Below are positions 1 through 64,000 of a DNA stretch of 64,000 nt, one piece after another. Position 1 is the first letter of the stretch. Each line of letters begins with the position of its first letter. Origin of the DNA: Candidatus Falkowbacteria bacterium (lineage in GTDB: Bacteria; Patescibacteriota; Patescibacteriia; Patescibacteriales; UBA12075); NCBI GenBank assembly GCA_043801965.1, contig JAZDLN010000032.1, positions 1,638 to 65,637 on the forward strand, read 5' to 3'. The notes under the pieces were generated by a model. The model had not been told where the DNA came from. It made no database searches and saw nothing but the letters and a program-made list of their open reading frames with translations. The translations under genes and the position numbers were made by a program.

Positions 1-283
1 CAGCCGGGAATAGAGAGTCTTGATCTGTTCCGCCATGAGCTTGCCGTGCTGATAGCCCATCTCGTATGGAGTACCGCGCAGGTTAAGGACATAGAGCTTC
101 TCGCCGTTTTGCTCGATGACTTCCAGGGAGGCTTTGGCCATTATGGCCGCTTCGTCCGCCTGGCTGTTTATTGCCACCGAGCGCTGGCACAAGGGGAGAC
201 TGCTTTTAAGCGACGGCGCGCATCCAAAAAGGGAAAAAAGCGCGAGTAGCGCCAAAGAAAGAACCAGAGCCCGTTTTTTCATA
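1..283 (-). CDS. Lipoprotein, N-terminal part only (gene runs off the window start); possibly C45-type acyltransferase/hydrolase family
   Basis: Manual minus-strand translation from ATG at 283: MKKRALVLSLALLALFSLFGCAPS... with lipobox LFGC. GGAGGA SD lies upstream. The RGTPYEMGYQHGK motif recalls C45-family N-termini. Absent from the ORF track because it is truncated. Confidence 0.5.
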
Positions 284-299
284 AATCCTCCTGTTCGTT

Positions 300-1262
300 T
301 TAGAGATGCTTATCGAAAAAATCAAAAGCGCGGGAGCGGATATAAAAGATGAACACAAGCGACGTATAGTGGCTGGCCGGCAGTTTATATAATTCGGGAC
401 GTCCGATTTTCTCCCAAAGTTCTATGCCTTTTTCATACGGTACCGTCTTGTCGAAAAGGGCCAGGACCATCAGTACCCGTTTGGCATCAATGTATTCCGC
501 GTAGTTTATCGGATCGCATTGGATCTTTTTTTGGAGGGTATCGTAGAATTCCGTTTCGCTAAGGCCCTTGTCGGCCATGATTTGCTTGCGCCTTTTAATT
601 ATCCCCGGCTCGTTGGAATGCGCAAGGATATAAGGCAGATCGCCGCCGACCAGGCAATATACGCCGGCGCTTACCCGAGGATCAAGCGCCTGGAGCAAAG
701 AGGCCTTGATACTGCCCATGCTGATGCCGAATACGCCGATCCGGCGGCCATCAAGCTCCGGCCGCATTTCTACCCAGTCAATGGCCTGCTTATGGTCAAA
801 GACCATCTGGCGCAGGATACCGTCAAGTTTATCAAGGTTTTTTTCGTTCTTATAGCCCTTTTGCCGGTGTACGACGATCGCGGCCAGACCCCGGCTGGCG
901 TAATAGCGGGCGAAAAATTCCGTTTCCAGGTTGCTGCCGCCCAAAATAGGCAGGCACAAAACCACCGGTCCCGGCTTATTATAGCCGACGTCATAATAGT
1001 CAAGCACCAGATTGTGACTGATACCCGAAACGTCCTGCGCCGGAGAGAATTCAATGCGCCTGATCGTATAAGCTTCTTTTTTTTCAAGGACGCTTTCAAG
1101 ATAATCGCCACGGAATTTTTCACTGGCGAATTCTTTTTTGATCTTGTCGGGTAATATTTTCGGCCCGGCGTAATCCGGGTTTGGCGGAATATGGCTGCAC
1201 CCTGATAATACACAGGCAATTAAGATAATCGCGCCAGAAAAAACCCTAAACTTAGTGAGCAT
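300..1262 (-). CDS. Alpha/beta-hydrolase fold lipoprotein (esterase/dienelactone-hydrolase-like)
   Basis: 320-aa ORF with signal peptide and lipobox LSGC and a nucleophile elbow GISMGS. Same strand as the next gene, 16 nt upstream of it. Confidence 0.7.
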   Translation of the reverse strand: MLTKFRVFSGAIILIACVLSGCSHIPPNPDYAGPKILPDKIKKEFASEKFRGDYLESVLEKKEAYTIRRIEFSPAQDVSGISHNLVLDYYDVGYNKPGPVVLCLPILGGSNLETEFFARYYASRGLAAIVVHRQKGYKNEKNLDKLDGILRQMVFDHKQAIDWVEMRPELDGRRIGVFGISMGSIKASLLQALDPRVSAGVYCLVGGDLPYILAHSNEPGIIKRRKQIMADKGLSETEFYDTLQKKIQCDPINYAEYIDAKRVLMVLALFDKTVPYEKGIELWEKIGRPELYKLPASHYTSLVFIFYIRSRAFDFFDKHL

Positions 1263-1406
1263 AGCGCCTTTTCCTCCCTAAAGATACGGATAATTTTTCA
1301 AAGTGCTTTGTATAGAAAATAACAAAATTACCATGTTCAGTCAAGCCAGGATAGCAATCCGATCATGCTCCGAGCCGCGAAAAAAACCAGCACAAAACGA
1401 CGCGGA

Positions 1407-1435
1407 TTGACGCCGTTTTTTATTTGCCTTATAAT
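1407..1435 (+). promoter_or_regulatory. Sigma70-type promoter TTGACG-17-TATAAT for the arsR-family operon
   Basis: TTGACG at 1407-1412 and TATAAT at 1430-1435 with a 17-nt spacer, 31 nt before the ATG at 1466. Confidence 0.55.
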
Positions 1436-1453
1436 ATCAATATAGATTGATAT
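1434..1453. promoter_or_regulatory. Perfect 8-4-8 palindrome ATATCAAT-atag-ATTGATAT, candidate ArsR/SmtB operator
   Basis: The inverted repeat overlaps the -10 and the predicted TSS directly upstream of the ArsR-family gene. Confidence 0.5.
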
Positions 1454-1465
1454 TTATCCACGCGC

Positions 1466-1771
1466 ATGAAATTAAATTGTTGCAATAACAAGCAGAACGA
1501 AAAAGAGCTCAAAGAAACAGTGGCTTTTCTTCGGGCCATATCCGAGGAAAACCGCTTAAAGATTCTTTGCGTCCTTAAAAAACAGGAGCTTTGTGTTTGC
1601 GATATCTGGAAATTCCTTGATCTGCCGCAGAATCTCGTGTCGCACCACCTGAAGGTTTTAAAGGACTTCAGACTGCTCGGTTCGAGAAAAGAGGGGACTA
1701 AGGTCGTTTATTTTCTAAATCCCGGCAACACCGCCAAGCATATCGCCCGACTGTCGCGTTTTATCTTATAA
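1466..1771 (+). CDS. ArsR/SmtB family metalloregulatory transcription repressor
   Basis: 101 aa. ELCVCDI metal-site motif and a wHTH segment LPQNLVSHHLKVLKD. Confidence 0.85.
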   Translation: MKLNCCNNKQNEKELKETVAFLRAISEENRLKILCVLKKQELCVCDIWKFLDLPQNLVSHHLKVLKDFRLLGSRKEGTKVVYFLNPGNTAKHIARLSRFIL

Positions 1772-1789
1772 TTAATTTCAATCAAATTT

Positions 1790-2089
1790 ATGAGCATCCA
1801 ATCTATCCAGGTTTTGGGTTCGGGTTGCCCGACCTGCAAACAATTATATGAAGCAACTAAAAAAGTTGCCGAAGAATTAAAAATCGATGTAATAGTCGAA
1901 TACATCACCGATGTCACGAAAATGATTGAAATGGGAGTTATGCAGAGTCCGGTCTTGGCCGTTAACGGCAAGCCGGTCCTGACTGGTGGCGGACACGGCG
2001 AAGAGGAAATAAAAAATGCTATAGGGAAAAATTTGTCGAGCAATAATCAGCCGAGCGGCGGCTGTTGCTCTTGTGGGGGTAATTGTTAA
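1790..2089 (+). CDS. Small thioredoxin-fold redox-active protein (TM0996/MTH895-like) with Cys-rich tail
   Basis: 99 aa. CPTC active-site motif near the N-terminus and C-terminal GGCCSCGGNC. Sits in the conserved position between ArsR and the CSCSS permease. Confidence 0.8.
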   Translation: MSIQSIQVLGSGCPTCKQLYEATKKVAEELKIDVIVEYITDVTKMIEMGVMQSPVLAVNGKPVLTGGGHGEEEIKNAIGKNLSSNNQPSGGCCSCGGNC

Positions 2090-2092
2090 TAT

Positions 2093-3073
2093 ATGGATGT
2101 TTTTAAGCCAATCGAAATATTTGCAAACGCCGCCACGTATAAATGGTTAGGTATAACCGATAAGTATTGGGGTGACGCGGTTAATTTTTTTATCTATGAC
2201 GCGATCAAGATCGGCCTGCTATTGATATTGATCAACTATATCATGGCCATTGCCCGCTACTATTTACCGGTTGAGAAAGTTCGGAATGTTTTAAGCGGCC
2301 GCAAATGGTACGGCTTTGATTATGTACTGGCCGCCGCGCTCGGGGTAATTACGCCGTTTTGCTCCTGCTCGTCCATACCGCTCTTTATCGGTTTTGTGGG
2401 CGCCGGTATTCCTTTGGGCGTGACCTTTGCTTTTTTGATAGCCTCGCCCCTGGTCAACGAAGCCTCTCTTTTTATTTTTCCGTCAATTTTCGGATTAAAG
2501 ATGACTTTGGTCTACAATGCTTTAGGAATAACGATCAGCGTGCTGGCCGGCATGATCATCCAAAGGCTTAATATGGACAGGCATGTCAATCCGGCCTTTT
2601 TAAAATTTAAAACCCAAAAAGAAGCGATTTCTGAAAACGGCGGAATTTCTGTGCCGTTAAAAAAACGTTTGCTTATCTGGTGGCAGGACGGACTCAACAT
2701 CTCTAAAAGCATTTTTCCTTATGTTTTGATCGGCGTTGGTTTGGGCGCCTTGATCCATGGCTTCGTGCCCGAAAGCTTCGTTGAAACCTATTTAGCCCGC
2801 GGAACCTGGTGGACCGTGCCCTTGGCAGTTATCATGGGCGCGCCTCTTTACGCTAATTCCGTGAGCGTGATCCCGGTGGTGGAGGCGATGACCGGCAAAG
2901 GCGTGGCGCTGGGGACGGCCCTGGCCTTCATGACCGCCACCGTTACCCTGTCCATCCCGGGACTTCTTATCCTAAAAAAAGCCATGAACTGGAAGTTGTT
3001 GTCGGCCTTTATAGTGGTCACGGCGGTCGGCATTATGATCATCGGTTATTTTTTCAATATTTTTATATTTTAA
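2093..3073 (+). CDS. Permease of the COG0701/ArsP-like family (two-Cys CSCSS motif)
   Basis: 326 aa, polytopic, with PFCSCSSIP motif. Starts 3 nt after the preceding gene. Confidence 0.8.
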   Translation: MDVFKPIEIFANAATYKWLGITDKYWGDAVNFFIYDAIKIGLLLILINYIMAIARYYLPVEKVRNVLSGRKWYGFDYVLAAALGVITPFCSCSSIPLFIGFVGAGIPLGVTFAFLIASPLVNEASLFIFPSIFGLKMTLVYNALGITISVLAGMIIQRLNMDRHVNPAFLKFKTQKEAISENGGISVPLKKRLLIWWQDGLNISKSIFPYVLIGVGLGALIHGFVPESFVETYLARGTWWTVPLAVIMGAPLYANSVSVIPVVEAMTGKGVALGTALAFMTATVTLSIPGLLILKKAMNWKLLSAFIVVTAVGIMIIGYFFNIFIF

Positions 3074-3159
3074 CGTTATCGCCTTCGGCGAGCCGTACTA
3101 CGACGTAAAGTCGCGTGGCGACCACGTCGCTTTACGCGAATGCGGCACATGCGAATTTT

Positions 3160-3657
3160 ATGCGTATAAGAAAACTATTTATCCTGGTACTCTTCGGTTT
3201 AGCGGCGTCTTTAACCGGATGCGTTGAGACCGGGGCGAATGTCGATTCAACGAACGATAAAACCGCAAAAATCGTCAAGACCGCGGACGTAGAAACACCG
3301 CCCATATCCAGGGCCGACGCTCCGGCGGACAGGCTCGAAGTTTTTTATTTTCATAAAACCGCGCGCTGCCATTCCTGCACGACCGTCGAAAATTACGTAA
3401 GCGATGTCGTTAAAGAAAGATTCGCCGAAGAGGTCAAGAGCGGCCTGATCGATTTCCGGACGATCAATGTCGATCTGCCGGAAAACGAAGCGCTCGCGCG
3501 CAAATTCAAGGCCACCGGTTCTTCCTTGTACTTAAACAGAATAACCGGCGGACAGGATAATATCGAATTTTACTCCGATGTCTGGCGGCTTTTCGGCAAT
3601 GAAGAGTCCCTCAAGAACCAGCTCGAGATTAAGATAAAAAGTCTTTTGGTGTTTTAA
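3160..3657 (+). CDS. Thioredoxin-like lipoprotein with CxxC motif (possibly ArsF-like family)
   Basis: The ORF track starts at GTG 3115, but a hairpin at 3104-3136 occupies that region. The ATG at 3160 gives MRIRKLFILVLFGLAASLTGC (lipobox). CHSC motif occurs in FHKTARCHSCTTVE. Confidence 0.6.
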   Translation: MRIRKLFILVLFGLAASLTGCVETGANVDSTNDKTAKIVKTADVETPPISRADAPADRLEVFYFHKTARCHSCTTVENYVSDVVKERFAEEVKSGLIDFRTINVDLPENEALARKFKATGSSLYLNRITGGQDNIEFYSDVWRLFGNEESLKNQLEIKIKSLLVF

Positions 3658-3692
3658 TATCTATATTTTGATAAAGGGTAATAGCTTGATTT

Positions 3693-4409
3693 ATGGATTT
3701 AATAAACGCGCTGATCGACAACTATAATATTCCGATGCTGACCGCCTTTTTGCTTGGCATCCTGACCTCGATAAGTCCCTGTCCCTTGGCGACCAATATC
3801 ACGGCTATTGCTTATATTTCCAGAGAAATAAAAACAGTAAAAAACACCTTGTTAAATGGCCTGTTTTATACTTTGGGCCGGGGACTAAGCTATACGCTTT
3901 TGGCCGCGCTGATCTTTTTCGGTATATCGTCTTTTTCCGTAGCGAGTATTTTTGAGGGCTGGGGCGATAAGGTTCTGGGTCCAGTTATGATCATCATCGG
4001 CTTGGTCATGTTCGATGTCATAAAAATAAACGTTAAGACCAGAAGCGAAAGAATGGAAATATTTAAAGAATGGCTGGCGCGGAAAGGGTATATCGGCTCG
4101 GTCCTGCTCGGCATGGTCTTCGCGCTGGCCTTCTGCCCCTATAGCGGAGTATTATTCTTCGGCCTGCTTGTCCCCCTGGTTTTAAGTTCTTCCGAAGGCC
4201 TTCTCTTGCCCCCGGTATTCGCTCTGGGTACGGGTTTACCGGTCATTATCTTTTCTTTCCTGCTAGCTTTCAGCCTGAGCAAAGTCGGCAAGATTTTCAA
4301 TATCATGCAAAAAATAGAAAAAATAATGAGATACGGGATAGCTTCGCTATTTATCGCCACTGGGGTTTATTACCTGCGGTATTTGGCGGAATATATTGTT
4401 AATCTTTAA
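3693..4409 (+). CDS. CcdA/DsbD-family transmembrane thiol-disulfide electron transporter (possibly ArsG-like annotation)
   Basis: 238 aa, about 6 TM helices, with conserved membrane-embedded Cys in SISPCPLATN and AFCPYSG. Confidence 0.75.
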   Translation: MDLINALIDNYNIPMLTAFLLGILTSISPCPLATNITAIAYISREIKTVKNTLLNGLFYTLGRGLSYTLLAALIFFGISSFSVASIFEGWGDKVLGPVMIIIGLVMFDVIKINVKTRSERMEIFKEWLARKGYIGSVLLGMVFALAFCPYSGVLFFGLLVPLVLSSSEGLLLPPVFALGTGLPVIIFSFLLAFSLSKVGKIFNIMQKIEKIMRYGIASLFIATGVYYLRYLAEYIVNL

Positions 4410-4425
4410 GTAATGCCCAATAAAT

Positions 4426-4456
4426 AAAAACATCCCGAAATTTCGGGATGTTTTTA
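4426..4456. terminator. Bidirectional intrinsic terminator
   Basis: catcccgaaatttcgggatg is a perfect hairpin (4431-4450) flanked by an A-run and a T-run, between convergent genes. Confidence 0.8.
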
Positions 4457-4474
4457 TTTATCGTGAAAAAAGTC

Positions 4475-4669
4475 TTAAGCCTTTTTGACGTGGACCGCGG
4501 CGCTGCCTTTAGGGGTCTGTTCGACCTCGAAAGTAACCGCATCGCCTTCCCGAAGCTCGCTGAACTCAACGCCTTCCAGGCCATTGGCGTGGAAAAACAG
4601 ATCGTCGGCGCCGTCGCGGGAGATAAAACCGAAGTTTTTGTCGGTCAATTTTTTGATGGTTCCTTGCAT
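4475..4669 (-). CDS. Cold-shock domain protein (CspA family)
   Basis: 64 aa. GTIKKLTDKNFGFISRDG (RNP1-like) and DLFFHAN (RNP2-like). An untranslated region of about 180 nt lies upstream. Confidence 0.9.
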   Translation of the reverse strand: MQGTIKKLTDKNFGFISRDGADDLFFHANGLEGVEFSELREGDAVTFEVEQTPKGSAAVHVKKA

Positions 4670-4854
4670 ACGAATGTAATGTAAAGATAAAGTTAATTAA
4701 TCAAATACTAAGAAGTAGAAATTCGACTTTATCTCTACGCTCTCATATTCGTCACCCTTATGTTAAGGGCGGCTAGTAATTAAACTAACTATTTAATGTT
4801 ACCATAAATAAATTTTTTTGTCCAGTGTTGTGGCAAAGAGTGTTAGATTTACCC

Positions 4855-4886
4855 TTGACATTTACTTAAAAACGGTTTATTATAAT
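4855..4886 (+). promoter_or_regulatory. Promoter for the three small-gene operon
   Basis: TTGACA at 4855-4860. TATTAT at 4878-4883 gives a 17-nt spacer; it overlaps TATAAT at 4881-4886. Confidence 0.5.
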
Positions 4887-4959
4887 ATTTCAAAGTATTT
4901 ATGCATATCGATCTTTTACAATCAATATATATTCGCTGACCGGAGAAAAAGGAGAGAAA

Positions 4960-5481
4960 ATGAAAGAATTTTTTGAAAAGATTAAAAAAGCGATCGAAGA
5001 AAAAAACGCGTCTGATTTCAAAAAGGCGCATTATCATCTCAGGACCGGGTTAACGAATCTGATCGTCAATTTTTCCATCACCTTTTCTATGTCCCAAGAG
5101 ATTCGCGATGAATTAGGCCAAATCATAGCATATTTTTTCCGGGGAAACGGCCCGATATGGCCGGAAGCCGTGAGAGAAATGGCTCAGTTGGAAGGTCTTT
5201 TGGGTGTGATCGAACCGTTGGTCGATTTCAGGACGCCAGCGCAACTGAAGGCGGTTATTCGCGATAATGAAATTATGTGGTTGATCATTACTTTGATAAA
5301 TAATAATCAAGCGGATAACAAATACCTTAAATACGTAGACATAGCGATAAAAAACGGAATAAATTCGCTCGAAACCGGCCAATGCCTGCGTTATCTTGAG
5401 AAATACGGAATAATCAGGCTTTTACCGCCGTTTTATGAGCCTTATGTTGAACTGACGGGCTTCGGCCAAAGCCTTCTTTAA
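4960..5481 (+). CDS. Hypothetical protein, possible C-terminal winged-helix
   Basis: 173 aa with AAGGAGAG SD. The C-terminal segment GINSLETGQCLRYLEKYGIIRL looks wHTH-like. No family recognised. Confidence 0.5.
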   Translation: MKEFFEKIKKAIEEKNASDFKKAHYHLRTGLTNLIVNFSITFSMSQEIRDELGQIIAYFFRGNGPIWPEAVREMAQLEGLLGVIEPLVDFRTPAQLKAVIRDNEIMWLIITLINNNQADNKYLKYVDIAIKNGINSLETGQCLRYLEKYGIIRLLPPFYEPYVELTGFGQSLL

Positions 5482-5538
5482 CAAGGAGGCAGAATTAATA
5501 CTTCGTCCTTAAAAGCCCAGCCAAACCGAGGAGAATTT

Positions 5539-5766
5539 ATGCCGCAGGAAATCGAAAGAAAATTTTTGGTAGAGACATTGCCGGATGGTTTTGATCAGCG
5601 CGGTCACGAGTGTATTCCCGATACGAGCCAGAGAAAAACCGTTTGTCAGCTCTGCGGGTCCGATATGATAATGTGCCGGATGCTCATGAAAAGCGTTCCG
5701 GCCAAAACATCCGACGGAAGGGAATGGATGCGCTGTCCACGGTGTCAGGGCGAAAATAAGCGTTAA
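5539..5766 (+). CDS. Small zinc-ribbon protein with CYTH-like N-terminal signature
   Basis: 75 aa with GAGGAG SD. N-terminus EIERKFLVETLP, followed by CQLC...CPRC (two CxxC pairs). Confidence 0.5.
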   Translation: MPQEIERKFLVETLPDGFDQRGHECIPDTSQRKTVCQLCGSDMIMCRMLMKSVPAKTSDGREWMRCPRCQGENKR

Positions 5767-5792
5767 TAAGACGTAAAAAAGGAGAGAGACAA

Positions 5793-6011
5793 ATGGATAT
5801 TATGCTTGAGATAGAACTTCTTAAAAGCCCGGTTGAGCTGGGAGCGTTCCTTAAAAAAGCCATTCCCGACGTCGCGGCCTACAAAAAAATGACTGACGAA
5901 GAATATTTAGACGCGTTCATGGCCGTCTTCCGAAAATTCGGACAAGACGGCGGCGAAATATGGCAAGCTCATGTGCATAGCATACATCATGCCCCGGCCT
6001 GCAGAATTTAA
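5793..6011 (+). CDS. Hypothetical small protein
   Basis: 72 aa with AAGGAGAGAG SD. Last gene before the terminator hairpin. Confidence 0.45.
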   Translation: MDIMLEIELLKSPVELGAFLKKAIPDVAAYKKMTDEEYLDAFMAVFRKFGQDGGEIWQAHVHSIHHAPACRI

Positions 6012-6018
6012 ATTATCG

Positions 6019-6043
6019 ACCCGCTTTAAAACAGCGGGTTTTT
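6019..6043 (+). terminator. Intrinsic terminator, hairpin shared with convergent copA
   Basis: acccgct-ttaaaac-agcgggt followed by TTTTT. Confidence 0.7.
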
Positions 6044-8234
6044 ATTTATTTCGGTAGATCCGGAGACTGTTGCCTATGACGGTAACGTCGGATAACCCCA
6101 TGGCCAGGGCGGCGATCATTGGGGAAATAAAGCCGGCCATAGCCAGGGGAATGGCCAAAATGTTATAGAAAAATGCCCAAAAAAGATTCCCCCGGATGGT
6201 TTTGAAGGTTTTTTGCGACAGGCGGATCGCCTCCATTATTTTGCGCGGATCATTCTGCATTATTATGATGTCGCCGGATTCTTTCGCGATATCCGTGCCG
6301 GAAGCCATGGCGATGCCGAGATCCGCTTCGATCATGGCGGGGGCGTCGTTTATGCCGTCACCCGCGAAAATGACTTTTTTGCCGTTTTTCCTAAACTCTC
6401 TTACTTTCGCCATCTTGTCCCCGGGCAGAACTTCCGCGAAATATCTTTCGACCCCCAAAGTTTCGGCTACGGCCCCCACGCTCGCCCGGCTATCGCCGGA
6501 AATTATGACCGGTTCGATCCCGGCCGCCTTAGTCTCTTTTATGGCTTCCGCGGAACCGGGTTTAAGCTTGTCCGCCAAAAGGATCGCGCCTATAACCTGC
6601 GGCCCCCGGGCGACAAAAAGCATAGTGCCGCCCTGATCTTTGTTGTGCTCCGCCATGTCGTCGGCCCAGGCGGTGTCCAACTTGAATTCAGAAAGCAGGC
6701 GGCGGTTCCCCAAAAGAATGACATGGGAAAGTTTTTCCGCCGTCGTTTCGCAGTGGGCGTATATCCCGCGGCCGGGCACTTCTTTCGAATCGGCTACCCG
6801 GTCCGGTTTTATCCTGAGTGTTTTAGCGTGAGCATGTACGGCGCGGGACAGGGGATGGTTCGAATTTTCCGCCAATCCGCCCGCGACCTTAAGGATTATT
6901 TCTTCCGTAAAATAATATTTTTTGTTTTTGAGTATTTTTTCCACGGTCGGTTTTCCTTCGGTTAAAGTGCCGGTTTTATCGAACACGACGATATCCGCGT
7001 TTTTAGCTTTTTCGAAACTCTCCCCGTTCTTTATGAGGATCCCGTTTTTCGCGCCGACGCTCGAACCGACCATGATCGCGATCGGCGTGGCAACGCCTAA
7101 GGCGCAAGGGCAGGAAATGACCAATACCGCGACGGCGTTAATAATGGCTTGGCCGATATCTCCGGTAGCCAGAAACCAGCCGATAAAGGTCAGAAAGGCG
7201 ATCCCGACCACAACCGGCACGAAAACAGCCGATATCTTATCCGCTAAACGCTGGGCCGGAGCCTTGAATCTTTGCGCTTCTTCGACTGTCCGGACTATTT
7301 GCGCCAATACGGTATTCTCTCCGTTTTTAGTAACTTTTATTTTTATGGCTCCGTCAAGATTCATGGTGGCGCCGAAAACGTCAGCGCCTTTTTCCTTATA
7401 GACCGGCAAGCTTTCGCCCGTCAGCATCGATTCATCTGCGCTTGATCGGCCGTCTATGATCTTTCCGTCCAAAGGGATTTTTTCTCCCGCCTTAACAAAA
7501 AGAATATCGCCGATCTTTATTTCGTTTATGTCCTTAAGGACGAATCCGCCGCGCGCCAGGACCCGCGCTCTTTTAACGCCCAGTTCCAGGAGTTTTTTCA
7601 TGGCCAGGGAGGCCCGATCCCTGGTTTTAAATTCGAGCCATCGTCCCAGGAGGATCAAGGCCGTGATCGTGGCTGCCCCCTCAAAATAAAGATCGCCGCC
7701 GGAGAACATGGCGTAAACGCTGTAACCATAAGAAGCTAGGGTGCCGAGCGATATAAGAGTGTCCATATCCGCCTGACGGCGGAAGAGCGCTTTAACCGCG
7801 TTTCGATGGAATTGCCAACCCAGAAAAAAAACGACTGAAAACGCGAGACCGGCCTGCACCCAGTTAGTCGCGCTTACCCCCAGATAGGCGCCTGGTATTT
7901 CCCACATCCAGATCATGCGCAGTAAAAGGGGAGCGGATAGCAGGATACTGATCGCAGTTTTTATCTTGAGCGATTTTTCCTCCCTTGTGCCATGGCTATG
8001 CTCATGCTCATGGCCCGCGCCGGAACCGTCCGCTACCTCGTAGCCCGTATCTTTAATGACTTTTTTTATATTATTCTCGTCGGTTTTGCTTTCATCGAAT
8101 TCAATCAGAGCTTTGCTTGCGGCGAAATTAACATCCGCGGCTTTGACGCCCGCGGCCTTTTTAAGGTTAATGGCGATATTGGCGGCACACGAAGCGCAGT
8201 GCATGCCGTTTATGTTTAAAGAGATTTTAGACAT
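6042..8234 (-). CDS. copA: Copper-translocating P1B-type ATPase
   Basis: 730 aa. N-terminal [11 protein letters not shown], a His-rich linker, CPC in SCPCALG, DKTGTLT phosphorylation site and GDGINDAP hinge. Confidence 0.95.
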
Positions 8235-8243
8235 AAGCTTAAA

Positions 8244-8382
8244 TTATCAATTATCAATTTACAATTTTCAATCAATGATTTAATTTTCAATTTCCATTTT
8301 TTGTTTCCGTAAGCAGTAACCGGCAATGAAAATTAAAAAATTGAAAATTCATTGAAAATTGATTATTGAGAATTGAAAATTA
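8244..8382. repeat. Imperfect AT-rich palindrome of about 140 bp built from TTGAAAATT/CAATT words
   Basis: Left arm 8244-8300 pairs with right arm 8325-8382. It fills the gap between the HMA-fusion gene stop and the copA start. Confidence 0.7.
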
Positions 8383-8416
8383 AACGTTAGAGTATTTTAT
8401 TTATTTGTTTTGAAAA

Positions 8417-9853
8417 TTATTCACTGCATCCTTCCAGGCTGCAGGTTCCGGTCGGCGGCGTCTGAGCTTTGGCTGGCTGGATATTCTGATCCGAACCGAT
8501 CCCTTCGTCCGTTACTATGAATTTGCCCCAGACCATGCGCATCCAGCAGGAGAATTTAATCTCTTTAACCCCGGTCGGCGGCGTGAATTCAATGATATTT
8601 TCGCCATAAACAAGATCCTTTTTTATCGCTAAAGACTCGATCATGATCGCGTCTGTACAGCCGGTCATCTGTTTGACGTTGATTACCCAGCGCACCGGCA
8701 GTCCCGGTTTTATGTAAAGCACATTCGGGGAATAGCCGCTATATGTCAGGTCCATGTTGATAGTTTGATAATCGGCGACGTCCCGAGGATTTTGTTCGGC
8801 CGCGCTCTCCGCATTTGACGGTAATAACCCTCTAAAGCCATAACCGAAATTAGTTAAGCCGCGGTTAAGCATGACGAGGCCTAAAACGGCCACGACCACG
8901 GCGGATATTTTCATGACCCTTCCGACATACCTGGCGGAGAGGGAGGAAACGAAGGCGCCGAAGCCGAACATGAGCGGTATTGTCCCCAGGGCATAAAGAC
9001 CCATACTCAAAGCGCCGCGCGCGATATCGCCGGTTCCCAGGGCGTATAATTGCATGGCCTGCAGAGGGCCGCAGGGCATAAATCCGGTCATTAGCCCGAT
9101 AATAAGTGGGCTCTTGGGATTGTCCGCATGCTTCTGGCCGTAAAGCCAGCGGGCGATAAAAGACGGCAGGCGAAAATTTACTTTTTTAAGCCAGCGGAAT
9201 TTTGTAAAAAGAGAGAGGGCCATAAGGATCATGAATAATCCGGCCAGGAGCATGACCGCGCCGCTAAAGACGGGATTCACGCCGAAAAAAGAACCGACTC
9301 CGCCCAAGACGCCGCCGATAATCGCGTAAGAAACGAGCCGGCCCAGATTATACTGGAGGTGGGACCGGGAAAAGCCGGTTTTTTTGTCCGGATTTTTCGC
9401 GGCCATACCGGCCGTGTAAGCCGTTACCAAACCGCCGCACATGCCAACGCAATGGAAGCTGGCCAGAAAACCGATAAGAAGGATCAAGGGATAGCTCACG
9501 CTTTCTTCGTTCAGGCGGGATAAGATCTCAAGCCCTCCGGACGCCCTGAAGATCAAATAAATTATTACTGCCGCGGCTAAGGCCAGAGGAAATAAAAGCC
9601 CGTGGATGATTTTTTTATTTCTGGTCTCGTCGGCGCTTTTATCGCCCGCGATAGTATAGTTAAGGCCGGTAATGGTTTTTTCTATGTCCGTTCGGGATGT
9701 TTTGCCGTCATCGAATTCGACGCGGCATAAGCCGGTTCGATAATCGACCTCGATATTTTTTACCCCCGGCATGGCCGCGACTTCGGTTTCGATCAAAGTT
9801 TTGCAGCTGCGGCAATGAAGACCGTTTAAGTTCAGCTCGATTTGTTTAAGCAT
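8417..9853 (-). CDS. HMA domain / DsbD_2-TauE-like membrane domain / C-terminal cupredoxin-like domain fusion protein
   Basis: 478 aa. GLHCRSC HMA motif, membrane Cys motifs FHCVGMCGG and FMPCGPLQ, a beta-rich soluble C-terminal domain and a GTCSLEGCSE tail. Confidence 0.7.
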   Translation of the reverse strand: MLKQIELNLNGLHCRSCKTLIETEVAAMPGVKNIEVDYRTGLCRVEFDDGKTSRTDIEKTITGLNYTIAGDKSADETRNKKIIHGLLFPLALAAAVIIYLIFRASGGLEILSRLNEESVSYPLILLIGFLASFHCVGMCGGLVTAYTAGMAAKNPDKKTGFSRSHLQYNLGRLVSYAIIGGVLGGVGSFFGVNPVFSGAVMLLAGLFMILMALSLFTKFRWLKKVNFRLPSFIARWLYGQKHADNPKSPLIIGLMTGFMPCGPLQAMQLYALGTGDIARGALSMGLYALGTIPLMFGFGAFVSSLSARYVGRVMKISAVVVAVLGLVMLNRGLTNFGYGFRGLLPSNAESAAEQNPRDVADYQTINMDLTYSGYSPNVLYIKPGLPVRWVINVKQMTGCTDAIMIESLAIKKDLVYGENIIEFTPPTGVKEIKFSCWMRMVWGKFIVTDEGIGSDQNIQPAKAQTPPTGTCSLEGCSE

Positions 9854-9862
9854 GGATTTGTC

Positions 9863-9933
9863 AGTATATGGTATTAAGTATTTAGTATAAAGCAGACGGG
9901 CCCGCTTAATACTAAATACTATATACTTAATAC
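9863..9933. repeat. Imperfect palindrome of the TATTAAGTATTTAGTA repeat family with GC core CGGGCCCG
   Basis: Arms gtattaagtatttagtat / atactaaatactatatacttaatac. Related copies occur at 34045-34098 and 59915-59950. Confidence 0.7.
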
Positions 9934-9936
9934 TCG

Positions 9937-10221
9937 TTATTTGTTCGCCAATTTGATCACTCTTAAAATCTCCTCGGTCATCTGTTGTTTGATCTTTTCG
10001 TTTTTGGCGGCCATGGCGTTTTTAAAGCAGGTATTAAGGTGGTTTTCCATGAGCATCTGGTGGGCCGATTTTAAGAGCCCGATAACCGCCAGATTCTGCT
10101 GCATGATATTGATGCAGTATTCCTTGTCTTCGACCATGGCCAGGATCTTTCCTAAAAGACTTTGCGCCTTTTTGAAATTAATGATAGTTTGTTCTTTTTT
10201 GTCCATAGGATTATGATTCAT
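9937..10221 (-). CDS. csoR: CsoR/RcnR/FrmR-family metal-sensing transcriptional repressor
   Basis: 94 aa with the C-H-C signature (EYC ... SAHQMLMENHLNTC). First gene of the copper operon. Confidence 0.8.
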   Translation of the reverse strand: MNHNPMDKKEQTIINFKKAQSLLGKILAMVEDKEYCINIMQQNLAVIGLLKSAHQMLMENHLNTCFKNAMAAKNEKIKQQMTEEILRVIKLANK

Positions 10222-10354
10222 TTTTTTGTCATTTCGACCGGAGCGGAGCGAAGGGAGAAATCTATAATACGTTGTGTTTGTAACAGCAATGTTTAGCAGC
10301 TTATCAGCGTATTATAGATCTCTCCTCCCGCGGGTCGTCGAGATGACAAAAAAA
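10221..10354. repeat. 134-bp imperfect palindrome abutting the csoR start codon
   Basis: TTTTTTTGTCATTTCGAC...GAGAAATCTATAATACG pairs with CGTATTATAGATCTC...GTCGAGATGACAAAAAAA around a 36-nt loop. The GGAGCGAAG core also occurs at 20566. Confidence 0.75.
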
Positions 10355-10584
10355 TGTTTTTATTATATGCGACGTCCGATTTAAAAATCGGTAATTTGTA
10401 ATTAATTACCATGACCTGGGGTGGGGGTATAAATAACTTATCACGGATTCTAAAAAATAGCAAGAATGTAAAATAAGCCATTTTTGAACGATTAGGAAAA
10501 CCTCTGTGGATAACCACGGAAAGGAAACGAAGAGTATTGTATAAAAAATTTGCGCAACCGCCGGATTTTAGGTAGTATGAAAGT

Positions 10585-11829
10585 ATGAAAAAAATAATCG
10601 TAACAATCATAATATTAGCTAACTTAATCCCTTTTTCCGGCAATGCCGCTAATTTGAGCGATAAGTTATCCGGCCGGATATTATTAGATGTCGAGCGCAA
10701 CGGCGAGGCCTGGTATATTTATCCGAAAGACAAAAAACGGTATTACCTCGGGCGGCCGGCTGACGCTTTTAGAGTGATGCGTGAATTAGGCCTCGGGATA
10801 AGCGAATCCAATTTCCAGCGGATCGCGCAGGCGGGCATGCCGGTCAAAGGGGATACCGCCCTGGCGCGCGCGCTGGCCGGCACGATCGTACTCCAGGTCG
10901 AAAAAAACGGCGAAGCCTGGTATATTAATCCGCTTGACCTTAAAAAATATTATTTAGGTCGCCCGGAAGACGCGTTCAGGGTCATGAGAGAACTCGGGCT
11001 CGGGATCACGCGCGAAGACCTGGCCCTGATACATAAACCCGGAACCGACGAGTCGATAAATAAGTGGAGCAAGTATGAACATAAAAAAATAAGCGCGGTT
11101 GGCAGAGAATTTACGGTTGATATGATCACGATAAATCTCGATAACCCGCGACTTTGGATCACGACCGACGCAACTGCCTTGTCGCCGGCGCCCAATAACG
11201 ACAAATATGACGGTTTTTTTAGTGCCAAGAGCCTGGGTAAGTTCGTAACCGAGCACGACGGCTTTGCCGGAGTGAACGGCACGTATTTTTGCGCCTATGC
11301 CAGCTGCGAGTCCAACAACTATTATTTTTTTCCGGTTTACGATACTTTTCTGGGCAAGATCATTAACGAGGACCAGCTTAAATACTGGACCACCGGTCCG
11401 ATCATGGCTTTCGATATAGTAAATAATTTCTATTACTTTAAAGACAGCCGCGAGCTTAAAAGCCTTGAAAATTTCGAAACCGTTTACGGCACGAAACTGC
11501 AGGCGGCTATCGGCAATAAACCCCGCTTAATCGAAAATGGACAAAATCAGCTTATCGAATGGGAACTGGACGATAAGCAAAAGAACGCCCGGGCCATGCG
11601 CAATGCGATCGGTTATAAAAAGGGGGACAACGACGGCAAAGGAACCGTTTATCTGGTCATTATCCAAAACGCCACTGTGCCTGATCTGGCCGAGGTTATG
11701 AAAGCCATCGGTGTCGACTATGCTCTGAACCTGGACGGCGGTTATTCATCCGCTCTTTGGTACGGGGATGAATATATGGTCATGCCGGGACGGGATATTC
11801 CCAACGCGATTATTTTTAGTGAAAAGTAA
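10585..11829 (+). CDS. Secreted phosphodiester glycosidase family protein (NAGPA-like) with two N-terminal tandem repeat modules
   Basis: 414 aa with signal peptide. The motif (E/V)xNGEAWYIxPxDxKxYYLGRPxDAFRVMRELGLGI is duplicated. C-terminal YALNLDGGYSSALWY. Confidence 0.6.
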   Translation: MKKIIVTIIILANLIPFSGNAANLSDKLSGRILLDVERNGEAWYIYPKDKKRYYLGRPADAFRVMRELGLGISESNFQRIAQAGMPVKGDTALARALAGTIVLQVEKNGEAWYINPLDLKKYYLGRPEDAFRVMRELGLGITREDLALIHKPGTDESINKWSKYEHKKISAVGREFTVDMITINLDNPRLWITTDATALSPAPNNDKYDGFFSAKSLGKFVTEHDGFAGVNGTYFCAYASCESNNYYFFPVYDTFLGKIINEDQLKYWTTGPIMAFDIVNNFYYFKDSRELKSLENFETVYGTKLQAAIGNKPRLIENGQNQLIEWELDDKQKNARAMRNAIGYKKGDNDGKGTVYLVIIQNATVPDLAEVMKAIGVDYALNLDGGYSSALWYGDEYMVMPGRDIPNAIIFSEK

Positions 11830-11832
11830 ATA

Positions 11833-11963
11833 AAAGAAACAAGAAACAAATTACAAGTTACAAACAAAACTCAAATCCCAAAACTCAACCACCAAACAGT
11901 TTGAAATTTATAATTTGTAATTTGAAATTTGTTTGTAACTTGTATCTTGTGTCCTTGTATTTT
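11833..11963. repeat. Imperfect palindrome of about 130 bp, AAGAAACAAG/CAAATTACAA family
   Basis: acaagttacaaacaaa pairs with tttgtttgtaacttgt, around the centre ccaaacagtttg. Its homologue lies at 18111-18240. Confidence 0.75.
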
Positions 11964-11971
11964 ATTTTTTT

Positions 11972-12238
11972 ATGTTATCTAAATTCAAAAACCAATTGAA
12001 AGACAAGGGCGAGGTTTATTTGCGCATTAAAGTAAGGCCGGGGGCAAGCGCCAATAAGATAAAAGAAGTAATGGCCGACGACACCGTCAAGATCGATATC
12101 GCGGCGGCTCCTGTCAGGGGACGGGCAAATAGCGAGCTGGTCGGATTTTTATCCGATGAGTTTTCAGTTCCGGCTGGAAATGTTATAATATTAAGCGGAG
12201 CGGGAGATAAAATAAAATTAGTGAAAATAAAAAATTAA
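11972..12238 (+). CDS. DUF167 (YggU-like) family protein
   Basis: 88 aa. VRPGASANKI ... IAAAPVRGRANSELVGFLS. Confidence 0.8.
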   Translation: MLSKFKNQLKDKGEVYLRIKVRPGASANKIKEVMADDTVKIDIAAAPVRGRANSELVGFLSDEFSVPAGNVIILSGAGDKIKLVKIKN

Positions 12239-12269
12239 CAAAATTATAATTTTATCGATCTATAATATT

Positions 12270-12926
12270 ATGACCCTTCCCATAAATACCGGCATTAGTT
12301 ATTTTTCTTTAAATAAGTTCAGCGCCGTGGTGCGCTTTCTGACGCTGGTGGATTTTCTCATAAACAGCGGTTTTGGCCTTATTACTCCGATATTCGCGGT
12401 TTTTGTAATGAACAATATCGAAGGCGCTAACGTCGAGATCGCCGGGATCGCCGTAACCGTGTTCCTTTTGACGAAGAGTCTGCTGCAGATCATGGTGGGC
12501 AGCGCGATAGACAAGATCAGGGGCGAACGCGATGATTTTGCTTTTTTATTTCTGGGCGGAATCGCTTATTCGGCCATACCGCTTATGTATATCTTTATCA
12601 ATTCGCCCCTGGAGCTATATCTCGTGCAGTTTGCTTACGGCGTAGCCGCTTCTTTCGCTTATCCCTCCTGGATGGCTATTTTTACGCGCCATATCGACCA
12701 TGAACACGAAGGCGTGGAATGGAGCGTTTACGCTACCCTGGTCGAATTCGGCATGGCCGTGGCCGCCTCTCTTGGCGGTTTTGTGGCTTATCGTTTCGGT
12801 TTCGTTTTTCTTTTCATTACCGCCAGCGCCATTATTTTCGTCAGCAACGTTTTTATATGGATGATCTACAATAAACTTAAATTAAAACAGGAAAAAGCCA
12901 AACATGGACACAAACAAAGACAATAA
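12270..12926 (+). CDS. Six-TM membrane protein resembling an MFS half-transporter
   Basis: 218 aa, hydrophobic, with a loop GSAIDKIRGERD that resembles MFS motif A. Overlaps the uppS start by 23 nt. Confidence 0.45.
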   Translation: MTLPINTGISYFSLNKFSAVVRFLTLVDFLINSGFGLITPIFAVFVMNNIEGANVEIAGIAVTVFLLTKSLLQIMVGSAIDKIRGERDDFAFLFLGGIAYSAIPLMYIFINSPLELYLVQFAYGVAASFAYPSWMAIFTRHIDHEHEGVEWSVYATLVEFGMAVAASLGGFVAYRFGFVFLFITASAIIFVSNVFIWMIYNKLKLKQEKAKHGHKQRQ

Positions 12927-13623
12927 AAAAAATGTTCCCGGACATATGGCCATAATAATGGACGGCAACCGGCGCTGGGCCCGGGAGCGCAATCTCTCCA
13001 CTCTTGAAGGCCATCTTAAGGGCTACAACAAGATGAAAAGCGTGCCGGAGTGGTTCTTTTCACGCGGCGTGGAAATAATTTCTTTGTTCGCGTTTTCCAC
13101 CGAAAACTGGAATCGCGGACGCGATGAGGTCAATTATCTCATGAAACTTTTAAGAAGGGCCCTTAAAGATGATTTTGAAGAATATAACCAGCGGGAGTAC
13201 AGGCTTGTCATAAGCGGTCGGATTAACGAATTGCCGGGGGACTTGCCGGAAATATGCGCTGACGCGATGATAAAAACCAAGGATAATTCGAAGGGCACGC
13301 TTAATATTTGCCTGAATTACGGCGGCCGGGCGGAGATCGTCGATGCCATCCGCAAGATGATAAAGAATAAAATAGAGATCGAACAGGTGCACGAAGGCAT
13401 GCTCCGGAAATACCTTTACCACGGCGATTTACCTGATCCGGATATGATCATCCGCACCTCCGGTGAATACCGTTTGTCCGGCTTTCAGCTCTGGCAGTCG
13501 GCTTACAGCGAATTGATGTTTTTGAAAAAGTACTGGCCCGAATTCGAAAAAGCCGACGTTGATATTATTCTGGAGGAATATGCCGGCAGAAAGCGAAGAT
13601 TCGGAGGAAACGAAAGTAAATGA
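12904..13623 (+). CDS. uppS: Isoprenyl transferase (undecaprenyl-diphosphate synthase)
   Basis: 239 aa. HMAIIMDGNRRWA, FAFSTENWNR and RTSGEYRLSGFQLWQ. Confidence 0.9.
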   Translation: MDTNKDNKKNVPGHMAIIMDGNRRWARERNLSTLEGHLKGYNKMKSVPEWFFSRGVEIISLFAFSTENWNRGRDEVNYLMKLLRRALKDDFEEYNQREYRLVISGRINELPGDLPEICADAMIKTKDNSKGTLNICLNYGGRAEIVDAIRKMIKNKIEIEQVHEGMLRKYLYHGDLPDPDMIIRTSGEYRLSGFQLWQSAYSELMFLKKYWPEFEKADVDIILEEYAGRKRRFGGNESK

Positions 13624-13682
13624 AACGATAAAAATATTGGATATTATGCCGCGATAAAATAGAATGTCACGGTAAATGTGAG

Positions 13683-13715
13683 ATCGCCTTGTTGGTTTTT
13701 GGGCGATTTTTTTTT
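13683..13715 (+). terminator. Intrinsic terminator after uppS
   Basis: atcgcc...ggcgat hairpin followed by T9. Confidence 0.7.
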
Positions 13716-13727
13716 GGGAATTTTTAA

Positions 13728-13756
13728 TTGAAATTTCAGGGATATTCTGATAATAT
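13728..13756 (+). promoter_or_regulatory. Promoter TTGAAA-17-TAATAT positioned for a leaderless rarA mRNA
   Basis: The -10 ends 6 nt before the ATG at 13763, and there is no SD. Confidence 0.5.
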
Positions 13757-13762
13757 GTATAC

Positions 13763-14983
13763 ATGGCTGAAGATACTAAAAAAACAAAATATGCGCCCTT
13801 GGCAGACCGGATGAGGCCTGAAAAACTAGAGGATTTTTTAGGACAGGAAGAAGTGGTGGGTGCCGGAAAGATGCTTAGGCGCGCGATCGAGGCCGATCAG
13901 CTGCCCTCTATGATCTTCTGGGGACCGCCGGGAACAGGCAAAACGACCCTGGCGTCGATAATCGCGAAACAAACCAGCGCTGAATTCCTGCGGATCAGCG
14001 CCGTTACTAGCGGCATGAAAGAATTAAGGCAGATAATAAGCGAGTCACGGGCCAATCGGATAGAAGACAAGAAAACCGTCTTGTTTATAGATGAGATTCA
14101 CCGCTGGAATAAATCCCAGCAGGACGCGCTTCTTCCTCACGTAGAATCCGGCTTGCTTACCCTTATCGGAGCTACGACTGAAAATCCGAGCTTTGAAGTG
14201 CGCGGCGCTCTTTTATCCCGATGCCGGGTATTCGTGTTGGAGCGTCTTAATGAAACGCATATCGCCGCTATCGTGAAAAAAGCGATAGGGGACAAAGAAA
14301 GGGGGCTTGGAAGGTTAAACGTGAAGATGGGCGAAAATGAAATAAAATTGCTGTCCGGAATGGCGAACGGCGACGCCAGGACAGCTTTGAATATTCTGGA
14401 ATACGCGAGCGGTCTCGGAGAGGAAATCACGGCCGAAGTGATAAAAGAGGCGTTCCAGAAATCGCATCTTTTGTACGACAAAGACGGAGAAGAGCATTAT
14501 AACATTATATCGGCGTTGCATAAATCCATGCGCGGCTCTGACGCGGACGCGGCGCTTTACTGGCTCGCGCGCATGCTCGAAGCCGGCGAGGATCCGCTTT
14601 ATGTCGCGCGCCGCTTGGTCCGTTTCGCGTCCGAGGATATCGGCCTAGCTAATTCCCGCGCTCTTGAGCAGGCGGTCTCGGCCTATAACGCCTGCCACTT
14701 CATGGGCATGCCTGAATGCAACGTGGTTTTGGCCCAGGCCGTCGTTTATATGGCTAAATGCAGGAAATCCAACGATTTATACATCGCTTACGGCAAAGCG
14801 GCCAGGGACGTCAAAGAACACGGCAATCTGCCGGTGCCGATCCACATCCGGAACGCCCCGACCAAGCTCATGAAAGAATTAGGATACGGCAAAGACTATA
14901 AATACTCGCCTGATCATGGCTATGGGGAAAAACAGGAATATCTGCCGGAGAAAATCAAGGGGCGGAAATATTTAAGGGCATAA
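13763..14983 (+). CDS. rarA: Replication-associated recombination protein A (AAA+ ATPase MgsA/RarA)
   Basis: 406 aa. [22 protein letters not shown] and a conserved C-terminal MgsA domain. Confidence 0.9.
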
Positions 14984-15031
14984 AAAACGATTTAAAAAAA
15001 TTTAAAACCAATATCTTCTAGAAACAATACT

Positions 15032-15820
15032 ATGTTCGAAAAAAAGCATCATAATTACTCATACGCTTTGGTGATCTCAGAATTAATAAAACTGGCTCAT
15101 CGCCATAATTTTTCAATAAAAAAAATCGGCGAAGAAAAATTCGAGCATATCGGCATGACCTACCCGCTGTACCGTTTTACGGTTAACCCGCGCGCGCCAA
15201 AAAAATTCTGCATTATCGCCGGCGTCCATGGCTATGAAATAGCCGGTCCTTTGACCATACCGCATTTATTCGAATTTCCTAAAAAATATTTTAAAAAAGA
15301 AATCGCCTATTATATTTATCCGATATTGAACCCCACCTCTTTTGATCTTGATCGCAGGATGGATGATGATAACCGCGACTTAAACTGCCTTAATCGCCGG
15401 ACTTTAAAAAGCCGTAATTATAGAGAAATCCAGGCATTTTATAACGACATAAAAAAATTGCGTTTTGACGCCCTGATTTCCATGCACGAGGATTTGGATG
15501 AAACTAATTTTTACGCCTATGTATTTGAGAAGGAAAAAAATCCAGTCTATCGGCAGATCGTCCGTTCAGCATCAAGGTTTACCGGAGTGGAAACAAAAAA
15601 AATGATCTACCAAAGCCCATCAGACGGGCATGGCCTGGTTATTAACGTGCATGACCAAGCGATAGAAGATCGGTTTTTCTGCATGAAGCAGGCAAAAACA
15701 TCCCTAACCTCTGAAACTCCGGGAAAATTAGATATTAGCTTGCGGATAAAAATTAATTCAGAGAATATTAAAATTATCAATAGGAGCATTTTATCGCGCC
15801 AAAGCGGATTAAAAAAATAA
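15032..15820 (+). CDS. M14-like zinc carboxypeptidase / succinylglutamate desuccinylase-aspartoacylase superfamily protein
   Basis: 262 aa. GVHGYE (HxxE) and SMHED zinc-ligand-like motifs. Confidence 0.6.
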   Translation: MFEKKHHNYSYALVISELIKLAHRHNFSIKKIGEEKFEHIGMTYPLYRFTVNPRAPKKFCIIAGVHGYEIAGPLTIPHLFEFPKKYFKKEIAYYIYPILNPTSFDLDRRMDDDNRDLNCLNRRTLKSRNYREIQAFYNDIKKLRFDALISMHEDLDETNFYAYVFEKEKNPVYRQIVRSASRFTGVETKKMIYQSPSDGHGLVINVHDQAIEDRFFCMKQAKTSLTSETPGKLDISLRIKINSENIKIINRSILSRQSGLKK

Positions 15821-15821
15821 T

Positions 15822-16961
15822 ATGAACCACGACAAAAAAGCCATTAAGCTTCATAAAAAACATAAAGGCAAGATCGAGATAAAATTAAAAATTCCCCTGA
15901 AAACCAGGGATGATCTGAGCGCGGCCTATACTCCGGGCGTAGGCGCGGTTTGTTTGGCCATAAAAGACAAACCGGATTTAAGCTGGCAGATGACCAACCG
16001 GGCCAATCAAGTAGCGATCGTCACCGACGGGACCGCTATTTTGGGTTTAGGCGATATCGGTCCCGAGGCCGGCATGCCGGTTATGGAGGGAAAATCCGCC
16101 ATATTTAAGGAATTCGCGGGTATCGACGCGGTTCCGCTAGCCATAAACACGACCGACACCGAAGAGATCATAAAATTCTGTAAATGGATAGAGCCGTCGT
16201 TTGCCGGCATCAACCTGGAAGATATTTCCGCGCCGCGCTGTTTCGAGATCACGGAACGGCTCGAAAAAGAATTATCTATTCCGGTATTTCATGACGATCA
16301 GGACGGAACCGCGATCGTTACTCTCGCGGCCCTGGTAAACGCCTGCCGCGTGACCGGTAAGGTCATGAAGGAGCTTAGGGTAGTCATAAACGGAGCCGGA
16401 GCGGCCGGTATCGCCACGGCCAGACTGCTCTTGGCGGCGGGGGCGGGGGATATAATCCTTCTGGACAGCGTCGGCGCGATTTATAAAGGCCGGAGCGGCC
16501 TTAATGAATACAAGAAGACAATAGCGGCCAGGACGAACCGAAGGAAAATAAAAGGAGGGCTTAATGAGGCCATGGCCGGAGCCGATGTTTTTATCGGCTT
16601 ATCCAAAGGAAACCTCGTGGACTACGCAATGGTCAAAAGCATGAACAAGGCACCGATAATTTTCGCCATGGCCAATCCCGCGCCGGAAATACTTCCGGAT
16701 ATTGCCTATCAGGCGGGCGCGGCTATAGTCGGCACCGGGCGTTCGGACTTTTCTAACCAGATAAACAACGCCCTGGTTTTCCCCGGTATCTTCAGAGGAC
16801 TACTGGATAATCACGTTAAAACAGTAACAACGGAACTGAAACTAAAAGCATCTTTGGCGATTGCCTACTCGGTAAAAAAAATTACTAAAGATAATATTTT
16901 ACCTAATATTACAGATAAAAAAGTAGTAAAAAATATCGCCCGGATTATCACGAACAAATAA
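15822..16961 (+). CDS. NAD(P)-dependent malic enzyme (short form, no PTA domain)
   Basis: 379 aa. LSAAYTPGV, VTDGTAILGLGDIGPEAGMPVMEGK and INGAGAAG Rossmann motif. Confidence 0.9.
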   Translation: MNHDKKAIKLHKKHKGKIEIKLKIPLKTRDDLSAAYTPGVGAVCLAIKDKPDLSWQMTNRANQVAIVTDGTAILGLGDIGPEAGMPVMEGKSAIFKEFAGIDAVPLAINTTDTEEIIKFCKWIEPSFAGINLEDISAPRCFEITERLEKELSIPVFHDDQDGTAIVTLAALVNACRVTGKVMKELRVVINGAGAAGIATARLLLAAGAGDIILLDSVGAIYKGRSGLNEYKKTIAARTNRRKIKGGLNEAMAGADVFIGLSKGNLVDYAMVKSMNKAPIIFAMANPAPEILPDIAYQAGAAIVGTGRSDFSNQINNALVFPGIFRGLLDNHVKTVTTELKLKASLAIAYSVKKITKDNILPNITDKKVVKNIARIITNK

Positions 16962-16962
16962 C

Positions 16963-16990
16963 TTGACTTTTTATTTAAAATTAGTATAAT
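16963..16990 (+). promoter_or_regulatory. Promoter TTGACT-16-TATAAT upstream of rplU
   Basis: Hexamers at 16963-16968 and 16985-16990. Confidence 0.6.
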
Positions 16991-16999
16991 ATGTTTATA

Positions 17000-17071
17000 G
17001 GTTTTAGCTGTTTCAGCCCGAAGCTGATCCGCCCCGGGAGGAGGCTTATGGCTAGGGCGAACGCTAAAACC
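17000..17071 (+). promoter_or_regulatory. Candidate structured 5' leader of rplU (closing stem plus two hairpins)
   Basis: ggttttagc (17000-17008) pairs with gctaaaacc (17063-17071). Inner hairpins are tcagc-ccgaa-gctga (17013-17027) and cgccc...gggcg (17030-17059). Confidence 0.4.
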
Positions 17072-17123
17072 AGAAATCTAAAAACCTAACAGCTAAAAGC
17101 TATAAGCTAAGAGCTCAACAAAT

Positions 17124-17441
17124 ATGTCAGATAAAATTGCGGTTATTAAAACCGGCGGCAAACAATATAAAGTTAAAGAAGGTCAAACCGTAAAAATAGA
17201 GAAATTGGATAAAGAGAACGGAGATAAGGTTTCTTTTGATGTACTTCTCATAGCCTCGGCGGACGGGAAAGAAGTTGAGCTGGGCAAACCCTTGCTTGAT
17301 AAAAAAGTTGGCGGAGAGGTTGTTTCTTCCGGAAAGAGCAAGAAAGTGCTGGTGGTCAAATACAAGAATAAAACCCGCTATACGCGCACCCGCGGCCATC
17401 GCCAGCTTTTTACAAAGGTTAAAATCGACCCTATCGTTTAA
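17124..17441 (+). CDS. rplU: 50S ribosomal protein L21
   Basis: 105 aa. AVIKTGGKQYKVKEGQ ... RTRGHRQ. Confidence 0.95.
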   Translation: MSDKIAVIKTGGKQYKVKEGQTVKIEKLDKENGDKVSFDVLLIASADGKEVELGKPLLDKKVGGEVVSSGKSKKVLVVKYKNKTRYTRTRGHRQLFTKVKIDPIV

Positions 17442-17465
17442 AACTTTTTCTATTTTAACATATAA

Positions 17466-17496
17466 AAAATCCGCTTTTAGGGCGGGTTTTTGTTTT
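17466..17496. terminator. Bidirectional terminator between rplU and recR
   Basis: aaaaaatccgc-ttttagg-gcgggttttt. Confidence 0.6.
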
Positions 17497-17513
17497 GTTC
17501 GAATCCTAACGGC

Positions 17514-18110
17514 TTAAAGGGGGTTCCGATATTTTAAGGCATGGGTCAGGGTTATTTCGTCCGCGTATTCCAGGTCAACTCCCATGGGTAAACCCTTGGC
17601 CAATCTGGTTATTTTTACGTTAAGCGGCTTAAGGATTTTCGTCAGGTAGAGAGCGGTGGTTTCACCTTCGAAATTATGGCTTAAACCTAAAATAACCTCT
17701 TTAACACCGGTATTTTTTATCCTGTGCAGGAGTTGTTTTATGGTCAGATTTTCCGGACCAATATCGTCTATAGTGTTAATTAATCCCTCCAGGACGTGGT
17801 AAAGGCCGCTGTAGTGCCTGGTAGCTTCGATAACCCGCATGTCGCGGGAAGTGGAAATAACGCAAATTACGGCATTGTCCCTTTTTTTGTCGGAGCAGAT
17901 TGGACAAGGATCGGCCTCCGCGATCGCGAAACAACGGCCGCATGTCTTCGTGCCTTCTTTAAGCTCGGCGATCGCCTGGGCCAGTTTTTGAAGATCTTCG
18001 CCGCTTTGTTTCAGTAAATAAAAAACATACCGTTCCGCGGTTTTCGGTCCGACAGTGGGCAGTTTGGTAAAATGATCTATAAGATTTTGGATGGCCTGGG
18101 GATACCGCAT
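17514..18110 (-). CDS. recR: Recombination protein RecR
   Basis: 198 aa. Zinc finger CGRCFAIAEADPCPIC and a Toprim domain. Confidence 0.9.
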   Translation of the reverse strand: MRYPQAIQNLIDHFTKLPTVGPKTAERYVFYLLKQSGEDLQKLAQAIAELKEGTKTCGRCFAIAEADPCPICSDKKRDNAVICVISTSRDMRVIEATRHYSGLYHVLEGLINTIDDIGPENLTIKQLLHRIKNTGVKEVILGLSHNFEGETTALYLTKILKPLNVKITRLAKGLPMGVDLEYADEITLTHALKYRNPL

Positions 18111-18240
18111 ACAAGAAACAAGGACACAAGACGCAAATTACAAACAAATCTCAAATATCAAAAAATCAATTATCAAAACGTTTGATTTTTGAATATTGTG
18201 GTTTGAGATTTGCTTGTGTCCTTGTTTCTTGTATCTTGTA
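18111..18240. repeat. 130-bp imperfect palindrome, same family as 11833-11963
   Basis: acaagaaacaaggacacaag...caaaacgtttg...cttgtgtccttgtttcttgt. It fills exactly the gap between the ybaB stop and the recR ATG. Confidence 0.8.
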
Positions 18241-18243
18241 AAA

Positions 18244-18519
18244 CTAGTTTAATCCTGGGAATCCTCCCATCTCCTGCATTTTTTGGGCCATGACACGCTG
18301 GGTTTTTTTTATGGCCTCGTTGACGCAATCGGCTAAAACACCCTCCAGGCTTTCTTTGGCCAGGTCTTCGTTGATTATTATTTTTGTTATTTCCATATTG
18401 CCGTTCATGGATACCTGGACTCCGCCTCTGTTGATAGTGACGGATTCGTTAGCCAGGGCATTTTGCATCTGCTTGGCCGTGCTTCTAAGATCTTTTAAGT
18501 GCTTTAATTTATTGAACAT
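18244..18519 (-). CDS. ybaB: YbaB/EbfC family nucleoid-associated protein
   Basis: The ORF track starts at 18561. The family-typical N-terminus MFNKLKHLKDL begins at the internal ATG at 18519. Confidence 0.85.
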   Translation of the reverse strand: MFNKLKHLKDLRSTAKQMQNALANESVTINRGGVQVSMNGNMEITKIIINEDLAKESLEGVLADCVNEAIKKTQRVMAQKMQEMGGFPGLN

Positions 18520-18561
18520 ATTTTTATGTTTATTATTGATTAGAATTGACCGGCAACCCAT

Positions 18562-18665
18562 GAATTTACAAATCTTTTTACAAATCTACAAATTCCGGTA
18601 AAAACGTTTTGTTTTGCATTTGTAAACTTGTATTTGATTTGTAGATTTGTGGGAATTTTGTAAAT
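18562..18665. repeat. Imperfect palindrome of about 100 bp built of ACAAAT words
   Basis: acaaatctacaaat pairs with atttgtagatttgt around the centre aaaacgtttt. A related element lies at 30377-30468. Confidence 0.7.
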
Positions 18666-18690
18666 AAAAATCGTATATTAAGCGTAGTTT

Positions 18691-20085
18691 TTAATACTCC
18701 GCCATCAGTTCTTCTAATCCCGACTTGTCCCGATTTTTAAAGCTGACGCTGTTTTCATCGAAAAAAAGAGTGACGGCTCCGGTCGGACCGTTCCTGTGTT
18801 TGGCCACGTAGATCTCCGCCCGATTCCGATCTTCCTGGGAAAGCTCTTCCCGGTTGTAGTTGCGGTCCGCCGCTTTGCGGTAAACGAATAAAACCACGTC
18901 CGCGTCCTGTTCGATCGAACCTGAATCCCTAAGATGAGACAGTTTCGGGATGGCCGGCTTGCTTTGCTCGACGGCGCGCGACAGCTGGGACAGGGCCAGA
19001 ACCGGAATATTGAGTTCCCGGGCGATGCCTTTAAGGCCGCGGGTGATCTCGGCTACTTCCTGTACGCGGTTATCGCCGTATTTGCCACGGCCCTCCATAA
19101 GCTGAAGGTAATCGATTATCAAAAGCCCCAAGCCTTTTTCGATCTGGAGCCGTCTTGCTTTGGCGCGTATTTCCATCACGGAACAATTCGGAGAGTCATC
19201 AATGAATATCGGCGCTTCGGATAACCTTCCCATCGCGTCGCCGATGCGCGAAAAATCGTTATCTTCTTCCTGATCGGAGAGCCGCCCGCCGTGCAGACGG
19301 AATAAATTAACGTTGGCTTGCGCGCAAAGCATGCGATCGACCAGCTGTTCCTTGCTCATTTCCAGGGAGAATATGCCAACCGGCGTCTTATGCTCGACTC
19401 CCGCCTGACGGGCGATATCCATGGCCAAAGAGGTCTTGCCGACGCTCGGGCGGGCGGCGAGGATCACCAGGTCTGATTTTTGGAGACCAGCCAAAAGGCG
19501 GTCAAGATCGTAAAAACCGGTCGGAACGCCCCGTAATTTGCCGCTTTGCTTGTGCAGTTCGTCGATGCGCTCGAAAGCTTCGTTTAGCAGCTGATCTACG
19601 GGCAGAAAGACGTTTTTCAGGAATTTCTGAGATACCCCGAATAATTTACGTTCGGATTCATCCAGGATCTTTTCGATATCTTCGTCTTCCTTATATCCCA
19701 ATTCCGATATTTCCGCGGCCGCCCTTAGAAGGCGGCGCAAAGTCGCTTTGCGCTGGATAATATTGGCATAATGCACTATGTGGGCGGGGGTGGCGACAAG
19801 GTTTGAAAGCTGGGCCAGATAAGTGCGCCCGCCGATCATTTCCAGGCGATTCTTGCTTTCGAGGATGTTGGTCAGGCTGACGATATCGATCGGCTCATGG
19901 CGCGAATAGAGTTCCATGATCGCGCTGAAAAGCACCCGGTTACCATCTTTATAAAAATCATATTCGGTAATTATGTCCGCAACCTTAATGATCGCGTCCT
20001 TATCGATCAAGAGCGATCCCAGAAAAGACTGCTCGGCTTCAAGGTTTTGCGGCGGTAATTTTTCGATTGTTTGCTCGTTATCCAT
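18691..20085 (-). CDS. dnaB: Replicative DNA helicase DnaB
   Basis: The N-terminus MDNEQTIEKLPPQNLEAEQ begins at the internal ATG at 20085 (ORF track 20157). Walker A ARPSVGKTSLAMD. Confidence 0.9.
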   Translation of the reverse strand: MDNEQTIEKLPPQNLEAEQSFLGSLLIDKDAIIKVADIITEYDFYKDGNRVLFSAIMELYSRHEPIDIVSLTNILESKNRLEMIGGRTYLAQLSNLVATPAHIVHYANIIQRKATLRRLLRAAAEISELGYKEDEDIEKILDESERKLFGVSQKFLKNVFLPVDQLLNEAFERIDELHKQSGKLRGVPTGFYDLDRLLAGLQKSDLVILAARPSVGKTSLAMDIARQAGVEHKTPVGIFSLEMSKEQLVDRMLCAQANVNLFRLHGGRLSDQEEDNDFSRIGDAMGRLSEAPIFIDDSPNCSVMEIRAKARRLQIEKGLGLLIIDYLQLMEGRGKYGDNRVQEVAEITRGLKGIARELNIPVLALSQLSRAVEQSKPAIPKLSHLRDSGSIEQDADVVLFVYRKAADRNYNREELSQEDRNRAEIYVAKHRNGPTGAVTLFFDENSVSFKNRDKSGLEELMAEY

Positions 20086-20247
20086 ATTGTTATAATACCG
20101 AAAATCAAAAGCGATTACAAGTGCAAAAAAATCCGTGTTTATCCTGAAATGGTCCACTGTTTGTCAACAGATATTTTTAAAAAAAATAGCCAATAATAAA
20201 TAAAAAAATTCGGAATAACATAGTATTTCGCTAATCTACGGAAACTA

Positions 20248-20276
20248 TTGCAAAAAATCATATTATGTGCTATATT
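20248..20276 (+). promoter_or_regulatory. Promoter TTGCAA-17-TATATT upstream of the tRNA cluster
   Basis: Hexamers at 20248-20253 and 20271-20276. Confidence 0.45.
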
Positions 20277-20365
20277 ACTATTAAGTAATTACTGCTTGTC
20301 GGCAGTTTTTATTTTCGCTCCGGTAACCTCTATCCCGAATATAAAAATTTAAAAATTTATTTTTT

Positions 20366-20438
20366 GCGCCCATAGCTCAGTTGGTAGAGCAGCTCCCTTT
20401 TAAGGAGAAGGTCACAGGTTCGAATCCTGTTGGGCGCA
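20366..20438 (+). tRNA. tRNA-Lys (anticodon TTT)
   Basis: Cloverleaf folded by hand: acceptor gcgccca/tgggcgc, anticodon loop cTTTTaa, T-arm acagg-ttcgaat-cctgt. No encoded CCA. Confidence 0.9.
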
Positions 20439-20452
20439 CTTATTTTTTATCA

Positions 20453-20524
20453 GCCGGAGTAGCTCAATGGTAGAGCAATGGTTTTGTAAACCATTTGTTG
20501 GGGGTTCAATTCCTCTCTCCGGCT
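20453..20524 (+). tRNA. tRNA-Thr (anticodon TGT)
   Basis: Acceptor gccggag/ctccggc, anticodon stem atggt/accat with loop ttTGTaa, T-loop ttcaatt. Confidence 0.9.
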
Positions 20525-20552
20525 CACTAAATTCAGTATTTGAATAGATGTT

Positions 20553-20619
20553 TTTGTTGGGGTTTCGGAGCGAAGCGGAGATCCCGCCGGATGGCGGGAC
20601 AATTCCTCTCTCCGGCTCA
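20553..20619 (+). pseudogene. Partial duplicate of the tRNA-Thr 3' half interrupted by a GC-rich insert of about 36 nt
   Basis: tttgttggggtt + [tcggagcgaagcggagatcccgccggatggcggga] + caattcctctctccggctca. The flanks match tRNA-Thr positions 20494-20526. Confidence 0.7.
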
Positions 20620-20629
20620 TTCTTTTTTT

Positions 20630-20657
20630 AGCCGCTCTTTGCTGATAGCGGCTTTTT
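20630..20657 (+). terminator. Intrinsic terminator of the tRNA cluster
   Basis: agccgct-ctttgctgat-agcggct followed by TTTTT. Confidence 0.7.
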
Positions 20658-20663
20658 GTAAAA

Positions 20664-21956
20664 ATGCGAAATTACACTTATAAAATTTACACTCTTGGAT
20701 GTAAAGTAAATCAATATGACTCCGGAAGCCTAAGCGATAAGCTTCAGGCCGCCGGTCTTAAGCCGGTCGAAAGCGGCGCGGATCTGACTGTCGTCAATAC
20801 CTGTGCCGTTACCGGGACCGCTATCTTAAAGAACCGGCGCATGATCGATAAAGCGAAAAAGGAAAATCCGGGCGCCAGGATCGCCCTACTGGGCTGCTGG
20901 CCCAAGGTAAATAAAAAAACCGCGGATGATCTAAAAACTGACTATGTTTACGGTGCCGGACAATACGATGGATTTATCAAAAAAATAAAAACTGACTTCG
21001 GATTACAGAAAATAGATACGTTATGCGCTCTCCCCGTTGCCGCGAAGCGGTTTTGCGGGGTTACGCATTCCACATTACGCGACAAGAGCCGTTATTTCAT
21101 AAAAGTACAGGACGGCTGCGAGCAATTTTGCACGTATTGCGTGATACCCTACGCGCGGGGAAAACTGCTAAGCCGGCCGAAAGAGGAAATTGTTAACGAA
21201 ATTATCGGAGCGACGGAATCCGGATATAAAGAAGTTATTTTGTCGGGGATCCACCTGGGATTATACGGAAAGGATGCAATGAGCGGCGACAATCTCGCGA
21301 AATTGATTAAAGAAATATTGCGGATAAAGAAGCTGGGTCGAGTGCGGTTAAGTTCGATCGAGATTAACGAAGTGACTGATGACTTGATCGATCTTTTTAC
21401 GCGGCCAAGGAAAGAGGGGGCACCTTATGTCTGTGGTCACCTCCATATTCCCTTGCAATCAGGCTCTGATAAGATCCTTGCCTTAATGAATCGGCCTTAT
21501 AATACCGCTTACTTTCGCGATAAAATAAGAAAACTTCGAAAAATAATGCCTGATATCGCGATTACCGCCGACGTGATCACGGGCTTTCCCGGAGAAACGA
21601 AAGAAGATTTTCGTACCACTTATGATTTTATAAAAGAGATGAATTTCAGCCGTCTGCATGTTTTTCCGTTTTCCGCGCACGAGCGCGCGCCGGCTTCCCG
21701 ATACCCCGGCCAAATAGGGGAGAAGGTAAAAAATGAGCGGGCCGATAAATTGCGGCGTTTAGGCTACAAACTTTTCCGGGAGTATAAAAATAAATTCGCG
21801 GGGCGTGAATTGGAGGTTGTCGTAGGGAATCTGAAAAACGGTCGTCGATTGGGCAAAAGCGAATATTATTTTGACATAGAGCTTGATTTGGACAAAATCA
21901 AAGGGAAGAAAATCGGTGATTTAACCGGGAAGATTATTACGGTAAAAGCCGCGTAA
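20664..21956 (+). CDS. mtaB: Radical-SAM methylthiotransferase, MtaB-like (MiaB family)
   Basis: 430 aa. N-terminal UPF0004 Cys triad (LGCKVNQYDS, NTCAVT, LGC) and radical SAM motif CEQFCTYC. Confidence 0.75.
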   Translation: MRNYTYKIYTLGCKVNQYDSGSLSDKLQAAGLKPVESGADLTVVNTCAVTGTAILKNRRMIDKAKKENPGARIALLGCWPKVNKKTADDLKTDYVYGAGQYDGFIKKIKTDFGLQKIDTLCALPVAAKRFCGVTHSTLRDKSRYFIKVQDGCEQFCTYCVIPYARGKLLSRPKEEIVNEIIGATESGYKEVILSGIHLGLYGKDAMSGDNLAKLIKEILRIKKLGRVRLSSIEINEVTDDLIDLFTRPRKEGAPYVCGHLHIPLQSGSDKILALMNRPYNTAYFRDKIRKLRKIMPDIAITADVITGFPGETKEDFRTTYDFIKEMNFSRLHVFPFSAHERAPASRYPGQIGEKVKNERADKLRRLGYKLFREYKNKFAGRELEVVVGNLKNGRRLGKSEYYFDIELDLDKIKGKKIGDLTGKIITVKAA

Positions 21957-21964
21957 ACCCCGGA

Positions 21965-21990
21965 TAGAGACGAGGCATGCCTCGTCTCTA
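21965..21990. repeat. Perfect 26-nt palindrome TAGAGACGAGGCATGCCTCGTCTCTA (dispersed repeat)
   Basis: A near-identical copy lies at 52475-52500. No T-run follows it. Confidence 0.8.
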
Positions 21991-22020
21991 CCCATGATTG
22001 GCGTGAACCAAAATAAAAGA

Positions 22021-22050
22021 GCCGCATCTATTGATGCGGCCTTGTTTTTT
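22021..22050. terminator. Bidirectional terminator between mtaB and the PrkA operon
   Basis: gccgcatc-tatt-gatgcggc flanked by A-rich and T-rich runs. Confidence 0.75.
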
Positions 22051-22054
22051 TGTT

Positions 22055-24334
22055 TTAAACTTCTTTGAATCTTTTTGCCAGATCGTTGTCAATCACGTAA
22101 ATGGCGATTTCCTGCGCCCCTTGTTCGGTGTATCCGAATTTTTCTATCAGATTCTTGAACAGGTAACACACGTCATCCCGGATCTTGCGATCGTAGGTTT
22201 TAAAACCCTCTTTGCCGTAATCCTTGATGGCGTTGCGGAAATTGCTGTTGTCAACGAAGGGGTCGAGCGCTTTGGCTTTGACGTTTTTGGTAAATAATTC
22301 GAACAAATCTTTATACTGCTTCGTTTCCTTGATCGTTTTGCCTTCCAGGCGCATTTCCTGGGCCAGGGTCATATTCGAATAGATTTTGGCATTGTCGGAA
22401 CGAAAAGCATCGATCTCTTTTTCCCAGTCGGAAAGTCTTTTGTTGCCGCGAGGGATGAAGAATTTTTCGATTTCATCGAGAATATCTCTCGTTAACACGT
22501 ATTTTTCTTTAACGTACGGGCAGGTAATTTCGGTTTTTAATTCGCAGGTAATGGCGTACATCCATTTTTTTACGTAATAGGAAATGCGTTCGTCGTTGTA
22601 GTAGAAGAGCGATTCTTTCATTTCCTGCAGAACGGAGAAATCGTACAAGTTCATCAATGAATCCAGAAAGCCGTCCGGAATCGATGTTTTTAGCTCTTTC
22701 TTCTTAAAAACGAATTTAGCCAGGTCGGATAAATTGATCAGCCGGTCAGGCTTCGCGTGCTGGGAGTAAAACTCTCCGAAGATCCGGATCGAATCGCGGC
22801 CGGAAATGCCGTTTTTCCCCTCGCCATCAGCCTCCGCCAATATCCGGCGCCGCCGCTTGGCGTTCAATCTTTTACGGTCTTCCTGGTTAAGCCAATCGGG
22901 TATGTTACCGCAGTAGATGAACATCTTCAGGAGCTGGAGGTTTTTGTCGCAGAATTTTTCGTATTTTTCGGATTTATCGGCACTTTCTTTTTTCTCGATC
23001 CATTCGAACATAGCCGGCGACTTCGCGCTCAGACGCGTAGCAATGATTATTTTGGCGAAATTCTGAAATACCCGGGGCAGGAATGCCGCCTCTATGTGCT
23101 CGCCGAAAGTATCCTTGTAGATGCCGCTTTCCGTGATGTAATCAAGAACATAGGAAATATTAATGAATTGGATGCGGTCGGAAAGCGACTTCATCTCATC
23201 GATTACCTTTTTGTCTTCCGGATTCATGACGCCGATCAGGAGGGAATCCGCGGTTTCTTCGATATCTTCGACCCGATGCACTCTTTCGGAAACGATATTG
23301 TGCTGTTCCTTGAGGCGTTCCACGTTGTACGATTTAACGTCCATCAGGGCGCGCAAACCGTTATTGGTTTTGGCGTAGGTCGAAAATACGTATTGTACTT
23401 TGGTGCTCTGCAGAAGCCCGTTGATGTTCCTTTGGGCGATCGGGTCGGTTCTGACGTTTTGCTTCGTGGGCGGATCGCCGGGATTGAAGACGGAGATACC
23501 CTCTCCCATGCGCCGATTCATGCGGAAAGGACGGCAGTAGAGGAAGTCCAGGACTTTTTTCCGGTCCTTGTATTTCCACATCAGCTCTTCGTATAAGGCG
23601 CCGCAGATAGTGCAGGGTTCGTCTTTTAAGAGCCACTCGTATTCCTTATCCGCGAAAAGCCTGAATTTCATTTCACCGTTCGGGAACAGGTCATCGAAGA
23701 ATTCGCGGCGGTGTTTTTTCGGCACCATAAGTATGGGGTTGTCGTGGCTGGGGCAGGGGATCTCGACATATTGGCTGTCGCCGCCGCATTCGCAATTCTC
23801 GTTTTTCTTGTCGGTTCCTTCGTGCCAGGCGCCTATTTCGCCGCGCGGAAATTTCCAGACGACTTCGAAGCGCAAGCCTTCGGGGGTGTTCGAATAGTCC
23901 TGCAGGCGGCGCAGAAGGTTATTGAGGAACGTGCTTTTGCCGCAGCCGTGCGGACCGTCGAATATGTAGATCTTATTCTGCTGCGTTCCCCGTTTCATGT
24001 CTTCCGTCCACGCGATCAGCCGGTTCGCGAATATCCGATCGGCGAAGAAGCGGTGGTTGGAATCGATGGCGAAGAGCCCGGTGCAGTCATAATCGATATA
24101 ACCGATATTCTCCGGATCGTTCGGGTCTTCTTCTTCCCCCTTCTCGACGAAGGATTTTACCATATCGTAGAAGTACTGGAAAATATTCCGGGTGGCGATC
24201 TCCGGGTTCGACGCGGCCATCAGTAGGAATTCCTCGAAACTGATCGGTCCGTACGAGATATCATTATCCCGCTTTTCCAGCTCCGTCAATCGCCTGACTA
24301 TCTTTTTGACGCTTTCGGTCGTGATTGTATCCAT
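22055..24334 (-). CDS. Second, divergent PrkA-like P-loop protein
   Basis: 759 aa. Walker A DGPHGCGKST. By eye it is collinear with the 692-aa PrkA (SHDNPILMVP~YEDPMILAMN; LSDRIQFINISY~IIDRCRVCYVSH). Carries a Cys cluster NCEC...CPSH...CTIC. Confidence 0.65.
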   Translation of the reverse strand: MDTITTESVKKIVRRLTELEKRDNDISYGPISFEEFLLMAASNPEIATRNIFQYFYDMVKSFVEKGEEEDPNDPENIGYIDYDCTGLFAIDSNHRFFADRIFANRLIAWTEDMKRGTQQNKIYIFDGPHGCGKSTFLNNLLRRLQDYSNTPEGLRFEVVWKFPRGEIGAWHEGTDKKNENCECGGDSQYVEIPCPSHDNPILMVPKKHRREFFDDLFPNGEMKFRLFADKEYEWLLKDEPCTICGALYEELMWKYKDRKKVLDFLYCRPFRMNRRMGEGISVFNPGDPPTKQNVRTDPIAQRNINGLLQSTKVQYVFSTYAKTNNGLRALMDVKSYNVERLKEQHNIVSERVHRVEDIEETADSLLIGVMNPEDKKVIDEMKSLSDRIQFINISYVLDYITESGIYKDTFGEHIEAAFLPRVFQNFAKIIIATRLSAKSPAMFEWIEKKESADKSEKYEKFCDKNLQLLKMFIYCGNIPDWLNQEDRKRLNAKRRRRILAEADGEGKNGISGRDSIRIFGEFYSQHAKPDRLINLSDLAKFVFKKKELKTSIPDGFLDSLMNLYDFSVLQEMKESLFYYNDERISYYVKKWMYAITCELKTEITCPYVKEKYVLTRDILDEIEKFFIPRGNKRLSDWEKEIDAFRSDNAKIYSNMTLAQEMRLEGKTIKETKQYKDLFELFTKNVKAKALDPFVDNSNFRNAIKDYGKEGFKTYDRKIRDDVCYLFKNLIEKFGYTEQGAQEIAIYVIDNDLAKRFKEV

Positions 24335-24403
24335 TTTATCCTCCCCGAGGGCAGTTTTAGTTCAGGGAGCCGGGAAGAGTTCAATCTTCCCGGAATTCCC
24401 CTT

Positions 24404-26014
24404 TTATGACATTGTTTCGCGCTTGAGTTTTTTGCCCATCATAGTGTAGAGCACCCGCTGCCAGGTAATCTTCTTTGTTCCGTCCTTGCGCTGCTCGATA
24501 TTCGCGACCTCGTTCGTTTCGAGAAAAACCGGTCCGCCCCAAAGGTACTCTATGCCCAGCATGGTATTTAAGATGAATTCCTTTACCAGGGCCTTTCCTT
24601 CGAAGTGGTGTTTAAGACAGAGGCCGTTTACTTCGGACGCTTCGTTCACGGTAATGTGCGGCGGATGATAGAGGACGTTGAAAAGCATTTGCCGGTAATC
24701 CACGGCTTTTCGGCTTTTTACGTACCAGACCCAGACCCGGCGGCCTTCGTCCAAATACCTGTCGGCCACGAAAAGATCGTTTTTCGTCACGAAACCCTGG
24801 TCCACGAAGGTGGACAGGAAACTGAAGTCACAGAGGCTTTCCCGGATCTTAAAGATAAATTCCTGACCCTGTCCGGTCCGTTCATTGAATTTTTCGCGCT
24901 CGATCGCGTCCGAAAGGCTTTTGTATTTGAGGGAATACTTGTTGGTATCGCCCAATTCCTCGATCCATTGGAATAAGCGGAGGCCCAGGGCGTAAGGATT
25001 AAGACCCACGCGCGGCATAGAGGTAACGCCGGCGTTAACGCGGGCAAAATCAACCTCGTGGCCCCGGATGCGGTCATCGGTCAAGAACAATTTTTCGTGC
25101 CAGTAAGATGCCCAGCCTTCGTTCATGATCTTGGTTCGGATCTGCGGCTGGAAAAAAGCCGAAGTTTTCCGCACCACTTCCATTACCGCCTTCATCCAGG
25201 CGTTCTTACCCTGGTTCAAAAACTGCGAATTCTTCATGACGTATTGGATCGGATCGAGTTTTTGCGACTGCGGGCTCTCCTTGCAGTAGCTGCTGTATTT
25301 GGCCGGCATTTCCGGCCAGACCTGGTTGACGGCGTGGAGAAACGCGTTTTCTCCGTCCGTCCGGTTGTACTCCTCGATCCATTTCATGTAGGTCTGCTGG
25401 CGCGAATTATCGTTTTTGAATTCAGCGATGGTTTGCAGGAATATATCGAAGAAATAGTCGATTTTACCGAGTTTTTTCGGGGTTTCGCGGGAATCGGTCC
25501 TGGATAGTTCCCCCCAGTAATCCACCAGATTGTCCATGCCGCGCGTAAACTCGATAACGTAATCGACCCACCGTCCGTGCTCTCTTCTTAAATTAGCGAT
25601 CAGCCGCTTATCGGACAGCGCCTCGCCGCAAAAGTCGTAATCCCAGGTGTTGCGGAAATAATGGTTCTTCCGGAAAAAATCGATATGTCCGAGGACGTGA
25701 TAGAAGATCATGACGTTAAGCCAGTCCGGATTATTATCGTTATAGAACGAAATGGCCGGACGGGTGTTGATCACGGTCTCGTAGGGGTTAGAGGGATAAA
25801 GCTCGTATTTGCCCCTGCCCTGGAGCACTTCGATATCGTGCACCCAGTAATCATAGAGCGTCGGGATCATGATCTTCGGGGATAGCTCTACGAGGTCGCG
25901 GTTGGTAACTATGTATTCCAGGGTTTCGTCATTGACGTCAAGCCCGGCGTCCACGGCCCTCTTCTTGCATTCTTCCATTATACCTTTGGTGTGTTGGTCG
26001 ATTAACTTCGACAT
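24404..26014 (-). CDS. spoVR: SpoVR family protein
   Basis: 536 aa. Size and sequence style of SpoVR/YcgB (HVLGHIDFF, NEGWASYWH). Starts 10 nt after the DUF444 gene. Confidence 0.8.
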   Translation of the reverse strand: MSKLIDQHTKGIMEECKKRAVDAGLDVNDETLEYIVTNRDLVELSPKIMIPTLYDYWVHDIEVLQGRGKYELYPSNPYETVINTRPAISFYNDNNPDWLNVMIFYHVLGHIDFFRKNHYFRNTWDYDFCGEALSDKRLIANLRREHGRWVDYVIEFTRGMDNLVDYWGELSRTDSRETPKKLGKIDYFFDIFLQTIAEFKNDNSRQQTYMKWIEEYNRTDGENAFLHAVNQVWPEMPAKYSSYCKESPQSQKLDPIQYVMKNSQFLNQGKNAWMKAVMEVVRKTSAFFQPQIRTKIMNEGWASYWHEKLFLTDDRIRGHEVDFARVNAGVTSMPRVGLNPYALGLRLFQWIEELGDTNKYSLKYKSLSDAIEREKFNERTGQGQEFIFKIRESLCDFSFLSTFVDQGFVTKNDLFVADRYLDEGRRVWVWYVKSRKAVDYRQMLFNVLYHPPHITVNEASEVNGLCLKHHFEGKALVKEFILNTMLGIEYLWGGPVFLETNEVANIEQRKDGTKKITWQRVLYTMMGKKLKRETMS

Positions 26015-26024
26015 TGTCGACCTC

Positions 26025-27374
26025 CTACTCTGACAGTATTGTTTTAATGCCTTCGATCAAACGCGGTTCTTCGGCGTCTTCGGGCATGGAATCAAGGCGG
26101 ATCAGCTTCGGATATTCTTTGAGCAAGTTGGATTTTTTGACGTATTTTTCAACTTCCGTCGATCCGTCGCCGTTTCTGTTCACCACGGTAATGCCGACCC
26201 GGTTGACGTAGCTCATCATTTTTTTGAGTTCCGGCACCGCTTCCTTGCCCTCAGCATCCCAGTCGTCGCCGTCCGTACCGTGGAAAACATAGATATTGTA
26301 TTCCTGGGCCAGATTCTCTTTTTCGGCGATCTCGTTAACCAGCTTATAGCCCGAGGACACTTGCGTTCCGCCGGCAACCTTCGAGTTGTAGTAGGTAAAA
26401 AAATCCGGAACTTCCTTGGCGGAGGTATCGTGCAGAATGAACCGGCATTCAGCCAGGTGTTCGTACTGGTAAAGCAGAAAGGCGTAGATCATGACATGCT
26501 GGCTCACCACTATCTGGGTGCGTTTTCCCGTCATCGAGCCGGAATAATCGCGGACAAAGAAGATCATGGCCGGAGATTCGAAAACCTTTTCGCGGGAAAG
26601 TATCCGATAGATCATGTCTTTCGGCGACACGATCAGCTGTTCCGTATCGACGTTCTCGGGGTCGATATTATCCAGCGCTATGTTGGTTTCTATGATCTTC
26701 CGCAGCGAAGCCTTCTTATCGAGAAATTGCCCGAAACCCCGGTTGCGGTCGGTCAGGTCGTATTTGATGCGGGTACTCGGTCTTTTTTTCGACTTTTCCT
26801 GCAGATGCGGCAGGGAGAATTTTTCCGTCAGCACCCGGCCGAGCTCATAGGCTGACTGCTCGATGCCGTGGTTGGTTTCCTCTCCCTGGCCCGGACCGGC
26901 GCCGCTGCCCTGTTCGCTTTGGTCTATCGGCTGTTCGCCGATAACCTCTCCTTCTTCGCCCTTGCCTTGCCCGCCGGCCCCTTCTTCCTGCTCCGAGGCT
27001 TCCGGATCGTGGATGAACTTTTCCTCGGTCGTGGTCGGCACGACTATGACTCTCTGACCGCTTCTTCCTGGTTTTACCAGGCGTCCGATCCGTATTTTTT
27101 CGGGAAAGCCGTCCTTTGTCCGCTGTTTGTCGTGACCCAGAAGATCGTCAATGGACTTGATATCAAGAGACCGATTTTGTTCGGCATGCATATTAAGAAG
27201 ACGGCTTTGATCGCTATTCGCCGGACCGTATAACCCGGGGACCGGTTTAGGAGCCGCCGGCGGCAGACTATGGTCGCCGCCTACTTCTATTTCGGAGAGC
27301 ATTCTTTTTCTTTTATCTTCCGAGCTTCTATCGGCAAAGCGCCGATAGACGCGTTTAAGCTGCTTCTTGTCCAT
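26025..27374 (-). CDS. DUF444 family protein (YeaH/YhbH-like, vWA-type fold)
   Basis: 449 aa. FFVRDYSGSMTG MIDAS-like motif and an acidic/Gly-rich insert EEGAGGQGKGEEGE. Confidence 0.8.
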   Translation of the reverse strand: MDKKQLKRVYRRFADRSSEDKRKRMLSEIEVGGDHSLPPAAPKPVPGLYGPANSDQSRLLNMHAEQNRSLDIKSIDDLLGHDKQRTKDGFPEKIRIGRLVKPGRSGQRVIVVPTTTEEKFIHDPEASEQEEGAGGQGKGEEGEVIGEQPIDQSEQGSGAGPGQGEETNHGIEQSAYELGRVLTEKFSLPHLQEKSKKRPSTRIKYDLTDRNRGFGQFLDKKASLRKIIETNIALDNIDPENVDTEQLIVSPKDMIYRILSREKVFESPAMIFFVRDYSGSMTGKRTQIVVSQHVMIYAFLLYQYEHLAECRFILHDTSAKEVPDFFTYYNSKVAGGTQVSSGYKLVNEIAEKENLAQEYNIYVFHGTDGDDWDAEGKEAVPELKKMMSYVNRVGITVVNRNGDGSTEVEKYVKKSNLLKEYPKLIRLDSMPEDAEEPRLIEGIKTILSE

Positions 27375-27439
27375 AAACCCTCCTTAATAGATAAACGGCC
27401 GGGAAACCTAAAAGCGGCATTCCCGGCCTTGTTGACGTC

Positions 27440-29518
27440 CTATTTTTCGTCGTCCTGGGTGCAGAAGTACTCGATCGTCTTCTGCGCGCAGGTCTTGCAG
27501 TATCCAAGCCCCTTTTGTTCAGCGGGCCGCATCATGGTCGTTATCATCCGGTCGTACAATTTCTGGTTCTCCTCGTTGGTACGGTTGGCCAAAGCTCCGA
27601 TAAGGCTGCCGGCGCCGGCGATGTCCGATTTCAGGCGCACGTCCGTGACGGCCTTGACCAATTCAAGATTGTCCATGAAATCGTAGTTCGGATCGACCGA
27701 AATTTTTTGGCCGTAGATCTTGCGGATCGAGGTCCGGAAAGTTTCCCGCTGCTCCTCGGTTTTTAAGCCCAGCCGTTCTTCGACCGACTTTATGAACCGT
27801 TCGTCGATCTTCATGGCCTTAAGCTCGCCGGTTTGCGGATCCTTGTATTTCCACATCTTGTCCGGACCGAGGTTTTCCGCGTCGATGCCGATGATCATAT
27901 TGACGTAGTTCATGACGTCTTTGCGGATGGCCAGAGGTTCGTCCATATAGGCGTTAAACATCTCCGTCATGATCCGTTCCCGGTAAAGCCCCTTGGCCGT
28001 CTTGATGTCATCCAGGAATTTTATCCGGTCGTTGTTGTCGGATACGTAATCCAGGACAACGCGTTCGAGCGCCGTAAATACGTCGTGAGCGAAGAGGCAT
28101 TTTCCCTTGTTGGTCGCCGAGCTTTCGTTTAAGATCTGCATCGCCCGGCCCAGGTTGCGCTGGCCGAAACCTTTCTGGCCGAAATGATCCATCGGGTTGG
28201 CTTTCTGGTTCAAGGTGTCAATCACCTCGGCCAAAGCCTTGACGGATTTTTCGCCGGCAACTTCGCCGGCCGCCAGTTTCATCATCTCGATCGGATCGAG
28301 CTTTTCGGCTTGCGGCAGGCGCATAAGGACCGCGGCCACGGAAGCGGCATAGATAAGATTCGGGTCTTCGTGCAGAGGTTCGCTTTTGAGCGTCTTTCTG
28401 TCCCGGTCGCCGATCGAATAGCGCGTGAGATCGTACTGGAGCTTGTAGTTGGTATTATGGGAAACGTAGCAGACGCGGCAGCGGTCGATGATCGGGGATT
28501 GCGCCTTGTCGGCCAGGAAGTTCGCGAATTCGGAATTGTTCGAAGTGGCGATAATAAGGGTATCGATCGGCCATTTATAGCCGTCGATCTCGATGCAGCG
28601 GTTCTGGATGACGCCCAGGTATACCTGGACAAGGTCAAGCTTGTTCTTGTAGATTTCGTCAGCGAAATGGATTCCGCCGCCGGCTACGCGGGCTAAAGCG
28701 CCGCGCCGCAGGTCGAAGCGGTAAGGGTTGTTCGTGTCGGTAATGTGGAGCAGACGCTGGATCGATTCCTCGCCTAAGAGGTCGACGGCCGACGAAGTGA
28801 TCTTGTCCTTGGCCGGATATTTTCCGGTAACTGTCCCCAGGCTTTCGCTTAAGGGTACCGGAAAAGTACGGATATAACCGAGCATCTTATTGATGTCGCC
28901 TTTGGCGTGCTCGCGGATACTTTCCCAGATATAGCTCGTGCAGGCGCCCAAAGGTCGGTAATTCTCGTAAAGTTTATCGATCTGTTTTTCGTTAAATCCG
29001 CACTGGCACAGGAACTCCCGGTTCTCGGATCTGTTTTCAAAAAGGTTCATGGCCAGGATCATCGGATCCTCGTAAGTCTGCGATTCGATCGTCTTGATCC
29101 GGCCGTATGATCCGAGCTCCCCGACGTTCGTGAATTTAAAGGAATAACGGCGATTGCCCGGCTCTGCCAGGAATTTCCGGTATTTGCCGCACAGGAACTC
29201 AACGAAAAAGGTCTTGCCGTTTCCCGGTTCGCCGATCAGCACGAAGGCCATCTCTTTGGAAGATCCGTTCTCGGCCGCGTCCTTTATGAAAGACACGAGG
29301 CTGTTGACCTCGTCGTAGAGGCCGATGATGTGCTTTTTGTCCTTGCGGAAAATATTATAATCGAAAGTGTCCATGCCGTTTACCTGGACATCTTCAAGTC
29401 CAGCTCCCAAAATCATGCGGGATATCCCCTGGAAAGCGTTTTCGAAAATTCGCTCCCCGGAGATAATGGCGGCAATGTGATCATACAAGGTGTTGCCTTC
29501 AAGCGACTTTGCGGTCAT
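27440..29518 (-). CDS. prkA: PrkA family serine protein kinase / AAA+ ATPase (YeaG-like)
   Basis: 692 aa. Walker A GEPGNGKTFFVE and Walker B GGIHFADE. SD AAAGGAGAAAAATC precedes the ATG. Confidence 0.9.
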   Translation of the reverse strand: MTAKSLEGNTLYDHIAAIISGERIFENAFQGISRMILGAGLEDVQVNGMDTFDYNIFRKDKKHIIGLYDEVNSLVSFIKDAAENGSSKEMAFVLIGEPGNGKTFFVEFLCGKYRKFLAEPGNRRYSFKFTNVGELGSYGRIKTIESQTYEDPMILAMNLFENRSENREFLCQCGFNEKQIDKLYENYRPLGACTSYIWESIREHAKGDINKMLGYIRTFPVPLSESLGTVTGKYPAKDKITSSAVDLLGEESIQRLLHITDTNNPYRFDLRRGALARVAGGGIHFADEIYKNKLDLVQVYLGVIQNRCIEIDGYKWPIDTLIIATSNNSEFANFLADKAQSPIIDRCRVCYVSHNTNYKLQYDLTRYSIGDRDRKTLKSEPLHEDPNLIYAASVAAVLMRLPQAEKLDPIEMMKLAAGEVAGEKSVKALAEVIDTLNQKANPMDHFGQKGFGQRNLGRAMQILNESSATNKGKCLFAHDVFTALERVVLDYVSDNNDRIKFLDDIKTAKGLYRERIMTEMFNAYMDEPLAIRKDVMNYVNMIIGIDAENLGPDKMWKYKDPQTGELKAMKIDERFIKSVEERLGLKTEEQRETFRTSIRKIYGQKISVDPNYDFMDNLELVKAVTDVRLKSDIAGAGSLIGALANRTNEENQKLYDRMITTMMRPAEQKGLGYCKTCAQKTIEYFCTQDDEK

Positions 29519-29698
29519 GATTTTTCTCCTTTTTACGGTTATACCGAAATACTTTTTCGCGAAACCGATTTGTTATTGGCGTATCCTCCTTTAATTGTCA
29601 AAGTTCAATTTAATGGATAAATTTATTATTCATGCCATTTGCCCGTCTTCGTTAAAATGCCGGGTAGCGGACACGGGCGGATGGCGCGAGAGTAAAAA

Positions 29699-29726
29699 AG
29701 CCCAACTGTTCGAGAGTCGGGCTTTT
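29699..29726. terminator. Orphan terminator-like hairpin in the noncoding region upstream of prkA
   Basis: agcccaac-tgttcgaga-gtcgggct flanked by A6 and T4. No CDS lies upstream of it on either strand. Confidence 0.4.
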
Positions 29727-29980
29727 CCTTATTTTATCCTGATATTTGATTGGTTAGCCCAACGAAAAACATTTCCTGATAAATAAACAGGTATAAATGA
29801 CCAAAGATGATTTTTTAATCTGTTGGGTTGGGGTCATTTCAATAAGAATTAGAGTTTCATTAAGTCTTAATATTATATCTCATTGTAACAATTTAAGCTT
29901 TTTTGTCAAGTTAAAAAGCAAGTATACGCTTTTCCCTGAAAAATATATTTTAAAGCCAACATTAAACAGAAACATGCCTA

Positions 29981-30009
29981 TTGACATTTTTGTAAAAATC
30001 TGATAAACT
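29981..30009 (+). promoter_or_regulatory. Promoter TTGACA-17-(TGa)TAAACT
   Basis: Hexamers at 29981-29986 and 30004-30009, with an extended -10 TG. Confidence 0.55.
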
Positions 30010-30053
30010 AAATCAACGTTAACAAATAGTTTTAATAAGCTTTATATACCAAG

Positions 30054-30314
30054 ATGTTGGCATTGACCCTCAGGAAAATTTTATTAGTAAGCGCGGGTAT
30101 CTTAACCGTTGTTTTCGGCATAATTAGCCTGGTATTGCCTATATTACCCGGGTTTGTTTTGATAATCGTCGGCCTGATGCTTTTCGCGAAAGCGGCCGGA
30201 GGACATTGGGAAAAAAGCACGGAACATAAAATCCAGCATATCGTTAAAATGATCAAGGCTAAACTTATCGGTTTAAGGTTGGCGGCCAGAAAGATCACCG
30301 CAATCTTTTTTTAA
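30054..30314 (+). CDS. Small two-TM membrane protein (PGPGW-like)
   Basis: 86 aa. LPILPGFVLIIVGLMLF. It has its own promoter and terminator, so it is preferred over the overlapping minus-strand ORF. Confidence 0.5.
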   Translation: MLALTLRKILLVSAGILTVVFGIISLVLPILPGFVLIIVGLMLFAKAAGGHWEKSTEHKIQHIVKMIKAKLIGLRLAARKITAIFF

Positions 30315-30336
30315 TTCAATGGTTATGATATCATGA

Positions 30337-30364
30337 AACTGCCGGATATTAGGGGGCAGTTTTT
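30337..30364 (+). terminator. Intrinsic terminator
   Basis: aactgcc-ggatattaggg-ggcagtt followed by TTTT. Confidence 0.7.
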
Positions 30365-30376
30365 ATTATTTATATC

Positions 30377-30468
30377 ATTACAAATTCACAAATCAAAGCA
30401 CAAATAACACAAATAATACCGGGGGATCTAAATTTGTGAATTTGTGATAAAATTTGTGAATTTGTAAT
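30377..30468. repeat. 92-bp imperfect palindrome of ACAAAT/CACAAAT words
   Basis: attacaaattcacaaat... pairs with ...atttgtgaatttgtaat. It ends 9 nt before the helicase ATG. Confidence 0.75.
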
Positions 30469-30477
30469 CATGAAGCA

Positions 30478-31767
30478 ATGACAAACAATAGCAATCAGGA
30501 AAAAAACGGTTTTTACGGCTTAGGCATAGCGCCTAAATTTTTTGAAATTCTTGACGAATTGAATTTTACCGTGCCGACGCCGATCCAGGTAAAATCCATA
30601 CCGGTGGCGATCGAGGGGAAGGATCTTGTCGGGATCGCCCAAACCGGCACGGGGAAGACCCTGGCCTTCGGCGTGCCGATTCTCCAGCGCCTGGCGCAGA
30701 ACGGGGGCAGGGGACTCGTTATAATCCCGACGCGCGAACTAGCCCTCCAGGTAAACGAGCACCTGACCATGATCGGCCGGAAGCTCGGACTCAGGACGGC
30801 GGTCTTGATCGGCGGAGAAACTATAAATAAGCAATTCGCCGCTCTGCGCCGAAAGCCGCATATAATAGTGGCCACGCCCGGCAGGCTAATCGACCATCTG
30901 GGACGCAAAACCGTCGATCTTTCCGCCGTAAAAATACTCGTTTTAGACGAAGCCGACATGATGTTCGACATGGGGTTCGCGCCGCAGATCAGGGAAGTTC
31001 TCAGAGCGGTTCCGAAAAAAAGGCAAACTATGCTTTTTTCCGCGACCATGCCGCCGGAAATCATGAATATCGCCGCCCGCGAGATGGCCCTGCCGGTCAG
31101 GATCGAAGTGGCTCCCGCCGGCACCGCGGCCGCCGGTGTCACCCAGGAGATGATAATAGTGAACGTCGAGGATAAGTTCGCCCAGGTGGAAAAAATATTA
31201 ATTAAGCATACGGGACCGGTCCTGGTTTTTACGCGCACCAAGCACGGGGCCAAGAATTTATGCCGCAAACTCCGGCAGATCGGGCATAAATCAGCGGAAA
31301 TCCATTCCAACCGCTCCCTGGCCCAGCGCCGGGAAGCTTTAGACGGTTTTAAGATCGGGAAATTCCGGATTCTGGTCGCGACCGATATCGCCGCCCGCGG
31401 CATTGACGTCTCCGGCATTGAACTCGTCTTAAACTATGACCTCCCCGAACAGGCCGAGGATTACGTCCACCGCATCGGCCGCACGGCCCGCGCCGGCCGG
31501 ACCGGCGTCGCGATCTCTTTGGCCATGCCCGCTCAGCTCGCCGCCATCAAAAAGATCGAAAAAACCATCAATAAGACCATACCCCAGACCCGCTTAGCCG
31601 CCTTTCCCGATACCGGCATCAGCTCAATATTCAACAGGAACCGCCTGAAATTCAGCCATCACCGCCAAACCAGGGAAGCCGGACAGAGCCGGGGGAGTCA
31701 GCCGAAATTCAACCAAAACAGAAGAAGACGGTCATTCAGTACCGCGAGCGCCCGCCCCAAGCGTTAA
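30478..31767 (+). CDS. DEAD-box ATP-dependent RNA helicase (RhlE-like) with basic C-terminal tail
   Basis: 429 aa. AQTGTGKT, DEAD, SAT and HRIGRTARAG motifs. Confidence 0.9.
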   Translation: MTNNSNQEKNGFYGLGIAPKFFEILDELNFTVPTPIQVKSIPVAIEGKDLVGIAQTGTGKTLAFGVPILQRLAQNGGRGLVIIPTRELALQVNEHLTMIGRKLGLRTAVLIGGETINKQFAALRRKPHIIVATPGRLIDHLGRKTVDLSAVKILVLDEADMMFDMGFAPQIREVLRAVPKKRQTMLFSATMPPEIMNIAAREMALPVRIEVAPAGTAAAGVTQEMIIVNVEDKFAQVEKILIKHTGPVLVFTRTKHGAKNLCRKLRQIGHKSAEIHSNRSLAQRREALDGFKIGKFRILVATDIAARGIDVSGIELVLNYDLPEQAEDYVHRIGRTARAGRTGVAISLAMPAQLAAIKKIEKTINKTIPQTRLAAFPDTGISSIFNRNRLKFSHHRQTREAGQSRGSQPKFNQNRRRRSFSTASARPKR

Positions 31768-31793
31768 GTTTTAATATTAGGATAGTATAGAAA

Positions 31794-31815
31794 ATCGGTG
31801 TAAAACCGATTTTTT
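31794..31815 (+). terminator. Intrinsic terminator after the helicase
   Basis: atcggt-gtaaa-accgat followed by TTTTT. Confidence 0.7.
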
Positions 31816-31822
31816 GTTGCTC

Positions 31823-31851
31823 TTGACAAAAACGTGTTGTCGTACTATAAT
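31823..31851 (+). promoter_or_regulatory. Consensus promoter TTGACA-17-TATAAT
   Basis: Hexamers at 31823-31828 and 31846-31851. Confidence 0.7.
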
Positions 31852-31910
31852 GCATTATCAAGGTATTTTTTATTTGGATCATTACAAATTAACCCAGGAG
31901 GAAAAAAAGA

Positions 31911-32273
31911 ATGGAAAATGAATCCACAACAACCTGTGATCGTGAATGGGTGCTAGGGAAAGCGCTCGCCGCGCAAGTCGAACTCGCGAAGGCGAGAGAG
32001 CAACTGCTGCCGAGTTGCATAAAAAAAATAAAATCATGGTCTTTTTGGGAAAGGTTAGCTTGGTTCTGCTTTCCTTGCACGGAAAAAATGGTGAAAAACT
32101 TCGGCTTTTACATGTGGCCGGAATATGCGTTGTGGCTGCGTGAGTCCCGTATGGCCGCATTGATATGTCTGGCCGAAAATGCTTGTGACGGCACGGTGGC
32201 CGTTACCGGAGCGGACATGAATGTCTTGATGTTCAACGCGGATTCGTTCATTAAAAAGAGGGTTTTAGAATAA
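31911..32273 (+). CDS. Hypothetical Cys/Trp-rich protein (gene A of the duplicated cassette)
   Basis: 120 aa with CAGGAGGA SD. No family recognised. Confidence 0.5.
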   Translation: MENESTTTCDREWVLGKALAAQVELAKAREQLLPSCIKKIKSWSFWERLAWFCFPCTEKMVKNFGFYMWPEYALWLRESRMAALICLAENACDGTVAVTGADMNVLMFNADSFIKKRVLE

Positions 32274-32341
32274 TCCATCTTTTGGGTTATGTTTCTTTTG
32301 TGGTTCTTTGTTTGGCGCATACGCAACCGGCCGACAAATAG
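32268..32341 (+). pseudogene. Internally deleted remnant of gene B (copy 1)
   Basis: Reads ..IIHLLGYVSFVVLCLAHTQPADK*. It matches the first TM helix and last codons of the 32574 gene, lacks a start codon and has about 230 bp deleted. Confidence 0.6.
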
Positions 32342-32373
32342 AGTAATATCAGAAACATAAAAACAACCAAAAA

Positions 32374-32394
32374 GCCGACAAAACGTCGGCTTTT
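32374..32394 (+). terminator. Intrinsic terminator (copy 1 of a duplicated terminator)
   Basis: gccgac-aaaac-gtcggc followed by TTTT. Identical to 32898-32914. Confidence 0.75.
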
Positions 32395-32420
32395 ACCAAT
32401 GACCTGAATATTATTTATCT

Positions 32421-32552
32421 GTGCATGATGCCAGAGTTGACAGCATTATTCATCTGGCCGATAAATCTTGTGACGGCACAGTAGTTGTTAGCAGGTCTGA
32501 CATGAGCACCTTGATGTTTAACGCGAACGCGTTCATTAAACAAAATTTTTGA
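32421..32552 (+). pseudogene. 5'-truncated remnant of gene A (copy 2)
   Basis: Frame reads VHDARVDSIIHLADKSCDGTVVVSRSDMSTLMFNANAFIKQNF*. It is paralogous to the C-terminal 39 aa of the 31911 gene. Confidence 0.55.
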
Positions 32553-32573
32553 AACCACAAAAAGGAGGGTTTT

Positions 32574-32876
32574 ATGTTTCATGGAATAATCCATCTTTTG
32601 GGTTATGTTTCTTTTGCGGTTTTCTGTTTAATAATTTTATTTCTGCTTGGCGCATATATTTATGGCGGTAGATATTGTCGTCAATGCGGCAAATTCCTTA
32701 TTCAAGAATGGCGCATTGGAGCCAGAGCGACTTATTGCCAGCGATGCCGCGCGGAAATTGAGTTCTGCGGTAAATATTCATTGATTCCGTTCCGGTTCTG
32801 GGATCCGAGACGTTTTGCCGCGTCTGCCGCTTATTGGGCCAAACGCGCAACCAGCCGCCAAAAACAAGAATTATAA
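32574..32876 (+). CDS. Small membrane-anchored zinc-ribbon protein (gene B of the duplicated cassette)
   Basis: 100 aa with AAGGAGGG SD. One N-terminal TM helix, then CRQCGKF...CQRCRAE. Confidence 0.5.
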   Translation: MFHGIIHLLGYVSFAVFCLIILFLLGAYIYGGRYCRQCGKFLIQEWRIGARATYCQRCRAEIEFCGKYSLIPFRFWDPRRFAASAAYWAKRATSRQKQEL

Positions 32877-32897
32877 AAACATAAAAACAACCAAAAA

Positions 32898-32920
32898 GCC
32901 GACAAAACGTCGGCTTTTTT
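32898..32920 (+). terminator. Intrinsic terminator (copy 2)
   Basis: gccgac-aaaac-gtcggc followed by T6. Confidence 0.8.
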
Positions 32921-32950
32921 ATTAATTAATTCTTGTAGTGATTCGGGTGG

Positions 32951-32979
32951 TGGACAGATTTTTATTATTATGCTATCAT
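32951..32979 (+). promoter_or_regulatory. Promoter TGGACA-17-(TGc)TATCAT for tRNA-Glu
   Basis: Hexamers at 32951-32956 and 32974-32979. The tRNA starts at 32994. Confidence 0.5.
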
Positions 32980-32993
32980 AAGATAAGTAAAAT

Positions 32994-33065
32994 GGCCCGT
33001 TCGTCTAATGGTCAGGACGTAAGGTTCTCATCCTTAAAACAGGGGTTCGATTCCCCTACGGGCTA
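32994..33065 (+). tRNA. tRNA-Glu (anticodon CTC)
   Basis: Acceptor ggcccgt/acgggct, anticodon stem taagg/cctta with loop ttCTCat, T-arm agggg-ttcgatt-cccct. Confidence 0.9.
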
Positions 33066-33070
33066 CAAAA

Positions 33071-33107
33071 ACAATAGACCCTGCGCAAGCGGGGTCTATT
33101 GTTTTTT
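33071..33107 (+). terminator. Intrinsic terminator after tRNA-Glu
   Basis: acaatagaccc-tgcgcaagcg-gggtctattgt followed by T6. Confidence 0.8.
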
Positions 33108-33124
33108 GCAGTTTTATGTTAATT

Positions 33125-34042
33125 TTATTTAGTAAGTAAATCTCTGTACCCATTAATAAATTCCTCTCCGCTCATGATTTTTTTTCCTTCCGGCTGGATT
33201 TTGTTTATTATCAAAGCATCGGTTCCGCATTGCACGGCTAATTTATTTTCAAAAACAAAAAACTTTCCCGGCTTATGTTTATTTATTTTAATCGTTTTAC
33301 GCTCTGTTTCTATGATTTTTATTGTCTTATTCGTAATTAAAAAAGCTCCCGGCCACGGCGACATCGCCCGGACAAATCTTTCAATTTCTTCCGCGGATTT
33401 TTTAAAGTCTATTCTTCCATCTTCTTTTTTTAGCTGTCTGGCGTATGAAGCCCTCGAATCATCCTGCGGCTCAGGTTCGATTTTGCCGGCAATATAATTT
33501 TTAATAGTCGGCAGTAAAAGCTCGGCGCCCAGAAGCGAAAGCTTGTCAAAAATCGTTCCGGCGGTGTCGGTAATTTCTATGGGGACGGATTTTTGCGCCA
33601 GGATCGGACCGGTATCAAGACCCTTGTCCATTTTCATGATCGTTATTCCGGTTTCTTTATCACCATTCATGATCGCGTGCTGTATGCAGGCCGCGCCGCG
33701 ATATTTAGGGAGCAGAGAGCCGTGGATATTTATACAACCGTATTTGGGCGCGCTCAATATGCTTTCGGGTAATATCTGGGCATAGGCCGCTACCACAATC
33801 AGATCTATATTAGCAATCGGGTGTCGGGATATTTTTTCCGGCTGATAAACCGGTATTTTATATTTTTGAGCTTCAAGTTTGATCGGCGGGGGAGTCAATA
33901 CCTGCTTCCGGCCGGTTTTTTTATCCGGCTGGGTTATAACCGCGACCACGTCAAATATATCGTCTTTAATTAAGGCGCATAGAGCCGGAACCCCGAAATC
34001 CGGCGTGCCGATAAAAATAGTTGTTATTTTTTTCACGGGCAT
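33125..34042 (-). CDS. fmt: Methionyl-tRNA formyltransferase
   Basis: 305 aa. FIGTPDFGVP and HGSLLPKYRGAA. Confidence 0.9.
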   Translation of the reverse strand: MPVKKITTIFIGTPDFGVPALCALIKDDIFDVVAVITQPDKKTGRKQVLTPPPIKLEAQKYKIPVYQPEKISRHPIANIDLIVVAAYAQILPESILSAPKYGCINIHGSLLPKYRGAACIQHAIMNGDKETGITIMKMDKGLDTGPILAQKSVPIEITDTAGTIFDKLSLLGAELLLPTIKNYIAGKIEPEPQDDSRASYARQLKKEDGRIDFKKSAEEIERFVRAMSPWPGAFLITNKTIKIIETERKTIKINKHKPGKFFVFENKLAVQCGTDALIINKIQPEGKKIMSGEEFINGYRDLLTK

Positions 34043-34044
34043 GC

Positions 34045-34098
34045 TATATTAGTATTAAGCCGAGTGGCTTAATACTTAATACTAAATACTATATACTG
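34045..34098. repeat. TATTAAGTATTTAGTA-family element with a perfect 11-bp hairpin
   Basis: agtattaagcc-gagt-ggcttaatact, then taatactaaatactatatact. It lies between divergent fmt and dedA and shares a 23-nt identity with 9905-9927. Confidence 0.75.
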
Positions 34099-34103
34099 AA
34101 AAA

Positions 34104-34733
34104 ATGCACGAATTAATAGCCTTACTTTTAGCCTTGAGCGCCAAAATGGGATACGGTGGAATAGTATTATTAATGGCGGTCGAAAGTTCGTTCATTCCTT
34201 TTCCGTCTGAGATCGTGGTGCCGCCAGCCGCCTATCTTGCGTCCCAGGGAGAGATGAATATTTTCCTGGTCATTATCTCCGGCATCGCCGGCAGTCTCAT
34301 CGGCGCTACTTTCAATTATTTCCTCTCCATGTGGCTGGGGCGCAGGGTGGTTTATTCCCTGTCTAACACCAGGATTGCCAAAGTGCTTTTAATCAGCGAA
34401 TCGCAAATAATAAAATCCGAGGACCTGTTTTTAAGATTCGGCAATCTTTCCACGTTCTGGGGCCGGCTCATACCGGCCGTTCGGCAACTTATTTCCTTGC
34501 CGGCCGGATTTTCCAGAATGCCTTATAAAAACTTTATTTTTTTCACGTTTCTCGGTTCCGGCCTCTGGACGGTTATCTTGGCCGTTCTCGGTTATGCTTT
34601 CGGCGCTAACCAGGAAGAATTACGACAATACTACAAAGAAATCAGCGTTATTTTCGGAGCGATAGCGATAGGGGTAATTATTTTCATGGTCATTAAGAAA
34701 AAAAGAAGCAAGGCGCAAACCCGAACTAGTTAG
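34104..34733 (+). CDS. DedA family membrane protein
   Basis: 209 aa. VESSFIPFPSEIVVPPAAY and GRLIPAVRQLISLPAG. Confidence 0.8.
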   Translation: MHELIALLLALSAKMGYGGIVLLMAVESSFIPFPSEIVVPPAAYLASQGEMNIFLVIISGIAGSLIGATFNYFLSMWLGRRVVYSLSNTRIAKVLLISESQIIKSEDLFLRFGNLSTFWGRLIPAVRQLISLPAGFSRMPYKNFIFFTFLGSGLWTVILAVLGYAFGANQEELRQYYKEISVIFGAIAIGVIIFMVIKKKRSKAQTRTS

Positions 34734-35193
34734 GCGTAATGTCGCGCGCTTTGTCCGTGAACAAAATCCCGTCCAGGTGATCGATTTCGTGTTGCAATAC
34801 CCGGGCCAATAAACCCGAGGCCGAAGTTTTTATAACTTTGCCGTTCCCGTCGATATAAGAATAATCCACTTTTTTGTGCCTTCTTACCTGTCCGAAAACG
34901 CCGGGAATCGACAAACAGCCTTCCGCGCCCCACTCTTTAAGCCAGGACCGTTTGGTTATTTCCGGGTTTATCATGCAGATGGCGCCATCCTTCATATTGA
35001 CCGTTATTATCCGGATGTTTTTACCGATCTGCGGAGCCGCCAGGCCTACGCCGTCCTTTTCGAGCATTGTTAAAACCATGTCTTCGCAAAGTTCCTGGAT
35101 CTGCCGGGTTTTAAGTTTTTTTGGATCCAGTTTCCGGGACTTTTTTCGTAAGATCGGATTCGGGTCCGTAATTATGTTTAATAATTGAGGCAT
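34726..35193 (-). CDS. def: Peptide deformylase
   Basis: 155 aa. GLAAPQIG, EGCLSIPG and QHEIDHLDG. Confidence 0.95.
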   Translation of the reverse strand: MPQLLNIITDPNPILRKKSRKLDPKKLKTRQIQELCEDMVLTMLEKDGVGLAAPQIGKNIRIITVNMKDGAICMINPEITKRSWLKEWGAEGCLSIPGVFGQVRRHKKVDYSYIDGNGKVIKTSASGLLARVLQHEIDHLDGILFTDKARDITPN

Positions 35194-35333
35194 ATTGACA
35201 TTATTTATTATTCATGTTCTTTCTCGTATAATAACTTATTTTTATAAAAATGGCAAGATTTTAGCGTGATTTAAAGCCAGTTCGTATTATTTTCACTAAA
35301 GCCGTTCATTAAAAATTAAAGGGGAATGTGGCC

Positions 35334-36440
35334 ATGCGCGGAATAAAAATATCCTGGTTTGTTATCTTTCTTTTTTTACTTTTAAGCGGTTGCGGCACCT
35401 TTGTTAAACCGGCCGACACGATCAAAAAAACGAAAGAACTCTTTTTCGGTCAGGCACGGCATAATTTTAAAGTACTGGAAGCTTCCCTGAAAGAAAAAGT
35501 TCAGCACCAGCCGGAAATCGTGTTATGGGATTATCGCGTTGACAATGATCCGGAAGTTAAAGCTATGGTCTCTCATTACGTGGCCGGGAAACAAGAGTTA
35601 ATGGATAATCTCAGGACGCGGCTTAACTCTAATATCATCCGGGTATTTTTCGAAAATAGAGAATTGCTGGTGGCATATACTTTTCAGCCGGAAGAAAGAC
35701 CGGAATTCATCGCCGCTTACAGCGCCTATTTTAAAGATATCGCCCGGTTTTCCGCCGACCTTGATATAGATCTGCCCGAGATCAAGCCCGTGTTCATTAA
35801 CGCGCCCTTTCCGGAGGCGCCAACGACGGAACGCACCGCCTACGTCGTTTATGAGATTTTCAAGCAATTCCGTCTGAAATGCTATTTCGAGGGCGAAAAC
35901 GGCGAACAAACCAATCGCTTCTGGTTCGCCGGGTCGTTTTGTTCCAACCAGCAGGGCGGAGTCGAAATTATCCTGTCTAATCCGGCAAACGGCGTCTTTG
36001 AGGTCAGAAGGAATCCGCTGACAATCTGGAAAACCGACACGACCAACATTTTCACGCTTCTGGCCACCCCATTGGAAGAGCGTCTGCATTTTCTGGTCGG
36101 AGAATATACCGACAAAAAAATTCTTGAGGAGATCGGACTCGTTAATGATCCGACAAGCGATGATATGCAGGTAATTCTTGACAAATGGACGACCGTGGAA
36201 GAATTTATCGTCGGCGGCCTCGTGCACAACATCCTGGACGCGTACCTGGAGGCGAACGGCCTAAAGATCGATCCCGCGGTCCGCGGGGAGGTTGCGGCTA
36301 ATTTTAAAAACGCGCCCCAATACAAATACCGGGCGGCCGGTATCGAATTCGTCCGTATCATCGGAATTAAAAAGGCGCTGGAAACGTATAAGCGCGATCC
36401 GGGTGCTCTGGCCGATCTTCTGAAAAGATTTAGTAAATAA
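35334..36440 (+). CDS. Hypothetical lipoprotein
   Basis: The ORF track starts at GTG 35328. The ATG at 35334 has better spacing to the AAAGGGGA SD. Lipobox LLSGC. No family recognised. Confidence 0.55.
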   Translation: MRGIKISWFVIFLFLLLSGCGTFVKPADTIKKTKELFFGQARHNFKVLEASLKEKVQHQPEIVLWDYRVDNDPEVKAMVSHYVAGKQELMDNLRTRLNSNIIRVFFENRELLVAYTFQPEERPEFIAAYSAYFKDIARFSADLDIDLPEIKPVFINAPFPEAPTTERTAYVVYEIFKQFRLKCYFEGENGEQTNRFWFAGSFCSNQQGGVEIILSNPANGVFEVRRNPLTIWKTDTTNIFTLLATPLEERLHFLVGEYTDKKILEEIGLVNDPTSDDMQVILDKWTTVEEFIVGGLVHNILDAYLEANGLKIDPAVRGEVAANFKNAPQYKYRAAGIEFVRIIGIKKALETYKRDPGALADLLKRFSK

Positions 36441-36442
36441 GC

Positions 36443-36469
36443 AACGGGAATTTAAAAAATTCCCGTTTT
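36443..36469 (+). terminator. Intrinsic terminator
   Basis: aacgggaattt-aaa-aaattcccgtt followed by a T-run. Confidence 0.8.
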
Positions 36470-36527
36470 ATTGTAAGTATTAACATTTCGCGAGCGGGGT
36501 GTTATAATAAAAACAACTGTTAAAGTT

Positions 36528-36824
36528 ATGGACAAGAAAAATAGCGATATAACCGGGATTGGAGATATCCTGAAATCAAGGCAGATAAAAAAACCGCCCG
36601 CTTACGCCTGGCAGGATCTGGCTTTGCGCGTGGTAAAAGAGCTTAAAATACCGCCATTTAAAAAAGGCGCGGTTTTTAAGGTTTGCAAAGAGTATCCGAA
36701 TCAATTAGTGCTAAACGCCATGAATGATACCAAGGAATTGTGCAAGACCAAGGGCGGGGGCTGGAAATATTTTTTTAAGATAATCGGAAATCCCAAAGAG
36801 GAGGAAACCGACGCGCGCGAGTAA
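36528..36824 (+). CDS. Hypothetical small basic protein
   Basis: 98-aa ORF followed by a terminator. No motif recognised. Confidence 0.4.
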   Translation: MDKKNSDITGIGDILKSRQIKKPPAYAWQDLALRVVKELKIPPFKKGAVFKVCKEYPNQLVLNAMNDTKELCKTKGGGWKYFFKIIGNPKEEETDARE

Positions 36825-36869
36825 TTTGAGTCTTCATGAATATTATATAAAAACCCTGAAAAACAACAA

Positions 36870-36892
36870 AAGAGGCTCAAAAAGCCTCTTTT
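36870..36892. terminator. Bidirectional terminator between convergent genes
   Basis: aagaggct-caaaa-agcctctt with flanking A and T runs. Confidence 0.75.
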
Positions 36893-36907
36893 GCGATATT
36901 CGCTAAA

Positions 36908-37696
36908 TTATAATTCAAAGTCTATCGCCAGGTAACCCACCCCGAAAGGATATTCGTAAGATAACAATTTCGGCTCATGCTTGATCCCGTCTAGGATCCC
37001 TAAAAGTATCAGGATCGATTTCAGCCCGCATTCGCCCGCGTCCATGGTCAGATGCCGATCGATCTCGACTATATCGCGGAACCTGTTCTTTAAAAGGCAC
37101 TCCTGGATCTTTTGGTCGAATTTTTTGCCCTTGGGCGAGTAACCGGCCGGCGCATCCTTGGTCAGGCGGTGCGAAAGATCGCCGGAAGCGATAACCGCCA
37201 CCCGGTCCCGATTGACCAGGAATTCGCGTTTCAGAAGCTCTCCGAACTGGAAATGAGCTTCGTTGCTGAGACCGGAATAATAGATGGGAATTATTTTTAC
37301 AGCCGGTAATTTTTCGGTCAGGAGATAGAGCGGCACGGACGCGCCGTGGTCAAGCTCTTCGGCGGATATGAGCTGCAGAGGCGCTTTGGTCTCAAGGCTT
37401 TCCCTTATCCGGTGGGTTAAGGCGATATTGCCGTTCCAGGTTTTTTTCGTGGCAAAATCCCCGAAATCCTTGAAATTGCAGGAGAATTGGGGATTAAGAT
37501 TCATCGTAAATACGTTAGACTGGATTATGCCGTGCGGAGAAATAATGACGATGGTGTCGATATTGTCGTCCGCGAGTTTTTTTGACAGCAAACGGTAAGA
37601 TTCGGCCGTAGCTGCCAGCCGGGATAGGTTTTCTTTCCCGATCGCGGGAATAAGGAGAGGCGGGTGGGGGACAACGGAAGCGTGAACGAGAGACAT
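36908..37696 (-). CDS. Class III extradiol dioxygenase-like (LigB/Memo superfamily) protein
   Basis: 262 aa. N-terminal VVPHPPLLIP, ISPHG and a GDLSHRL His motif. Confidence 0.6.
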   Translation of the reverse strand: MSLVHASVVPHPPLLIPAIGKENLSRLAATAESYRLLSKKLADDNIDTIVIISPHGIIQSNVFTMNLNPQFSCNFKDFGDFATKKTWNGNIALTHRIRESLETKAPLQLISAEELDHGASVPLYLLTEKLPAVKIIPIYYSGLSNEAHFQFGELLKREFLVNRDRVAVIASGDLSHRLTKDAPAGYSPKGKKFDQKIQECLLKNRFRDIVEIDRHLTMDAGECGLKSILILLGILDGIKHEPKLLSYEYPFGVGYLAIDFEL

Positions 37697-37707
37697 AAGC
37701 TTTAAAA

Positions 37708-37731
37708 AAGACGCAAGGATATTTGCGTCTT
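37708..37731 (-). terminator. Intrinsic terminator after the 515-aa secreted-protein gene
   Basis: aagacgcaa-ggatat-ttgcgtctt, with T6 on the minus strand. Confidence 0.75.
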
Positions 37732-37744
37732 GTTTCTTATATTT

Positions 37745-39292
37745 TTATGGGTTTAAAATATTATTTATAGTTTCATTTAACTCATCGTCAGCGGTTGAGG
37801 TCGCGGTTGTTTCCGGGGCGTCGGCTGCGTTATCGTCAGTTTCCGTTTCCGCCGCGTAGATCTCGCTTAGAGGTTCGCCGACTTCGTAGAGAGCCATTAT
37901 TTTTGGGGTGATCGTAATAACGTTTTCCCAGCGGTAGCCCATGTCTTCGAAAATTTGGCCGGAAGCGATCGCCCTTCTTTTGCCGTTGTCTATGACATAA
38001 ACGGCCGGCGAAGCGCTTGATTTTATGAGTTCGCCATCGCCGAAGATAGCCGGTTCCACGGTTTTATACCCGGCCAGTTTTTCCGGAGTTTCCGGAGTGA
38101 TCGCCTTGCCCTTGAATTTAGTTTTTAAAAGCACGGCATCCCAAAGCGGCGCCTTAGTCCCGTCGCTTACCCAGTAAATTCCGCCGGTGGTTTTATCCTG
38201 GAGCAAGGCGCCGGTCGGATAAGATGTCGTAGCGGTCAGGGGAATACCCTCGCGGTAAGCGTTAATATCTTCCCAGCTCGCGTTCATAACCTCTTCCGGG
38301 TTATAGCCGATCTTCCGGAAAGCTTCGGTGCTGTCGAATCCGCGTCTGGTATCATCAACTAAAAGAAAGATCGTGCCCCGGGGGGAGCGAACCAGCGAGT
38401 ATTGCGGGAATTTTATGGGCGCGCCCTTGGGATAACGGTCTAATTCGCTTTTTCCCACCTGGAGGACTTTTTTAATATCAAAGCGGCTGGTTAAAGCGCC
38501 TTTGCTTAAAAACGGACGTTTTTGGCCTTTTTGTATCAGCCAGACACCGGCTTCGCCTTTAACCTGGAGCAAACTGCCGTTCGGGTAAGTGAACGTAAAA
38601 TAACGCATCCAAAGCTTGTGGAAATTAAAGTTGCCGTTATAAACGTGCGGAGTGTAATTATAAAGGGCCGCGGTGGCGTTATTGGCCGGGGTAACGGACT
38701 GGGACGGCCGCCCGGTATTCGTGATCGTATAAGTATTGCCGGCTTTATAGGAGTAGAGATGCGGGTTGGTGACGTAATCAAAAAACTGCAAAGCCGCGGA
38801 ATTTACCTGTTTCCCGAAGCCCTGCCAGCGGGAATTGCAGCCGCCGCCGTCCGGACAGCCGTAGCCTGTCGCCCAGTCAAGCTGCCTCGGGGTAGGGGAG
38901 GTATCATCAATAAGGCTCTGCTCTTTTTGCAATAAAACGAGAAGCAGGCGGGGGTTTATCCGGGCCGGTTTGCATTTTATCTTTCTTTCGGCTTCGGTCG
39001 GGTTGGAGCTCATCTCAGCGTCGCCGCAATCGTAGTTATTAACGGCGGCATCATAGATTATCTCCGCGGCGGTTTTGATCTTGCCCTCGAAATTAGCGGT
39101 TTTATAGCGGGCTAGATAGCCGCCCTGGTTATCGAGAAACGCCTGGATTTCAGAGAGGGTCATGGTGCCCGAGTCGAGCATTTCCGCGTCGCTTATTATG
39201 TTATTGGGATTGAATTCGGCGGCTCCCGCTCCATTAAAAGCGAGACCTAAACCAATCGCAATAATACTCAATAAAAAATACTTTTTAGTCAT
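37745..39292 (-). CDS. Secreted hypothetical protein
   Basis: 515 aa with signal peptide. The mature N-terminus FNPNNIISDAEMLD... is followed by Cys pairs, and the C-terminus is an acidic tail. Confidence 0.55.
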   Translation of the reverse strand: MTKKYFLLSIIAIGLGLAFNGAGAAEFNPNNIISDAEMLDSGTMTLSEIQAFLDNQGGYLARYKTANFEGKIKTAAEIIYDAAVNNYDCGDAEMSSNPTEAERKIKCKPARINPRLLLVLLQKEQSLIDDTSPTPRQLDWATGYGCPDGGGCNSRWQGFGKQVNSAALQFFDYVTNPHLYSYKAGNTYTITNTGRPSQSVTPANNATAALYNYTPHVYNGNFNFHKLWMRYFTFTYPNGSLLQVKGEAGVWLIQKGQKRPFLSKGALTSRFDIKKVLQVGKSELDRYPKGAPIKFPQYSLVRSPRGTIFLLVDDTRRGFDSTEAFRKIGYNPEEVMNASWEDINAYREGIPLTATTSYPTGALLQDKTTGGIYWVSDGTKAPLWDAVLLKTKFKGKAITPETPEKLAGYKTVEPAIFGDGELIKSSASPAVYVIDNGKRRAIASGQIFEDMGYRWENVITITPKIMALYEVGEPLSEIYAAETETDDNAADAPETTATSTADDELNETINNILNP

Positions 39293-39350
39293 ATAAAAGC
39301 AAAAAAAGACACGATTTATAATGTCCGTAAATTAATTTTTTATTATTTTT

Positions 39351-39379
39351 ATTATACTATAGATCGCTTTTTTGTACAA
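39351..39379 (-). promoter_or_regulatory. Promoter TTGTAC-17-TATAAT (minus strand)
   Basis: Reverse complement of 39374-39379 and 39351-39356. Confidence 0.5.
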
Positions 39380-39385
39380 ATAAAA

Positions 39386-39408
39386 AACCCTCAGTATCAC
39401 TGAGGGTT
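39386..39408. terminator. Terminator hairpin after the Fn3 protein gene
   Basis: aaccctcagt-atc-actgagggtt flanked by A6 and T5. Confidence 0.8.
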
Positions 39409-39436
39409 CGTTTTTAAAAAGAACAATTTATTTCGT

Positions 39437-40765
39437 TTAGGGCATGGATAAGATGAACATTTTGTTATTCTGCGAACGGGCAAAACTCCAATCTAATACT
39501 TTCCCTGCACCTAGACGATTATCAATGTCGCCACGCTCTTCCGGTCCGGCCGGGGAGTCTCCTGGTGTTGGCACCGGGTGCGTATTGTAGTAATAGCCGT
39601 CTTGAACATAGGTGATGTCCAATGCGTCCACTTTTATTTCCGAGAATAATGGTGGTATGGGATCATCCACCGTACCTTGCGTATTCCCGGGCAAGTGGCA
39701 AGTAATATACGGTGCGCTTTCCAGCCCGTCAACCATATTAGAGACGGAAATGAAAACACCCGTAAAAAGATTAATACCGCCGTACATCGCCACTGCGGCA
39801 TTTATTTCCACGGCATATTCTGTGGTTCCCGCCGGGAGGAGGGTATCAATAAAAGCCGCTCCGTCCGGACTTTCCAGATCTTCCAGGGTCCGGGCAACGC
39901 GGAAAATAACGCCGTCGCTTTCAGCCGGCGGTATCCATCCGAAAATAGCCTTATAACGGTTGCCCACTGTACTTGCTTCCAGTCTCTGGAGATAAGCGTG
40001 CATTATGGGTTCAACAATGGGGCTCTGGGCCGCTATGGCTATGTTCGTAAATTCGTAGCTGCCCGCAGCTTGGCCACAGTAAACCTTGAGTTCGGCGGCC
40101 ATAACCGGATCCCGGAGGACGATTTCGATAGAATGTCGTTTCCATTCAGAATTAACAAATACAGTCCTTTCGGTGGAGTGGGAAACGCCGTCTTCGTCTT
40201 CTATTCTCAGCGAAATCAAACTGTCGGCACCGGCCAGATCGGTGAATTTAACATCAAATTCAACCAACAGTACCTGTCCGACATTGGCGTTTATTCCGGT
40301 TTTCTTCCAATACACCTCTTTCGGATCAATCGGTTCCGTTTCGACGTTGATATTAATAACCCTTAACGAGTGGTTAATCCCGTCATTGTCCGGATCTGTT
40401 CCGGTTAAATAGGATTCATAGGAATCATTCAAGGTGTTTACGGGCGCTGTACCGAGCATTACTTCGTTAGAATCTCCGCTTTGTTCGCTGGTGCCTACAA
40501 CGTAGGCTCGACAAACGAAAAAGTAGGTATTATTCTCATCTAAATTGGGAATGGTACAGGTAGTGGGCGTGCCTTCCCATCTTGGGTCGGAATAATTGTA
40601 GTTTGCTCCAGCCGATCTTATAAATATCCTATAACCGATTTCTCTGCCCTGCGGATCGGGAGAATTTGCGTCCCAGGCGAGGGTTACATCGGCGGCGTTT
40701 GCGCCCATTGCGAAGAAACTGCCGAGCGCCAGAAAAAAGATCAGAATTACGGAAATTTTTTTCAT
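39437..40765 (-). CDS. Secreted protein with N-terminal fibronectin type III-like domain
   Basis: 442 aa with signal peptide. VTLAWDANS...YRIFIRS...NNTYFFVCRAY matches the Fn3 pattern. Confidence 0.6.
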   Translation of the reverse strand: MKKISVILIFFLALGSFFAMGANAADVTLAWDANSPDPQGREIGYRIFIRSAGANYNYSDPRWEGTPTTCTIPNLDENNTYFFVCRAYVVGTSEQSGDSNEVMLGTAPVNTLNDSYESYLTGTDPDNDGINHSLRVININVETEPIDPKEVYWKKTGINANVGQVLLVEFDVKFTDLAGADSLISLRIEDEDGVSHSTERTVFVNSEWKRHSIEIVLRDPVMAAELKVYCGQAAGSYEFTNIAIAAQSPIVEPIMHAYLQRLEASTVGNRYKAIFGWIPPAESDGVIFRVARTLEDLESPDGAAFIDTLLPAGTTEYAVEINAAVAMYGGINLFTGVFISVSNMVDGLESAPYITCHLPGNTQGTVDDPIPPLFSEIKVDALDITYVQDGYYYNTHPVPTPGDSPAGPEERGDIDNRLGAGKVLDWSFARSQNNKMFILSMP

Positions 40766-40872
40766 GCTTTCCTCCTAAGTTTAGGTTGTAATGAGCCTCT
40801 TTATCACTTGACGTTTTTATATTTTTGTTTTTTAATATATTACCTAATATTAGATTTATTTAGCTAAATTAC

Positions 40873-40901
40873 TTGACAGTTATTAAAATATATGCTACAA
40901 T
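40873..40901 (+). promoter_or_regulatory. Promoter TTGACA-17-TACAAT
   Basis: Hexamers at 40873-40878 and 40896-40901, upstream of the 1018-aa gene. Confidence 0.55.
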
Positions 40902-41008
40902 AAAAAGTTAAATAAAACTACGTTAGAACTAATTACTATATACTAAAAATTAAATTTTGTCAAGTCCTATTTTAATAAATAAAAAAAGCTTGACAAAAAC
41001 AATAATTT

Positions 41009-44000
41009 ATGAAAAAACTATTCGCAATCATCGCTTTAAGCGCTCTCTTGCCGCTTAACCCGGTCTTAGCCGCTACCGCCAGAATTGTGGTGCCGGACAA
41101 CGTAGGACTAAACGAAAGTTTTAGTGCTCAGGTCAATATTGAAGATGCTGAGGATTTGCATGCGTCACGGTTCCTTATAGATTTCGACAAAGATCTTCTG
41201 GAATTCAATGACGCGACCATAGGTGATCTCATGGATCTCGGTTGCGATAATTTAACTCCCGGGTTTCAAACAACTGACACTGGTTTACATTTTTACGTGG
41301 ACAGGGGTAGTTGTGAGGGGGCTTATGGTAACGGTACGGCCGTGAACTTAAATTTTACAGCTAAGGGAGAATCGGGGACCTCTGGATTCAATTTTATAAC
41401 TGAAGGAGAAGAAAAAAGTTACCTTAATGATTCAGAGGGAATGCCCATTTCTACTATTTGGGAAAACAGCCAAACTTTAATCGATGAACAGGTTATTCCG
41501 GAAGAACCGGTGGTTGATGTTATGATTACGCCGGCCGATCAAACCGTAAGCGTAGGGGACAACGTTGCTGTAGCCGTAACCGTCGAAGACGCAATCGATC
41601 TTAATACAGTCGATTTAGCCTTAACTTTTGACAATACGATTTTGACCTTTGTGGGCGTAACTCCGTCAGAAACTTTAAATGATAATGGCTGGACTCTGTA
41701 TGATCCATTCGAGTATGAATCCGGATTAATCATGGTTTCAATGGACGGTCTTGAAGGTACCCCGATAAATAACAATCAAACTCTCGTTATATTCAATTTT
41801 ACTGCCATCAATTCGGGAACATCTTATCTTAATTTCGAACCTGATTTTAATTTTTTAAACTTTGGCGATTTAGCAGCTTTATGGAATAATGGAAACGTCA
41901 CGGTTAACCAAGTAGTTGCGCCGCCAGTTGAGGATACAATGGAGGTGCGTTTCTCGGAACTTTACGAACTTGATTACGGCTCCAGCTCCCCCTATTGGAT
42001 AAAATTGTACAGACCGGTAGACGTATCTTACTTTTTTGCAGAATTTACTTATAACACAGATGTACTAAGCTATAAAAATTTTGAATCAGGTATTACAATG
42101 GCTCCTGAATATGAAGATTGGATGCTCGACGTATTCGAATCCACACCCGGAACCGTAACAGTAATGATGGACGGAACAGGTGCGCTGCCGTTATCCAATC
42201 CTACCGAGGATATACTTATGGTGGCGTTGGATTTTGAAGCAGTCGGATACGGCATGAGTACCTTCGACTTTACCGAAAATCCCGACACCTGCCTAGTGAC
42301 TAACGAAGCGTTTGAACCTTACGTTGTCGAATGGGAAAACAGAGAAGTGACAGTTACTGATAACCAGGCACCGATCATCAATATAATTTTACCGACAAAC
42401 GAAGACGTGTATTATTACGAAAACGCTGATCCGACCATCACCGTATCCGGAACAGCCACTGATAACGTCGGTTTCGTGAGTTTCGGCAGTACTATAAGCA
42501 ATGACGCACCAGGCGGCGTTGGCGGAGGTGGGCACGGATTGCCGACACCCGACCCAGAGATTAACTTCATCTACGATTTCACGCTATACGAAGGCGAAAA
42601 CATCATAACAATAAGCGGCACTGACGAAGCTGGTAATTCCGCGAACGATATTATCACTATCTATTATTCTTTACCCGATACGACCGCTCCGGTCATAACC
42701 TTAGTCGGCGAAAACCCTGTTAATATCTATGTCGGCGATACTTATAACGATGCCGGCGCGACCGCCACGGACGATACAGACGGTAATATCACCGCTAATA
42801 TCATTGCCGTTAATCCGGTAGATACAGATACTGTCGGGACTTATACGATAACCTATAACGTCAGCGATGCGGCCGGGAACCATGCTACCGAGGCGAGTAG
42901 AACCATTAATGTCCAGGATCCCCCCCCGCCTCCGCCTCCATTACCCGAGGACACAACCGCTCCGGTTCGAACCAACGGAGCGCCTACGGGTACTTTAAGC
43001 GCTGGTACGGCGAACGCTAACCTGACCTTGACTACCGATGAACCGGCTACTTGCCGATATTCGACAACTGTTAGCACTCCTTATGAAGATATGACCGGTA
43101 CCATATCAGCGGCTATGACCACCGCGCATACGCTCGCGCTTAGCGGATTAGCCAATGATACCAATTATAAATATTACGTCCGTTGCGCCGACGAAAGCGG
43201 CAACTTCAATACCGATGATTATGAGATTTCTTTCTACGTCGATAAACCGGCCGCGCCCGCAGGTAGCGGCGGAGGCTCTTCCTCCGGAGGCGGCGGCGGA
43301 GGAGGGGGTGGAGGCGGCAGTAGCGCTTCATCCGTAAGTAACCCTGACTCCGGCAACGGAGTGGGAGGCGGCTCCATTGATCAGACGGACGAAGAGCTTC
43401 TCGCAACTCCCGAAAATACTTCGATTCAAGCCGATAACGAAGAAAGAGCGGAGAATAACGTCGATGAACATCAAGGCAACACCAGTTTAATCGGTGCTGA
43501 TGGTCCGACGGTGGAAAAGGTTACGGCACATGAAGCCGGGCAAATTCACGCCAATGCGGATTTTGTTGAATTAAACGACACCACCAGGAAAATTTACGAA
43601 AAAATTATCACGGGAGCGCCCGAACTTTCTGACAATACAAAATACGCGATCGCTTATTTTATCCATCAGGGCACGGCCACTACTCAAAGATTGGGAGCGG
43701 GGGAGAGGGCGGGAGCTCTCAACTCATATATAGCCGCTTTCGGCAAATATCCGGTATTCGCGAATGAATGGCAGGATGTTGTGAAGATCGCGAACGGCCG
43801 CTGGCCCACCGAACGCAGTGAAAGCGCCGAAAAAAGAGCCAAGACCTCCTTTGAATTGATATATAAAAGACCGGCTGATATGAACCAGCAAAATGATAAC
43901 GCCGCGGTCACGGTCATGGCCTACGGTCTCCGTCCCGCTCAGAGGAATACGGAAAGCGAAAAAGCGGCCATAAAAACCTTTGAACATATCTTTAACGGGT

Positions 44001-44065
44001 CTCCGAAGACCGCCATTGACTGGGATATAGTCCGGGCCATAGCTTATTCGGGAGCCATAAGATAA
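41009..44065 (+). CDS. Large secreted multidomain surface protein (cohesin-like modules, Ig-like domains, poly-Pro and poly-Gly linkers)
   Basis: 1018 aa with signal peptide. Repeated cohesin-like modules ([33 protein letters not shown]), an Ig-like module ([32 protein letters not shown]), a PPPPPPP linker and a G/S-rich linker. Confidence 0.7.
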   Translation: [1018 protein letters not shown]

Positions 44066-44097
44066 AATTAAATAATAAGATAAATTAATAACAAAAA

Positions 44098-44125
44098 ACC
44101 GGGGTCCTGTTAAGGAACCCGGTTT
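44098..44125. terminator. Bidirectional terminator
   Basis: accggggtcc-tgttaa-ggaacccggt with flanking A6 and T4. Confidence 0.75.
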
Positions 44126-44153
44126 TAATATCTTATATCTAATATCAAAAATA

Positions 44154-44516
44154 TTATTTAACCGTTACCGACACCCTGTCTTTTACGCCCATGTCTATCG
44201 CCACCTTGTCTCCATCTTTGATCTTGCCCTCGATAATATCGAGCGCGAGCTCATCTAATATCATGTTCTGGATTATGCGTTTAAGAGGACGGGCGCCGAA
44301 AGTGACGTCATAGCCTTTATCCGCAAGCATCTTCTTTACCTTGGGCGCGATCTTAAGCCTTATATTCTGGTCTTTGAGGCGGTTTTCAAGCTTAATGAGT
44401 TCAAGATCGACGATCTTCGTGAGCGTATGCTTGTCCAGGCTCTTGAATATGACGATTTCATCGATCCGGTTTAGGAATTCAAGTTTGAAATGGTTCTTAA
44501 GGATCGTGTCGATCTT
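44154..44516 (-). pseudogene. clpB: clpB 3' portion (120 codons) continuing in frame after an internal TAA
   Basis: Manual translation directly after the stop at 44517-44519 gives KIDTILKNHFKLEFLNRIDEIVIFKSL...FGARPLKRIIQNMILDELA...VSVTVK*. This is the conserved ClpB D2 small domain. The ORF track missed it because it has no long Met-initiated ORF. Confidence 0.85.
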
Positions 44517-46781
44517 TTACTTCATCTCGTCGGAACGCATTTTAGCCGCTTCGACCGCGTCGCCACCGTCGGAGAAACCGATCGAGTACTGCTTAATGAC
44601 CTCGTTCCCCAGATTAGAGGTCATGATCACGATCGTATTCTTAAAGTTGACCATCCGTCCTTTCGAATCGGTGACCCGGCCGTCATCCAGTACCTGCAGG
44701 AGTATATTGAATACTTCCGGATGGGCTTTCTCTATCTCGTCAAAGAGAACGACGCTATAGGGCCGGCGCCTGATCTTTTCGGTCAATTGCCCCCCTTCGT
44801 CGTGGCCGACGTAACCGGGAGGCGAGCCGATGATCTTGGCCACTGAATGCTTTTCCATGAATTCGCTCATGTCTATCCGGATCAGGGCCGCGTCATCGTT
44901 AAACATGAATTTAGCCAGCGCTTTCGCGAGTTCGGTTTTGCCCACTCCGGTCGGGCCGACAAAGAGGAAAGAACCGATCGGCCTCTGCTCTTCGCTTATC
45001 CCGGCTCTTGAACGCCGGATGGCGTTAGCCACGGATTTGATCGCGTCCGCTTGCCCCTTTACCCGGGAAGATAATTCTTCTTCGGCGCGGGCCAGTTTTT
45101 TTATTTCGGATTCGAGCATTTTCGAAACCGGAATCCCGGTCCAGCGGGAAACAACTTTCGCGATATCTTCTTCGTCGATCTCTTCTTTCAGTATCCTTTG
45201 GCCGCTTTTCTGTATCTTAAAAAGTTCGTCTTCGTTCTTTTTAACCTCTTTTTCCAGTTGAGGGATCTTCGAGTATCTGATCTCGGCCACTTCGGTAAGA
45301 TCGTCGCCTTTTCTTTCTATTATTTCCGCCCGGGCCTTAAGTTCGTCTATATCCTTTTTCGAGGCGCGTATCCGCGAGATGATCTCCTTTTCGTTGTTCC
45401 AATGCAATTCGATCTGACCGGCCTTTTCCTTTATTTGAGCCAGCTTCTCGTTAACATGCGCCAATTTGGCCGAGTTTCTTTTTTCTTTGATCAATCCGGC
45501 TTTTTCGATCTCGAGGCGTTTTATCTCCCTTTTTAATTCATCCAGTTCCTCGGGCATGGAATCGATTTCCATCCGGAGAGCGGAGGTCGCCTCGTCAACG
45601 AGGTCAACGGCCTTATCCGGCAGGAAACGGTCCGTAATATAGCGGGAAGAAAGTTTTACCGCCGCTATGATCGCGTCATCCGTGATTCTGACGCCATGAT
45701 GAACCTCGTATTTTTCCTTTATGCCCCTAAGTATCGCGACCGCGTCTTCCTGGTTCGGTTCGGCCACGTAGATCGGCTGGAAGCGTCTTTCCAGCGCTGA
45801 ATCGCGTTCGATATATTTCTGGTATTCCTTGGTCGTGGTCGCTCCGACGGCTTTAAGCTCGCCGCGAGCCAAAGCTGGTTTAAGCATGTTGGAAGCGTCC
45901 ATCGATCCTTCGGACGCTCCCGCGCCCACTAAAGTATGGAGCTCGTCGATGAACAATATTATTTTGCCGCCGTTGGCTTTTACCTCTTTCATGACCGCTT
46001 TCAGGCGATCTTCGAATTCGCCGCGGAATTTAGCGCCCGCCACCAAAGCGCCCAGGTCCAGGCTGATCAATTCCTTGTTTTTCAGGGTTTCGGGCACGTC
46101 GCCGGAAACGATCCTTTGGGCCAGGCCCTCGACGATAGCGGTTTTGCCGGTTCCCGCCTCGCCGATCAAAACCGGGTTATTCTTGGTACGGCGGGACAGG
46201 ACCTGCATGATGCGCCTGATCTCGTTATCCCGGCCGATCACCGGGTCAAGCTTTTTCTTGCGCGCCAGGTCGGTCAGGTTAATGGCGTATTTCTCCATGA
46301 CCTTATATTTAGTCTCGGGGTCGGGATTATCGACTTTCTGCGTACCGCGCAGCTTCGACAATATTTCCAATACGCTTTCATATTCAAGACCCAATCCGAT
46401 CAATATACCCTGGGCTTCGGTTTTAATTCCAATAAGCGCCAAGAGCAAATGCTCGGTCGAAATATATTCATCTCCCATCTGTTCAGCCTCTTTTTTCGAT
46501 CGTTCCAGAATCATGGCGACTTCCGCCGTGCCCTGGACGGTGCCCGCGGCCGAAACGGAAGACGATTTGGGAAGTTTTTCTATCCGGTCATAAACTTTTT
46601 GTTCGACCGCTTCGGGAGCGACTTTCAGTTTTTCCAGGATCGGCTTGACCAGGCTTTCGCTTTGGGTCAAAAGCGAAGCCAGAATATGCAAAGCCTCGAT
46701 CTGCATCTGTCCGTGATCCTGGGCGATTATCTGGGCGTTTATGATCGCTTCCTGTGATTTATTCGTAAATTTATTGAACAT
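44517..46781 (-). CDS. clpB: ATP-dependent chaperone ClpB, N-terminal 754 aa (truncated by an in-frame TAA)
   Basis: Clp N domain, NBD1 [15 protein letters not shown], a coiled-coil M domain and NBD2 [15 protein letters not shown]. The ORF ends at ...MRSDEMK*, about 120 aa short of full length. Confidence 0.9.
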
Positions 46782-46844
46782 ATTTTTATACCATTAAATT
46801 ATTATTATAAAATAAATAAGTTAACCCGCAGTTAGAATCTAGTG

Positions 46845-46871
46845 TTAGCACTCAAAGCTCATGAGTGCTAA
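46845..46871. promoter_or_regulatory. CIRCE operator (HrcA-binding inverted repeat), perfect consensus
   Basis: TTAGCACTC-aaagctcat-GAGTGCTAA, located 64 nt upstream of the clpB ATG. Confidence 0.85.
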
Positions 46872-46875
46872 TTAT

Positions 46876-46904
46876 AATTTACAACAAAAGAATTTACGTG
46901 TCAA
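46876..46904 (-). promoter_or_regulatory. Promoter TTGACA-17-TAAATT for clpB
   Basis: Minus-strand hexamers at 46899-46904 and 46876-46881. CIRCE begins 4 nt downstream of the -10. Confidence 0.65.
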
Positions 46905-46951
46905 GTGCTTAACGATTTTTAAAAATTTTATTATATTATTAGCTAAAATAA

Positions 46952-46970
46952 AATGCCGGTTTAAGGCATT
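46952..46970 (-). terminator. Terminator after the radical SAM gene
   Basis: aatgcc-ggtttaa-ggcatt, with a T-rich run on the minus strand. Confidence 0.6.
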
Positions 46971-46988
46971 AAAAATTGCTTTACTATA

Positions 46989-48023
46989 TTATTCTACGAT
47001 ATTAAGGTCCCGGTCGCAATAAGCGCAACGCCCGCCGGCGTCCAGCCGCTCTATGCTATAACCCATTCGCCGGATAGCGATCTCGCCGCATTTGGGGCAG
47101 TAAGTATTTTCTTTCTGGTCTCCGGGGACGTTGCCGGCGTAAACATATTTAAGCCCCGCCTCCCGTCCGATCTCGCAAGCCTCGTATATAAGGTCATCGG
47201 CGGTCGACGCCAGGCTTTTAAGCTTCCAGGACAAAGAAGGTGAAAACCGGCTAACGTGCCAGGGTACGTCAACGTCAAGTTCCCCGGCAATGAACTCCGC
47301 CACCCGGTTAAGCATGTCCGCGTTAGCGGATAAAGAAGGGATTATGAGCGTCGTTATTTCCAGGTGAACCTGTTCCTGTTTTAATATTTTAAGGTTTGTA
47401 AGTACCGGATCCAGGCGCGCCTCGCAATTAGCTTTATAGAAATCGTTATCGATCGATTTCAGGTCAACATTGATCGCGTCCAGATAGGGGATTATGGCCC
47501 TAAGACAATCCTCGCTCATATAGCCGTTAGAAACCCAGACATTCTTAAGGCCGCTCTCCCGGGCCAGCTTCATTATATCCAGGGCGTATTCGGTAAATAC
47601 GGTCGGCTCGTTATAGGTATAGGAAATCGAATCGCAATCATTGGCTAACGCCTCCTCGATCATTCTTTCCGGCGTAACGAAATTCAAATCCTTTATTTTT
47701 TTTTCAAGCGTTCTGGCCTGGCTGATGTTCCAGTTTTGGCAATTGGCGCAAGCGAAGTTACAGCCCAGGGTGCCGAAAGAATAGGTACTGGATCCCGGAA
47801 AAAAATGAAACAGAGGTTTTTTTTCGACCGGATCCACGTTAGCGTCCAAGGGGTACCCGTAAACCAGCGAATTTAAAACGCCGTTATCGTTTTTCCGGGC
47901 GCGGCAAATACCGGTCTGGCCGTTTTTGATTACGCAAAAATGATTACATAAACGGCATTCCACGGATTTACCGTCAAGTTTTTTGTAAAATAGGGCTTCA
48001 CGCATATAGATTTCCAAATACAT
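46989..48023 (-). CDS. AmmeMemoRadiSam-system-type radical SAM enzyme (PFL-activase-like)
   Basis: 344 aa. N-terminal Cys cluster ECRLCNHFCVIKNGQTGIC and radical SAM motif GCNFACANCQNW. A C-terminal CPKCG...CAYC pair is present. The start may be the internal Met at 48005. Confidence 0.75.
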   Translation of the reverse strand: MYLEIYMREALFYKKLDGKSVECRLCNHFCVIKNGQTGICRARKNDNGVLNSLVYGYPLDANVDPVEKKPLFHFFPGSSTYSFGTLGCNFACANCQNWNISQARTLEKKIKDLNFVTPERMIEEALANDCDSISYTYNEPTVFTEYALDIMKLARESGLKNVWVSNGYMSEDCLRAIIPYLDAINVDLKSIDNDFYKANCEARLDPVLTNLKILKQEQVHLEITTLIIPSLSANADMLNRVAEFIAGELDVDVPWHVSRFSPSLSWKLKSLASTADDLIYEACEIGREAGLKYVYAGNVPGDQKENTYCPKCGEIAIRRMGYSIERLDAGGRCAYCDRDLNIVE

Positions 48024-48057
48024 TGCTTAACCTCGCTATTTACAGTATAATAATTAT

Positions 48058-48615
48058 ATGAAAAATGTCAAAAATAAAAGATTATTCATAGCCCTGAATC
48101 TCCCCGCGGAGACAAAACAAGGCGTGAAAATTTTTCTTGACGGAATAAAGGAAGATATTACTGGGGTAGACTGGGCAAATCCCTTAACCCTCCACCTTAC
48201 CCTCCATTTTTTAGGGGATATCGGACCGGAGCAGGCGGAGAAAATAAAAATGGAAATGCAAAATCTTTCCGGCAAGTTCCACCCGATGGAATTCGCTTTA
48301 AACGGCAGGCTAAACGCTTTTCCGGCCTTGAATGATCCTAAGATCCTCTATCTGGAGATAAAACAGTCCAACGGCAATTCCGCTCTTTCGCTCCAGAAAA
48401 TACTCGGTAAAAACCTGTCCCAATGGGTAAAGATCGATAAACGGCCATGGCGCCCCCACCTGACGATCGGCCGCGTAAAGGATCCGAAGGCGCTGCGTTT
48501 ACCCGATAATATAATTTACCCGAAAGCCGAATTCAGGATAGGCGAATTTTCTTTGATGGAATCGAAACCGCGCTCAGACTATAGTTTAGTAGAGAGGTAT
48601 AGATTGTCAATGTAA
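48058..48615 (+). CDS. thpR: RNA 2',3'-cyclic phosphodiesterase (2H phosphoesterase, ThpR/LigT)
   Basis: 185 aa with two HxT motifs, HLTLHFLG and HLTIGR. Confidence 0.85.
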   Translation: MKNVKNKRLFIALNLPAETKQGVKIFLDGIKEDITGVDWANPLTLHLTLHFLGDIGPEQAEKIKMEMQNLSGKFHPMEFALNGRLNAFPALNDPKILYLEIKQSNGNSALSLQKILGKNLSQWVKIDKRPWRPHLTIGRVKDPKALRLPDNIIYPKAEFRIGEFSLMESKPRSDYSLVERYRLSM

Positions 48616-48643
48616 ATATTTAAGTTAAATAAACTACAAATCA

Positions 48644-49516
48644 ATGAGTTCGGCAATCGGCATCGGTTTTGCTTTATCAGCCCTGATCTTCTGGGCAATG
48701 GGTGATTTTCTGATACAGAAATCAACGCGCCTGATAGGGAGCTGGAAATCATTGTTTGTAAACTGTGCCGTCGCCGTTCTGGCGCTGACCCCTTTCGTAA
48801 TTGGCCGCCTGTCAGGATTGTCAGCGGGAAACTGGCTCGTGCTCGGTGCACTCTGCGTGATAATAACGGCGGCCGCGATACTGGATTATGAGGCTCTTCG
48901 AAAGGGAAAATTCGCGGTGATCGAACCGATATTCGGGGTTGAGCTTCCCTTGACCGTGGTCTTGAGCGTTCTGATCGGAGGAGAACAATTATCTTTGATA
49001 CAGGTCTTTTTGATACTTTTGATTTTTTTCGGCCTCCTGGCTACGGCGATCCAGAGCAAGAAAATACTTCGTTTCATTTCTGATTTTAAATGGGAAGCAG
49101 GGGTCAAATACGCAATCTTTGCCGCGATCGGTATGGCCGCCGCAAATTTTCTAACCGGAATCGCCAGTCGGGGAAGCTCGCCCTTGGTCGCGGTTTGGGC
49201 CATGAACTTTTTTATCTTAACCGTGAGTTTTGTAATAATCGCGGCGCAAGGTAAATTAAGGGCTATTCCGCGCGATATTATTAATAAGCCCAAAGTGATC
49301 CTTGGTCAGGCAATATTCGATAATCTGGCCTGGGTATCATTCGCGTTCTCAACAACCTACATAGCCATCTCGATCACTACCGCGATCAGCGAAAGCTATA
49401 TCGCGCTCGCCGCAGCCATGGGTCTTTTGATCAATCAAGAAAAATTGCAAACCCACCAATTCTGGGGAGTGGCTATAGTCGTTACCGGCATTATAGCGTT
49501 GTCAATCGTGTCGTAA
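48644..49516 (+). CDS. EamA/DMT-superfamily transporter
   Basis: 290 aa, about 10 TM helices, with two-fold internal repeat architecture. Confidence 0.65.
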   Translation: MSSAIGIGFALSALIFWAMGDFLIQKSTRLIGSWKSLFVNCAVAVLALTPFVIGRLSGLSAGNWLVLGALCVIITAAAILDYEALRKGKFAVIEPIFGVELPLTVVLSVLIGGEQLSLIQVFLILLIFFGLLATAIQSKKILRFISDFKWEAGVKYAIFAAIGMAAANFLTGIASRGSSPLVAVWAMNFFILTVSFVIIAAQGKLRAIPRDIINKPKVILGQAIFDNLAWVSFAFSTTYIAISITTAISESYIALAAAMGLLINQEKLQTHQFWGVAIVVTGIIALSIVS

Positions 49517-49526
49517 ATTAAATAAT

Positions 49527-50735
49527 ATGGAAAATATCAATATACTGGGAATAAACATAAGTTCGATCGACAAAGATTCGCTTTGGAAAAAGATCGGAGG
49601 GTTTTTGTCCGACGGCGGCCAGCATTATATCGTTACCCCCAATCCGGAAATAATTCTTGCGGCGCAAAAGGACGAAGAATTCTGGCATATCCTTAACCAC
49701 GCTGATCTCGCCCTACCGGACGGCATCGGACTTAAATTCGCCGCGTGGGCGTTAGGTTTTAATTTAAAACGCGTGACCGGAGCTGATCTCACCGCAGAGA
49801 TACTTAAAATGGCCGAAGACCAACATCGCAAAATAGCCGTATTAAACTGGCGCAAAAGCCTTTCCCGAAAGGAGGATATCGAAGCTATTTTGCGGAGCAA
49901 ATATCCGAAACTGGATTTCGCGATCGAAGAGATCGATCGGGAATGGAGCATGCCCTTTTATCAGAACATCAATGTTTTCCAACCGGAAATAATATTCGTG
50001 GCTTTGGGCGCTCCCTGGCAGGAAAAGTTCATTTACGGCAACCTGCCGAAAATGCCTTTCGTAAAATTAGCCGTCGGCGTGGGCGGCGCTTTCGATTTTT
50101 TAACCGGTAGGATAAAGCGGGCCCCCGGGATCGTGCGCGCGGCTGGTTTCGAATGGTTATGGCGCGTTTTTAGAGAAGTCGGGGGGCGGCGGCTTTGGCG
50201 CCTGCGCAGAATATACGACGCGGCAGTCATATTTCCGCTTAAATTCATCAAATGGCGCTTTATCCAGCCGTTTTTGTACCGGCCAAGCGTCGCCTGCCTG
50301 CTCTTTAAAAATGAAAACGGTAAATATAGAATTTTACTGACTGAACGGAAGGATGAACCCGGCCATTGGCAACTGCCGCAAGGCGGAACCGACGGGGAAG
50401 GCGTAGAAACCGCCGGCACGCGGGAATTATCGGAAGAACTTAATACTAATAAATTCAAGCCCCTGGTAACTTTCAAAAATTTATGGAAATATAAATTCAA
50501 CGACAAAACCGGTAAATATAAAACAAACAGACACATCGGTTACCGGGGCCAGAAACAGAGCCTGTTTATCGCGGAATTCATAGGCAAGGACGGGGATATT
50601 AAACCAAATTACTGGGATCACGCCGGGTGGAAGTGGGTCGACAGCGAAAAACTGGTCGAAGAAGCGCATGAGGTAAGGCGGAAGGCGGCGAAAATATATT
50701 TGGAAAAATTTAATAAAACGATAAACAAGCAATAA
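49527..50735 (+). CDS. WecG/TagA/CpsF-family glycosyltransferase fused to a C-terminal NUDIX hydrolase domain
   Basis: 402 aa. N-terminal TagA-like region (YIVTPNPEII...LALPDGIGL...GAPWQEKF). C-terminal Nudix box GGTDGEGVETAGTRELSEELN. Confidence 0.7.
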   Translation: MENINILGINISSIDKDSLWKKIGGFLSDGGQHYIVTPNPEIILAAQKDEEFWHILNHADLALPDGIGLKFAAWALGFNLKRVTGADLTAEILKMAEDQHRKIAVLNWRKSLSRKEDIEAILRSKYPKLDFAIEEIDREWSMPFYQNINVFQPEIIFVALGAPWQEKFIYGNLPKMPFVKLAVGVGGAFDFLTGRIKRAPGIVRAAGFEWLWRVFREVGGRRLWRLRRIYDAAVIFPLKFIKWRFIQPFLYRPSVACLLFKNENGKYRILLTERKDEPGHWQLPQGGTDGEGVETAGTRELSEELNTNKFKPLVTFKNLWKYKFNDKTGKYKTNRHIGYRGQKQSLFIAEFIGKDGDIKPNYWDHAGWKWVDSEKLVEEAHEVRRKAAKIYLEKFNKTINKQ

Positions 50736-50741
50736 AAAAAT

Positions 50742-50930
50742 ATGAAAATGCGTTTAAAAAAATATATTTATCTTATAAACGACATAACCAACATTATCTT
50801 AAAAAAAGACAGAGAGGAAGAGGCGGCGCAAGCGGCGGATAACGTCAAAAAACTTCGGACCGCGCTTATCGCGGCCGGTTTTCTTCTTTTGGTATCGCTT
50901 ATATTCAATGTTTATTTTCTAATCGGTTAA
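50742..50930 (+). CDS. Small C-terminally anchored membrane protein, hypothetical
   Basis: 62 aa with a single TM helix LIAAGFLLLVSLIFNVYFLI. Confidence 0.4.
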   Translation: MKMRLKKYIYLINDITNIILKKDREEEAAQAADNVKKLRTALIAAGFLLLVSLIFNVYFLIG

Positions 50931-50980
50931 ATACTGTACAAAAAATTTGTACAGCTATTAATTAGCTTAATTATAAAAAT

Positions 50981-52447
50981 ATGACCCAAATAAGAACACG
51001 CTTCGCGCCCAGCCCGACCGGATTCCTGCATATCGGCGGCCTGCGGACAGCTTTATTTACGTATCTTTTAGCTAAAAGCGCCGGTGGAAAATTTATTTTG
51101 CGGATAGAAGACACGGACCAGAAAAGAAAAGTTGAAAACGCCCAGGAAAAATTATTGGAAATACTGGAGTGGTCCGGCCTTAAATTCGATGAGGGGCCGC
51201 ATGTCGGCGGCGGATACGGGCCGTATATCCAGAGCGAGCGCCAGGCGATTTATGATAAATACCGGGATGAACTTTTAGCCAAAGACGGGGCTTACCATTG
51301 TTTCTGCGCGCCGGAAAGATTAGAAAAAATGCGCGCGGACCAACAGGCGGCCAAGCAGGCGCCGCGTTATGATCGCCATTGCCGCGATTTAAGTCCGATT
51401 GAGGTGGAAAATAAAATCAAAGCCGGGGAAAAATACGTTATCAGGCAAAAAATGCCGCTAACAGGCGAAGTGATAGCCGTTGACGAACTGCGCGGACCCA
51501 TAAAATTCCGGGCTGAAGAATTAGAAGACCATGTGCTTATAAAATCAAACGGCATCCCGACTTACCAATTCGCGGTCGTAGTGGATGACCATTTGATGGA
51601 AATAACGCATGTTACCAGAACTGAAGAATGGCTGCCGTCATTTCCGAAAAATATCTTATTGTACAAGGCTTTTGGCTGGGAACCGCCGGTTTTCGCGCAT
51701 TTTCCCTTTGTCGCCAACAAAGGCGGAGGAAAATTAAGCAAACGGCAAGGGGATGTGGCGGTCGAAGATTTTCGCGACAAGGGCTATTTGCCGGAAGCGC
51801 TTTTAAATTTTAATGTTTTACTCGGTTGGCACCCCGAAGGCGATAATGAAATACTTTCTTTAAATGAAATGGAAAAGCTTTTTGACTTTAAGAATGTGGG
51901 CACCAGTTCGGCGGTTTTTGACATCGATAAGCTCGATTATTTCAATGGTTATTATATCAGGCAAAAGCCGCTGGATGAATTAGTCGAATTATGCCGGCCG
52001 TTTTTGGAGAAAAATCTGGCTTTAACCGATAACCCCCGTAAAAAATCCAAAGAGTTTATTAGCGGCGTAGTCAGACTGGAACAGGAAAGACTAAAAAAAC
52101 TCTCTGAAATCGAGGGATTAACAAAATTATTTTTTGTTGACAAGCTGGACACGGCCATGGTTCTTCTGCTTTTGCCCTGGAAAAAACTGACCGCCCCACA
52201 GGCGCGTGAAAACCTTAAGCTTATTGTCGGGCTTTTGGAAAAAATTCCGGAAGAAAACTGGACCAATGATTCCCTTGAAGAGGGGATAATGGGCTATCTT
52301 AAATCTAAAGAATTGAAGATAGGGGAATATCTTTGGCCGATGCGGGTGGCTTTGACCGGCGAAAAAGCCAGTCCCGGTCCTTTTGACGTGGCTGAGGTTT
52401 TGGGTAAAAAGGAAAGCCTGGAAAGAATAAAATCGATTACAGTTTAA
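50981..52447 (+). CDS. gltX: Glutamate--tRNA ligase
   Basis: 488 aa. HIGH motif (PSPTGFLHIGG) and KMSKS variant KLSKR. Confidence 0.95.
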   Translation: MTQIRTRFAPSPTGFLHIGGLRTALFTYLLAKSAGGKFILRIEDTDQKRKVENAQEKLLEILEWSGLKFDEGPHVGGGYGPYIQSERQAIYDKYRDELLAKDGAYHCFCAPERLEKMRADQQAAKQAPRYDRHCRDLSPIEVENKIKAGEKYVIRQKMPLTGEVIAVDELRGPIKFRAEELEDHVLIKSNGIPTYQFAVVVDDHLMEITHVTRTEEWLPSFPKNILLYKAFGWEPPVFAHFPFVANKGGGKLSKRQGDVAVEDFRDKGYLPEALLNFNVLLGWHPEGDNEILSLNEMEKLFDFKNVGTSSAVFDIDKLDYFNGYYIRQKPLDELVELCRPFLEKNLALTDNPRKKSKEFISGVVRLEQERLKKLSEIEGLTKLFFVDKLDTAMVLLLLPWKKLTAPQARENLKLIVGLLEKIPEENWTNDSLEEGIMGYLKSKELKIGEYLWPMRVALTGEKASPGPFDVAEVLGKKESLERIKSITV

Positions 52448-52474
52448 ACGGGGAAAAATACAAAGACAAGACTG

Positions 52475-52500
52475 TAGAGACGAGGCAATGCCTCGTCTCT
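52475..52500. repeat. Palindrome TAGAGACGAGGCAATGCCTCGTCTCT, second copy of the dispersed repeat
   Basis: Differs from 21965-21990 by one extra A in the loop. Located 28 nt after the gltX stop. Confidence 0.8.
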
Positions 52501-52570
52501 CTTGCGAGGCAACCCGTTTTCGCATTTTGGTTTTTCCTTAACTTCGTGTTATAATAAAAGAACTTGATAT

Positions 52571-53815
52571 ATGAAAAAAAACATAAAGATAATTTTTTTG
52601 TTATTAGCCGTTTTAACGGTTTTTAATTCGTCCGGGATCGTTTCGGGTGCGATTTTAGATTACGGCGACGCGGAAATGATCAATAAGGAGATAAAAGACA
52701 TAAATAACGATATCCAGGATAATAAGGGCCAGATCAACAAGATCCAGGAGCTGCAAAAAAAATACTCGGACGAGATAAAGAAAAAACAATCGGAAAAAGC
52801 GAGTCTTAACAATCAGCTCTCTATCATGGATAACCGTTTAGCAAAGGCCGAGCTCGATATCGAGCTTGTGGAAACCGAGATCGAGCGCACCAAGCTCGAG
52901 ATCAAAAAAACCGATATCGAGATCGAAAGCAAGAACGAGGAGATCGAAACGGAAAAAACCCATATCGCCAATATAATCCGGCTCATGCATAAAAGCGACC
53001 GGGTGTCCACGCTTGAAATACTGCTTTTAAACGATTCTTTATCCGATTTTTTGACCCAGGTAAAATACCTGGAAGACATGAATGAAAGCGTAAGCGACGG
53101 CCTTGACGTCCTCGAGAAGCTCAAACGCCAGCTCGAAAGCGAGAAAAGGGGATTGGACAGCCAGAATAAAGAACTGGCAAAGCTAAGGGATGACCTTGTA
53201 AACAAGAAAAAGCTGCTTGAGGGCGAGAAAGAAAGCAAAGCTCTCGTGCTTTCCCAGGTTAAATCATCGGAACAGGAATACCAGAGACTCCTGGCCCAGG
53301 CCAAGAAAGAGCAGGAAGAGGTTGCCGCCGAGATTGCCAGCATGGAAAAGCTGGTCCGGGCCAAGATCGCGAAACTCCAGGGAAACGATAAACTTGAATT
53401 TAACGATAACGGCTTTATCTGGCCGGTGCCGAAAAACGTCGTAACCGCCTATTTCCATGACCCCGATTATCCTTTCCGCAATATCTTCGAGCATCCGGCG
53501 ATAGATATCCGCGCCGGCCAGGGTACGGCCCTAAAGGCCGCCGCTTCCGGCTATGTCGCCCGGATTAAAACCGGCGGAGCGACCGGTTACGGCTATATAA
53601 TGCTTATCCACGGCGACGGCCTCTCGACGGTTTACGGGCACGTTTCGAAAATTTACGTGGGCGAAGACGAATACGTCGTCCAGGGGCAGGCAATAGGGCT
53701 CTCCGGCGGCCTTCCCGGCACTCCCGGAGCCGGCCCCTTAACTACCGGTCCGCATCTGCATTTTGAAGTGCGTTTAAACGGTATACCGGTCGATCCTTTA
53801 AGCTATTTGCCGTAA
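52571..53815 (+). CDS. M23 family metallopeptidase with long N-terminal coiled coil (EnvC-like)
   Basis: 414 aa with signal peptide and a coiled coil of about 250 aa. HPAIDI and GPHLHFEVR motifs. Confidence 0.85.
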   Translation: MKKNIKIIFLLLAVLTVFNSSGIVSGAILDYGDAEMINKEIKDINNDIQDNKGQINKIQELQKKYSDEIKKKQSEKASLNNQLSIMDNRLAKAELDIELVETEIERTKLEIKKTDIEIESKNEEIETEKTHIANIIRLMHKSDRVSTLEILLLNDSLSDFLTQVKYLEDMNESVSDGLDVLEKLKRQLESEKRGLDSQNKELAKLRDDLVNKKKLLEGEKESKALVLSQVKSSEQEYQRLLAQAKKEQEEVAAEIASMEKLVRAKIAKLQGNDKLEFNDNGFIWPVPKNVVTAYFHDPDYPFRNIFEHPAIDIRAGQGTALKAAASGYVARIKTGGATGYGYIMLIHGDGLSTVYGHVSKIYVGEDEYVVQGQAIGLSGGLPGTPGAGPLTTGPHLHFEVRLNGIPVDPLSYLP

Positions 53816-53823
53816 TAAAGATA

Positions 53824-54201
53824 ATGGAATACGAAGAATCAGTCCAATCGGTATGCGACCGCGCCTTGGCAGTCCTGGGTGTCGGGAGGCTTAAATTCCG
53901 GCCCATGAGAAGAACCGCCCGCGTTGACCCGAAACGCGGTTATGTTATCGGGCGAACTAACCTTAAAACCGGCTTGATCACGATCGATATACTTACCGCG
54001 GTTAAACGCGAACCTAAAAAAATAGCCAGTATTCTGCGCACCCTTTGCCACGAGGTCGCGCATCATCAGAAACCGCCCTACCGGCAGTTATTCCGCTTTC
54101 GCTGGATCATACGGCAGCATTATCCTAAATTCTATAAGCAGATACTAAAAAACATCGAAAAACTTAAAAAAGACGAAATATTAAAAAATTATTTTATTTA
54201 A
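53824..54201 (+). CDS. Hypothetical protein with HExxH motif (putative small zinc metallopeptidase)
   Basis: 125 aa. LCHEVAHHQ. Confidence 0.4.
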   Translation: MEYEESVQSVCDRALAVLGVGRLKFRPMRRTARVDPKRGYVIGRTNLKTGLITIDILTAVKREPKKIASILRTLCHEVAHHQKPPYRQLFRFRWIIRQHYPKFYKQILKNIEKLKKDEILKNYFI

Positions 54202-54256
54202 TTTTTGCTAACATTAAATATTTTTTATTTAAAATTAAAAATAAGTTAAAAGGCTC

Positions 54257-54285
54257 TTGACAGAGTCTTGTTTTTATGCTAGAAT
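54257..54285 (+). promoter_or_regulatory. Near-consensus promoter TTGACA-17-(TGc)TAGAAT
   Basis: Hexamers at 54257-54262 and 54280-54285 with an extended -10 TG. A 5' UTR hairpin ggggtc-gttaatta-gacccc follows. Confidence 0.7.
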
Positions 54286-54365
54286 GGTAACAAGTTTCTA
54301 TAAACCTGGGGTCGTTAATTAGACCCCATACAACAATCATTCTTTCAAAACGAGGAGGATCAAAC

Positions 54366-54845
54366 ATGATCAACAACGGACAAAACGGCAACGGCGGCCC
54401 CACCTACACCACCCCCAAGGGGATCCAGAATGGGTCCCTCCGCACCGGCCCCAAGAACATTTTCCAGCATCTGGCCGGGACAAAGGCGGTACTCGGACTC
54501 GCCGAAGCCGAACGGATCTTCGATGACCTCGCCGGCTCCGGCGTCTCCGGCCAGGCCGCCATTCCGGCCGCCATTACCGCCACCGCCCGCCTCTTCGGCG
54601 CCGACGTCGTCGTCGAAACCGAAGCCGCCGCGAAGGTATCCGAGATGGAAGCGGCCGCCTATGCCGCCGAAGACGCCCGCGCCGACTACGAGAGCGCCAT
54701 GGCGGAAGAAATCCAGCGCATCGAGGAAGGCATCAAGGCCTCCAACGGAGTGGCCGCCTCGGTCAAAAACGCCGCCGCCAGCATCAAGGCCAAAGCCATG
54801 GCCGTCGCCGGGTTCTTCAACTACAAACAGGCGGTCGCCAACTAG
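54366..54845 (+). CDS. Ala-rich hypothetical protein encoded by a strongly GC-rich (C-ending codon) gene
   Basis: 159 aa with GAGGAGGA SD 6 nt upstream. All three overlapping ORFs here are GC artefacts except this frame, which has a promoter, SD and terminators. No signal peptide or TM helix. Confidence 0.6.
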   Translation: MINNGQNGNGGPTYTTPKGIQNGSLRTGPKNIFQHLAGTKAVLGLAEAERIFDDLAGSGVSGQAAIPAAITATARLFGADVVVETEAAAKVSEMEAAAYAAEDARADYESAMAEEIQRIEEGIKASNGVAASVKNAAASIKAKAMAVAGFFNYKQAVAN

Positions 54846-54876
54846 ACCACCCACATCCTCCATCGCAAAACTCAAG

Positions 54877-54947
54877 GGCGGTTCCATAACGGAACCGCCT
54901 CTTCTTTTACCGAAAAACGGTTCTTAACGGAACCGTTTGTTTTTTTA
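54877..54947. terminator. Tandem pair of related terminator hairpins
   Basis: ggcggttcc-ataac-ggaaccgcc (54877-54899) and aaacggttc-ttaac-ggaaccgttt (54915-54938), followed by T7. The second also faces the convergent recombinase gene. Confidence 0.75.
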
Positions 54948-54976
54948 TAATTTAGTATAGAGGGTCAGAAAGGGGA

Positions 54977-55936
54977 TTATTCCTTAAGCCTGCCGCCGTT
55001 ATGGATTTTTTTATGGATATCCTTAAGCTGCTTATTGGTCACGTGCGTATATATTTGCGTTGTGGCGATATTCCTGTGCCCCAGAAATTCCTGTACCAGA
55101 CGCAAATCCACCCCTTGGGCCAAAAGATCAGTAGCGAAAGAATGCCGGATCGTATGCGGCGTGGCCATGACCGGCAAACCGGCGATAACCACGTATTTTT
55201 TAACAATTCGCTCTATACTTTTTGTCGTAAGCCTTCTGGTGTTGCCGTCGCCGACCTTGGTGCTATGGTTTAAAAATAACGCCGCCTCGGCATCCGTTCT
55301 TTTGTCTAAATAAGCCCTTATCCATTTTACTGCCCGTGACGAAAAATAAACAGAGCGCACCCGGCCGCCTTTTCCCACGACAGCCACCTCAAGCTCTTCC
55401 GTAGAATTTTTTATTTTAAGCTGGTCGCAATTAAGTGAGGCTAATTCGGCCACGCGCAGACCGGTGGAAAACAAGGACTCCAGCAAAGCCCGGTCGCGAA
55501 GCCCTTGTTTTGTTTTAAGGTCCGGGGCCAAAAGCAGCCTTTCCACCTGTTCCAATGTCAGAAATTTTATGTCTTTATCATCCTTATCCCGGGCTAATTT
55601 TACGATAGTGGGCGAAAGTGAAGTAATTTTCTTTTCCGCAAAAAATTCCAAAAGGCTTCTTAGGGCGATCATATAATAATTTTGCGTGGTTTTTTTTAGC
55701 GTTTTCCCGGTCTTAGGGTCGGTGTGGCGCGACAAAAACACCCGGTATTTCCAGATATGGTCATCATTTAACCTGTCGGGCTTAAGAGAGGAGAGGTTAG
55801 CGGCCTCCAGCCAGGAAAAAAATTTATGCAAAAACCGGCTGTAGTTTTCCTGTGTTTTTGCGGACAAGCCTTTTTCTATTTCCAGATAATCAAGATAATC
55901 GGTTTTATACTCTATGATAGACTTATTGTTTGCCAT
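54977..55936 (-). CDS. Tyrosine site-specific recombinase (XerC/XerD family)
   Basis: Likely start MANNKSIIEYK at 55936 (ORF track 55990). Motifs: GLRVAEL, HTIRHSFATDL and LGHRNIATTQIYTHV. Confidence 0.85.
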   Translation of the reverse strand: MANNKSIIEYKTDYLDYLEIEKGLSAKTQENYSRFLHKFFSWLEAANLSSLKPDRLNDDHIWKYRVFLSRHTDPKTGKTLKKTTQNYYMIALRSLLEFFAEKKITSLSPTIVKLARDKDDKDIKFLTLEQVERLLLAPDLKTKQGLRDRALLESLFSTGLRVAELASLNCDQLKIKNSTEELEVAVVGKGGRVRSVYFSSRAVKWIRAYLDKRTDAEAALFLNHSTKVGDGNTRRLTTKSIERIVKKYVVIAGLPVMATPHTIRHSFATDLLAQGVDLRLVQEFLGHRNIATTQIYTHVTNKQLKDIHKKIHNGGRLKE

Positions 55937-55975
55937 AGTATCATTATAACATAAATCACATAGGGGATAAATACT

Positions 55976-56000
55976 AAAAAACCCCAACAAACAAGGGGTT
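55976..56000 (-). terminator. Minus-strand terminator downstream of the 49-codon ORF
   Basis: aacccc-aacaaacaa-ggggtt, with T5 on the minus strand. Confidence 0.6.
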
Positions 56001-56077
56001 TCTAGTTAATACGCTGTCGCATAATGTAGATTAAGCGACACTGCATATTATATAAATAATATCCTAGTCTATATTAG

Positions 56078-56227
56078 CTAGTACTGCCTGGTCATGGTAA
56101 TACCCAAGATATTTAGTTCGGGATATGCCAACAGTAACATTTTTATGATCAGCAAAAACAAACCGATTATAAAAAGACAAAAAATAAAAATTGCGAAAGC
56201 GAAGACGATTTTAAAAGCTGCTTCCAT
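56078..56227 (-). CDS. Candidate 49-aa hydrophobic micro-protein
   Basis: Manual translation gives MEAAFKIVFAFAIFIFCLFIIGLFLLIIKMLLLAYPELNILGITMTRQY*. It is below the ORF-track size cutoff and is followed by a terminator. Confidence 0.3.
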   Translation of the reverse strand: MEAAFKIVFAFAIFIFCLFIIGLFLLIIKMLLLAYPELNILGITMTRQY

Positions 56228-56491
56228 ATGTTATTAATAAATGCGTAATTCATGACAAGCGCAACGATATGCGCTCAATGAATTTACGATGATTATTTTG
56301 GTTAAATATATCCAAGAATTGATTTGTTTTTTACTCTCTTCCTTCCCCGTGGTTATTTGCCTGATGCTAACCGCAATTATACCGTATACTTATTAAAATT
56401 ATTTAAATTTTTCTCTTATATTAGCGTAATAAATTGCCTAATATTAGTAAAAGTAACTAATATCAGCTAAAAAACATTCATACAAAATGCA

Positions 56492-57424
56492 TTAACGGTA
56501 ATACACGCTGTCGCCTATCCTTAAATCAATGTAGGTCTTTTTATGGAAATCCTCTTTGATCTTTTCGTTCTTTATGATTATCAATTTATTTATCTGCCGG
56601 CCGGCGTCTTCCTGGATGTTAAAATATACCATCGGGCCTTCGGTAAGAGATAATTTCACAGTATTAGCTTCGTTGTCGATCACGAATTTTTGGATCTTGA
56701 ATATTTCGTCAAGCGACACCTCTTTTTTCTCTTTGCTGACGGGATCTTCTTGCGTGGTTTTATATTCCCGAAACCGTCTGAAAAGGTCCGCGATGTAATT
56801 GAGGTAAGGCTTATCTATGGCTATCGCGGAGCCGGTTATCTTGCCGTCGCTTTGGTTGTTTATCAAAGGATAATCCTTCCCCTGGACCTCGAGCGGATCA
56901 ACTTCGGATATGACCGCCCCGCCTTCGTCTATGTAATAGAACTTATCGTCTTCGCTCCAGATAAACGAATGTTTTTTTTCTTCATAGTTTATGGTGAGCG
57001 TATGCGGCAATTTTTTGTCTATATAAAGATTATCGAACGAGTATTTGTCCCTCAAAACCTTTTCCAGGTCGCCCTTGTCGAAAAAAAACAGGTTTTTTTG
57101 CGGAAAGATCACGAGAACGTTCTTGTCGATCCGCTCACGGGCGATCTTCTCCACGGCGGTGACAGGCACCCTGCCCTGGCCGCTTACTTCCACGGCGGTA
57201 ATGCGGAAATAGGGAGAATAGAACAATACCCAGATCCCGACAGCCGCGGCCGCCAGCACGGATAATGACGTTAATTTTACGTAAAGCGGCAGCTGCTGGG
57301 TGTTTATTTTGAAACTCCGGTTTTTTCTTTCGGCGAAAAAAGGATTGGAGTACTCCCGGCTGCTGTAACGCAACGCGCCCTTGTTCCTGATTTTTCTTCT
57401 ATTATGTAAATCGCCCGGCAGCAT
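56492..57424 (-). CDS. ftsQ: Cell division protein FtsQ-like (POTRA domain)
   Basis: 310 aa. A basic N-terminus, one TM helix, then POTRA FRITAVEVSGQGRVP. Located downstream of ddl. Confidence 0.7.
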   Translation of the reverse strand: MLPGDLHNRRKIRNKGALRYSSREYSNPFFAERKNRSFKINTQQLPLYVKLTSLSVLAAAAVGIWVLFYSPYFRITAVEVSGQGRVPVTAVEKIARERIDKNVLVIFPQKNLFFFDKGDLEKVLRDKYSFDNLYIDKKLPHTLTINYEEKKHSFIWSEDDKFYYIDEGGAVISEVDPLEVQGKDYPLINNQSDGKITGSAIAIDKPYLNYIADLFRRFREYKTTQEDPVSKEKKEVSLDEIFKIQKFVIDNEANTVKLSLTEGPMVYFNIQEDAGRQINKLIIIKNEKIKEDFHKKTYIDLRIGDSVYYR

Positions 57425-57450
57425 ATTTTTTTTCTTAGTGGCTCTTAATG

Positions 57451-58533
57451 CTATTGATTTATGGCCCCGGCGATCAATCTATCTAAAAAAGCGGTAAAAT
57501 CGAGGCCGGCGGACCGGGCGGCCTCAGGGGCCAGGCTCGTAGCGGTCATTCCGGGAATGGTGTTTAATTCGATAAAATAGATCGCGTCATCCTTGCCGCT
57601 CCAGATAAAATCCGCGCGCGCCAGATCGCGGCAGCCAATAGCCTTAAAGCACGCGACCGCGTAAGCCTGCATTTTCGCGCGGATATTATCGGGAATATCG
57701 GCCGGGCAGACGTGTTCACTGCCGCCATCCTCGTATTTAGCCTTATAGTCGTAAAAATCCGATATTTTCGGTATGATCTCGATGACCGGCAAGGCTTCGG
57801 GCGTATCCGCGCCCATGACCGCCACCGTGAATTCGCGTCCGACAATATATTTCTCAAGCATAACGGTTCGGCCGTATCGAAAAGCATCCGCTATCCCCTT
57901 CTCTAAAGATTTTTTATCTTTGGCGATCGTAATGCCCACGGATGAGCCGAGCTCGGCCGGCTTTATGACCAAGGGTAAAGAAAATTCAGCGATTATTTTT
58001 TCCGCGTCATAGTCTTCGCCGGCGAGGAGCAATAGTTCGGCCGCGACCGGCACTCCGGCATTTTTCACGATGATCTTGGCTTTCGGCTTGTTCATGGCCA
58101 GGGCATGGGCAAGAACGCCGGAAAACACGTAAGGGATGCCGAGCATATCGAGCATACCCTGAACCCGGCCGTCTTCGCCGTAAGAACCGTGGAGTATCGG
58201 CAGGACCAGATCGATCTTCCGGGAAATATCGCTTTCCGCGAAGTTGTTCAGGTTAGTTTCTTCGTTTTTTAACGTAACTAAACTTTGCGATGACTCCAGG
58301 CTGACGGCATTTTCCTTTCCGGCCGCGGACGCGTGCAGGTCTAAATAAGCCGCGCCTTTCGTGCCTACTAGCCAATTGCCTTTTTTCGTGATAGCGATCG
58401 GAATAATATTGTACTTTTCCGGATCAAGGGCCTTAAGCACGCTTTTTACTGAAGCGAGCGACACCTCATGCTCGCTGGATCGGCCGCCGAAGATCACGGC
58501 TAAATTTATTTTTGATTGGCTGTTTTTTATCAT
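57451..58533 (-). CDS. ddl: D-alanine--D-alanine ligase
   Basis: 360 aa. FGGRSSEHEVSL, HGSYGEDGRVQG and ATP-grasp ELNTIPGMT. Confidence 0.9.
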   Translation of the reverse strand: MIKNSQSKINLAVIFGGRSSEHEVSLASVKSVLKALDPEKYNIIPIAITKKGNWLVGTKGAAYLDLHASAAGKENAVSLESSQSLVTLKNEETNLNNFAESDISRKIDLVLPILHGSYGEDGRVQGMLDMLGIPYVFSGVLAHALAMNKPKAKIIVKNAGVPVAAELLLLAGEDYDAEKIIAEFSLPLVIKPAELGSSVGITIAKDKKSLEKGIADAFRYGRTVMLEKYIVGREFTVAVMGADTPEALPVIEIIPKISDFYDYKAKYEDGGSEHVCPADIPDNIRAKMQAYAVACFKAIGCRDLARADFIWSGKDDAIYFIELNTIPGMTATSLAPEAARSAGLDFTAFLDRLIAGAINQ

Positions 58534-58574
58534 AACGTACCCTAAAGACGCGCTGAAGATCGATTATGAAAAAG

Positions 58575-59906
58575 TTACGAGTTCAGGTGGGATTTACCGG
58601 AAATGCGTTCTATATTCCCCGGCATGAATTTGCGCAAAACCTCGGGAATGACCACGGAGCCGTCCGCTTGCTGGAAGTTTTCCAGGATAGCGATCATCGG
58701 GCGTATGCTCGGCAAGGCCGTATTATTCAGCATGTGGACGACTTTTTTCTGCCCATCCGCGGTTTTATATTTAACGTTTAAGCGCCGCGCCTGCCAATCG
58801 CCGAAGTTGGAAGCCGAACCGGTTTCACCCCAGCCGTTTCTTGACGGCATCCAGGCCTCCAGGTCGAACATTTTATATTTTCCGGCGCTCATATCTCCGG
58901 TGCAGATCTGCAGGACGCGGAAGGGCAGACCTAGTTCCCGGTGCAGTTCCTTCGAAATTTCGACCATTTCGAGGTGCAGTTTGTTAGACTCTTCGAAGTC
59001 AGCCTTGGAGACGCAGACCTGCTCCACCTTCATGAATTCATGAACGCGATATAGTCCCTTAGTGTCTTTGCCGTAGGAGCCGATTTCACTGCGGTAACAT
59101 TGCGAGAAGCCGCAAACCTTGATCGGCAGATTTTTTTCTTCTAGCGTCTCGTTGGCGAAATACGCCAAAAGCGAAGGCTCGGCCGTTCCCACCAGGAATT
59201 TATCCTCTTTATTCTTTTTACCGTCAGACTCGACCTCTTCGTTGGCTATTTTATAAATTTCATCCACTTCCGGATTGAATTTCCGGCCGGAAAAATAACC
59301 GGAGCCGAATAAAGCGAACTCTTTGACCAGCGTAGGCGGGATCATCGGCGTAAAGCCCTTGCCGATAAGCTTCTCGAGGGCAAATAGCATCAAGGCCATC
59401 TGCAGGCTGACCGCCTCGTTCTTTACGTAATAACCGCGGTAACCGGCGACTTTCGCTCCTCGTTCCAGGTCGAAGAGATCGAGGTCGCGGGCCAATTCCA
59501 TATGGCTTTTCGGCTCAAAATCGAATTTTGTCGGCTCTCCCTCGCGGTAAATCTCCACGTTTTCCGAATCATCTTTTCCGACAGGAACGTCCTTTGACGG
59601 TATGGTCGGTACTTTTACCATTATATCCTCGTATTGCTCCTCGACGGCCTTGAGTTCGGTTTCGGTTTGGGCCACCCCCTCCTTAAGCTCCTTACCCTTA
59701 TTTATCTGTTCCTCCGAAGGCTTTCCCTGCTTCGCTGTTTTGGCTAATTCGTTCCTCTCGGCTCTTAAACTGTCGATTTTCGTCAGAAGCTCCCGGCGGC
59801 GATCGTCGAGCTTAAGTAATCCGTCTATATCGATCTTAATATTCTTGTTTTTAGCCGCTTGCTTTATTTCGTCCGCGTGTTCGCGGATATATTTGATGTC
59901 GAGCAT
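58575..59906 (-). CDS. serS: Serine--tRNA ligase
   Basis: 443 aa. N-terminal coiled-coil arm and class II motifs (YRSEIGS, FMKVEQ, NNTALP). Confidence 0.95.
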   Translation of the reverse strand: MLDIKYIREHADEIKQAAKNKNIKIDIDGLLKLDDRRRELLTKIDSLRAERNELAKTAKQGKPSEEQINKGKELKEGVAQTETELKAVEEQYEDIMVKVPTIPSKDVPVGKDDSENVEIYREGEPTKFDFEPKSHMELARDLDLFDLERGAKVAGYRGYYVKNEAVSLQMALMLFALEKLIGKGFTPMIPPTLVKEFALFGSGYFSGRKFNPEVDEIYKIANEEVESDGKKNKEDKFLVGTAEPSLLAYFANETLEEKNLPIKVCGFSQCYRSEIGSYGKDTKGLYRVHEFMKVEQVCVSKADFEESNKLHLEMVEISKELHRELGLPFRVLQICTGDMSAGKYKMFDLEAWMPSRNGWGETGSASNFGDWQARRLNVKYKTADGQKKVVHMLNNTALPSIRPMIAILENFQQADGSVVIPEVLRKFMPGNIERISGKSHLNS

Positions 59907-59914
59907 ATTTCTAG

Positions 59915-59950
59915 AATTAAGTATTTAGTATTAAGTATTTAGTATTAAGC
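59915..59950. repeat. Tandem 14-nt direct repeat AAGTATTTAGTATT x2 (TATTAAGTATTTAGTA family)
   Basis: 59918-59931 and 59932-59945. It bridges the stop of the upstream gene and the serS start region. Confidence 0.7.
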
Positions 59951-60367
59951 AGTGGCGCCGATAATGCTCAAATCACCGTTCAGCAAGATCGGCTGCATGG
60001 CGAGAATTTCATCGGTGTAGGGCATATCCGGTATGCCGTTTAAAATAAAAGTTTTTTTATTGAGGGCGTGTCCGTAACCTAACTCCAGAAAGGCGTTGCC
60101 GCCGATATAATTTTTTATTCCCTTCTTGGTCTCGTTCACTATCAAAACCGCGTCCGCGGCTTTTATTTTTTCGTAATAATCCCGTATAAGATCGCCCGCG
60201 ATTTTGTTTTGCGTGGATTCATGGCTTGATTCCGGCGCGAGATCGCCGTTCGCGTATTCACGCGCGTTTTTGGGCAGGATAACCTCATGTCCGGATTTTT
60301 TCAGTTCCGTTTCGATCTCGGTCATTCTTTTGGCTGACGACATGCTGCCGCATAGGACTATTTTCAT
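59945..60367 (-). CDS. Nucleoside 2-deoxyribosyltransferase-like superfamily protein
   Basis: 140 aa. MKIVLCGSMS... and GGNAFLELGYGHALNK (conserved Glu context). Confidence 0.45.
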   Translation of the reverse strand: MKIVLCGSMSSAKRMTEIETELKKSGHEVILPKNAREYANGDLAPESSHESTQNKIAGDLIRDYYEKIKAADAVLIVNETKKGIKNYIGGNAFLELGYGHALNKKTFILNGIPDMPYTDEILAMQPILLNGDLSIIGATA

Positions 60368-60377
60368 AGAGTTAGCC

Positions 60378-61850
60378 TTATCGGTGTTTGGGTTTAAGCA
60401 AGGGAAATATCTGGCATTCGCGCGCCGTCCTGTCCATAAGGAAGCTGAAGACGCGCTCGCTCATGCCGAAACCGCAGGTGGGCGGCATACCGTGTTCAAG
60501 GGCTTCCACGAATTCCGGATCCGCCATTTGCGCTTCGTCATCTCCCGCTTCCCGCAATTTCTGCTGCTCGGCGAATCTCGTCGCCTGATCCACCGGGTCG
60601 TTAAGCTCGCTATAGCCGTTGCCCAGTTCGGAACCGGCGATAATAGGCTGAAAACGCTCCGTTAATTCCGGCCTGTCCGTCATTTTTTTAGCCAAAGGAC
60701 TGACGGCCAGCGGTACGCCGACCAGAAAACCCGGACCGGCTATGCTTTTGCGGCAATATTTCCAAAGATTGTCTATCGCCCGGGTAATATTAAACCCTTT
60801 TTTATCGTAGTCGATCTTTAATTCTTTAAGCTTCGCTTCGATGGCTTTAATGTCCGTATTTAATATATCGATGCCGGTTTTTTCCCTGACCGTGTCCCGG
60901 TAGTCATAGATCGCCCATTTTTTATCCAGATCTATGTCAAAACCGCGAATTTTAAATTTAAGCGTGCCGAAAGTTTCCCGCGCCACGTGTTTATATAATT
61001 CCTCGACCAGATCCATGCCCATCTTATAATCGGCGTAAGACCAGTAAAACTCCATCTGGGTATAATCCTGCAGATGCTCGGCGTCCATGCCTTCGTTGCG
61101 GAACTGGCGCCCGATCTCGAACGTTTTTTCGAGTCCGGCCACCATCAGCCGTTTTTGCCAAAGTTCGCCCGTTGATATGCGTAAGTATACGTCCATGTCG
61201 AGGGCGTTGTGATGGGTAACGAAAGGCCGGGCATCGGCGCCGCCGGTAGTAACTTCAAGAACGGGGGTTTCCACCTCAAGAAAACCTTTATTAAGCAGAA
61301 AATTTCTGATCGAGTTCCAGAATTTAGAACGTTTTTCTATCATATCCCTGGTTTCGCCGTTAAGCATTATATCCAGGTATCTTTTTCTTAATTTTTCCTC
61401 TTCATCTTTAAGCCCGTGCCATTTTTCCGGCAAGGGCCTTATTGCCTTAGAAAGCAATTTCCAGCTTTTGACCATGAGGCTTTTTTCACCCTTGTGAGTA
61501 ACGAAACAAACGCCCGTTACTTCGACAAAATCACCCATGTCTATTAATTTATCGAATATTTTATAGCTTTCCGCGGAATCCAGTTCTTTTTTGGAAACCG
61601 CTATCTGGATCGGGCCGCTTACATCCAATAAATTCGCGAAATTCAGGTTGCCGTGCGATCGTTTGGTCATAAGCCGTCCGGCCAATACGACTTCGCCGTT
61701 ATTTTCCTGGATTTTTTCGAAATTTTTTAAAACCTCTGACGCTAAATGCGTCCGGCCTGATCTTGACGGATACGGGTTTAAATCGTTTTTCCTTAATTCC
61801 TGAAGTTTAGAAAGACGCTCATCGCGTTCGTTTATTTTTTCTTGTGTCAT
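60378..61850 (-). CDS. lysS: Lysine--tRNA ligase (class II)
   Basis: 490 aa. OB-fold N-domain and class II motifs (FRNEG, ELNDP, GFGMSERV). Confidence 0.95.
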   Translation of the reverse strand: MTQEKINERDERLSKLQELRKNDLNPYPSRSGRTHLASEVLKNFEKIQENNGEVVLAGRLMTKRSHGNLNFANLLDVSGPIQIAVSKKELDSAESYKIFDKLIDMGDFVEVTGVCFVTHKGEKSLMVKSWKLLSKAIRPLPEKWHGLKDEEEKLRKRYLDIMLNGETRDMIEKRSKFWNSIRNFLLNKGFLEVETPVLEVTTGGADARPFVTHHNALDMDVYLRISTGELWQKRLMVAGLEKTFEIGRQFRNEGMDAEHLQDYTQMEFYWSYADYKMGMDLVEELYKHVARETFGTLKFKIRGFDIDLDKKWAIYDYRDTVREKTGIDILNTDIKAIEAKLKELKIDYDKKGFNITRAIDNLWKYCRKSIAGPGFLVGVPLAVSPLAKKMTDRPELTERFQPIIAGSELGNGYSELNDPVDQATRFAEQQKLREAGDDEAQMADPEFVEALEHGMPPTCGFGMSERVFSFLMDRTARECQIFPLLKPKHR

Positions 61851-62027
61851 ATTCGTAAAAATATAAAAATCTCCTGCTTTAAGCGAGAGTGGTAATTTCT
61901 TAAATCATTGTATTTATTTTAATATAAATAGCGAAAAAAAGCAAATAAAAATCCCGTAATCCACACCCTTGACCATAACTGTCACGCGACAATTCTTAAT
62001 CATAGGTTTCGAATTACGGGAATAATA

Positions 62028-62486
62028 TTATTCGATCTTTAAAATCTCATATTCCATTTCCCCCCGCGGAGTTATTACCCTGACCCTGTCCCCCTTTTTC
62101 CGATCGATCAGTTCTTTCCCCAAAGGCGATTCGTTCGATATTTTGCCTTCGAGCGGGTCGGCTTCATTAAAACTTACTATAGTATAATTAATTTCTTTGT
62201 TGCCCTGCCGGAGCGTTACTCTGGAGCCCATACCGATATTTTCTTTATTGTGGTCGTTTTCGACTATGGTCAGATTTTTGATCACTTGGCTTAGTTCGGC
62301 TATACGGCCTTCGTTAAAGGCTTGGGCGTCTTTCGCTTCGCTATATTCCGCGTTTTCCGAGAGATCGCCCATGTCTTTCGCTTTTTGTATTCGTTCCGCT
62401 ATTTCCCGTCTTTTAACATTGATCAGATTATCAAGCTCCTGCCTTAGTTTATCGTATCCCTCCTGGGATATAATTTGATCGGACAT
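62028..62486 (-). CDS. greA: Transcription elongation factor GreA
   Basis: 152 aa. GDLSENAEYSEAKD and a C-terminal FKBP-like domain. Confidence 0.95.
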   Translation of the reverse strand: MSDQIISQEGYDKLRQELDNLINVKRREIAERIQKAKDMGDLSENAEYSEAKDAQAFNEGRIAELSQVIKNLTIVENDHNKENIGMGSRVTLRQGNKEINYTIVSFNEADPLEGKISNESPLGKELIDRKKGDRVRVITPRGEMEYEILKIE

Positions 62487-62493
62487 AATTTAA

Positions 62494-62566
62494 TAGCTTA
62501 TAGTTAGCTTTTAGCTTTTTGGCGGTGCCGATAAAGTCTTTTCGGCAAGACTAAAACTATAAGCTA
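62494..62566. repeat. Palindromic element with a 12-bp perfect outer stem and an inner hairpin, carrying the GCTAAAAGC-TATAAGCTA word
   Basis: tagcttatagtt (62494-62505) pairs with aactataagcta (62555-62566). The inner hairpin is gccga...tcggc. The word also occurs at 17092-17110. Confidence 0.7.
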
Positions 62567-62580
62567 ATATACAGTAAATT

Positions 62581-64000
62581 TTAATTTTTATCAAGGGATA
62601 GTTGTCCACACCGGAAACCCGCCAATCTGCTTTCGAAAATAACGGCGGTAAGCATTAAATAGCCGATTCCCAGGGGGTGGTTGTAATAAGGACTGAAAAA
62701 ATTTACGGCCGCCACGACGATGAGACCGATAGCTAATCCGGCATACAGGCCGGCCTTCTTTGTTTTTGAAAGTTTAACGGCGATTAACGTAATATTAAAT
62801 AAAATAAAAAGATAAGTCAATAGACCAAATATACCTAATTTCAGCCAAATATCCAACCAGCCCCACTCAAAGGCGTAGGTCGTATATTCGCCGGTGGCGT
62901 TCGTTTCCCTGACCCTCGGGTCGTTCGATTCATAAGTAACCGTAGCCCCGAAACCCTGTCCGAAAACGGCTTCCCGGCTGATCTTTTTCCATAATTCCGG
63001 CAAGAGATTCCAGCGGGAAGACACGGCGGCTTCGCCCGTTAAACTGCCGGCTCTTTCGGTCAGAAGGCCGACGGCGTTATATCCGCCCAGGGGTTTCGGA
63101 TAAGGGAATTTTACCGTGATAAGTATAAGACATAAGCTCGCGACCGCGACGGCCGTTATAAAGCCGGCGAATCCGATCGATCTTTTCAGGCCGTATCTCC
63201 AGAGCGAGAAGACCGCGAAAAGCAAAAGCCCGACCGCCAGGCCTACCCAAAAACTTCTTGAAAAACTAATGACGATCGTGGCTAAAAGTAAAACCGCGAA
63301 TAGGGCCGATAAGTAAGAGTTTATATTTTTCCAGCCGTTTTTATATACCCGTTCGGTCCAAAGGCATAATATTATAAAAAATCCCGCTAAAGAAAATATC
63401 TGCGACTGGAGGAAGATACGGTAAAATCCTCCCTGCATCCGGGTTAATTCCCCTACTCCGGTCAGGCGCACCCAACGATAAAGTTCGGCGGTCATGCCGA
63501 TCATGTCATGCGAAAAGATAAAAAGCAGAAAGAAGGTTTTAAAACCGAGCCAGACGACGGCGGCCGCGAAAACGGCCGATACTTCTTCCTGCGCTTCGCT
63601 CTCGCTCCGGAAGATCCTTCTTTTATTCACGAAAATATCGTAAAGCGGAAAGATCAAAGTAAAATACAGCCAGCCGTTAAAATCAAAAAAGATATTGCCG
63701 AAATCATTATTATGCAAAAAACCGTTTACGATCCCCCAAAGCATAAAGAGGAAGAGAAAAAGGAAATATGGCAATATATGCCCCCTCTTGAGGCTGAATC
63801 TCCGGTGGAGGAAGCTTAATTTCTTTTCGGAAAAGATCCTGGTGATATTTTTACCGGCCCAAACCGACATCAGGACGAGCCAAAAAGCGATGCGGATGGA
63901 AAGGGTAAAATCATCGATTTCCAGGAAAAACAGATAACCCTTGGAACCGATAAATAGTTCGGCTAAAGCGATATAAATTCCGTACTCAAGCTTATGGAGG
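62581..64000 (-). CDS. Polytopic membrane protein, O-antigen ligase/polymerase-like (5' end beyond window)
   Basis: The reading frame stays open upstream of the Met at 63870 to the window end (manual check). More than 10 TM helices. SRSFWVGLAVGLLLF resembles Wzy_C. Confidence 0.55.
   Translation of the reverse strand, partial: LHKLEYGIYIALAELFIGSKGYLFFLEIDDFTLSIRIAFWLVLMSVWAGKNITRIFSEKKLSFLHRRFSLKRGHILPYFLFLFLFMLWGIVNGFLHNNDFGNIFFDFNGWLYFTLIFPLYDIFVNKRRIFRSESEAQEEVSAVFAAAVVWLGFKTFFLLFIFSHDMIGMTAELYRWVRLTGVGELTRMQGGFYRIFLQSQIFSLAGFFIILCLWTERVYKNGWKNINSYLSALFAVLLLATIVISFSRSFWVGLAVGLLLFAVFSLWRYGLKRSIGFAGFITAVAVASLCLILITVKFPYPKPLGGYNAVGLLTERAGSLTGEAAVSSRWNLLPELWKKISREAVFGQGFGATVTYESNDPRVRETNATGEYTTYAFEWGWLDIWLKLGIFGLLTYLFILFNITLIAVKLSKTKKAGLYAGLAIGLIVVAAVNFFSPYYNHPLGIGYLMLTAVIFESRLAGFRCGQLSLDKN

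Follow-up and report, generated by a model that had tools for sequence, protein, structure and literature searches.

Dispersed intergenic palindromic repeats are a known kind of element, and several described systems bear comparison with the one considered here. The ERIC or IRU elements of Enterobacteriaceae and Vibrio are imperfect palindromes of about 127 bp. The Correia or NEMIS elements of Neisseria and the RPE of Rickettsia are MITE-like palindromes with defined terminal inverted repeats, accompanied in the case of Correia by a TA duplication. Foldback (FB) transposons are eukaryotic and much larger, with target duplications and associated transposase genes; the STRR of cyanobacteria are intergenic direct tandem heptamer arrays; and the attC sites of integrons, with RYYYAAC and GTTRRRY core sites, stand in promoterless cassette arrays next to intI. 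REP, BIME and REPIN sequences are palindromes of 20-40 bp that bear a GTAG or CGTC tag, go together with RAYT transposases, and lie after stop codons or between cistrons without target duplication, where mRNA stabilisation and attenuation have been proposed as their effects (PMC3733652, PMC3116915). The TAACTGA repeats of Beggiatoaceae, Cyanobacteria and Bacteroidetes are intergenic direct heptamer arrays of patchy phylogeny, often placed just upstream of starts that lack canonical ribosome-binding sites (PMC4679880). TIGR arrays have 36-nt tandem units with edge and loop repeats or box C/D stem-loops, and a gene for a Nop-domain Tas protein lies adjacent to them (PMC12045711).

In the 64,000-nt stretch of a Candidatus Falkowbacteria bacterium analysed here (the window), two palindromes, which we label e1 and e2, belong to a repeat family that is like ERIC/IRU in size, in being an imperfect palindrome over its whole length, in its non-coding character, in its intergenic position within operons in either orientation, in being present or absent between relatives, and in the mRNA folding that is expected of it, the likeness being one of architecture and context only. 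Unlike ERIC/IRU, the family has arms that are phased heptamer arrays, CPR hosts, and variable outer words in place of fixed ends, and a sequence relation is not expected. With Correia/NEMIS and RPE it shares the form of short, non-autonomous, multi-copy inverted repeats at gene boundaries, possible co-transcription, and ORF extension as at the locus L129 described below, but it has neither their target-site duplication nor their fixed termini. In the sense that MITEs are small, non-coding, multi-copy elements with inverted-repeat ends, the family is MITE-like (95-180 nt, 60 copies); a classical MITE it is not, target-site duplication and fixed ends being lacking. Like REP/BIME, the copies are extragenic palindromes that follow stop codons or lie between cistrons without target duplication; unlike REP/BIME, they have no RAYT among the 15 window proteins scanned, and an assignment to REP/BIME was rejected on the element length of 95-180 nt and on termini, AAGATACAAGGA...TCCTTGTATCTT, without a GTAG or CGTC tag.

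The long inverted arms, which are arrays of short degenerate tandem subrepeats, recall FB transposons in architecture only. The family has the 7-nt period and intergenic location of TAACTGA and STRR arrays, but here two inverted degenerate arrays form a hairpin. Integron attC sites were rejected because the ends are AAGATACAAG / CTTGTATCTT and the elements are single copies between syntenic housekeeping genes, not cassettes. A TIGR array was rejected as well, the period being 7 nt and not 36, the elements single palindromes, and the neighbours NAGPA, DUF167, YbaB and RecR, with no box C/D and no Tas. What is new is the build from phased heptamers, together with a phylum for which no such description was found.

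Two window copies and the family to which they belong

The original prediction named two homologous palindromes of about 130 bp in the window, and both are borne out by their inverted repeats, by RNA folding (z -6.6 to -9.2 against shuffled sequences) and by a pairwise identity of 76%; e1 and e2 are a real, non-chance feature, and they can be aligned with each other in either orientation (Table 1). The arms of e1 are 55 nt each and 75% complementary, with an apex, CAAACAGTTTG, at about 11893-11903, and the RNA minimum free energy (MFE) is -38.5 kcal/mol on the plus strand (z -6.6) and -47.6 kcal/mol on the minus strand (z -7.8). In e2 there is a perfect 22-nt outer stem (18109-18130 with 18213-18234), with inner arms around AAAACGTTTG and an apex at about 18174-18183; its RNA MFE is -51.2 kcal/mol on the minus strand, which is the transcribed one (z -8.2), and -54.1 kcal/mol on the plus strand (z -9.2). 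Folded as DNA, the two window copies reach z of -5.6 and -8.9, and nhmmer with the family HMM returns them at E values of 1e-25 (e1) and 2e-23 (e2). The word order that the two copies had been said to have in common is confirmed by their alignment and by CTTGTGTCCTTGT, which occurs exactly three times, always at predicted arms, and which with up to two mismatches gives five matches against 0.44 expected.

The contact of the two palindromes with their neighbouring genes differs in detail. The weak outer pairs of e1 reach into the TAA stop of the NAGPA gene (11827-11829), and the ATG of the DUF167 gene lies 9 nt beyond the end of the e1 HMM match. The TAG stop of ybaB, at 18244-18246, is 4 nt from e2, and in the RNA fold the A (18110) and U (18109) of the recR start codon form pairs at the foot of the e2 stem. 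The claim that the distal arm runs into the next start codon thus holds for e2; it does not hold for e1, whose robust stem ends at 11958, 13 nt ahead of the ATG, with only weak A-U pairs continuing to 11967. The arm called distal at e2 is the left one in plus-strand coordinates, because ybaB and recR lie on the minus strand. As had been proposed, e2 does fill the ybaB-recR spacer, which runs from 18111 to 18243.

Table 1. Positions of the two palindromes, their flanking genes, and other palindromes and spacers in the window (in the relative L121 where stated)
Feature	Position	Strand	Basis and remarks
e1	arms 11828-11882 (5', CA-rich) and 11914-11968 (3', TG-rich); family-HMM match 11836-11962		Inverted repeat, folds, nhmmer
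e2	18109-18239; family-HMM match 18113-18239		Inverted repeats, folds, nhmmer
NAGPA phosphodiester-glycosidase domain gene	10585-11829	+	ORF list, Pfam PF09992; upstream of e1
DUF167/YggU gene	11972-12238	+	ORF list, Pfam; downstream of e1, no Shine-Dalgarno motif
ybaB	18244-18561	-	ORF list, Pfam; upstream of e2
recR	17514-18110	-	ORF list, Pfam; downstream of e2, no Shine-Dalgarno motif
CAAAT-word palindrome, dnaB-ybaB spacer	18563-18660		nhmmer E 0.057; highest-ranking match below threshold, covering the inner part of the model
CAAAT-word palindrome, divergent spacer	30374-30471		nhmmer E about 2, sub-threshold
CAATTAT-heptamer palindrome, DsbD/HMA gene to P-type ATPase gene	8234-8389		
Other window palindromes built from words of roughly 7 nt (the three above included)	8234-8389; 9863-9934; 34050-34100; 59907-59944; 16995-17105; 62497-62570; 18563-18660; 30374-30471		
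Window spacers unalignable with L121	18562-18690; 18111-18243; 9854-9936; 8235-8416		
Their counterparts in L121	9512-9609; 9883-10000; 18049-18174; 19615-19848		

Copies of the family are 95-180 nt long and consist of two inverted arrays of degenerate heptamers. An alignment of 44 copies gives the word order as outer GA[T/A/C]ACAAG words, ACAAACAAAT, T..CAAAT words, CAAAC and the apex, with a near-invariant triplet every seven columns, CAA in the 5' arm and TTG in the 3' arm, and with a number of outer words that differs between copies. The lag-7 autocorrelation of the arms is 0.55 for the family and 0.60-0.66 for e1 and e2, compared with about 0.26 for random 65-mers of the window. In a subfamily found at six fetched contigs or loci, which we designate by L-numbers (L130, L195, L238, L167, L141 and L052), the apex reads AAAA(G)CCTTCGG(C)TTTT, a C(UUCG)G-type tetraloop between A and T runs. 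A fixed strand for this UUCG-like apex was rejected by inspection, the TTCG strand being inconsistent with respect to the direction of the flanking genes.

RNAalifold, run on the 44 copies, found no consensus structure and no register-conserved pairs, because the word register slips between copies, and we therefore used an HMM, per-copy folding and an arm-concordance test in place of a covariance model. In the concordance test a copy's own 3' arm matched at 0.70, against 0.66 for the 3' arms of other copies, and the own arm was the best match in 0 of the 44. Since own arms match scarcely better than those of other copies, the hairpin is explained by a single consensus to which both arms conform, and neither RNAalifold nor arm concordance found compensatory covariation between the arms in these 44 copies.

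The reach of the family extends well beyond the window. A 20-mer common to the arms, YTTGYNTCTTGTGTCCTTGT, has at least 120 matches in metagenome contigs, and among the matches listed 73 of 125 lie in long hairpins, mostly with the same word order. The family HMM, built from 26 copies and run against 1.8 Mb of DNA fetched from many metagenomes, identified 60 distinct copies, with copy densities that are biased by the fetching of this DNA around pattern matches; exactly two of the copies are in the window, and one extra copy is in the relative L121. With 60 copies, and with an ortholog of e1 in L121, the palindromes are neither limited to the original pair nor unconserved in relatives. The loci that carry the element range from 30 to 58% GC and encode housekeeping proteins 27-70% identical to those of the window, from which it follows that many different organisms carry the family. 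The mean identity of copies that share a contig is 0.79, with values up to 0.91, compared with 0.68 between contigs, as expected from amplification within a genome. The family multiplies within genomes and is present in many different genomes.

A 14-base pattern scan of genome contigs returned almost only chance matches, the sole true relative being L052 (Patescibacteria UBA2773), a clear homologue between divergent genes. Among the candidates discarded, L084 is a GACACAA microsatellite and 12 pattern matches in viral contigs are not family members; phage records gave no family match, and copies are absent from 66 kb of the distant relatives L249-L252. We found no description in the literature of dispersed repeats in CPR/Patescibacteria, and this repeat family of CPR bacteria is apparently undescribed so far.

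Filled and empty junctions

An exact match to the RecR of the window was not found; the closest RecR is from Candidatus Falkowbacteria RIFOXYB2_FULL_47_14 (92% identical), the other top matches being from Patescibacteria/Parcubacteria, and syntenic relatives were ranked by RecR identity to the window: 92% for L121-L124, 78% for L125 and L126, 72% for L249, 70% for L250, 68% for L127 and L128, 67% for L251 and 65% for L252, with genes in all loci taken from heuristic ORF calls. The contigs L121-L123 derive from groundwater samples. Comparison of the ybaB-recR spacer across relatives, which the original prediction had proposed, revealed presence/absence polymorphism: the spacer is 133 nt long in the window, 13 nt in L125, 4 nt in L249 and 6 nt in L251. 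Likewise, the NAGPA-DUF167 spacer is 142 nt in the window and 1 nt in L250. The abutment of stop and start codons on the elements, and the filling of the spacer, arise because insertion took place into spacers of 1-13 nt. The e1 ortholog in L121, the 92% relative, has an identical 3' arm and a 5' arm with whole-word swaps, and the T-run ahead of the e1 ATG is replaced there. At L129, a relative at 64-70% amino acid identity, two copies (7930-8130 and 8760-8960) and an extra small gene occupy a position where the window has a 10-nt spacer (60368-60377), and the upstream ORF apparently reads into the CA-rich arm and so acquires a K/Q/T-rich tail. Synteny with L121 also served to annotate a set of PrkA, DUF444 and SpoVR genes with a second PrkA-like gene, at 22055-29518 of the window, which is unexpected in a reduced CPR genome.

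Copies occupy about 40 tandem, 4 convergent and 4 divergent junctions; 72% of the window's own junctions are co-directional. Of 58 copies, 34 have the stop codon of a long ORF no more than 30 nt from one of their ends, with TAA often overlapping the first word, and 23 have the ATG of such an ORF within the same distance; across the family the distance to the ATG runs from 2 to more than 200 nt. In about a quarter of the tandem-junction copies examined, stop and ATG are both within about 12 nt. Orientation relative to transcription is random (15 copies in the same direction, 24 opposite). When the element is subtracted from the junction, 10 of the 30 tandem junctions that bear one are left with a residual spacer of at most 40 nt; spacers of this length make up 33% of 210 element-free junctions, yet 3.2% of intergenic bases. 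Short residual spacers thus match the junction share and not the base share, which means that copies are spread per junction, and therefore that gene ends are either targeted or selected. A per-junction, stop-proximal spread is equally expected of a selected gene-end signal.

Among 55 copies, 9% are abutted by a direct repeat of 2 nt or more, which is no more than the 10 +/- 4% that permuted flanks give, and target-site duplication is absent in comparisons of empty with filled sites too. The element termini are not fixed, although AAGATACAAGGA...TCCTTGTATCTT is the commonest pair. A crude regex search of the fetched loci for arm pairs spaced 0.5-3 kb apart, as in an autonomous element, gave none that was convincing; a mobilising enzyme or autonomous partner was not found in a crude search of the fetched DNA, and the 15 window proteins scanned include no transposase. 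A selfish insert with target preference had been one of two roles originally suggested for the palindromes, and it is supported by the dispersed multi-copy occurrence, the empty orthologous sites, the similarity of same-contig copies, the random orientation and the per-junction spread.

The other role originally suggested, a terminator or insulator plus restart module in place of the normal intergenic signals, is a less likely candidate. Both downstream genes do lack a Shine-Dalgarno (SD) motif, but this is not a distinctive trait, because 43 of the 58 heuristic window genes lack one and 15 have an SD-like motif; nor does the element stand in place of an SD, recR being without one also in relatives with empty spacers. 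A consensus terminator scan called nothing at e1 or e2, while it did call a canonical site with a G+C stem and T-run at 17465-17491, and an intrinsic terminator was rejected at the elements on this ground, on the A-U-rich stems of 45-55 bp and on the absence of the e1 T-run from the ortholog. A promoter scan found none in the arm that adjoins the downstream gene at either e1 or e2. In Rfam, only three tRNAs pass in the window and e1 and e2 stay below the gathering threshold; the permissive matches at the elements were dismissed as generic miRNA-precursor hairpins (18-29 bits against thresholds of 50-211). A gene for a cold-shock protein, a candidate binder of the heptamers, was not found among the small window ORFs tested. 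Separately, TATAAT-like hexamers stand 3-12 nt ahead of several ATGs (12270, 48058, 52571, 36528 and the minus-strand start 46781), and an SD-poor genome with TATAAT near its starts suggests leaderless or near-leaderless mRNAs.

Other heptamer palindromes and possible turnover at shared junctions

About half of the window spacers longer than 40 nt fold with z < -3, and the window holds at least four further palindrome types, built from CAATTAT, AGTATTA/TAATACT, AGCT-words and CAAAT-words; some words of these other types recur at several window sites or at other loci. Judging by their sub-threshold matches to the family HMM, the CAAAT-word palindrome between dnaB and ybaB may be a distant relative of the family, and a similar relationship is possible for the one in the divergent spacer.

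The palindromes also differ between close relatives. In L121, the spacer orthologous to the one that holds the CAATTAT palindrome contains a true family copy instead, and the palindrome types of L121 include GATATTA, GCGATTG and, with its arm polarity reversed, TTCGTTTG. When 11 syntenic spacers of the window and L121 are compared, 7 align at 81-98% identity, and the other 4 (DnaB>YbaB, YbaB>RecR, CsoR>DsbD and DsbD>ATPase) are unalignable, with a heptamer palindrome in both genomes at each. The ybaB-recR spacer of L127 holds yet another palindrome, which brings the types seen at this one junction to three, in the window, L121 and L127. Such differences at shared junctions could reflect either repeated hits or selection, or else in-place replacement of one palindrome by another. 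The presence of unrelated palindromes at four shared junctions is hard to square with random selfish insertion, and it hints at selection for some hairpin at these places or at structure-targeted replacement.

Further inverted repeats were noted in passing. Two unrelated spacers contain the same G+C-rich hairpin, (A/T)AGAGACGAGGCA..TGCCTCGTCTCT (at about 21965-21995 and at about 52476-52504), which makes another small repeat family. At 10219-10356, in the divergent spacer between the CsoR-like and NAGPA genes, the inverted repeat CATTTTTTTGTCATTTCGAC...GTCGAGATGACAAAAAAATG encloses a second, nested pair of GGAGAAATCTATAATACG; this spacer is 363 nt long in the window and 204 nt in L121, of which about 185 nt can be aligned. 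In L121, the spacer between two tRNA genes (7488-8044) holds a long palindrome of GCGATTG/CGAAAAT words, so that tRNA-flanking spacers are colonised too.

Origin, role and significance

We explain the observed family, with its anatomy, insertion polymorphism and distribution, as a foldback repeat dispersed by insertion at gene ends, in either orientation and with no duplication of the target, whose hairpin is tolerated at coupled junctions and whose RNA effects are incidental, and we place the probability of this reading at roughly 60%. If it is correct, the copies would be co-transcribed with their operons, and the RNA would fold into A-U-rich hairpins of roughly 45-55 bp. Such a hairpin would keep the stop and start codons side by side, and in this way the element could be tolerated at tightly coupled junctions. 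Some 3'-end stabilisation or attenuation between cistrons might result incidentally, as proposed for REP/ERIC, probably not as a dedicated signal. Nothing so far establishes a dedicated stop-and-restart signal of the kind originally envisaged, and by analogy the elements look like the selfish palindromic repeats of other bacteria.

A functional intercistronic module seems to us unlikely, even though several of the observations above are what it would predict. Here a selected hairpin would attenuate or insulate transcription, or protect the 3' end of the upstream mRNA, and would bridge re-initiation: a ribosome ending at the base of the stem would unwind it, expose the AUG and re-initiate, in a manner comparable to ribosome shunting. 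The geometry of e2, with a stop 4 nt from the stem and an AUG inside the stem base, would suit this mechanism, as would the quarter or so of tandem copies with stop and ATG within about 12 nt, the per-junction, stop-proximal distribution, and the unrelated palindromes at the same junctions in sister genomes, of which there are three types at ybaB-recR. Ancestral spacers of 1-13 nt imply, moreover, that coupled translation had to survive insertion. Those ancestral spacers were already too short for separate signals, however, and several relatives do without an element at these junctions, which shows it to be dispensable. A module is also at odds with ATG distances that range from 2 to more than 200 nt, with the copies in divergent spacers, and with the lack of strand bias, of compensatory covariation and of any terminator signature, the T-run of e1 being lost in its ortholog. 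The lack of SD motifs is general in this genome, and the replacement palindrome in L121 has the opposite arm polarity and folds weakly (RNA z -2.9, DNA z -1.4). It is more doubtful still that several heptamer-hairpin families are interchangeable foldback cassettes, swapping in place as orientation-independent intercistronic modules that hold stop and start together and allow re-initiation on an SD-less start. If this were true, the cassettes would be a bacterial analogue of ribosome shunting in which the stem sets the ratio of upstream to downstream expression, and their in-place turnover would imply an undescribed machinery for structure-targeted insertion or replacement.

Two further readings can be considered. 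In one, which we think very unlikely, the conserved part is the arm sequence and not RNA pairing, and the CAA/TTG heptamers form a DNA-level array or cruciform that binds a nucleoid protein, a transposase-like recombinase or a cold-shock-domain protein. This would account for CAA/TTG being invariant every 7 nt with the other positions variable, for arms without within-copy co-variation beyond the family consensus, for an orientation independent of transcription and for the copies in divergent, possibly untranscribed spacers; the DNA hairpins are stable (z -5.6 and -8.9), and Csp or S1 binding has been discussed as a possibility for TAACTGA heptamer arrays (PMC4679880). Against it, no candidate protein was found, orthologous sites in relatives are without copies, and the other palindrome families of the same genomes use different heptamers, even with opposite polarity. 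A 7-bp spacing, in addition, does not put sites on one face of B-DNA, which is unfavourable to an array of this kind. In the other reading, each palindrome was generated locally, by heptamer slippage followed by template-switch palindromisation, and the likeness between copies is convergent. Variation in the number of outer words, the apparent whole-word swaps between orthologous e1 copies and the coexistence of many unrelated heptamer-palindrome families would be natural consequences of such a process, but convergence is highly improbable given the same module order and exact 20-mers in loci of 30-58% GC and 27-70% protein identity, and given identities of up to 91% between copies at unrelated loci of one contig.

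The repeats have practical consequences. They are usable as strain-typing markers, and they call for caution in assembly and gene calling, where ORFs may enter the CA-rich arm and starts may be mis-called in the TG-rich arm. They also offer a natural experiment on how coupled translation withstands a 130-nt insertion in an SD-poor organism. CPR/Patescibacteria genomes are small and compact, and the family shows selfish or semi-domesticated DNA persisting in these reduced genomes. Rapid in-place exchange of unrelated palindromes, if confirmed on complete genomes, would indicate a novel way of inserting DNA or else a class of intercistronic signal not seen before.

Follow-up and report, generated by a model that had tools for sequence, protein, structure and literature searches.

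A private in-frame TAA in clpB of a Candidatus Falkowbacteria bacterium: nonsense mutation of very recent origin or base error, without special decoding

The clpB gene was located on the minus strand at 46781..44154 of the window, the whole 64,000-nt stretch of Candidatus Falkowbacteria DNA analyzed here. Both the sequence and the ORF list gave a 754-aa frame at 46781..44517 (-), closed by an in-frame TAA at codon 755 (44517..44519, -), as the earlier note had reported. Codons 1-754 (44520..46781, -) encode Clp_N, NBD1, an M-domain of ClpB length and NBD2 up to the loop after sensor-1, according to the ORF list, Pfam, NCBIfam and structure alignment. Past codon 755 the same frame stayed open for a further 120 codons and ended at a second TAA (44154..44156, -); the earlier description of this tail was also reproduced. 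Codons 756-875 (44157..44516, -) encode the final helix and strand of the large NBD2 subdomain and, by Pfam, the D2-small domain; they are untranslated if termination at codon 755 is normal. The second TAA is the ancestral stop of an 875-codon gene, in a position shared with 875-aa orthologues. The length restored by reading through, described before as that of a normal ClpB, was indeed the modal one among homologues (875 aa in 40 of 119; range 874-900). A chance open frame was excluded, since the tail was 95% identical in protein to that of intact orthologues (6 differences in 120 residues). The same Lys codon stands on both sides of the stop, AAG-TAA-AAG (44514..44522, -), where relatives have AAA-GAA-AAG.

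The expression signals around clpB were intact. A sigma-70-like promoter, TTGACA-17-TAAATT (46876..46904, -), matched the consensus at 10 of 12 positions and was invariant in relatives. Directly after its -10 element, in the gap between promoter and start codon where an operator of the HrcA-CIRCE regulon is expected, lay a CIRCE operator (HrcA-type inverted repeat; 46845..46871, -) with 0 mismatches, TTAGCACTC-N9-GAGTGCTAA. It was the sole match in the window even when 3 mismatches were allowed, with 0.01 expected by chance. CIRCE was present in 9/9 related loci, with invariant arms and differences at 5 of 9 loop bases. No HrcA repressor was found among the window ORFs scanned. An intrinsic terminator, a hairpin at 44120..44102 followed by a T-run (44092..44120, -), stood 3' of the full-length ORF; its position was kept in the related locus L001 while stem bases had changed. 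No terminator-like site was found on the coding strand between the two TAAs. The perfect CIRCE, the promoter and the good terminator noted earlier are therefore all real.

The gene product has the architecture of ClpB up to the stop. Pfam placed Clp_N, AAA, AAA_lid_9 and AAA_2 in the 754-aa part, and the AAA_2 match ended at profile position 135 of 166, showing that NBD2 is cut. Two AAA+ modules with Walker motifs were present (GEAGTGKT 207-214 and DELH 279-282; GPTGVGKT 609-616 and DEIEKAH 681-687). A long coiled-coil M-domain (about 120-130 aa in ClpB) was found between NBD1 and NBD2 by structure alignment: residues about 400-608 aligned over their whole length with M. tuberculosis ClpB 386-592 and with T. 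thermophilus ClpB 377-580, and ClpC chains matched the M-domain query only from position about 125 onward. The best NCBIfam match of the 754-aa product was TIGR03346 ClpB (model positions 1-726 of 853, 1089.7 bits). The equivalog cut-off of 1232.1 bits was reached neither by this product nor by the intact sister protein, which scored 1207.9 bits over positions 1-846 of 853 and still had ClpB as its top-scoring family. The protein can thus safely be called ClpB-like, as a near miss of the strict equivalog cut-off. The IG[FL] ClpP-docking loop is not known from ClpB, which separates it from ClpA, ClpC and ClpX. An S-I-G-F was observed at residues 733-736, with I, G and F invariant in 119/119 homologues; in the ClpC of S. 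aureus and B. subtilis, the ...GF... loop aligned with it.

No single polypeptide here contains a complete NBD2, because the arginine finger, the sensor-2 GAR and D2-small are all encoded past the TAA. Arg772 in FLNRID (44466..44468, -), identified from its motif position and from alignment to ClpC and ClpB structures, is the NBD2 arginine finger and corresponds to T. thermophilus ClpB Arg747, for which this role has been described (PMC3940203). Arg831 in GARPL (44289..44291, -), placed by motif position, is the sensor-2 arginine and corresponds to T. thermophilus Arg806; NBD2 ATPase activity was almost gone in the R806A mutant (PMC3940203). The small domain that had been recognized in the tail was confirmed as a complete ClpB D2-small domain at residues 782-862 (44196..44438, -; Pfam PF10431, 1-81 of 81, E 1.6e-27). 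ClpB and ClpC1 lost oligomerization and chaperone activity when deleted at the C terminus, as summarized in PMC3527473 (citing Barnett 2000 and Mogk 2003). With the arginine finger, the sensor-2 arginine and the oligomerization domain lost, the 754-aa product is probably inactive.

Only this assembly has the stop. The closest lineage, also Ca. Falkowbacteria, had 98% amino acid and 90.4% nucleotide identity (251 differences in 2628) and carried GAA (Glu) at codon 755 in 9/9 loci (L001-L009), which answers the question raised earlier of which sense codon relatives use. The TAA thus corresponds to a G>T at window position 44519, as read on the coding strand; the plus strand there has A for TAA and C for GAA. 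Among 119 full-length homologues the residue was E in 88, D in 29, N in 1 and A in 1; none had a stop. The only 754-aa entry was this very sequence (NCBI MFH0892273.1, 1 contig). The degenerate pattern GARATGAAR-TRR-AARATHGAYNNNATHYTNAAR, with TAA, TAG or TGA at the site, gave 0 matches in genome_contigs and metagenome_contigs, in scans run without a positive control, and a 40-nt DNA pattern specific to the lineage, in which the critical base was set to N, likewise had 0 matches in the same two collections. Exact-protein look-ups of the 754-aa product, of P0003, of the upstream radical-SAM protein and of the downstream 1018-aa protein returned no contig of the same strain. Neither the hypothetical full-length protein with E755 nor the 58-aa ORF within the tail was found by exact look-up in a collection of 15 billion proteins.

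The best comparison was the ClpB of RIFOXYB2_FULL_47_14 (Ca. Falkowbacteria; OGF27956.1 / UniRef100_A0A1F5SN47; P0001, L001-L008). Like the window gene, it has 875 codons without indels and lies between a radical-SAM gene (upstream) and a large surface protein (downstream); the promoter and the CIRCE arms are identical in both, and the terminator position is shared. It differs in having GAA instead of TAA at codon 755 and in the 251 nucleotide differences, nearly all of them synonymous. The dN/dS of clpB in this clade was 0.015, demonstrating very strong purifying selection, and that of the tail against L001 was 0.044 (dS 0.81).

The stop is also very young. Four of the tail's 6 amino acid differences from the sister protein arose on the intact sister lineage, which leaves H785 and possibly V866 as the only changes derived here. 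A tail evolving neutrally over the whole branch would have gained roughly 70-115 non-synonymous changes; at most 2 were observed (Poisson upper limit 6.3), placing the stop within about the last 10% of the branch. The tail contained no second lesion, neither an indel nor a second stop, and no sign of the relaxed selection expected past the stop in a nonsense pseudogene. The ratio of non-synonymous to synonymous changes in the tail was raised (10:38 against 13:189; Fisher p = 0.004). However, relaxed selection was rejected as its cause, since 4 of the 6 amino acid changes were sister-derived and 5 of 6 fell in the variable last 20 residues. The absence of decay downstream indicates that the change is either very recent or an error. 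For the same reason, namely that there was no time for decay, the integrity of CIRCE and promoter tells nothing of selection since the stop arose; relatives carry both in identical form, and the earlier argument that they show the gene to be still under selection fails.

Taken together, the private TAA is either a mutation of very recent date or an error in the base, with no special decoding, and the data fit both alike. The earlier note had listed error, recent nonsense mutation and programmed read-through as options; the first two stand and the third is not supported. We consider it probable that one G>T transversion, very recent in evolutionary terms, turned Glu-755 (GAA) into TAA in the organism itself and left a truncated, most likely inactive ClpB. 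The stop lies at a position that is sense in orthologues and removes required residues, as in a nonsense pseudogene, and the local assembly was clean, with 17 syntenic neighbor genes aligning full-length without stops. Ribosomes would end at codon 755 as at any TAA and release a 754-aa protein lacking the last NBD2 helix and strand (with R772), R831 and the oligomerization domain D2-small. The locus would then be a nascent pseudogene; alternatively, the consensus would have captured a loss-of-function allele that segregates in the sampled population. The downstream codons, CIRCE, promoter and terminator would look perfect only for lack of time to decay. Purifying selection as strong as that on clpB makes a loss-of-function allele somewhat unexpected.

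Less probably, though as a serious possibility, the TAA exists in the deposited contig only, through a base-call, polishing or consensus error, and the DNA of the organism has GAA and an intact 875-codon clpB. The change affects a single base in one contig of one assembly, the tail, operator, promoter and terminator are perfectly intact, and the gene is under strong purifying selection. Each of these features is equally expected under a very recent real mutation. An error-prone assembly was considered and rejected: the surrounding 21 kb held no other disrupted gene among 17 orthologue pairs, indicating a low local error rate. Nor did any of the other same-frame splits in the window reflect a broken gene; the remaining same-frame pairs of open frames were antisense frames or complete neighbors (RecR; an ArsR / thioredoxin-like / permease trio). 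By our estimate about 1 in 20 random substitutions makes a stop. Pseudogenes normally make up 1-2% of genes, so a real allele is a priori commoner than a consensus error that creates a nonsense codon.

Functional recoding, in which the TAA is real but leaky and the ribosomes that pass it make a low level of functional ClpB, was judged very unlikely. Passage could occur by near-cognate read-through or by a stop-hop of peptidyl-tRNA-Lys from AAG(754) to AAG(756). The intact tail and the matched AAG codons are compatible with this, and synthetic E. coli constructs with matched codons around a stop permitted in-frame hops in which 9 nt gave one amino acid, according to the passage of PMC5009743 that cites Weiss 1987. 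The base after the stop is A and not U, the strongest (PMC5289835). Against recoding, the stop was not conserved, being absent from all 119 homologues and all 9 sister loci and unmatched by pattern in two collections, and neither a leaky stop or context nor a stimulatory RNA structure was found. Both RF1 and RF2 recognize UAA, and of the three stops it is the one least read through (PMC5289835). Genuine stops in the window most often had the TAA-A context (22 of 51 long ORFs), and the downstream RNA structure was ordinary (141-nt fold, z = -0.44). The window's 3 tRNAs, tRNA-Lys(UUU), Thr(UGU) and Glu(CUC), included no suppressor. Both flanking lysines are ancestral, K754 being present in 90 of 119 homologues and K756 in 117, so the AAG-TAA-AAG arrangement is coincidental. 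No natural in-frame stop-hop is known (PMC5009743), and one at this site would be the first.

It is still less credible that clpB has become a split gene whose C-terminal 120 codons are translated separately, the two polypeptides together forming a functional ClpB. The tail ORF is intact and would be co-transcribed, as the only terminator follows the tail. However, no in-frame ATG, GTG or TTG occurs over codons 756-817. The first start, ATG818, follows the arginine finger at a point 36 residues inside D2-small. Initiation there would yield a product of just 58 aa, which was absent from the protein collection searched above, and no homologue was split at the site of the TAA. Reassignment of TAA to an amino acid in this organism, to which the single in-frame TAA and nothing more points, was effectively refuted, because TAA ended 43 of the 51 long ORFs (bearing out the earlier view that TAA is a normal stop here and a global code change unlikely), 17 orthologues in the window were full-length without an in-frame stop, and the window had no tRNA with a UUA anticodon.

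The deposited 754-aa CDS MFH0892273.1, annotated as "AAA family ATPase", should be read as a truncated clpB, whether pseudogene or error, rather than as a short Clp ATPase of a new type. A real mutation would mean that a Falkowbacteria population tolerates losing a CIRCE-controlled disaggregase, which would be a small data point on gene loss in the reduced genomes of Patescibacteria. The host is an uncultured, groundwater-type bacterium. Literature on ClpB in Patescibacteria and on pseudogenes in Falkowbacteria yielded nothing relevant. The locus also serves as a negative example for sequence scans: an intact ORF past an in-frame stop argues for recoding only where relatives share the stop.

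A private premature stop in clpB is an ordinary event. The locus resembles programmed read-through (PMC5009743, PMC5289835) in having an in-frame stop followed by a conserved-looking ORF. However, stops that are read through by program are conserved among relatives and usually come with leaky stops or stimulatory elements, whereas the clpB stop is private, is UAA and has an ordinary context without structure. It shares with the synthetic stop-hop constructs the matched codons that flank the stop, here AAG-TAA-AAG. It also resembles ordinary nonsense pseudogenes and loss-of-function alleles of bacterial genomes and MAGs, in which one substitution places a stop where orthologues all have a sense codon, catalytically required residues lie downstream of it and recoding signals are lacking; the clpB stop differs from these in being too young for a second lesion or relaxed selection, and so is not yet told from a sequencing error. 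The product itself can be compared with E. coli ClpB deltaC (Barnett 2000 / Mogk 2003) and with the M. tuberculosis ClpC1 deletions, from which D2-small was likewise removed and in which, as PMC3527473 summarizes, self-association and chaperone activity were abolished. The truncation predicted for the clpB product cuts deeper than the engineered ones, since it also takes away the helix with the NBD2 arginine finger and the final strand of the large subdomain.

The clpB gene lies on the minus strand, where a first ORF of 754 codons ran from the ATG at 46781 to a TAA at 44519..44517 and was followed in the same frame by 120 open codons up to a TAA at 44156..44154, confirming the two-part layout described in the earlier note. 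The first 754 codons matched Clp_N, AAA, AAA_lid_9 and AAA_2 in Pfam, with the AAA_2 match breaking off at position 135 of its 166-position profile; the tail of 120 codons encoded a complete ClpB_D2-small domain (E 1.6e-27), the C-terminal small domain already recognized there. The internal stop thus falls within the second AAA+ module (NBD2), off any domain boundary. The flanking signals reported previously were also recovered: a CIRCE element without mismatch at 46845-46871 (the sole one in the window; 0.01 expected by chance), the promoter TTGACA-17-TAAATT directly upstream of it, and a terminator (hairpin and T-run) at 44120..44092, past the second TAA. No terminator-like site was found on the minus strand between the two TAAs.

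When the read-through clpB sequence was used as a protein query, one entry, MFH0892273.1 in NCBI ('MAG: AAA family ATPase [Candidatus Falkowbacteria bacterium]'), was 100% identical with a length of 754 aa; it was alone in its cluster and on one contig of 65,703 nt, which presumably supplied the window. The other 119 homologues listed were 874-900 aa long (mode 875 aa). The nearest, two ClpB proteins of Ca. Falkowbacteria RIFOXYB2_FULL_47_14, showed 98% identity, and this protein was present on 17 or more contigs, spread over several samples. At the nucleotide level, the window gene was colinear with nine related loci over 2628 nt, with 251-252 differences and zero indels. The comparison with relatives proposed in the earlier note returned a sense codon at the stop site: codon 755 was GAA in all nine and TAA in the window, which amounts to a G>T substitution in the first base of the codon (GAG ATG AAG TAA AAG ATC in the window versus GAG ATG AAA GAA AAG ATC). 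This codon sits in the well-conserved motif E-M-K/R-[ED]-K-I-D, and the 119 full-length homologues carried Glu (88), Asp (29), Asn (1) or Ala (1) in that column. A degenerate DNA pattern for TAA, TAG, TGA (or TGG) at codon 755 within the motif, scanned without a positive control, gave 0 matches in one genome each of 185,579 species and 0 in the JGI metagenome collection. Since all relatives were sense at this position and the pattern had no matches, the stop is, on the sequences compared, private to the window's assembly.

Compared with the reference sister locus, codons 1-754 had a dS of 0.50 and a dN/dS of 0.015 (189 synonymous and 13 non-synonymous changes), and codons 756-875 a dS of 0.81 and a dN/dS of 0.044 (38 and 10), the non-synonymous share being higher in the tail (Fisher p = 0.004). 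Relaxation after the stop was rejected as the cause: with 116 outgroup sequences used to polarize the six amino-acid differences of the tail, four (856, 859, 870 and 873) came out as derived in the sister lineage, whose gene is intact. The window's own lineage accounted for H785 alone, and possibly V866, and five of the six lay within the variable last 20 residues. A tail neutral over the whole branch would be expected to gain approximately 70-115 non-synonymous changes (about 283 sites x 0.25-0.4), whereas at most two were seen (Poisson upper limit 6.3), so the stop would have to have arisen within roughly the last tenth of the branch, or be absent from the DNA altogether. The CIRCE arms and promoter were invariant in the relatives, with five of nine CIRCE loop bases different, and the terminator kept its position with changed stem bases. 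This conservation points to long-term constraint in the clade rather than constraint since the stop; because the stop is too recent, the integrity of these elements says nothing of present selection, contrary to the argument drawn earlier from the perfect CIRCE and promoter.

The G>T change would, if real, represent a nascent pseudogene or a segregating null allele, and we consider this somewhat the better bet. A base error, which would likewise leave the tail intact, is a possible but weaker explanation. The local assembly looked clean: no other disrupted gene occurred in 21 kb of synteny, and the window's remaining same-frame pairs of open frames were antisense frames or adjacent complete genes. 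As a prior rather than a measurement, an error-made nonsense codon would be rarer than a genuine young pseudogene or null allele, given a low consensus error rate and our estimate that only about 1 in 20 random substitutions yields a stop. A second assembly of the same strain was sought by exact look-ups of four window proteins and by a strain-specific 40-mer search, with no match to either, and the hypothetical full-length E755 protein was missing from the protein collection.

TAA is a normal stop in the window. Among 51 ORFs that did not overlap and were 100 aa or longer, it closed 43 (TAG 6, TGA 2), and the most frequent stop tetranucleotide was TAA-A (22 of 51), in which the internal stop also stands. 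No in-frame stop was found in 17 neighboring genes, all aligning full length to Falkowbacteria orthologues, which upholds the view that a global code change is unlikely. The window's three tRNAs, Lys(UUU), Thr(UGU) and Glu(CUC), included no suppressor, and a 141-nt stretch taking in the stop, its surroundings and the sequence beyond had no more stable a fold than its shuffled versions (z = -0.44). UAA is recognized by both RF1 and RF2 and has the lowest read-through of the three bacterial stops (PMC5289835). Functional recoding, by stop-hopping and near-cognate read-through together, is very improbable. Identical Lys codons do flank the stop (AAG-TAA-AAG); in synthetic E. coli constructs such matched codons permit low-level in-frame 'stop-hops', of which no natural case is known (PMC5009743). 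The two Lys residues predate the stop, K754 being shared by 90 and K756 by 117 of the listed homologues, so the arrangement is coincidental, and the allele might at most be slightly leaky.

Downstream of the stop lie the FLNRID motif, which contains Arg772 (codon 44468..44466, minus strand), the beta-strand EIVIF after it, the GARPL motif, which contains Arg831 (44291..44289, minus strand), and the D2-small domain (residues 782-862). Arg772 and Arg831 are the counterparts of the NBD2 arginine finger Arg747 and the sensor-2 arginine Arg806 of T. thermophilus ClpB, in which R806A leaves almost no NBD2 ATPase activity (PMC3940203). In M. tuberculosis ClpC1, C-terminal deletions that reach into D2-small abolished both oligomerization and chaperone activity; the same paper (PMC3527473) cites Barnett 2000 and Mogk 2003 for an equal loss in E. 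coli ClpB. With the arginine finger, sensor-2 arginine and D2-small lost, the 754-aa product would most likely be inactive. Separate translation of the tail is unlikely, as no in-frame ATG, GTG or TTG occurs in codons 756-817 and translation from the first start, ATG818, would yield just 58 aa, with the arginine finger left out.

By its Clp_N domain, two AAA+ modules and ClpB-length M-domain, the product is assigned to ClpB-type Hsp100. The M-domain aligned end to end with ClpB structures, ClpC spanning just the last third, and TIGR03346 was the top-scoring family (1207.9 bits for the intact relative, slightly below the equivalog cut-off of 1232.1). The best PDB matches of NBD2 were S. aureus and B. 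subtilis ClpC, and S733-I-G-F736 (44574-44585, minus strand) aligned with their ClpP-docking ...GF... loop; the I-G-F tripeptide was invariant in all 119 homologues listed. The loop is presumably 12 aa longer than in E. coli ClpB. The protein may be a natural ClpB/ClpC hybrid, comparable to the engineered BAP, that could dock on ClpP; a literature search for such a hybrid in Patescibacteria found nothing.

Other features of the window were also recorded. The convergent neighbor of clpB (41009-44065, plus strand) encodes 1018 aa with poly-Pro and poly-Gly/Ser tracts and one Bact_surface_Ig-like domain as its sole Pfam match; at 67% identity to its 1096-aa orthologue, versus 92-99% for flanking genes, it has the appearance of a surface protein that evolves fast. 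Gene content differed amid otherwise perfect synteny at 48644-49516, 50735-50981 and about 39292-39437, versus 5962-6714 and 17638-18227 of one sister locus (L002). An EamA transporter gene was present only in the window; an MBL-fold gene (Lactamase_B / Anti-Pycsar Apyc1-like) between a 62-aa ORF and gltX, and ORFs of 50 and 145 aa, were present only in L002. A 218-aa ORF (12270-12926, plus strand), whose 3' end overlaps the start of uppS (12904-13623), matched only the first half of MFS_1 (positions 4-175 of 347); it could be what is left of a truncated transporter, or else an MFS protein of half size. A PrkA / SpoVR / DUF444 (YeaH-like) / PrkA cluster at 22055-29518 (minus strand), with PrkA paralogues of 759 and 692 aa, occurred in this reduced Patescibacteria genome. 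A metal/redox cluster (1466-9853) held two DsbD_2 membrane proteins, one with a fused HMA domain, an HMA-P-type ATPase, and an ArsR-like regulator, small thioredoxin-like CxxC protein and permease sharing a frame by chance.

Programmed read-through, listed among the explanations in the earlier note, failed on every point that could be tested: in contrast to programmed read-through sites, the codon-755 stop had neither conservation, leaky context nor stimulatory structure. The lesion is best filed as an ordinary premature stop: a nascent pseudogene or null allele if real, otherwise a base error.
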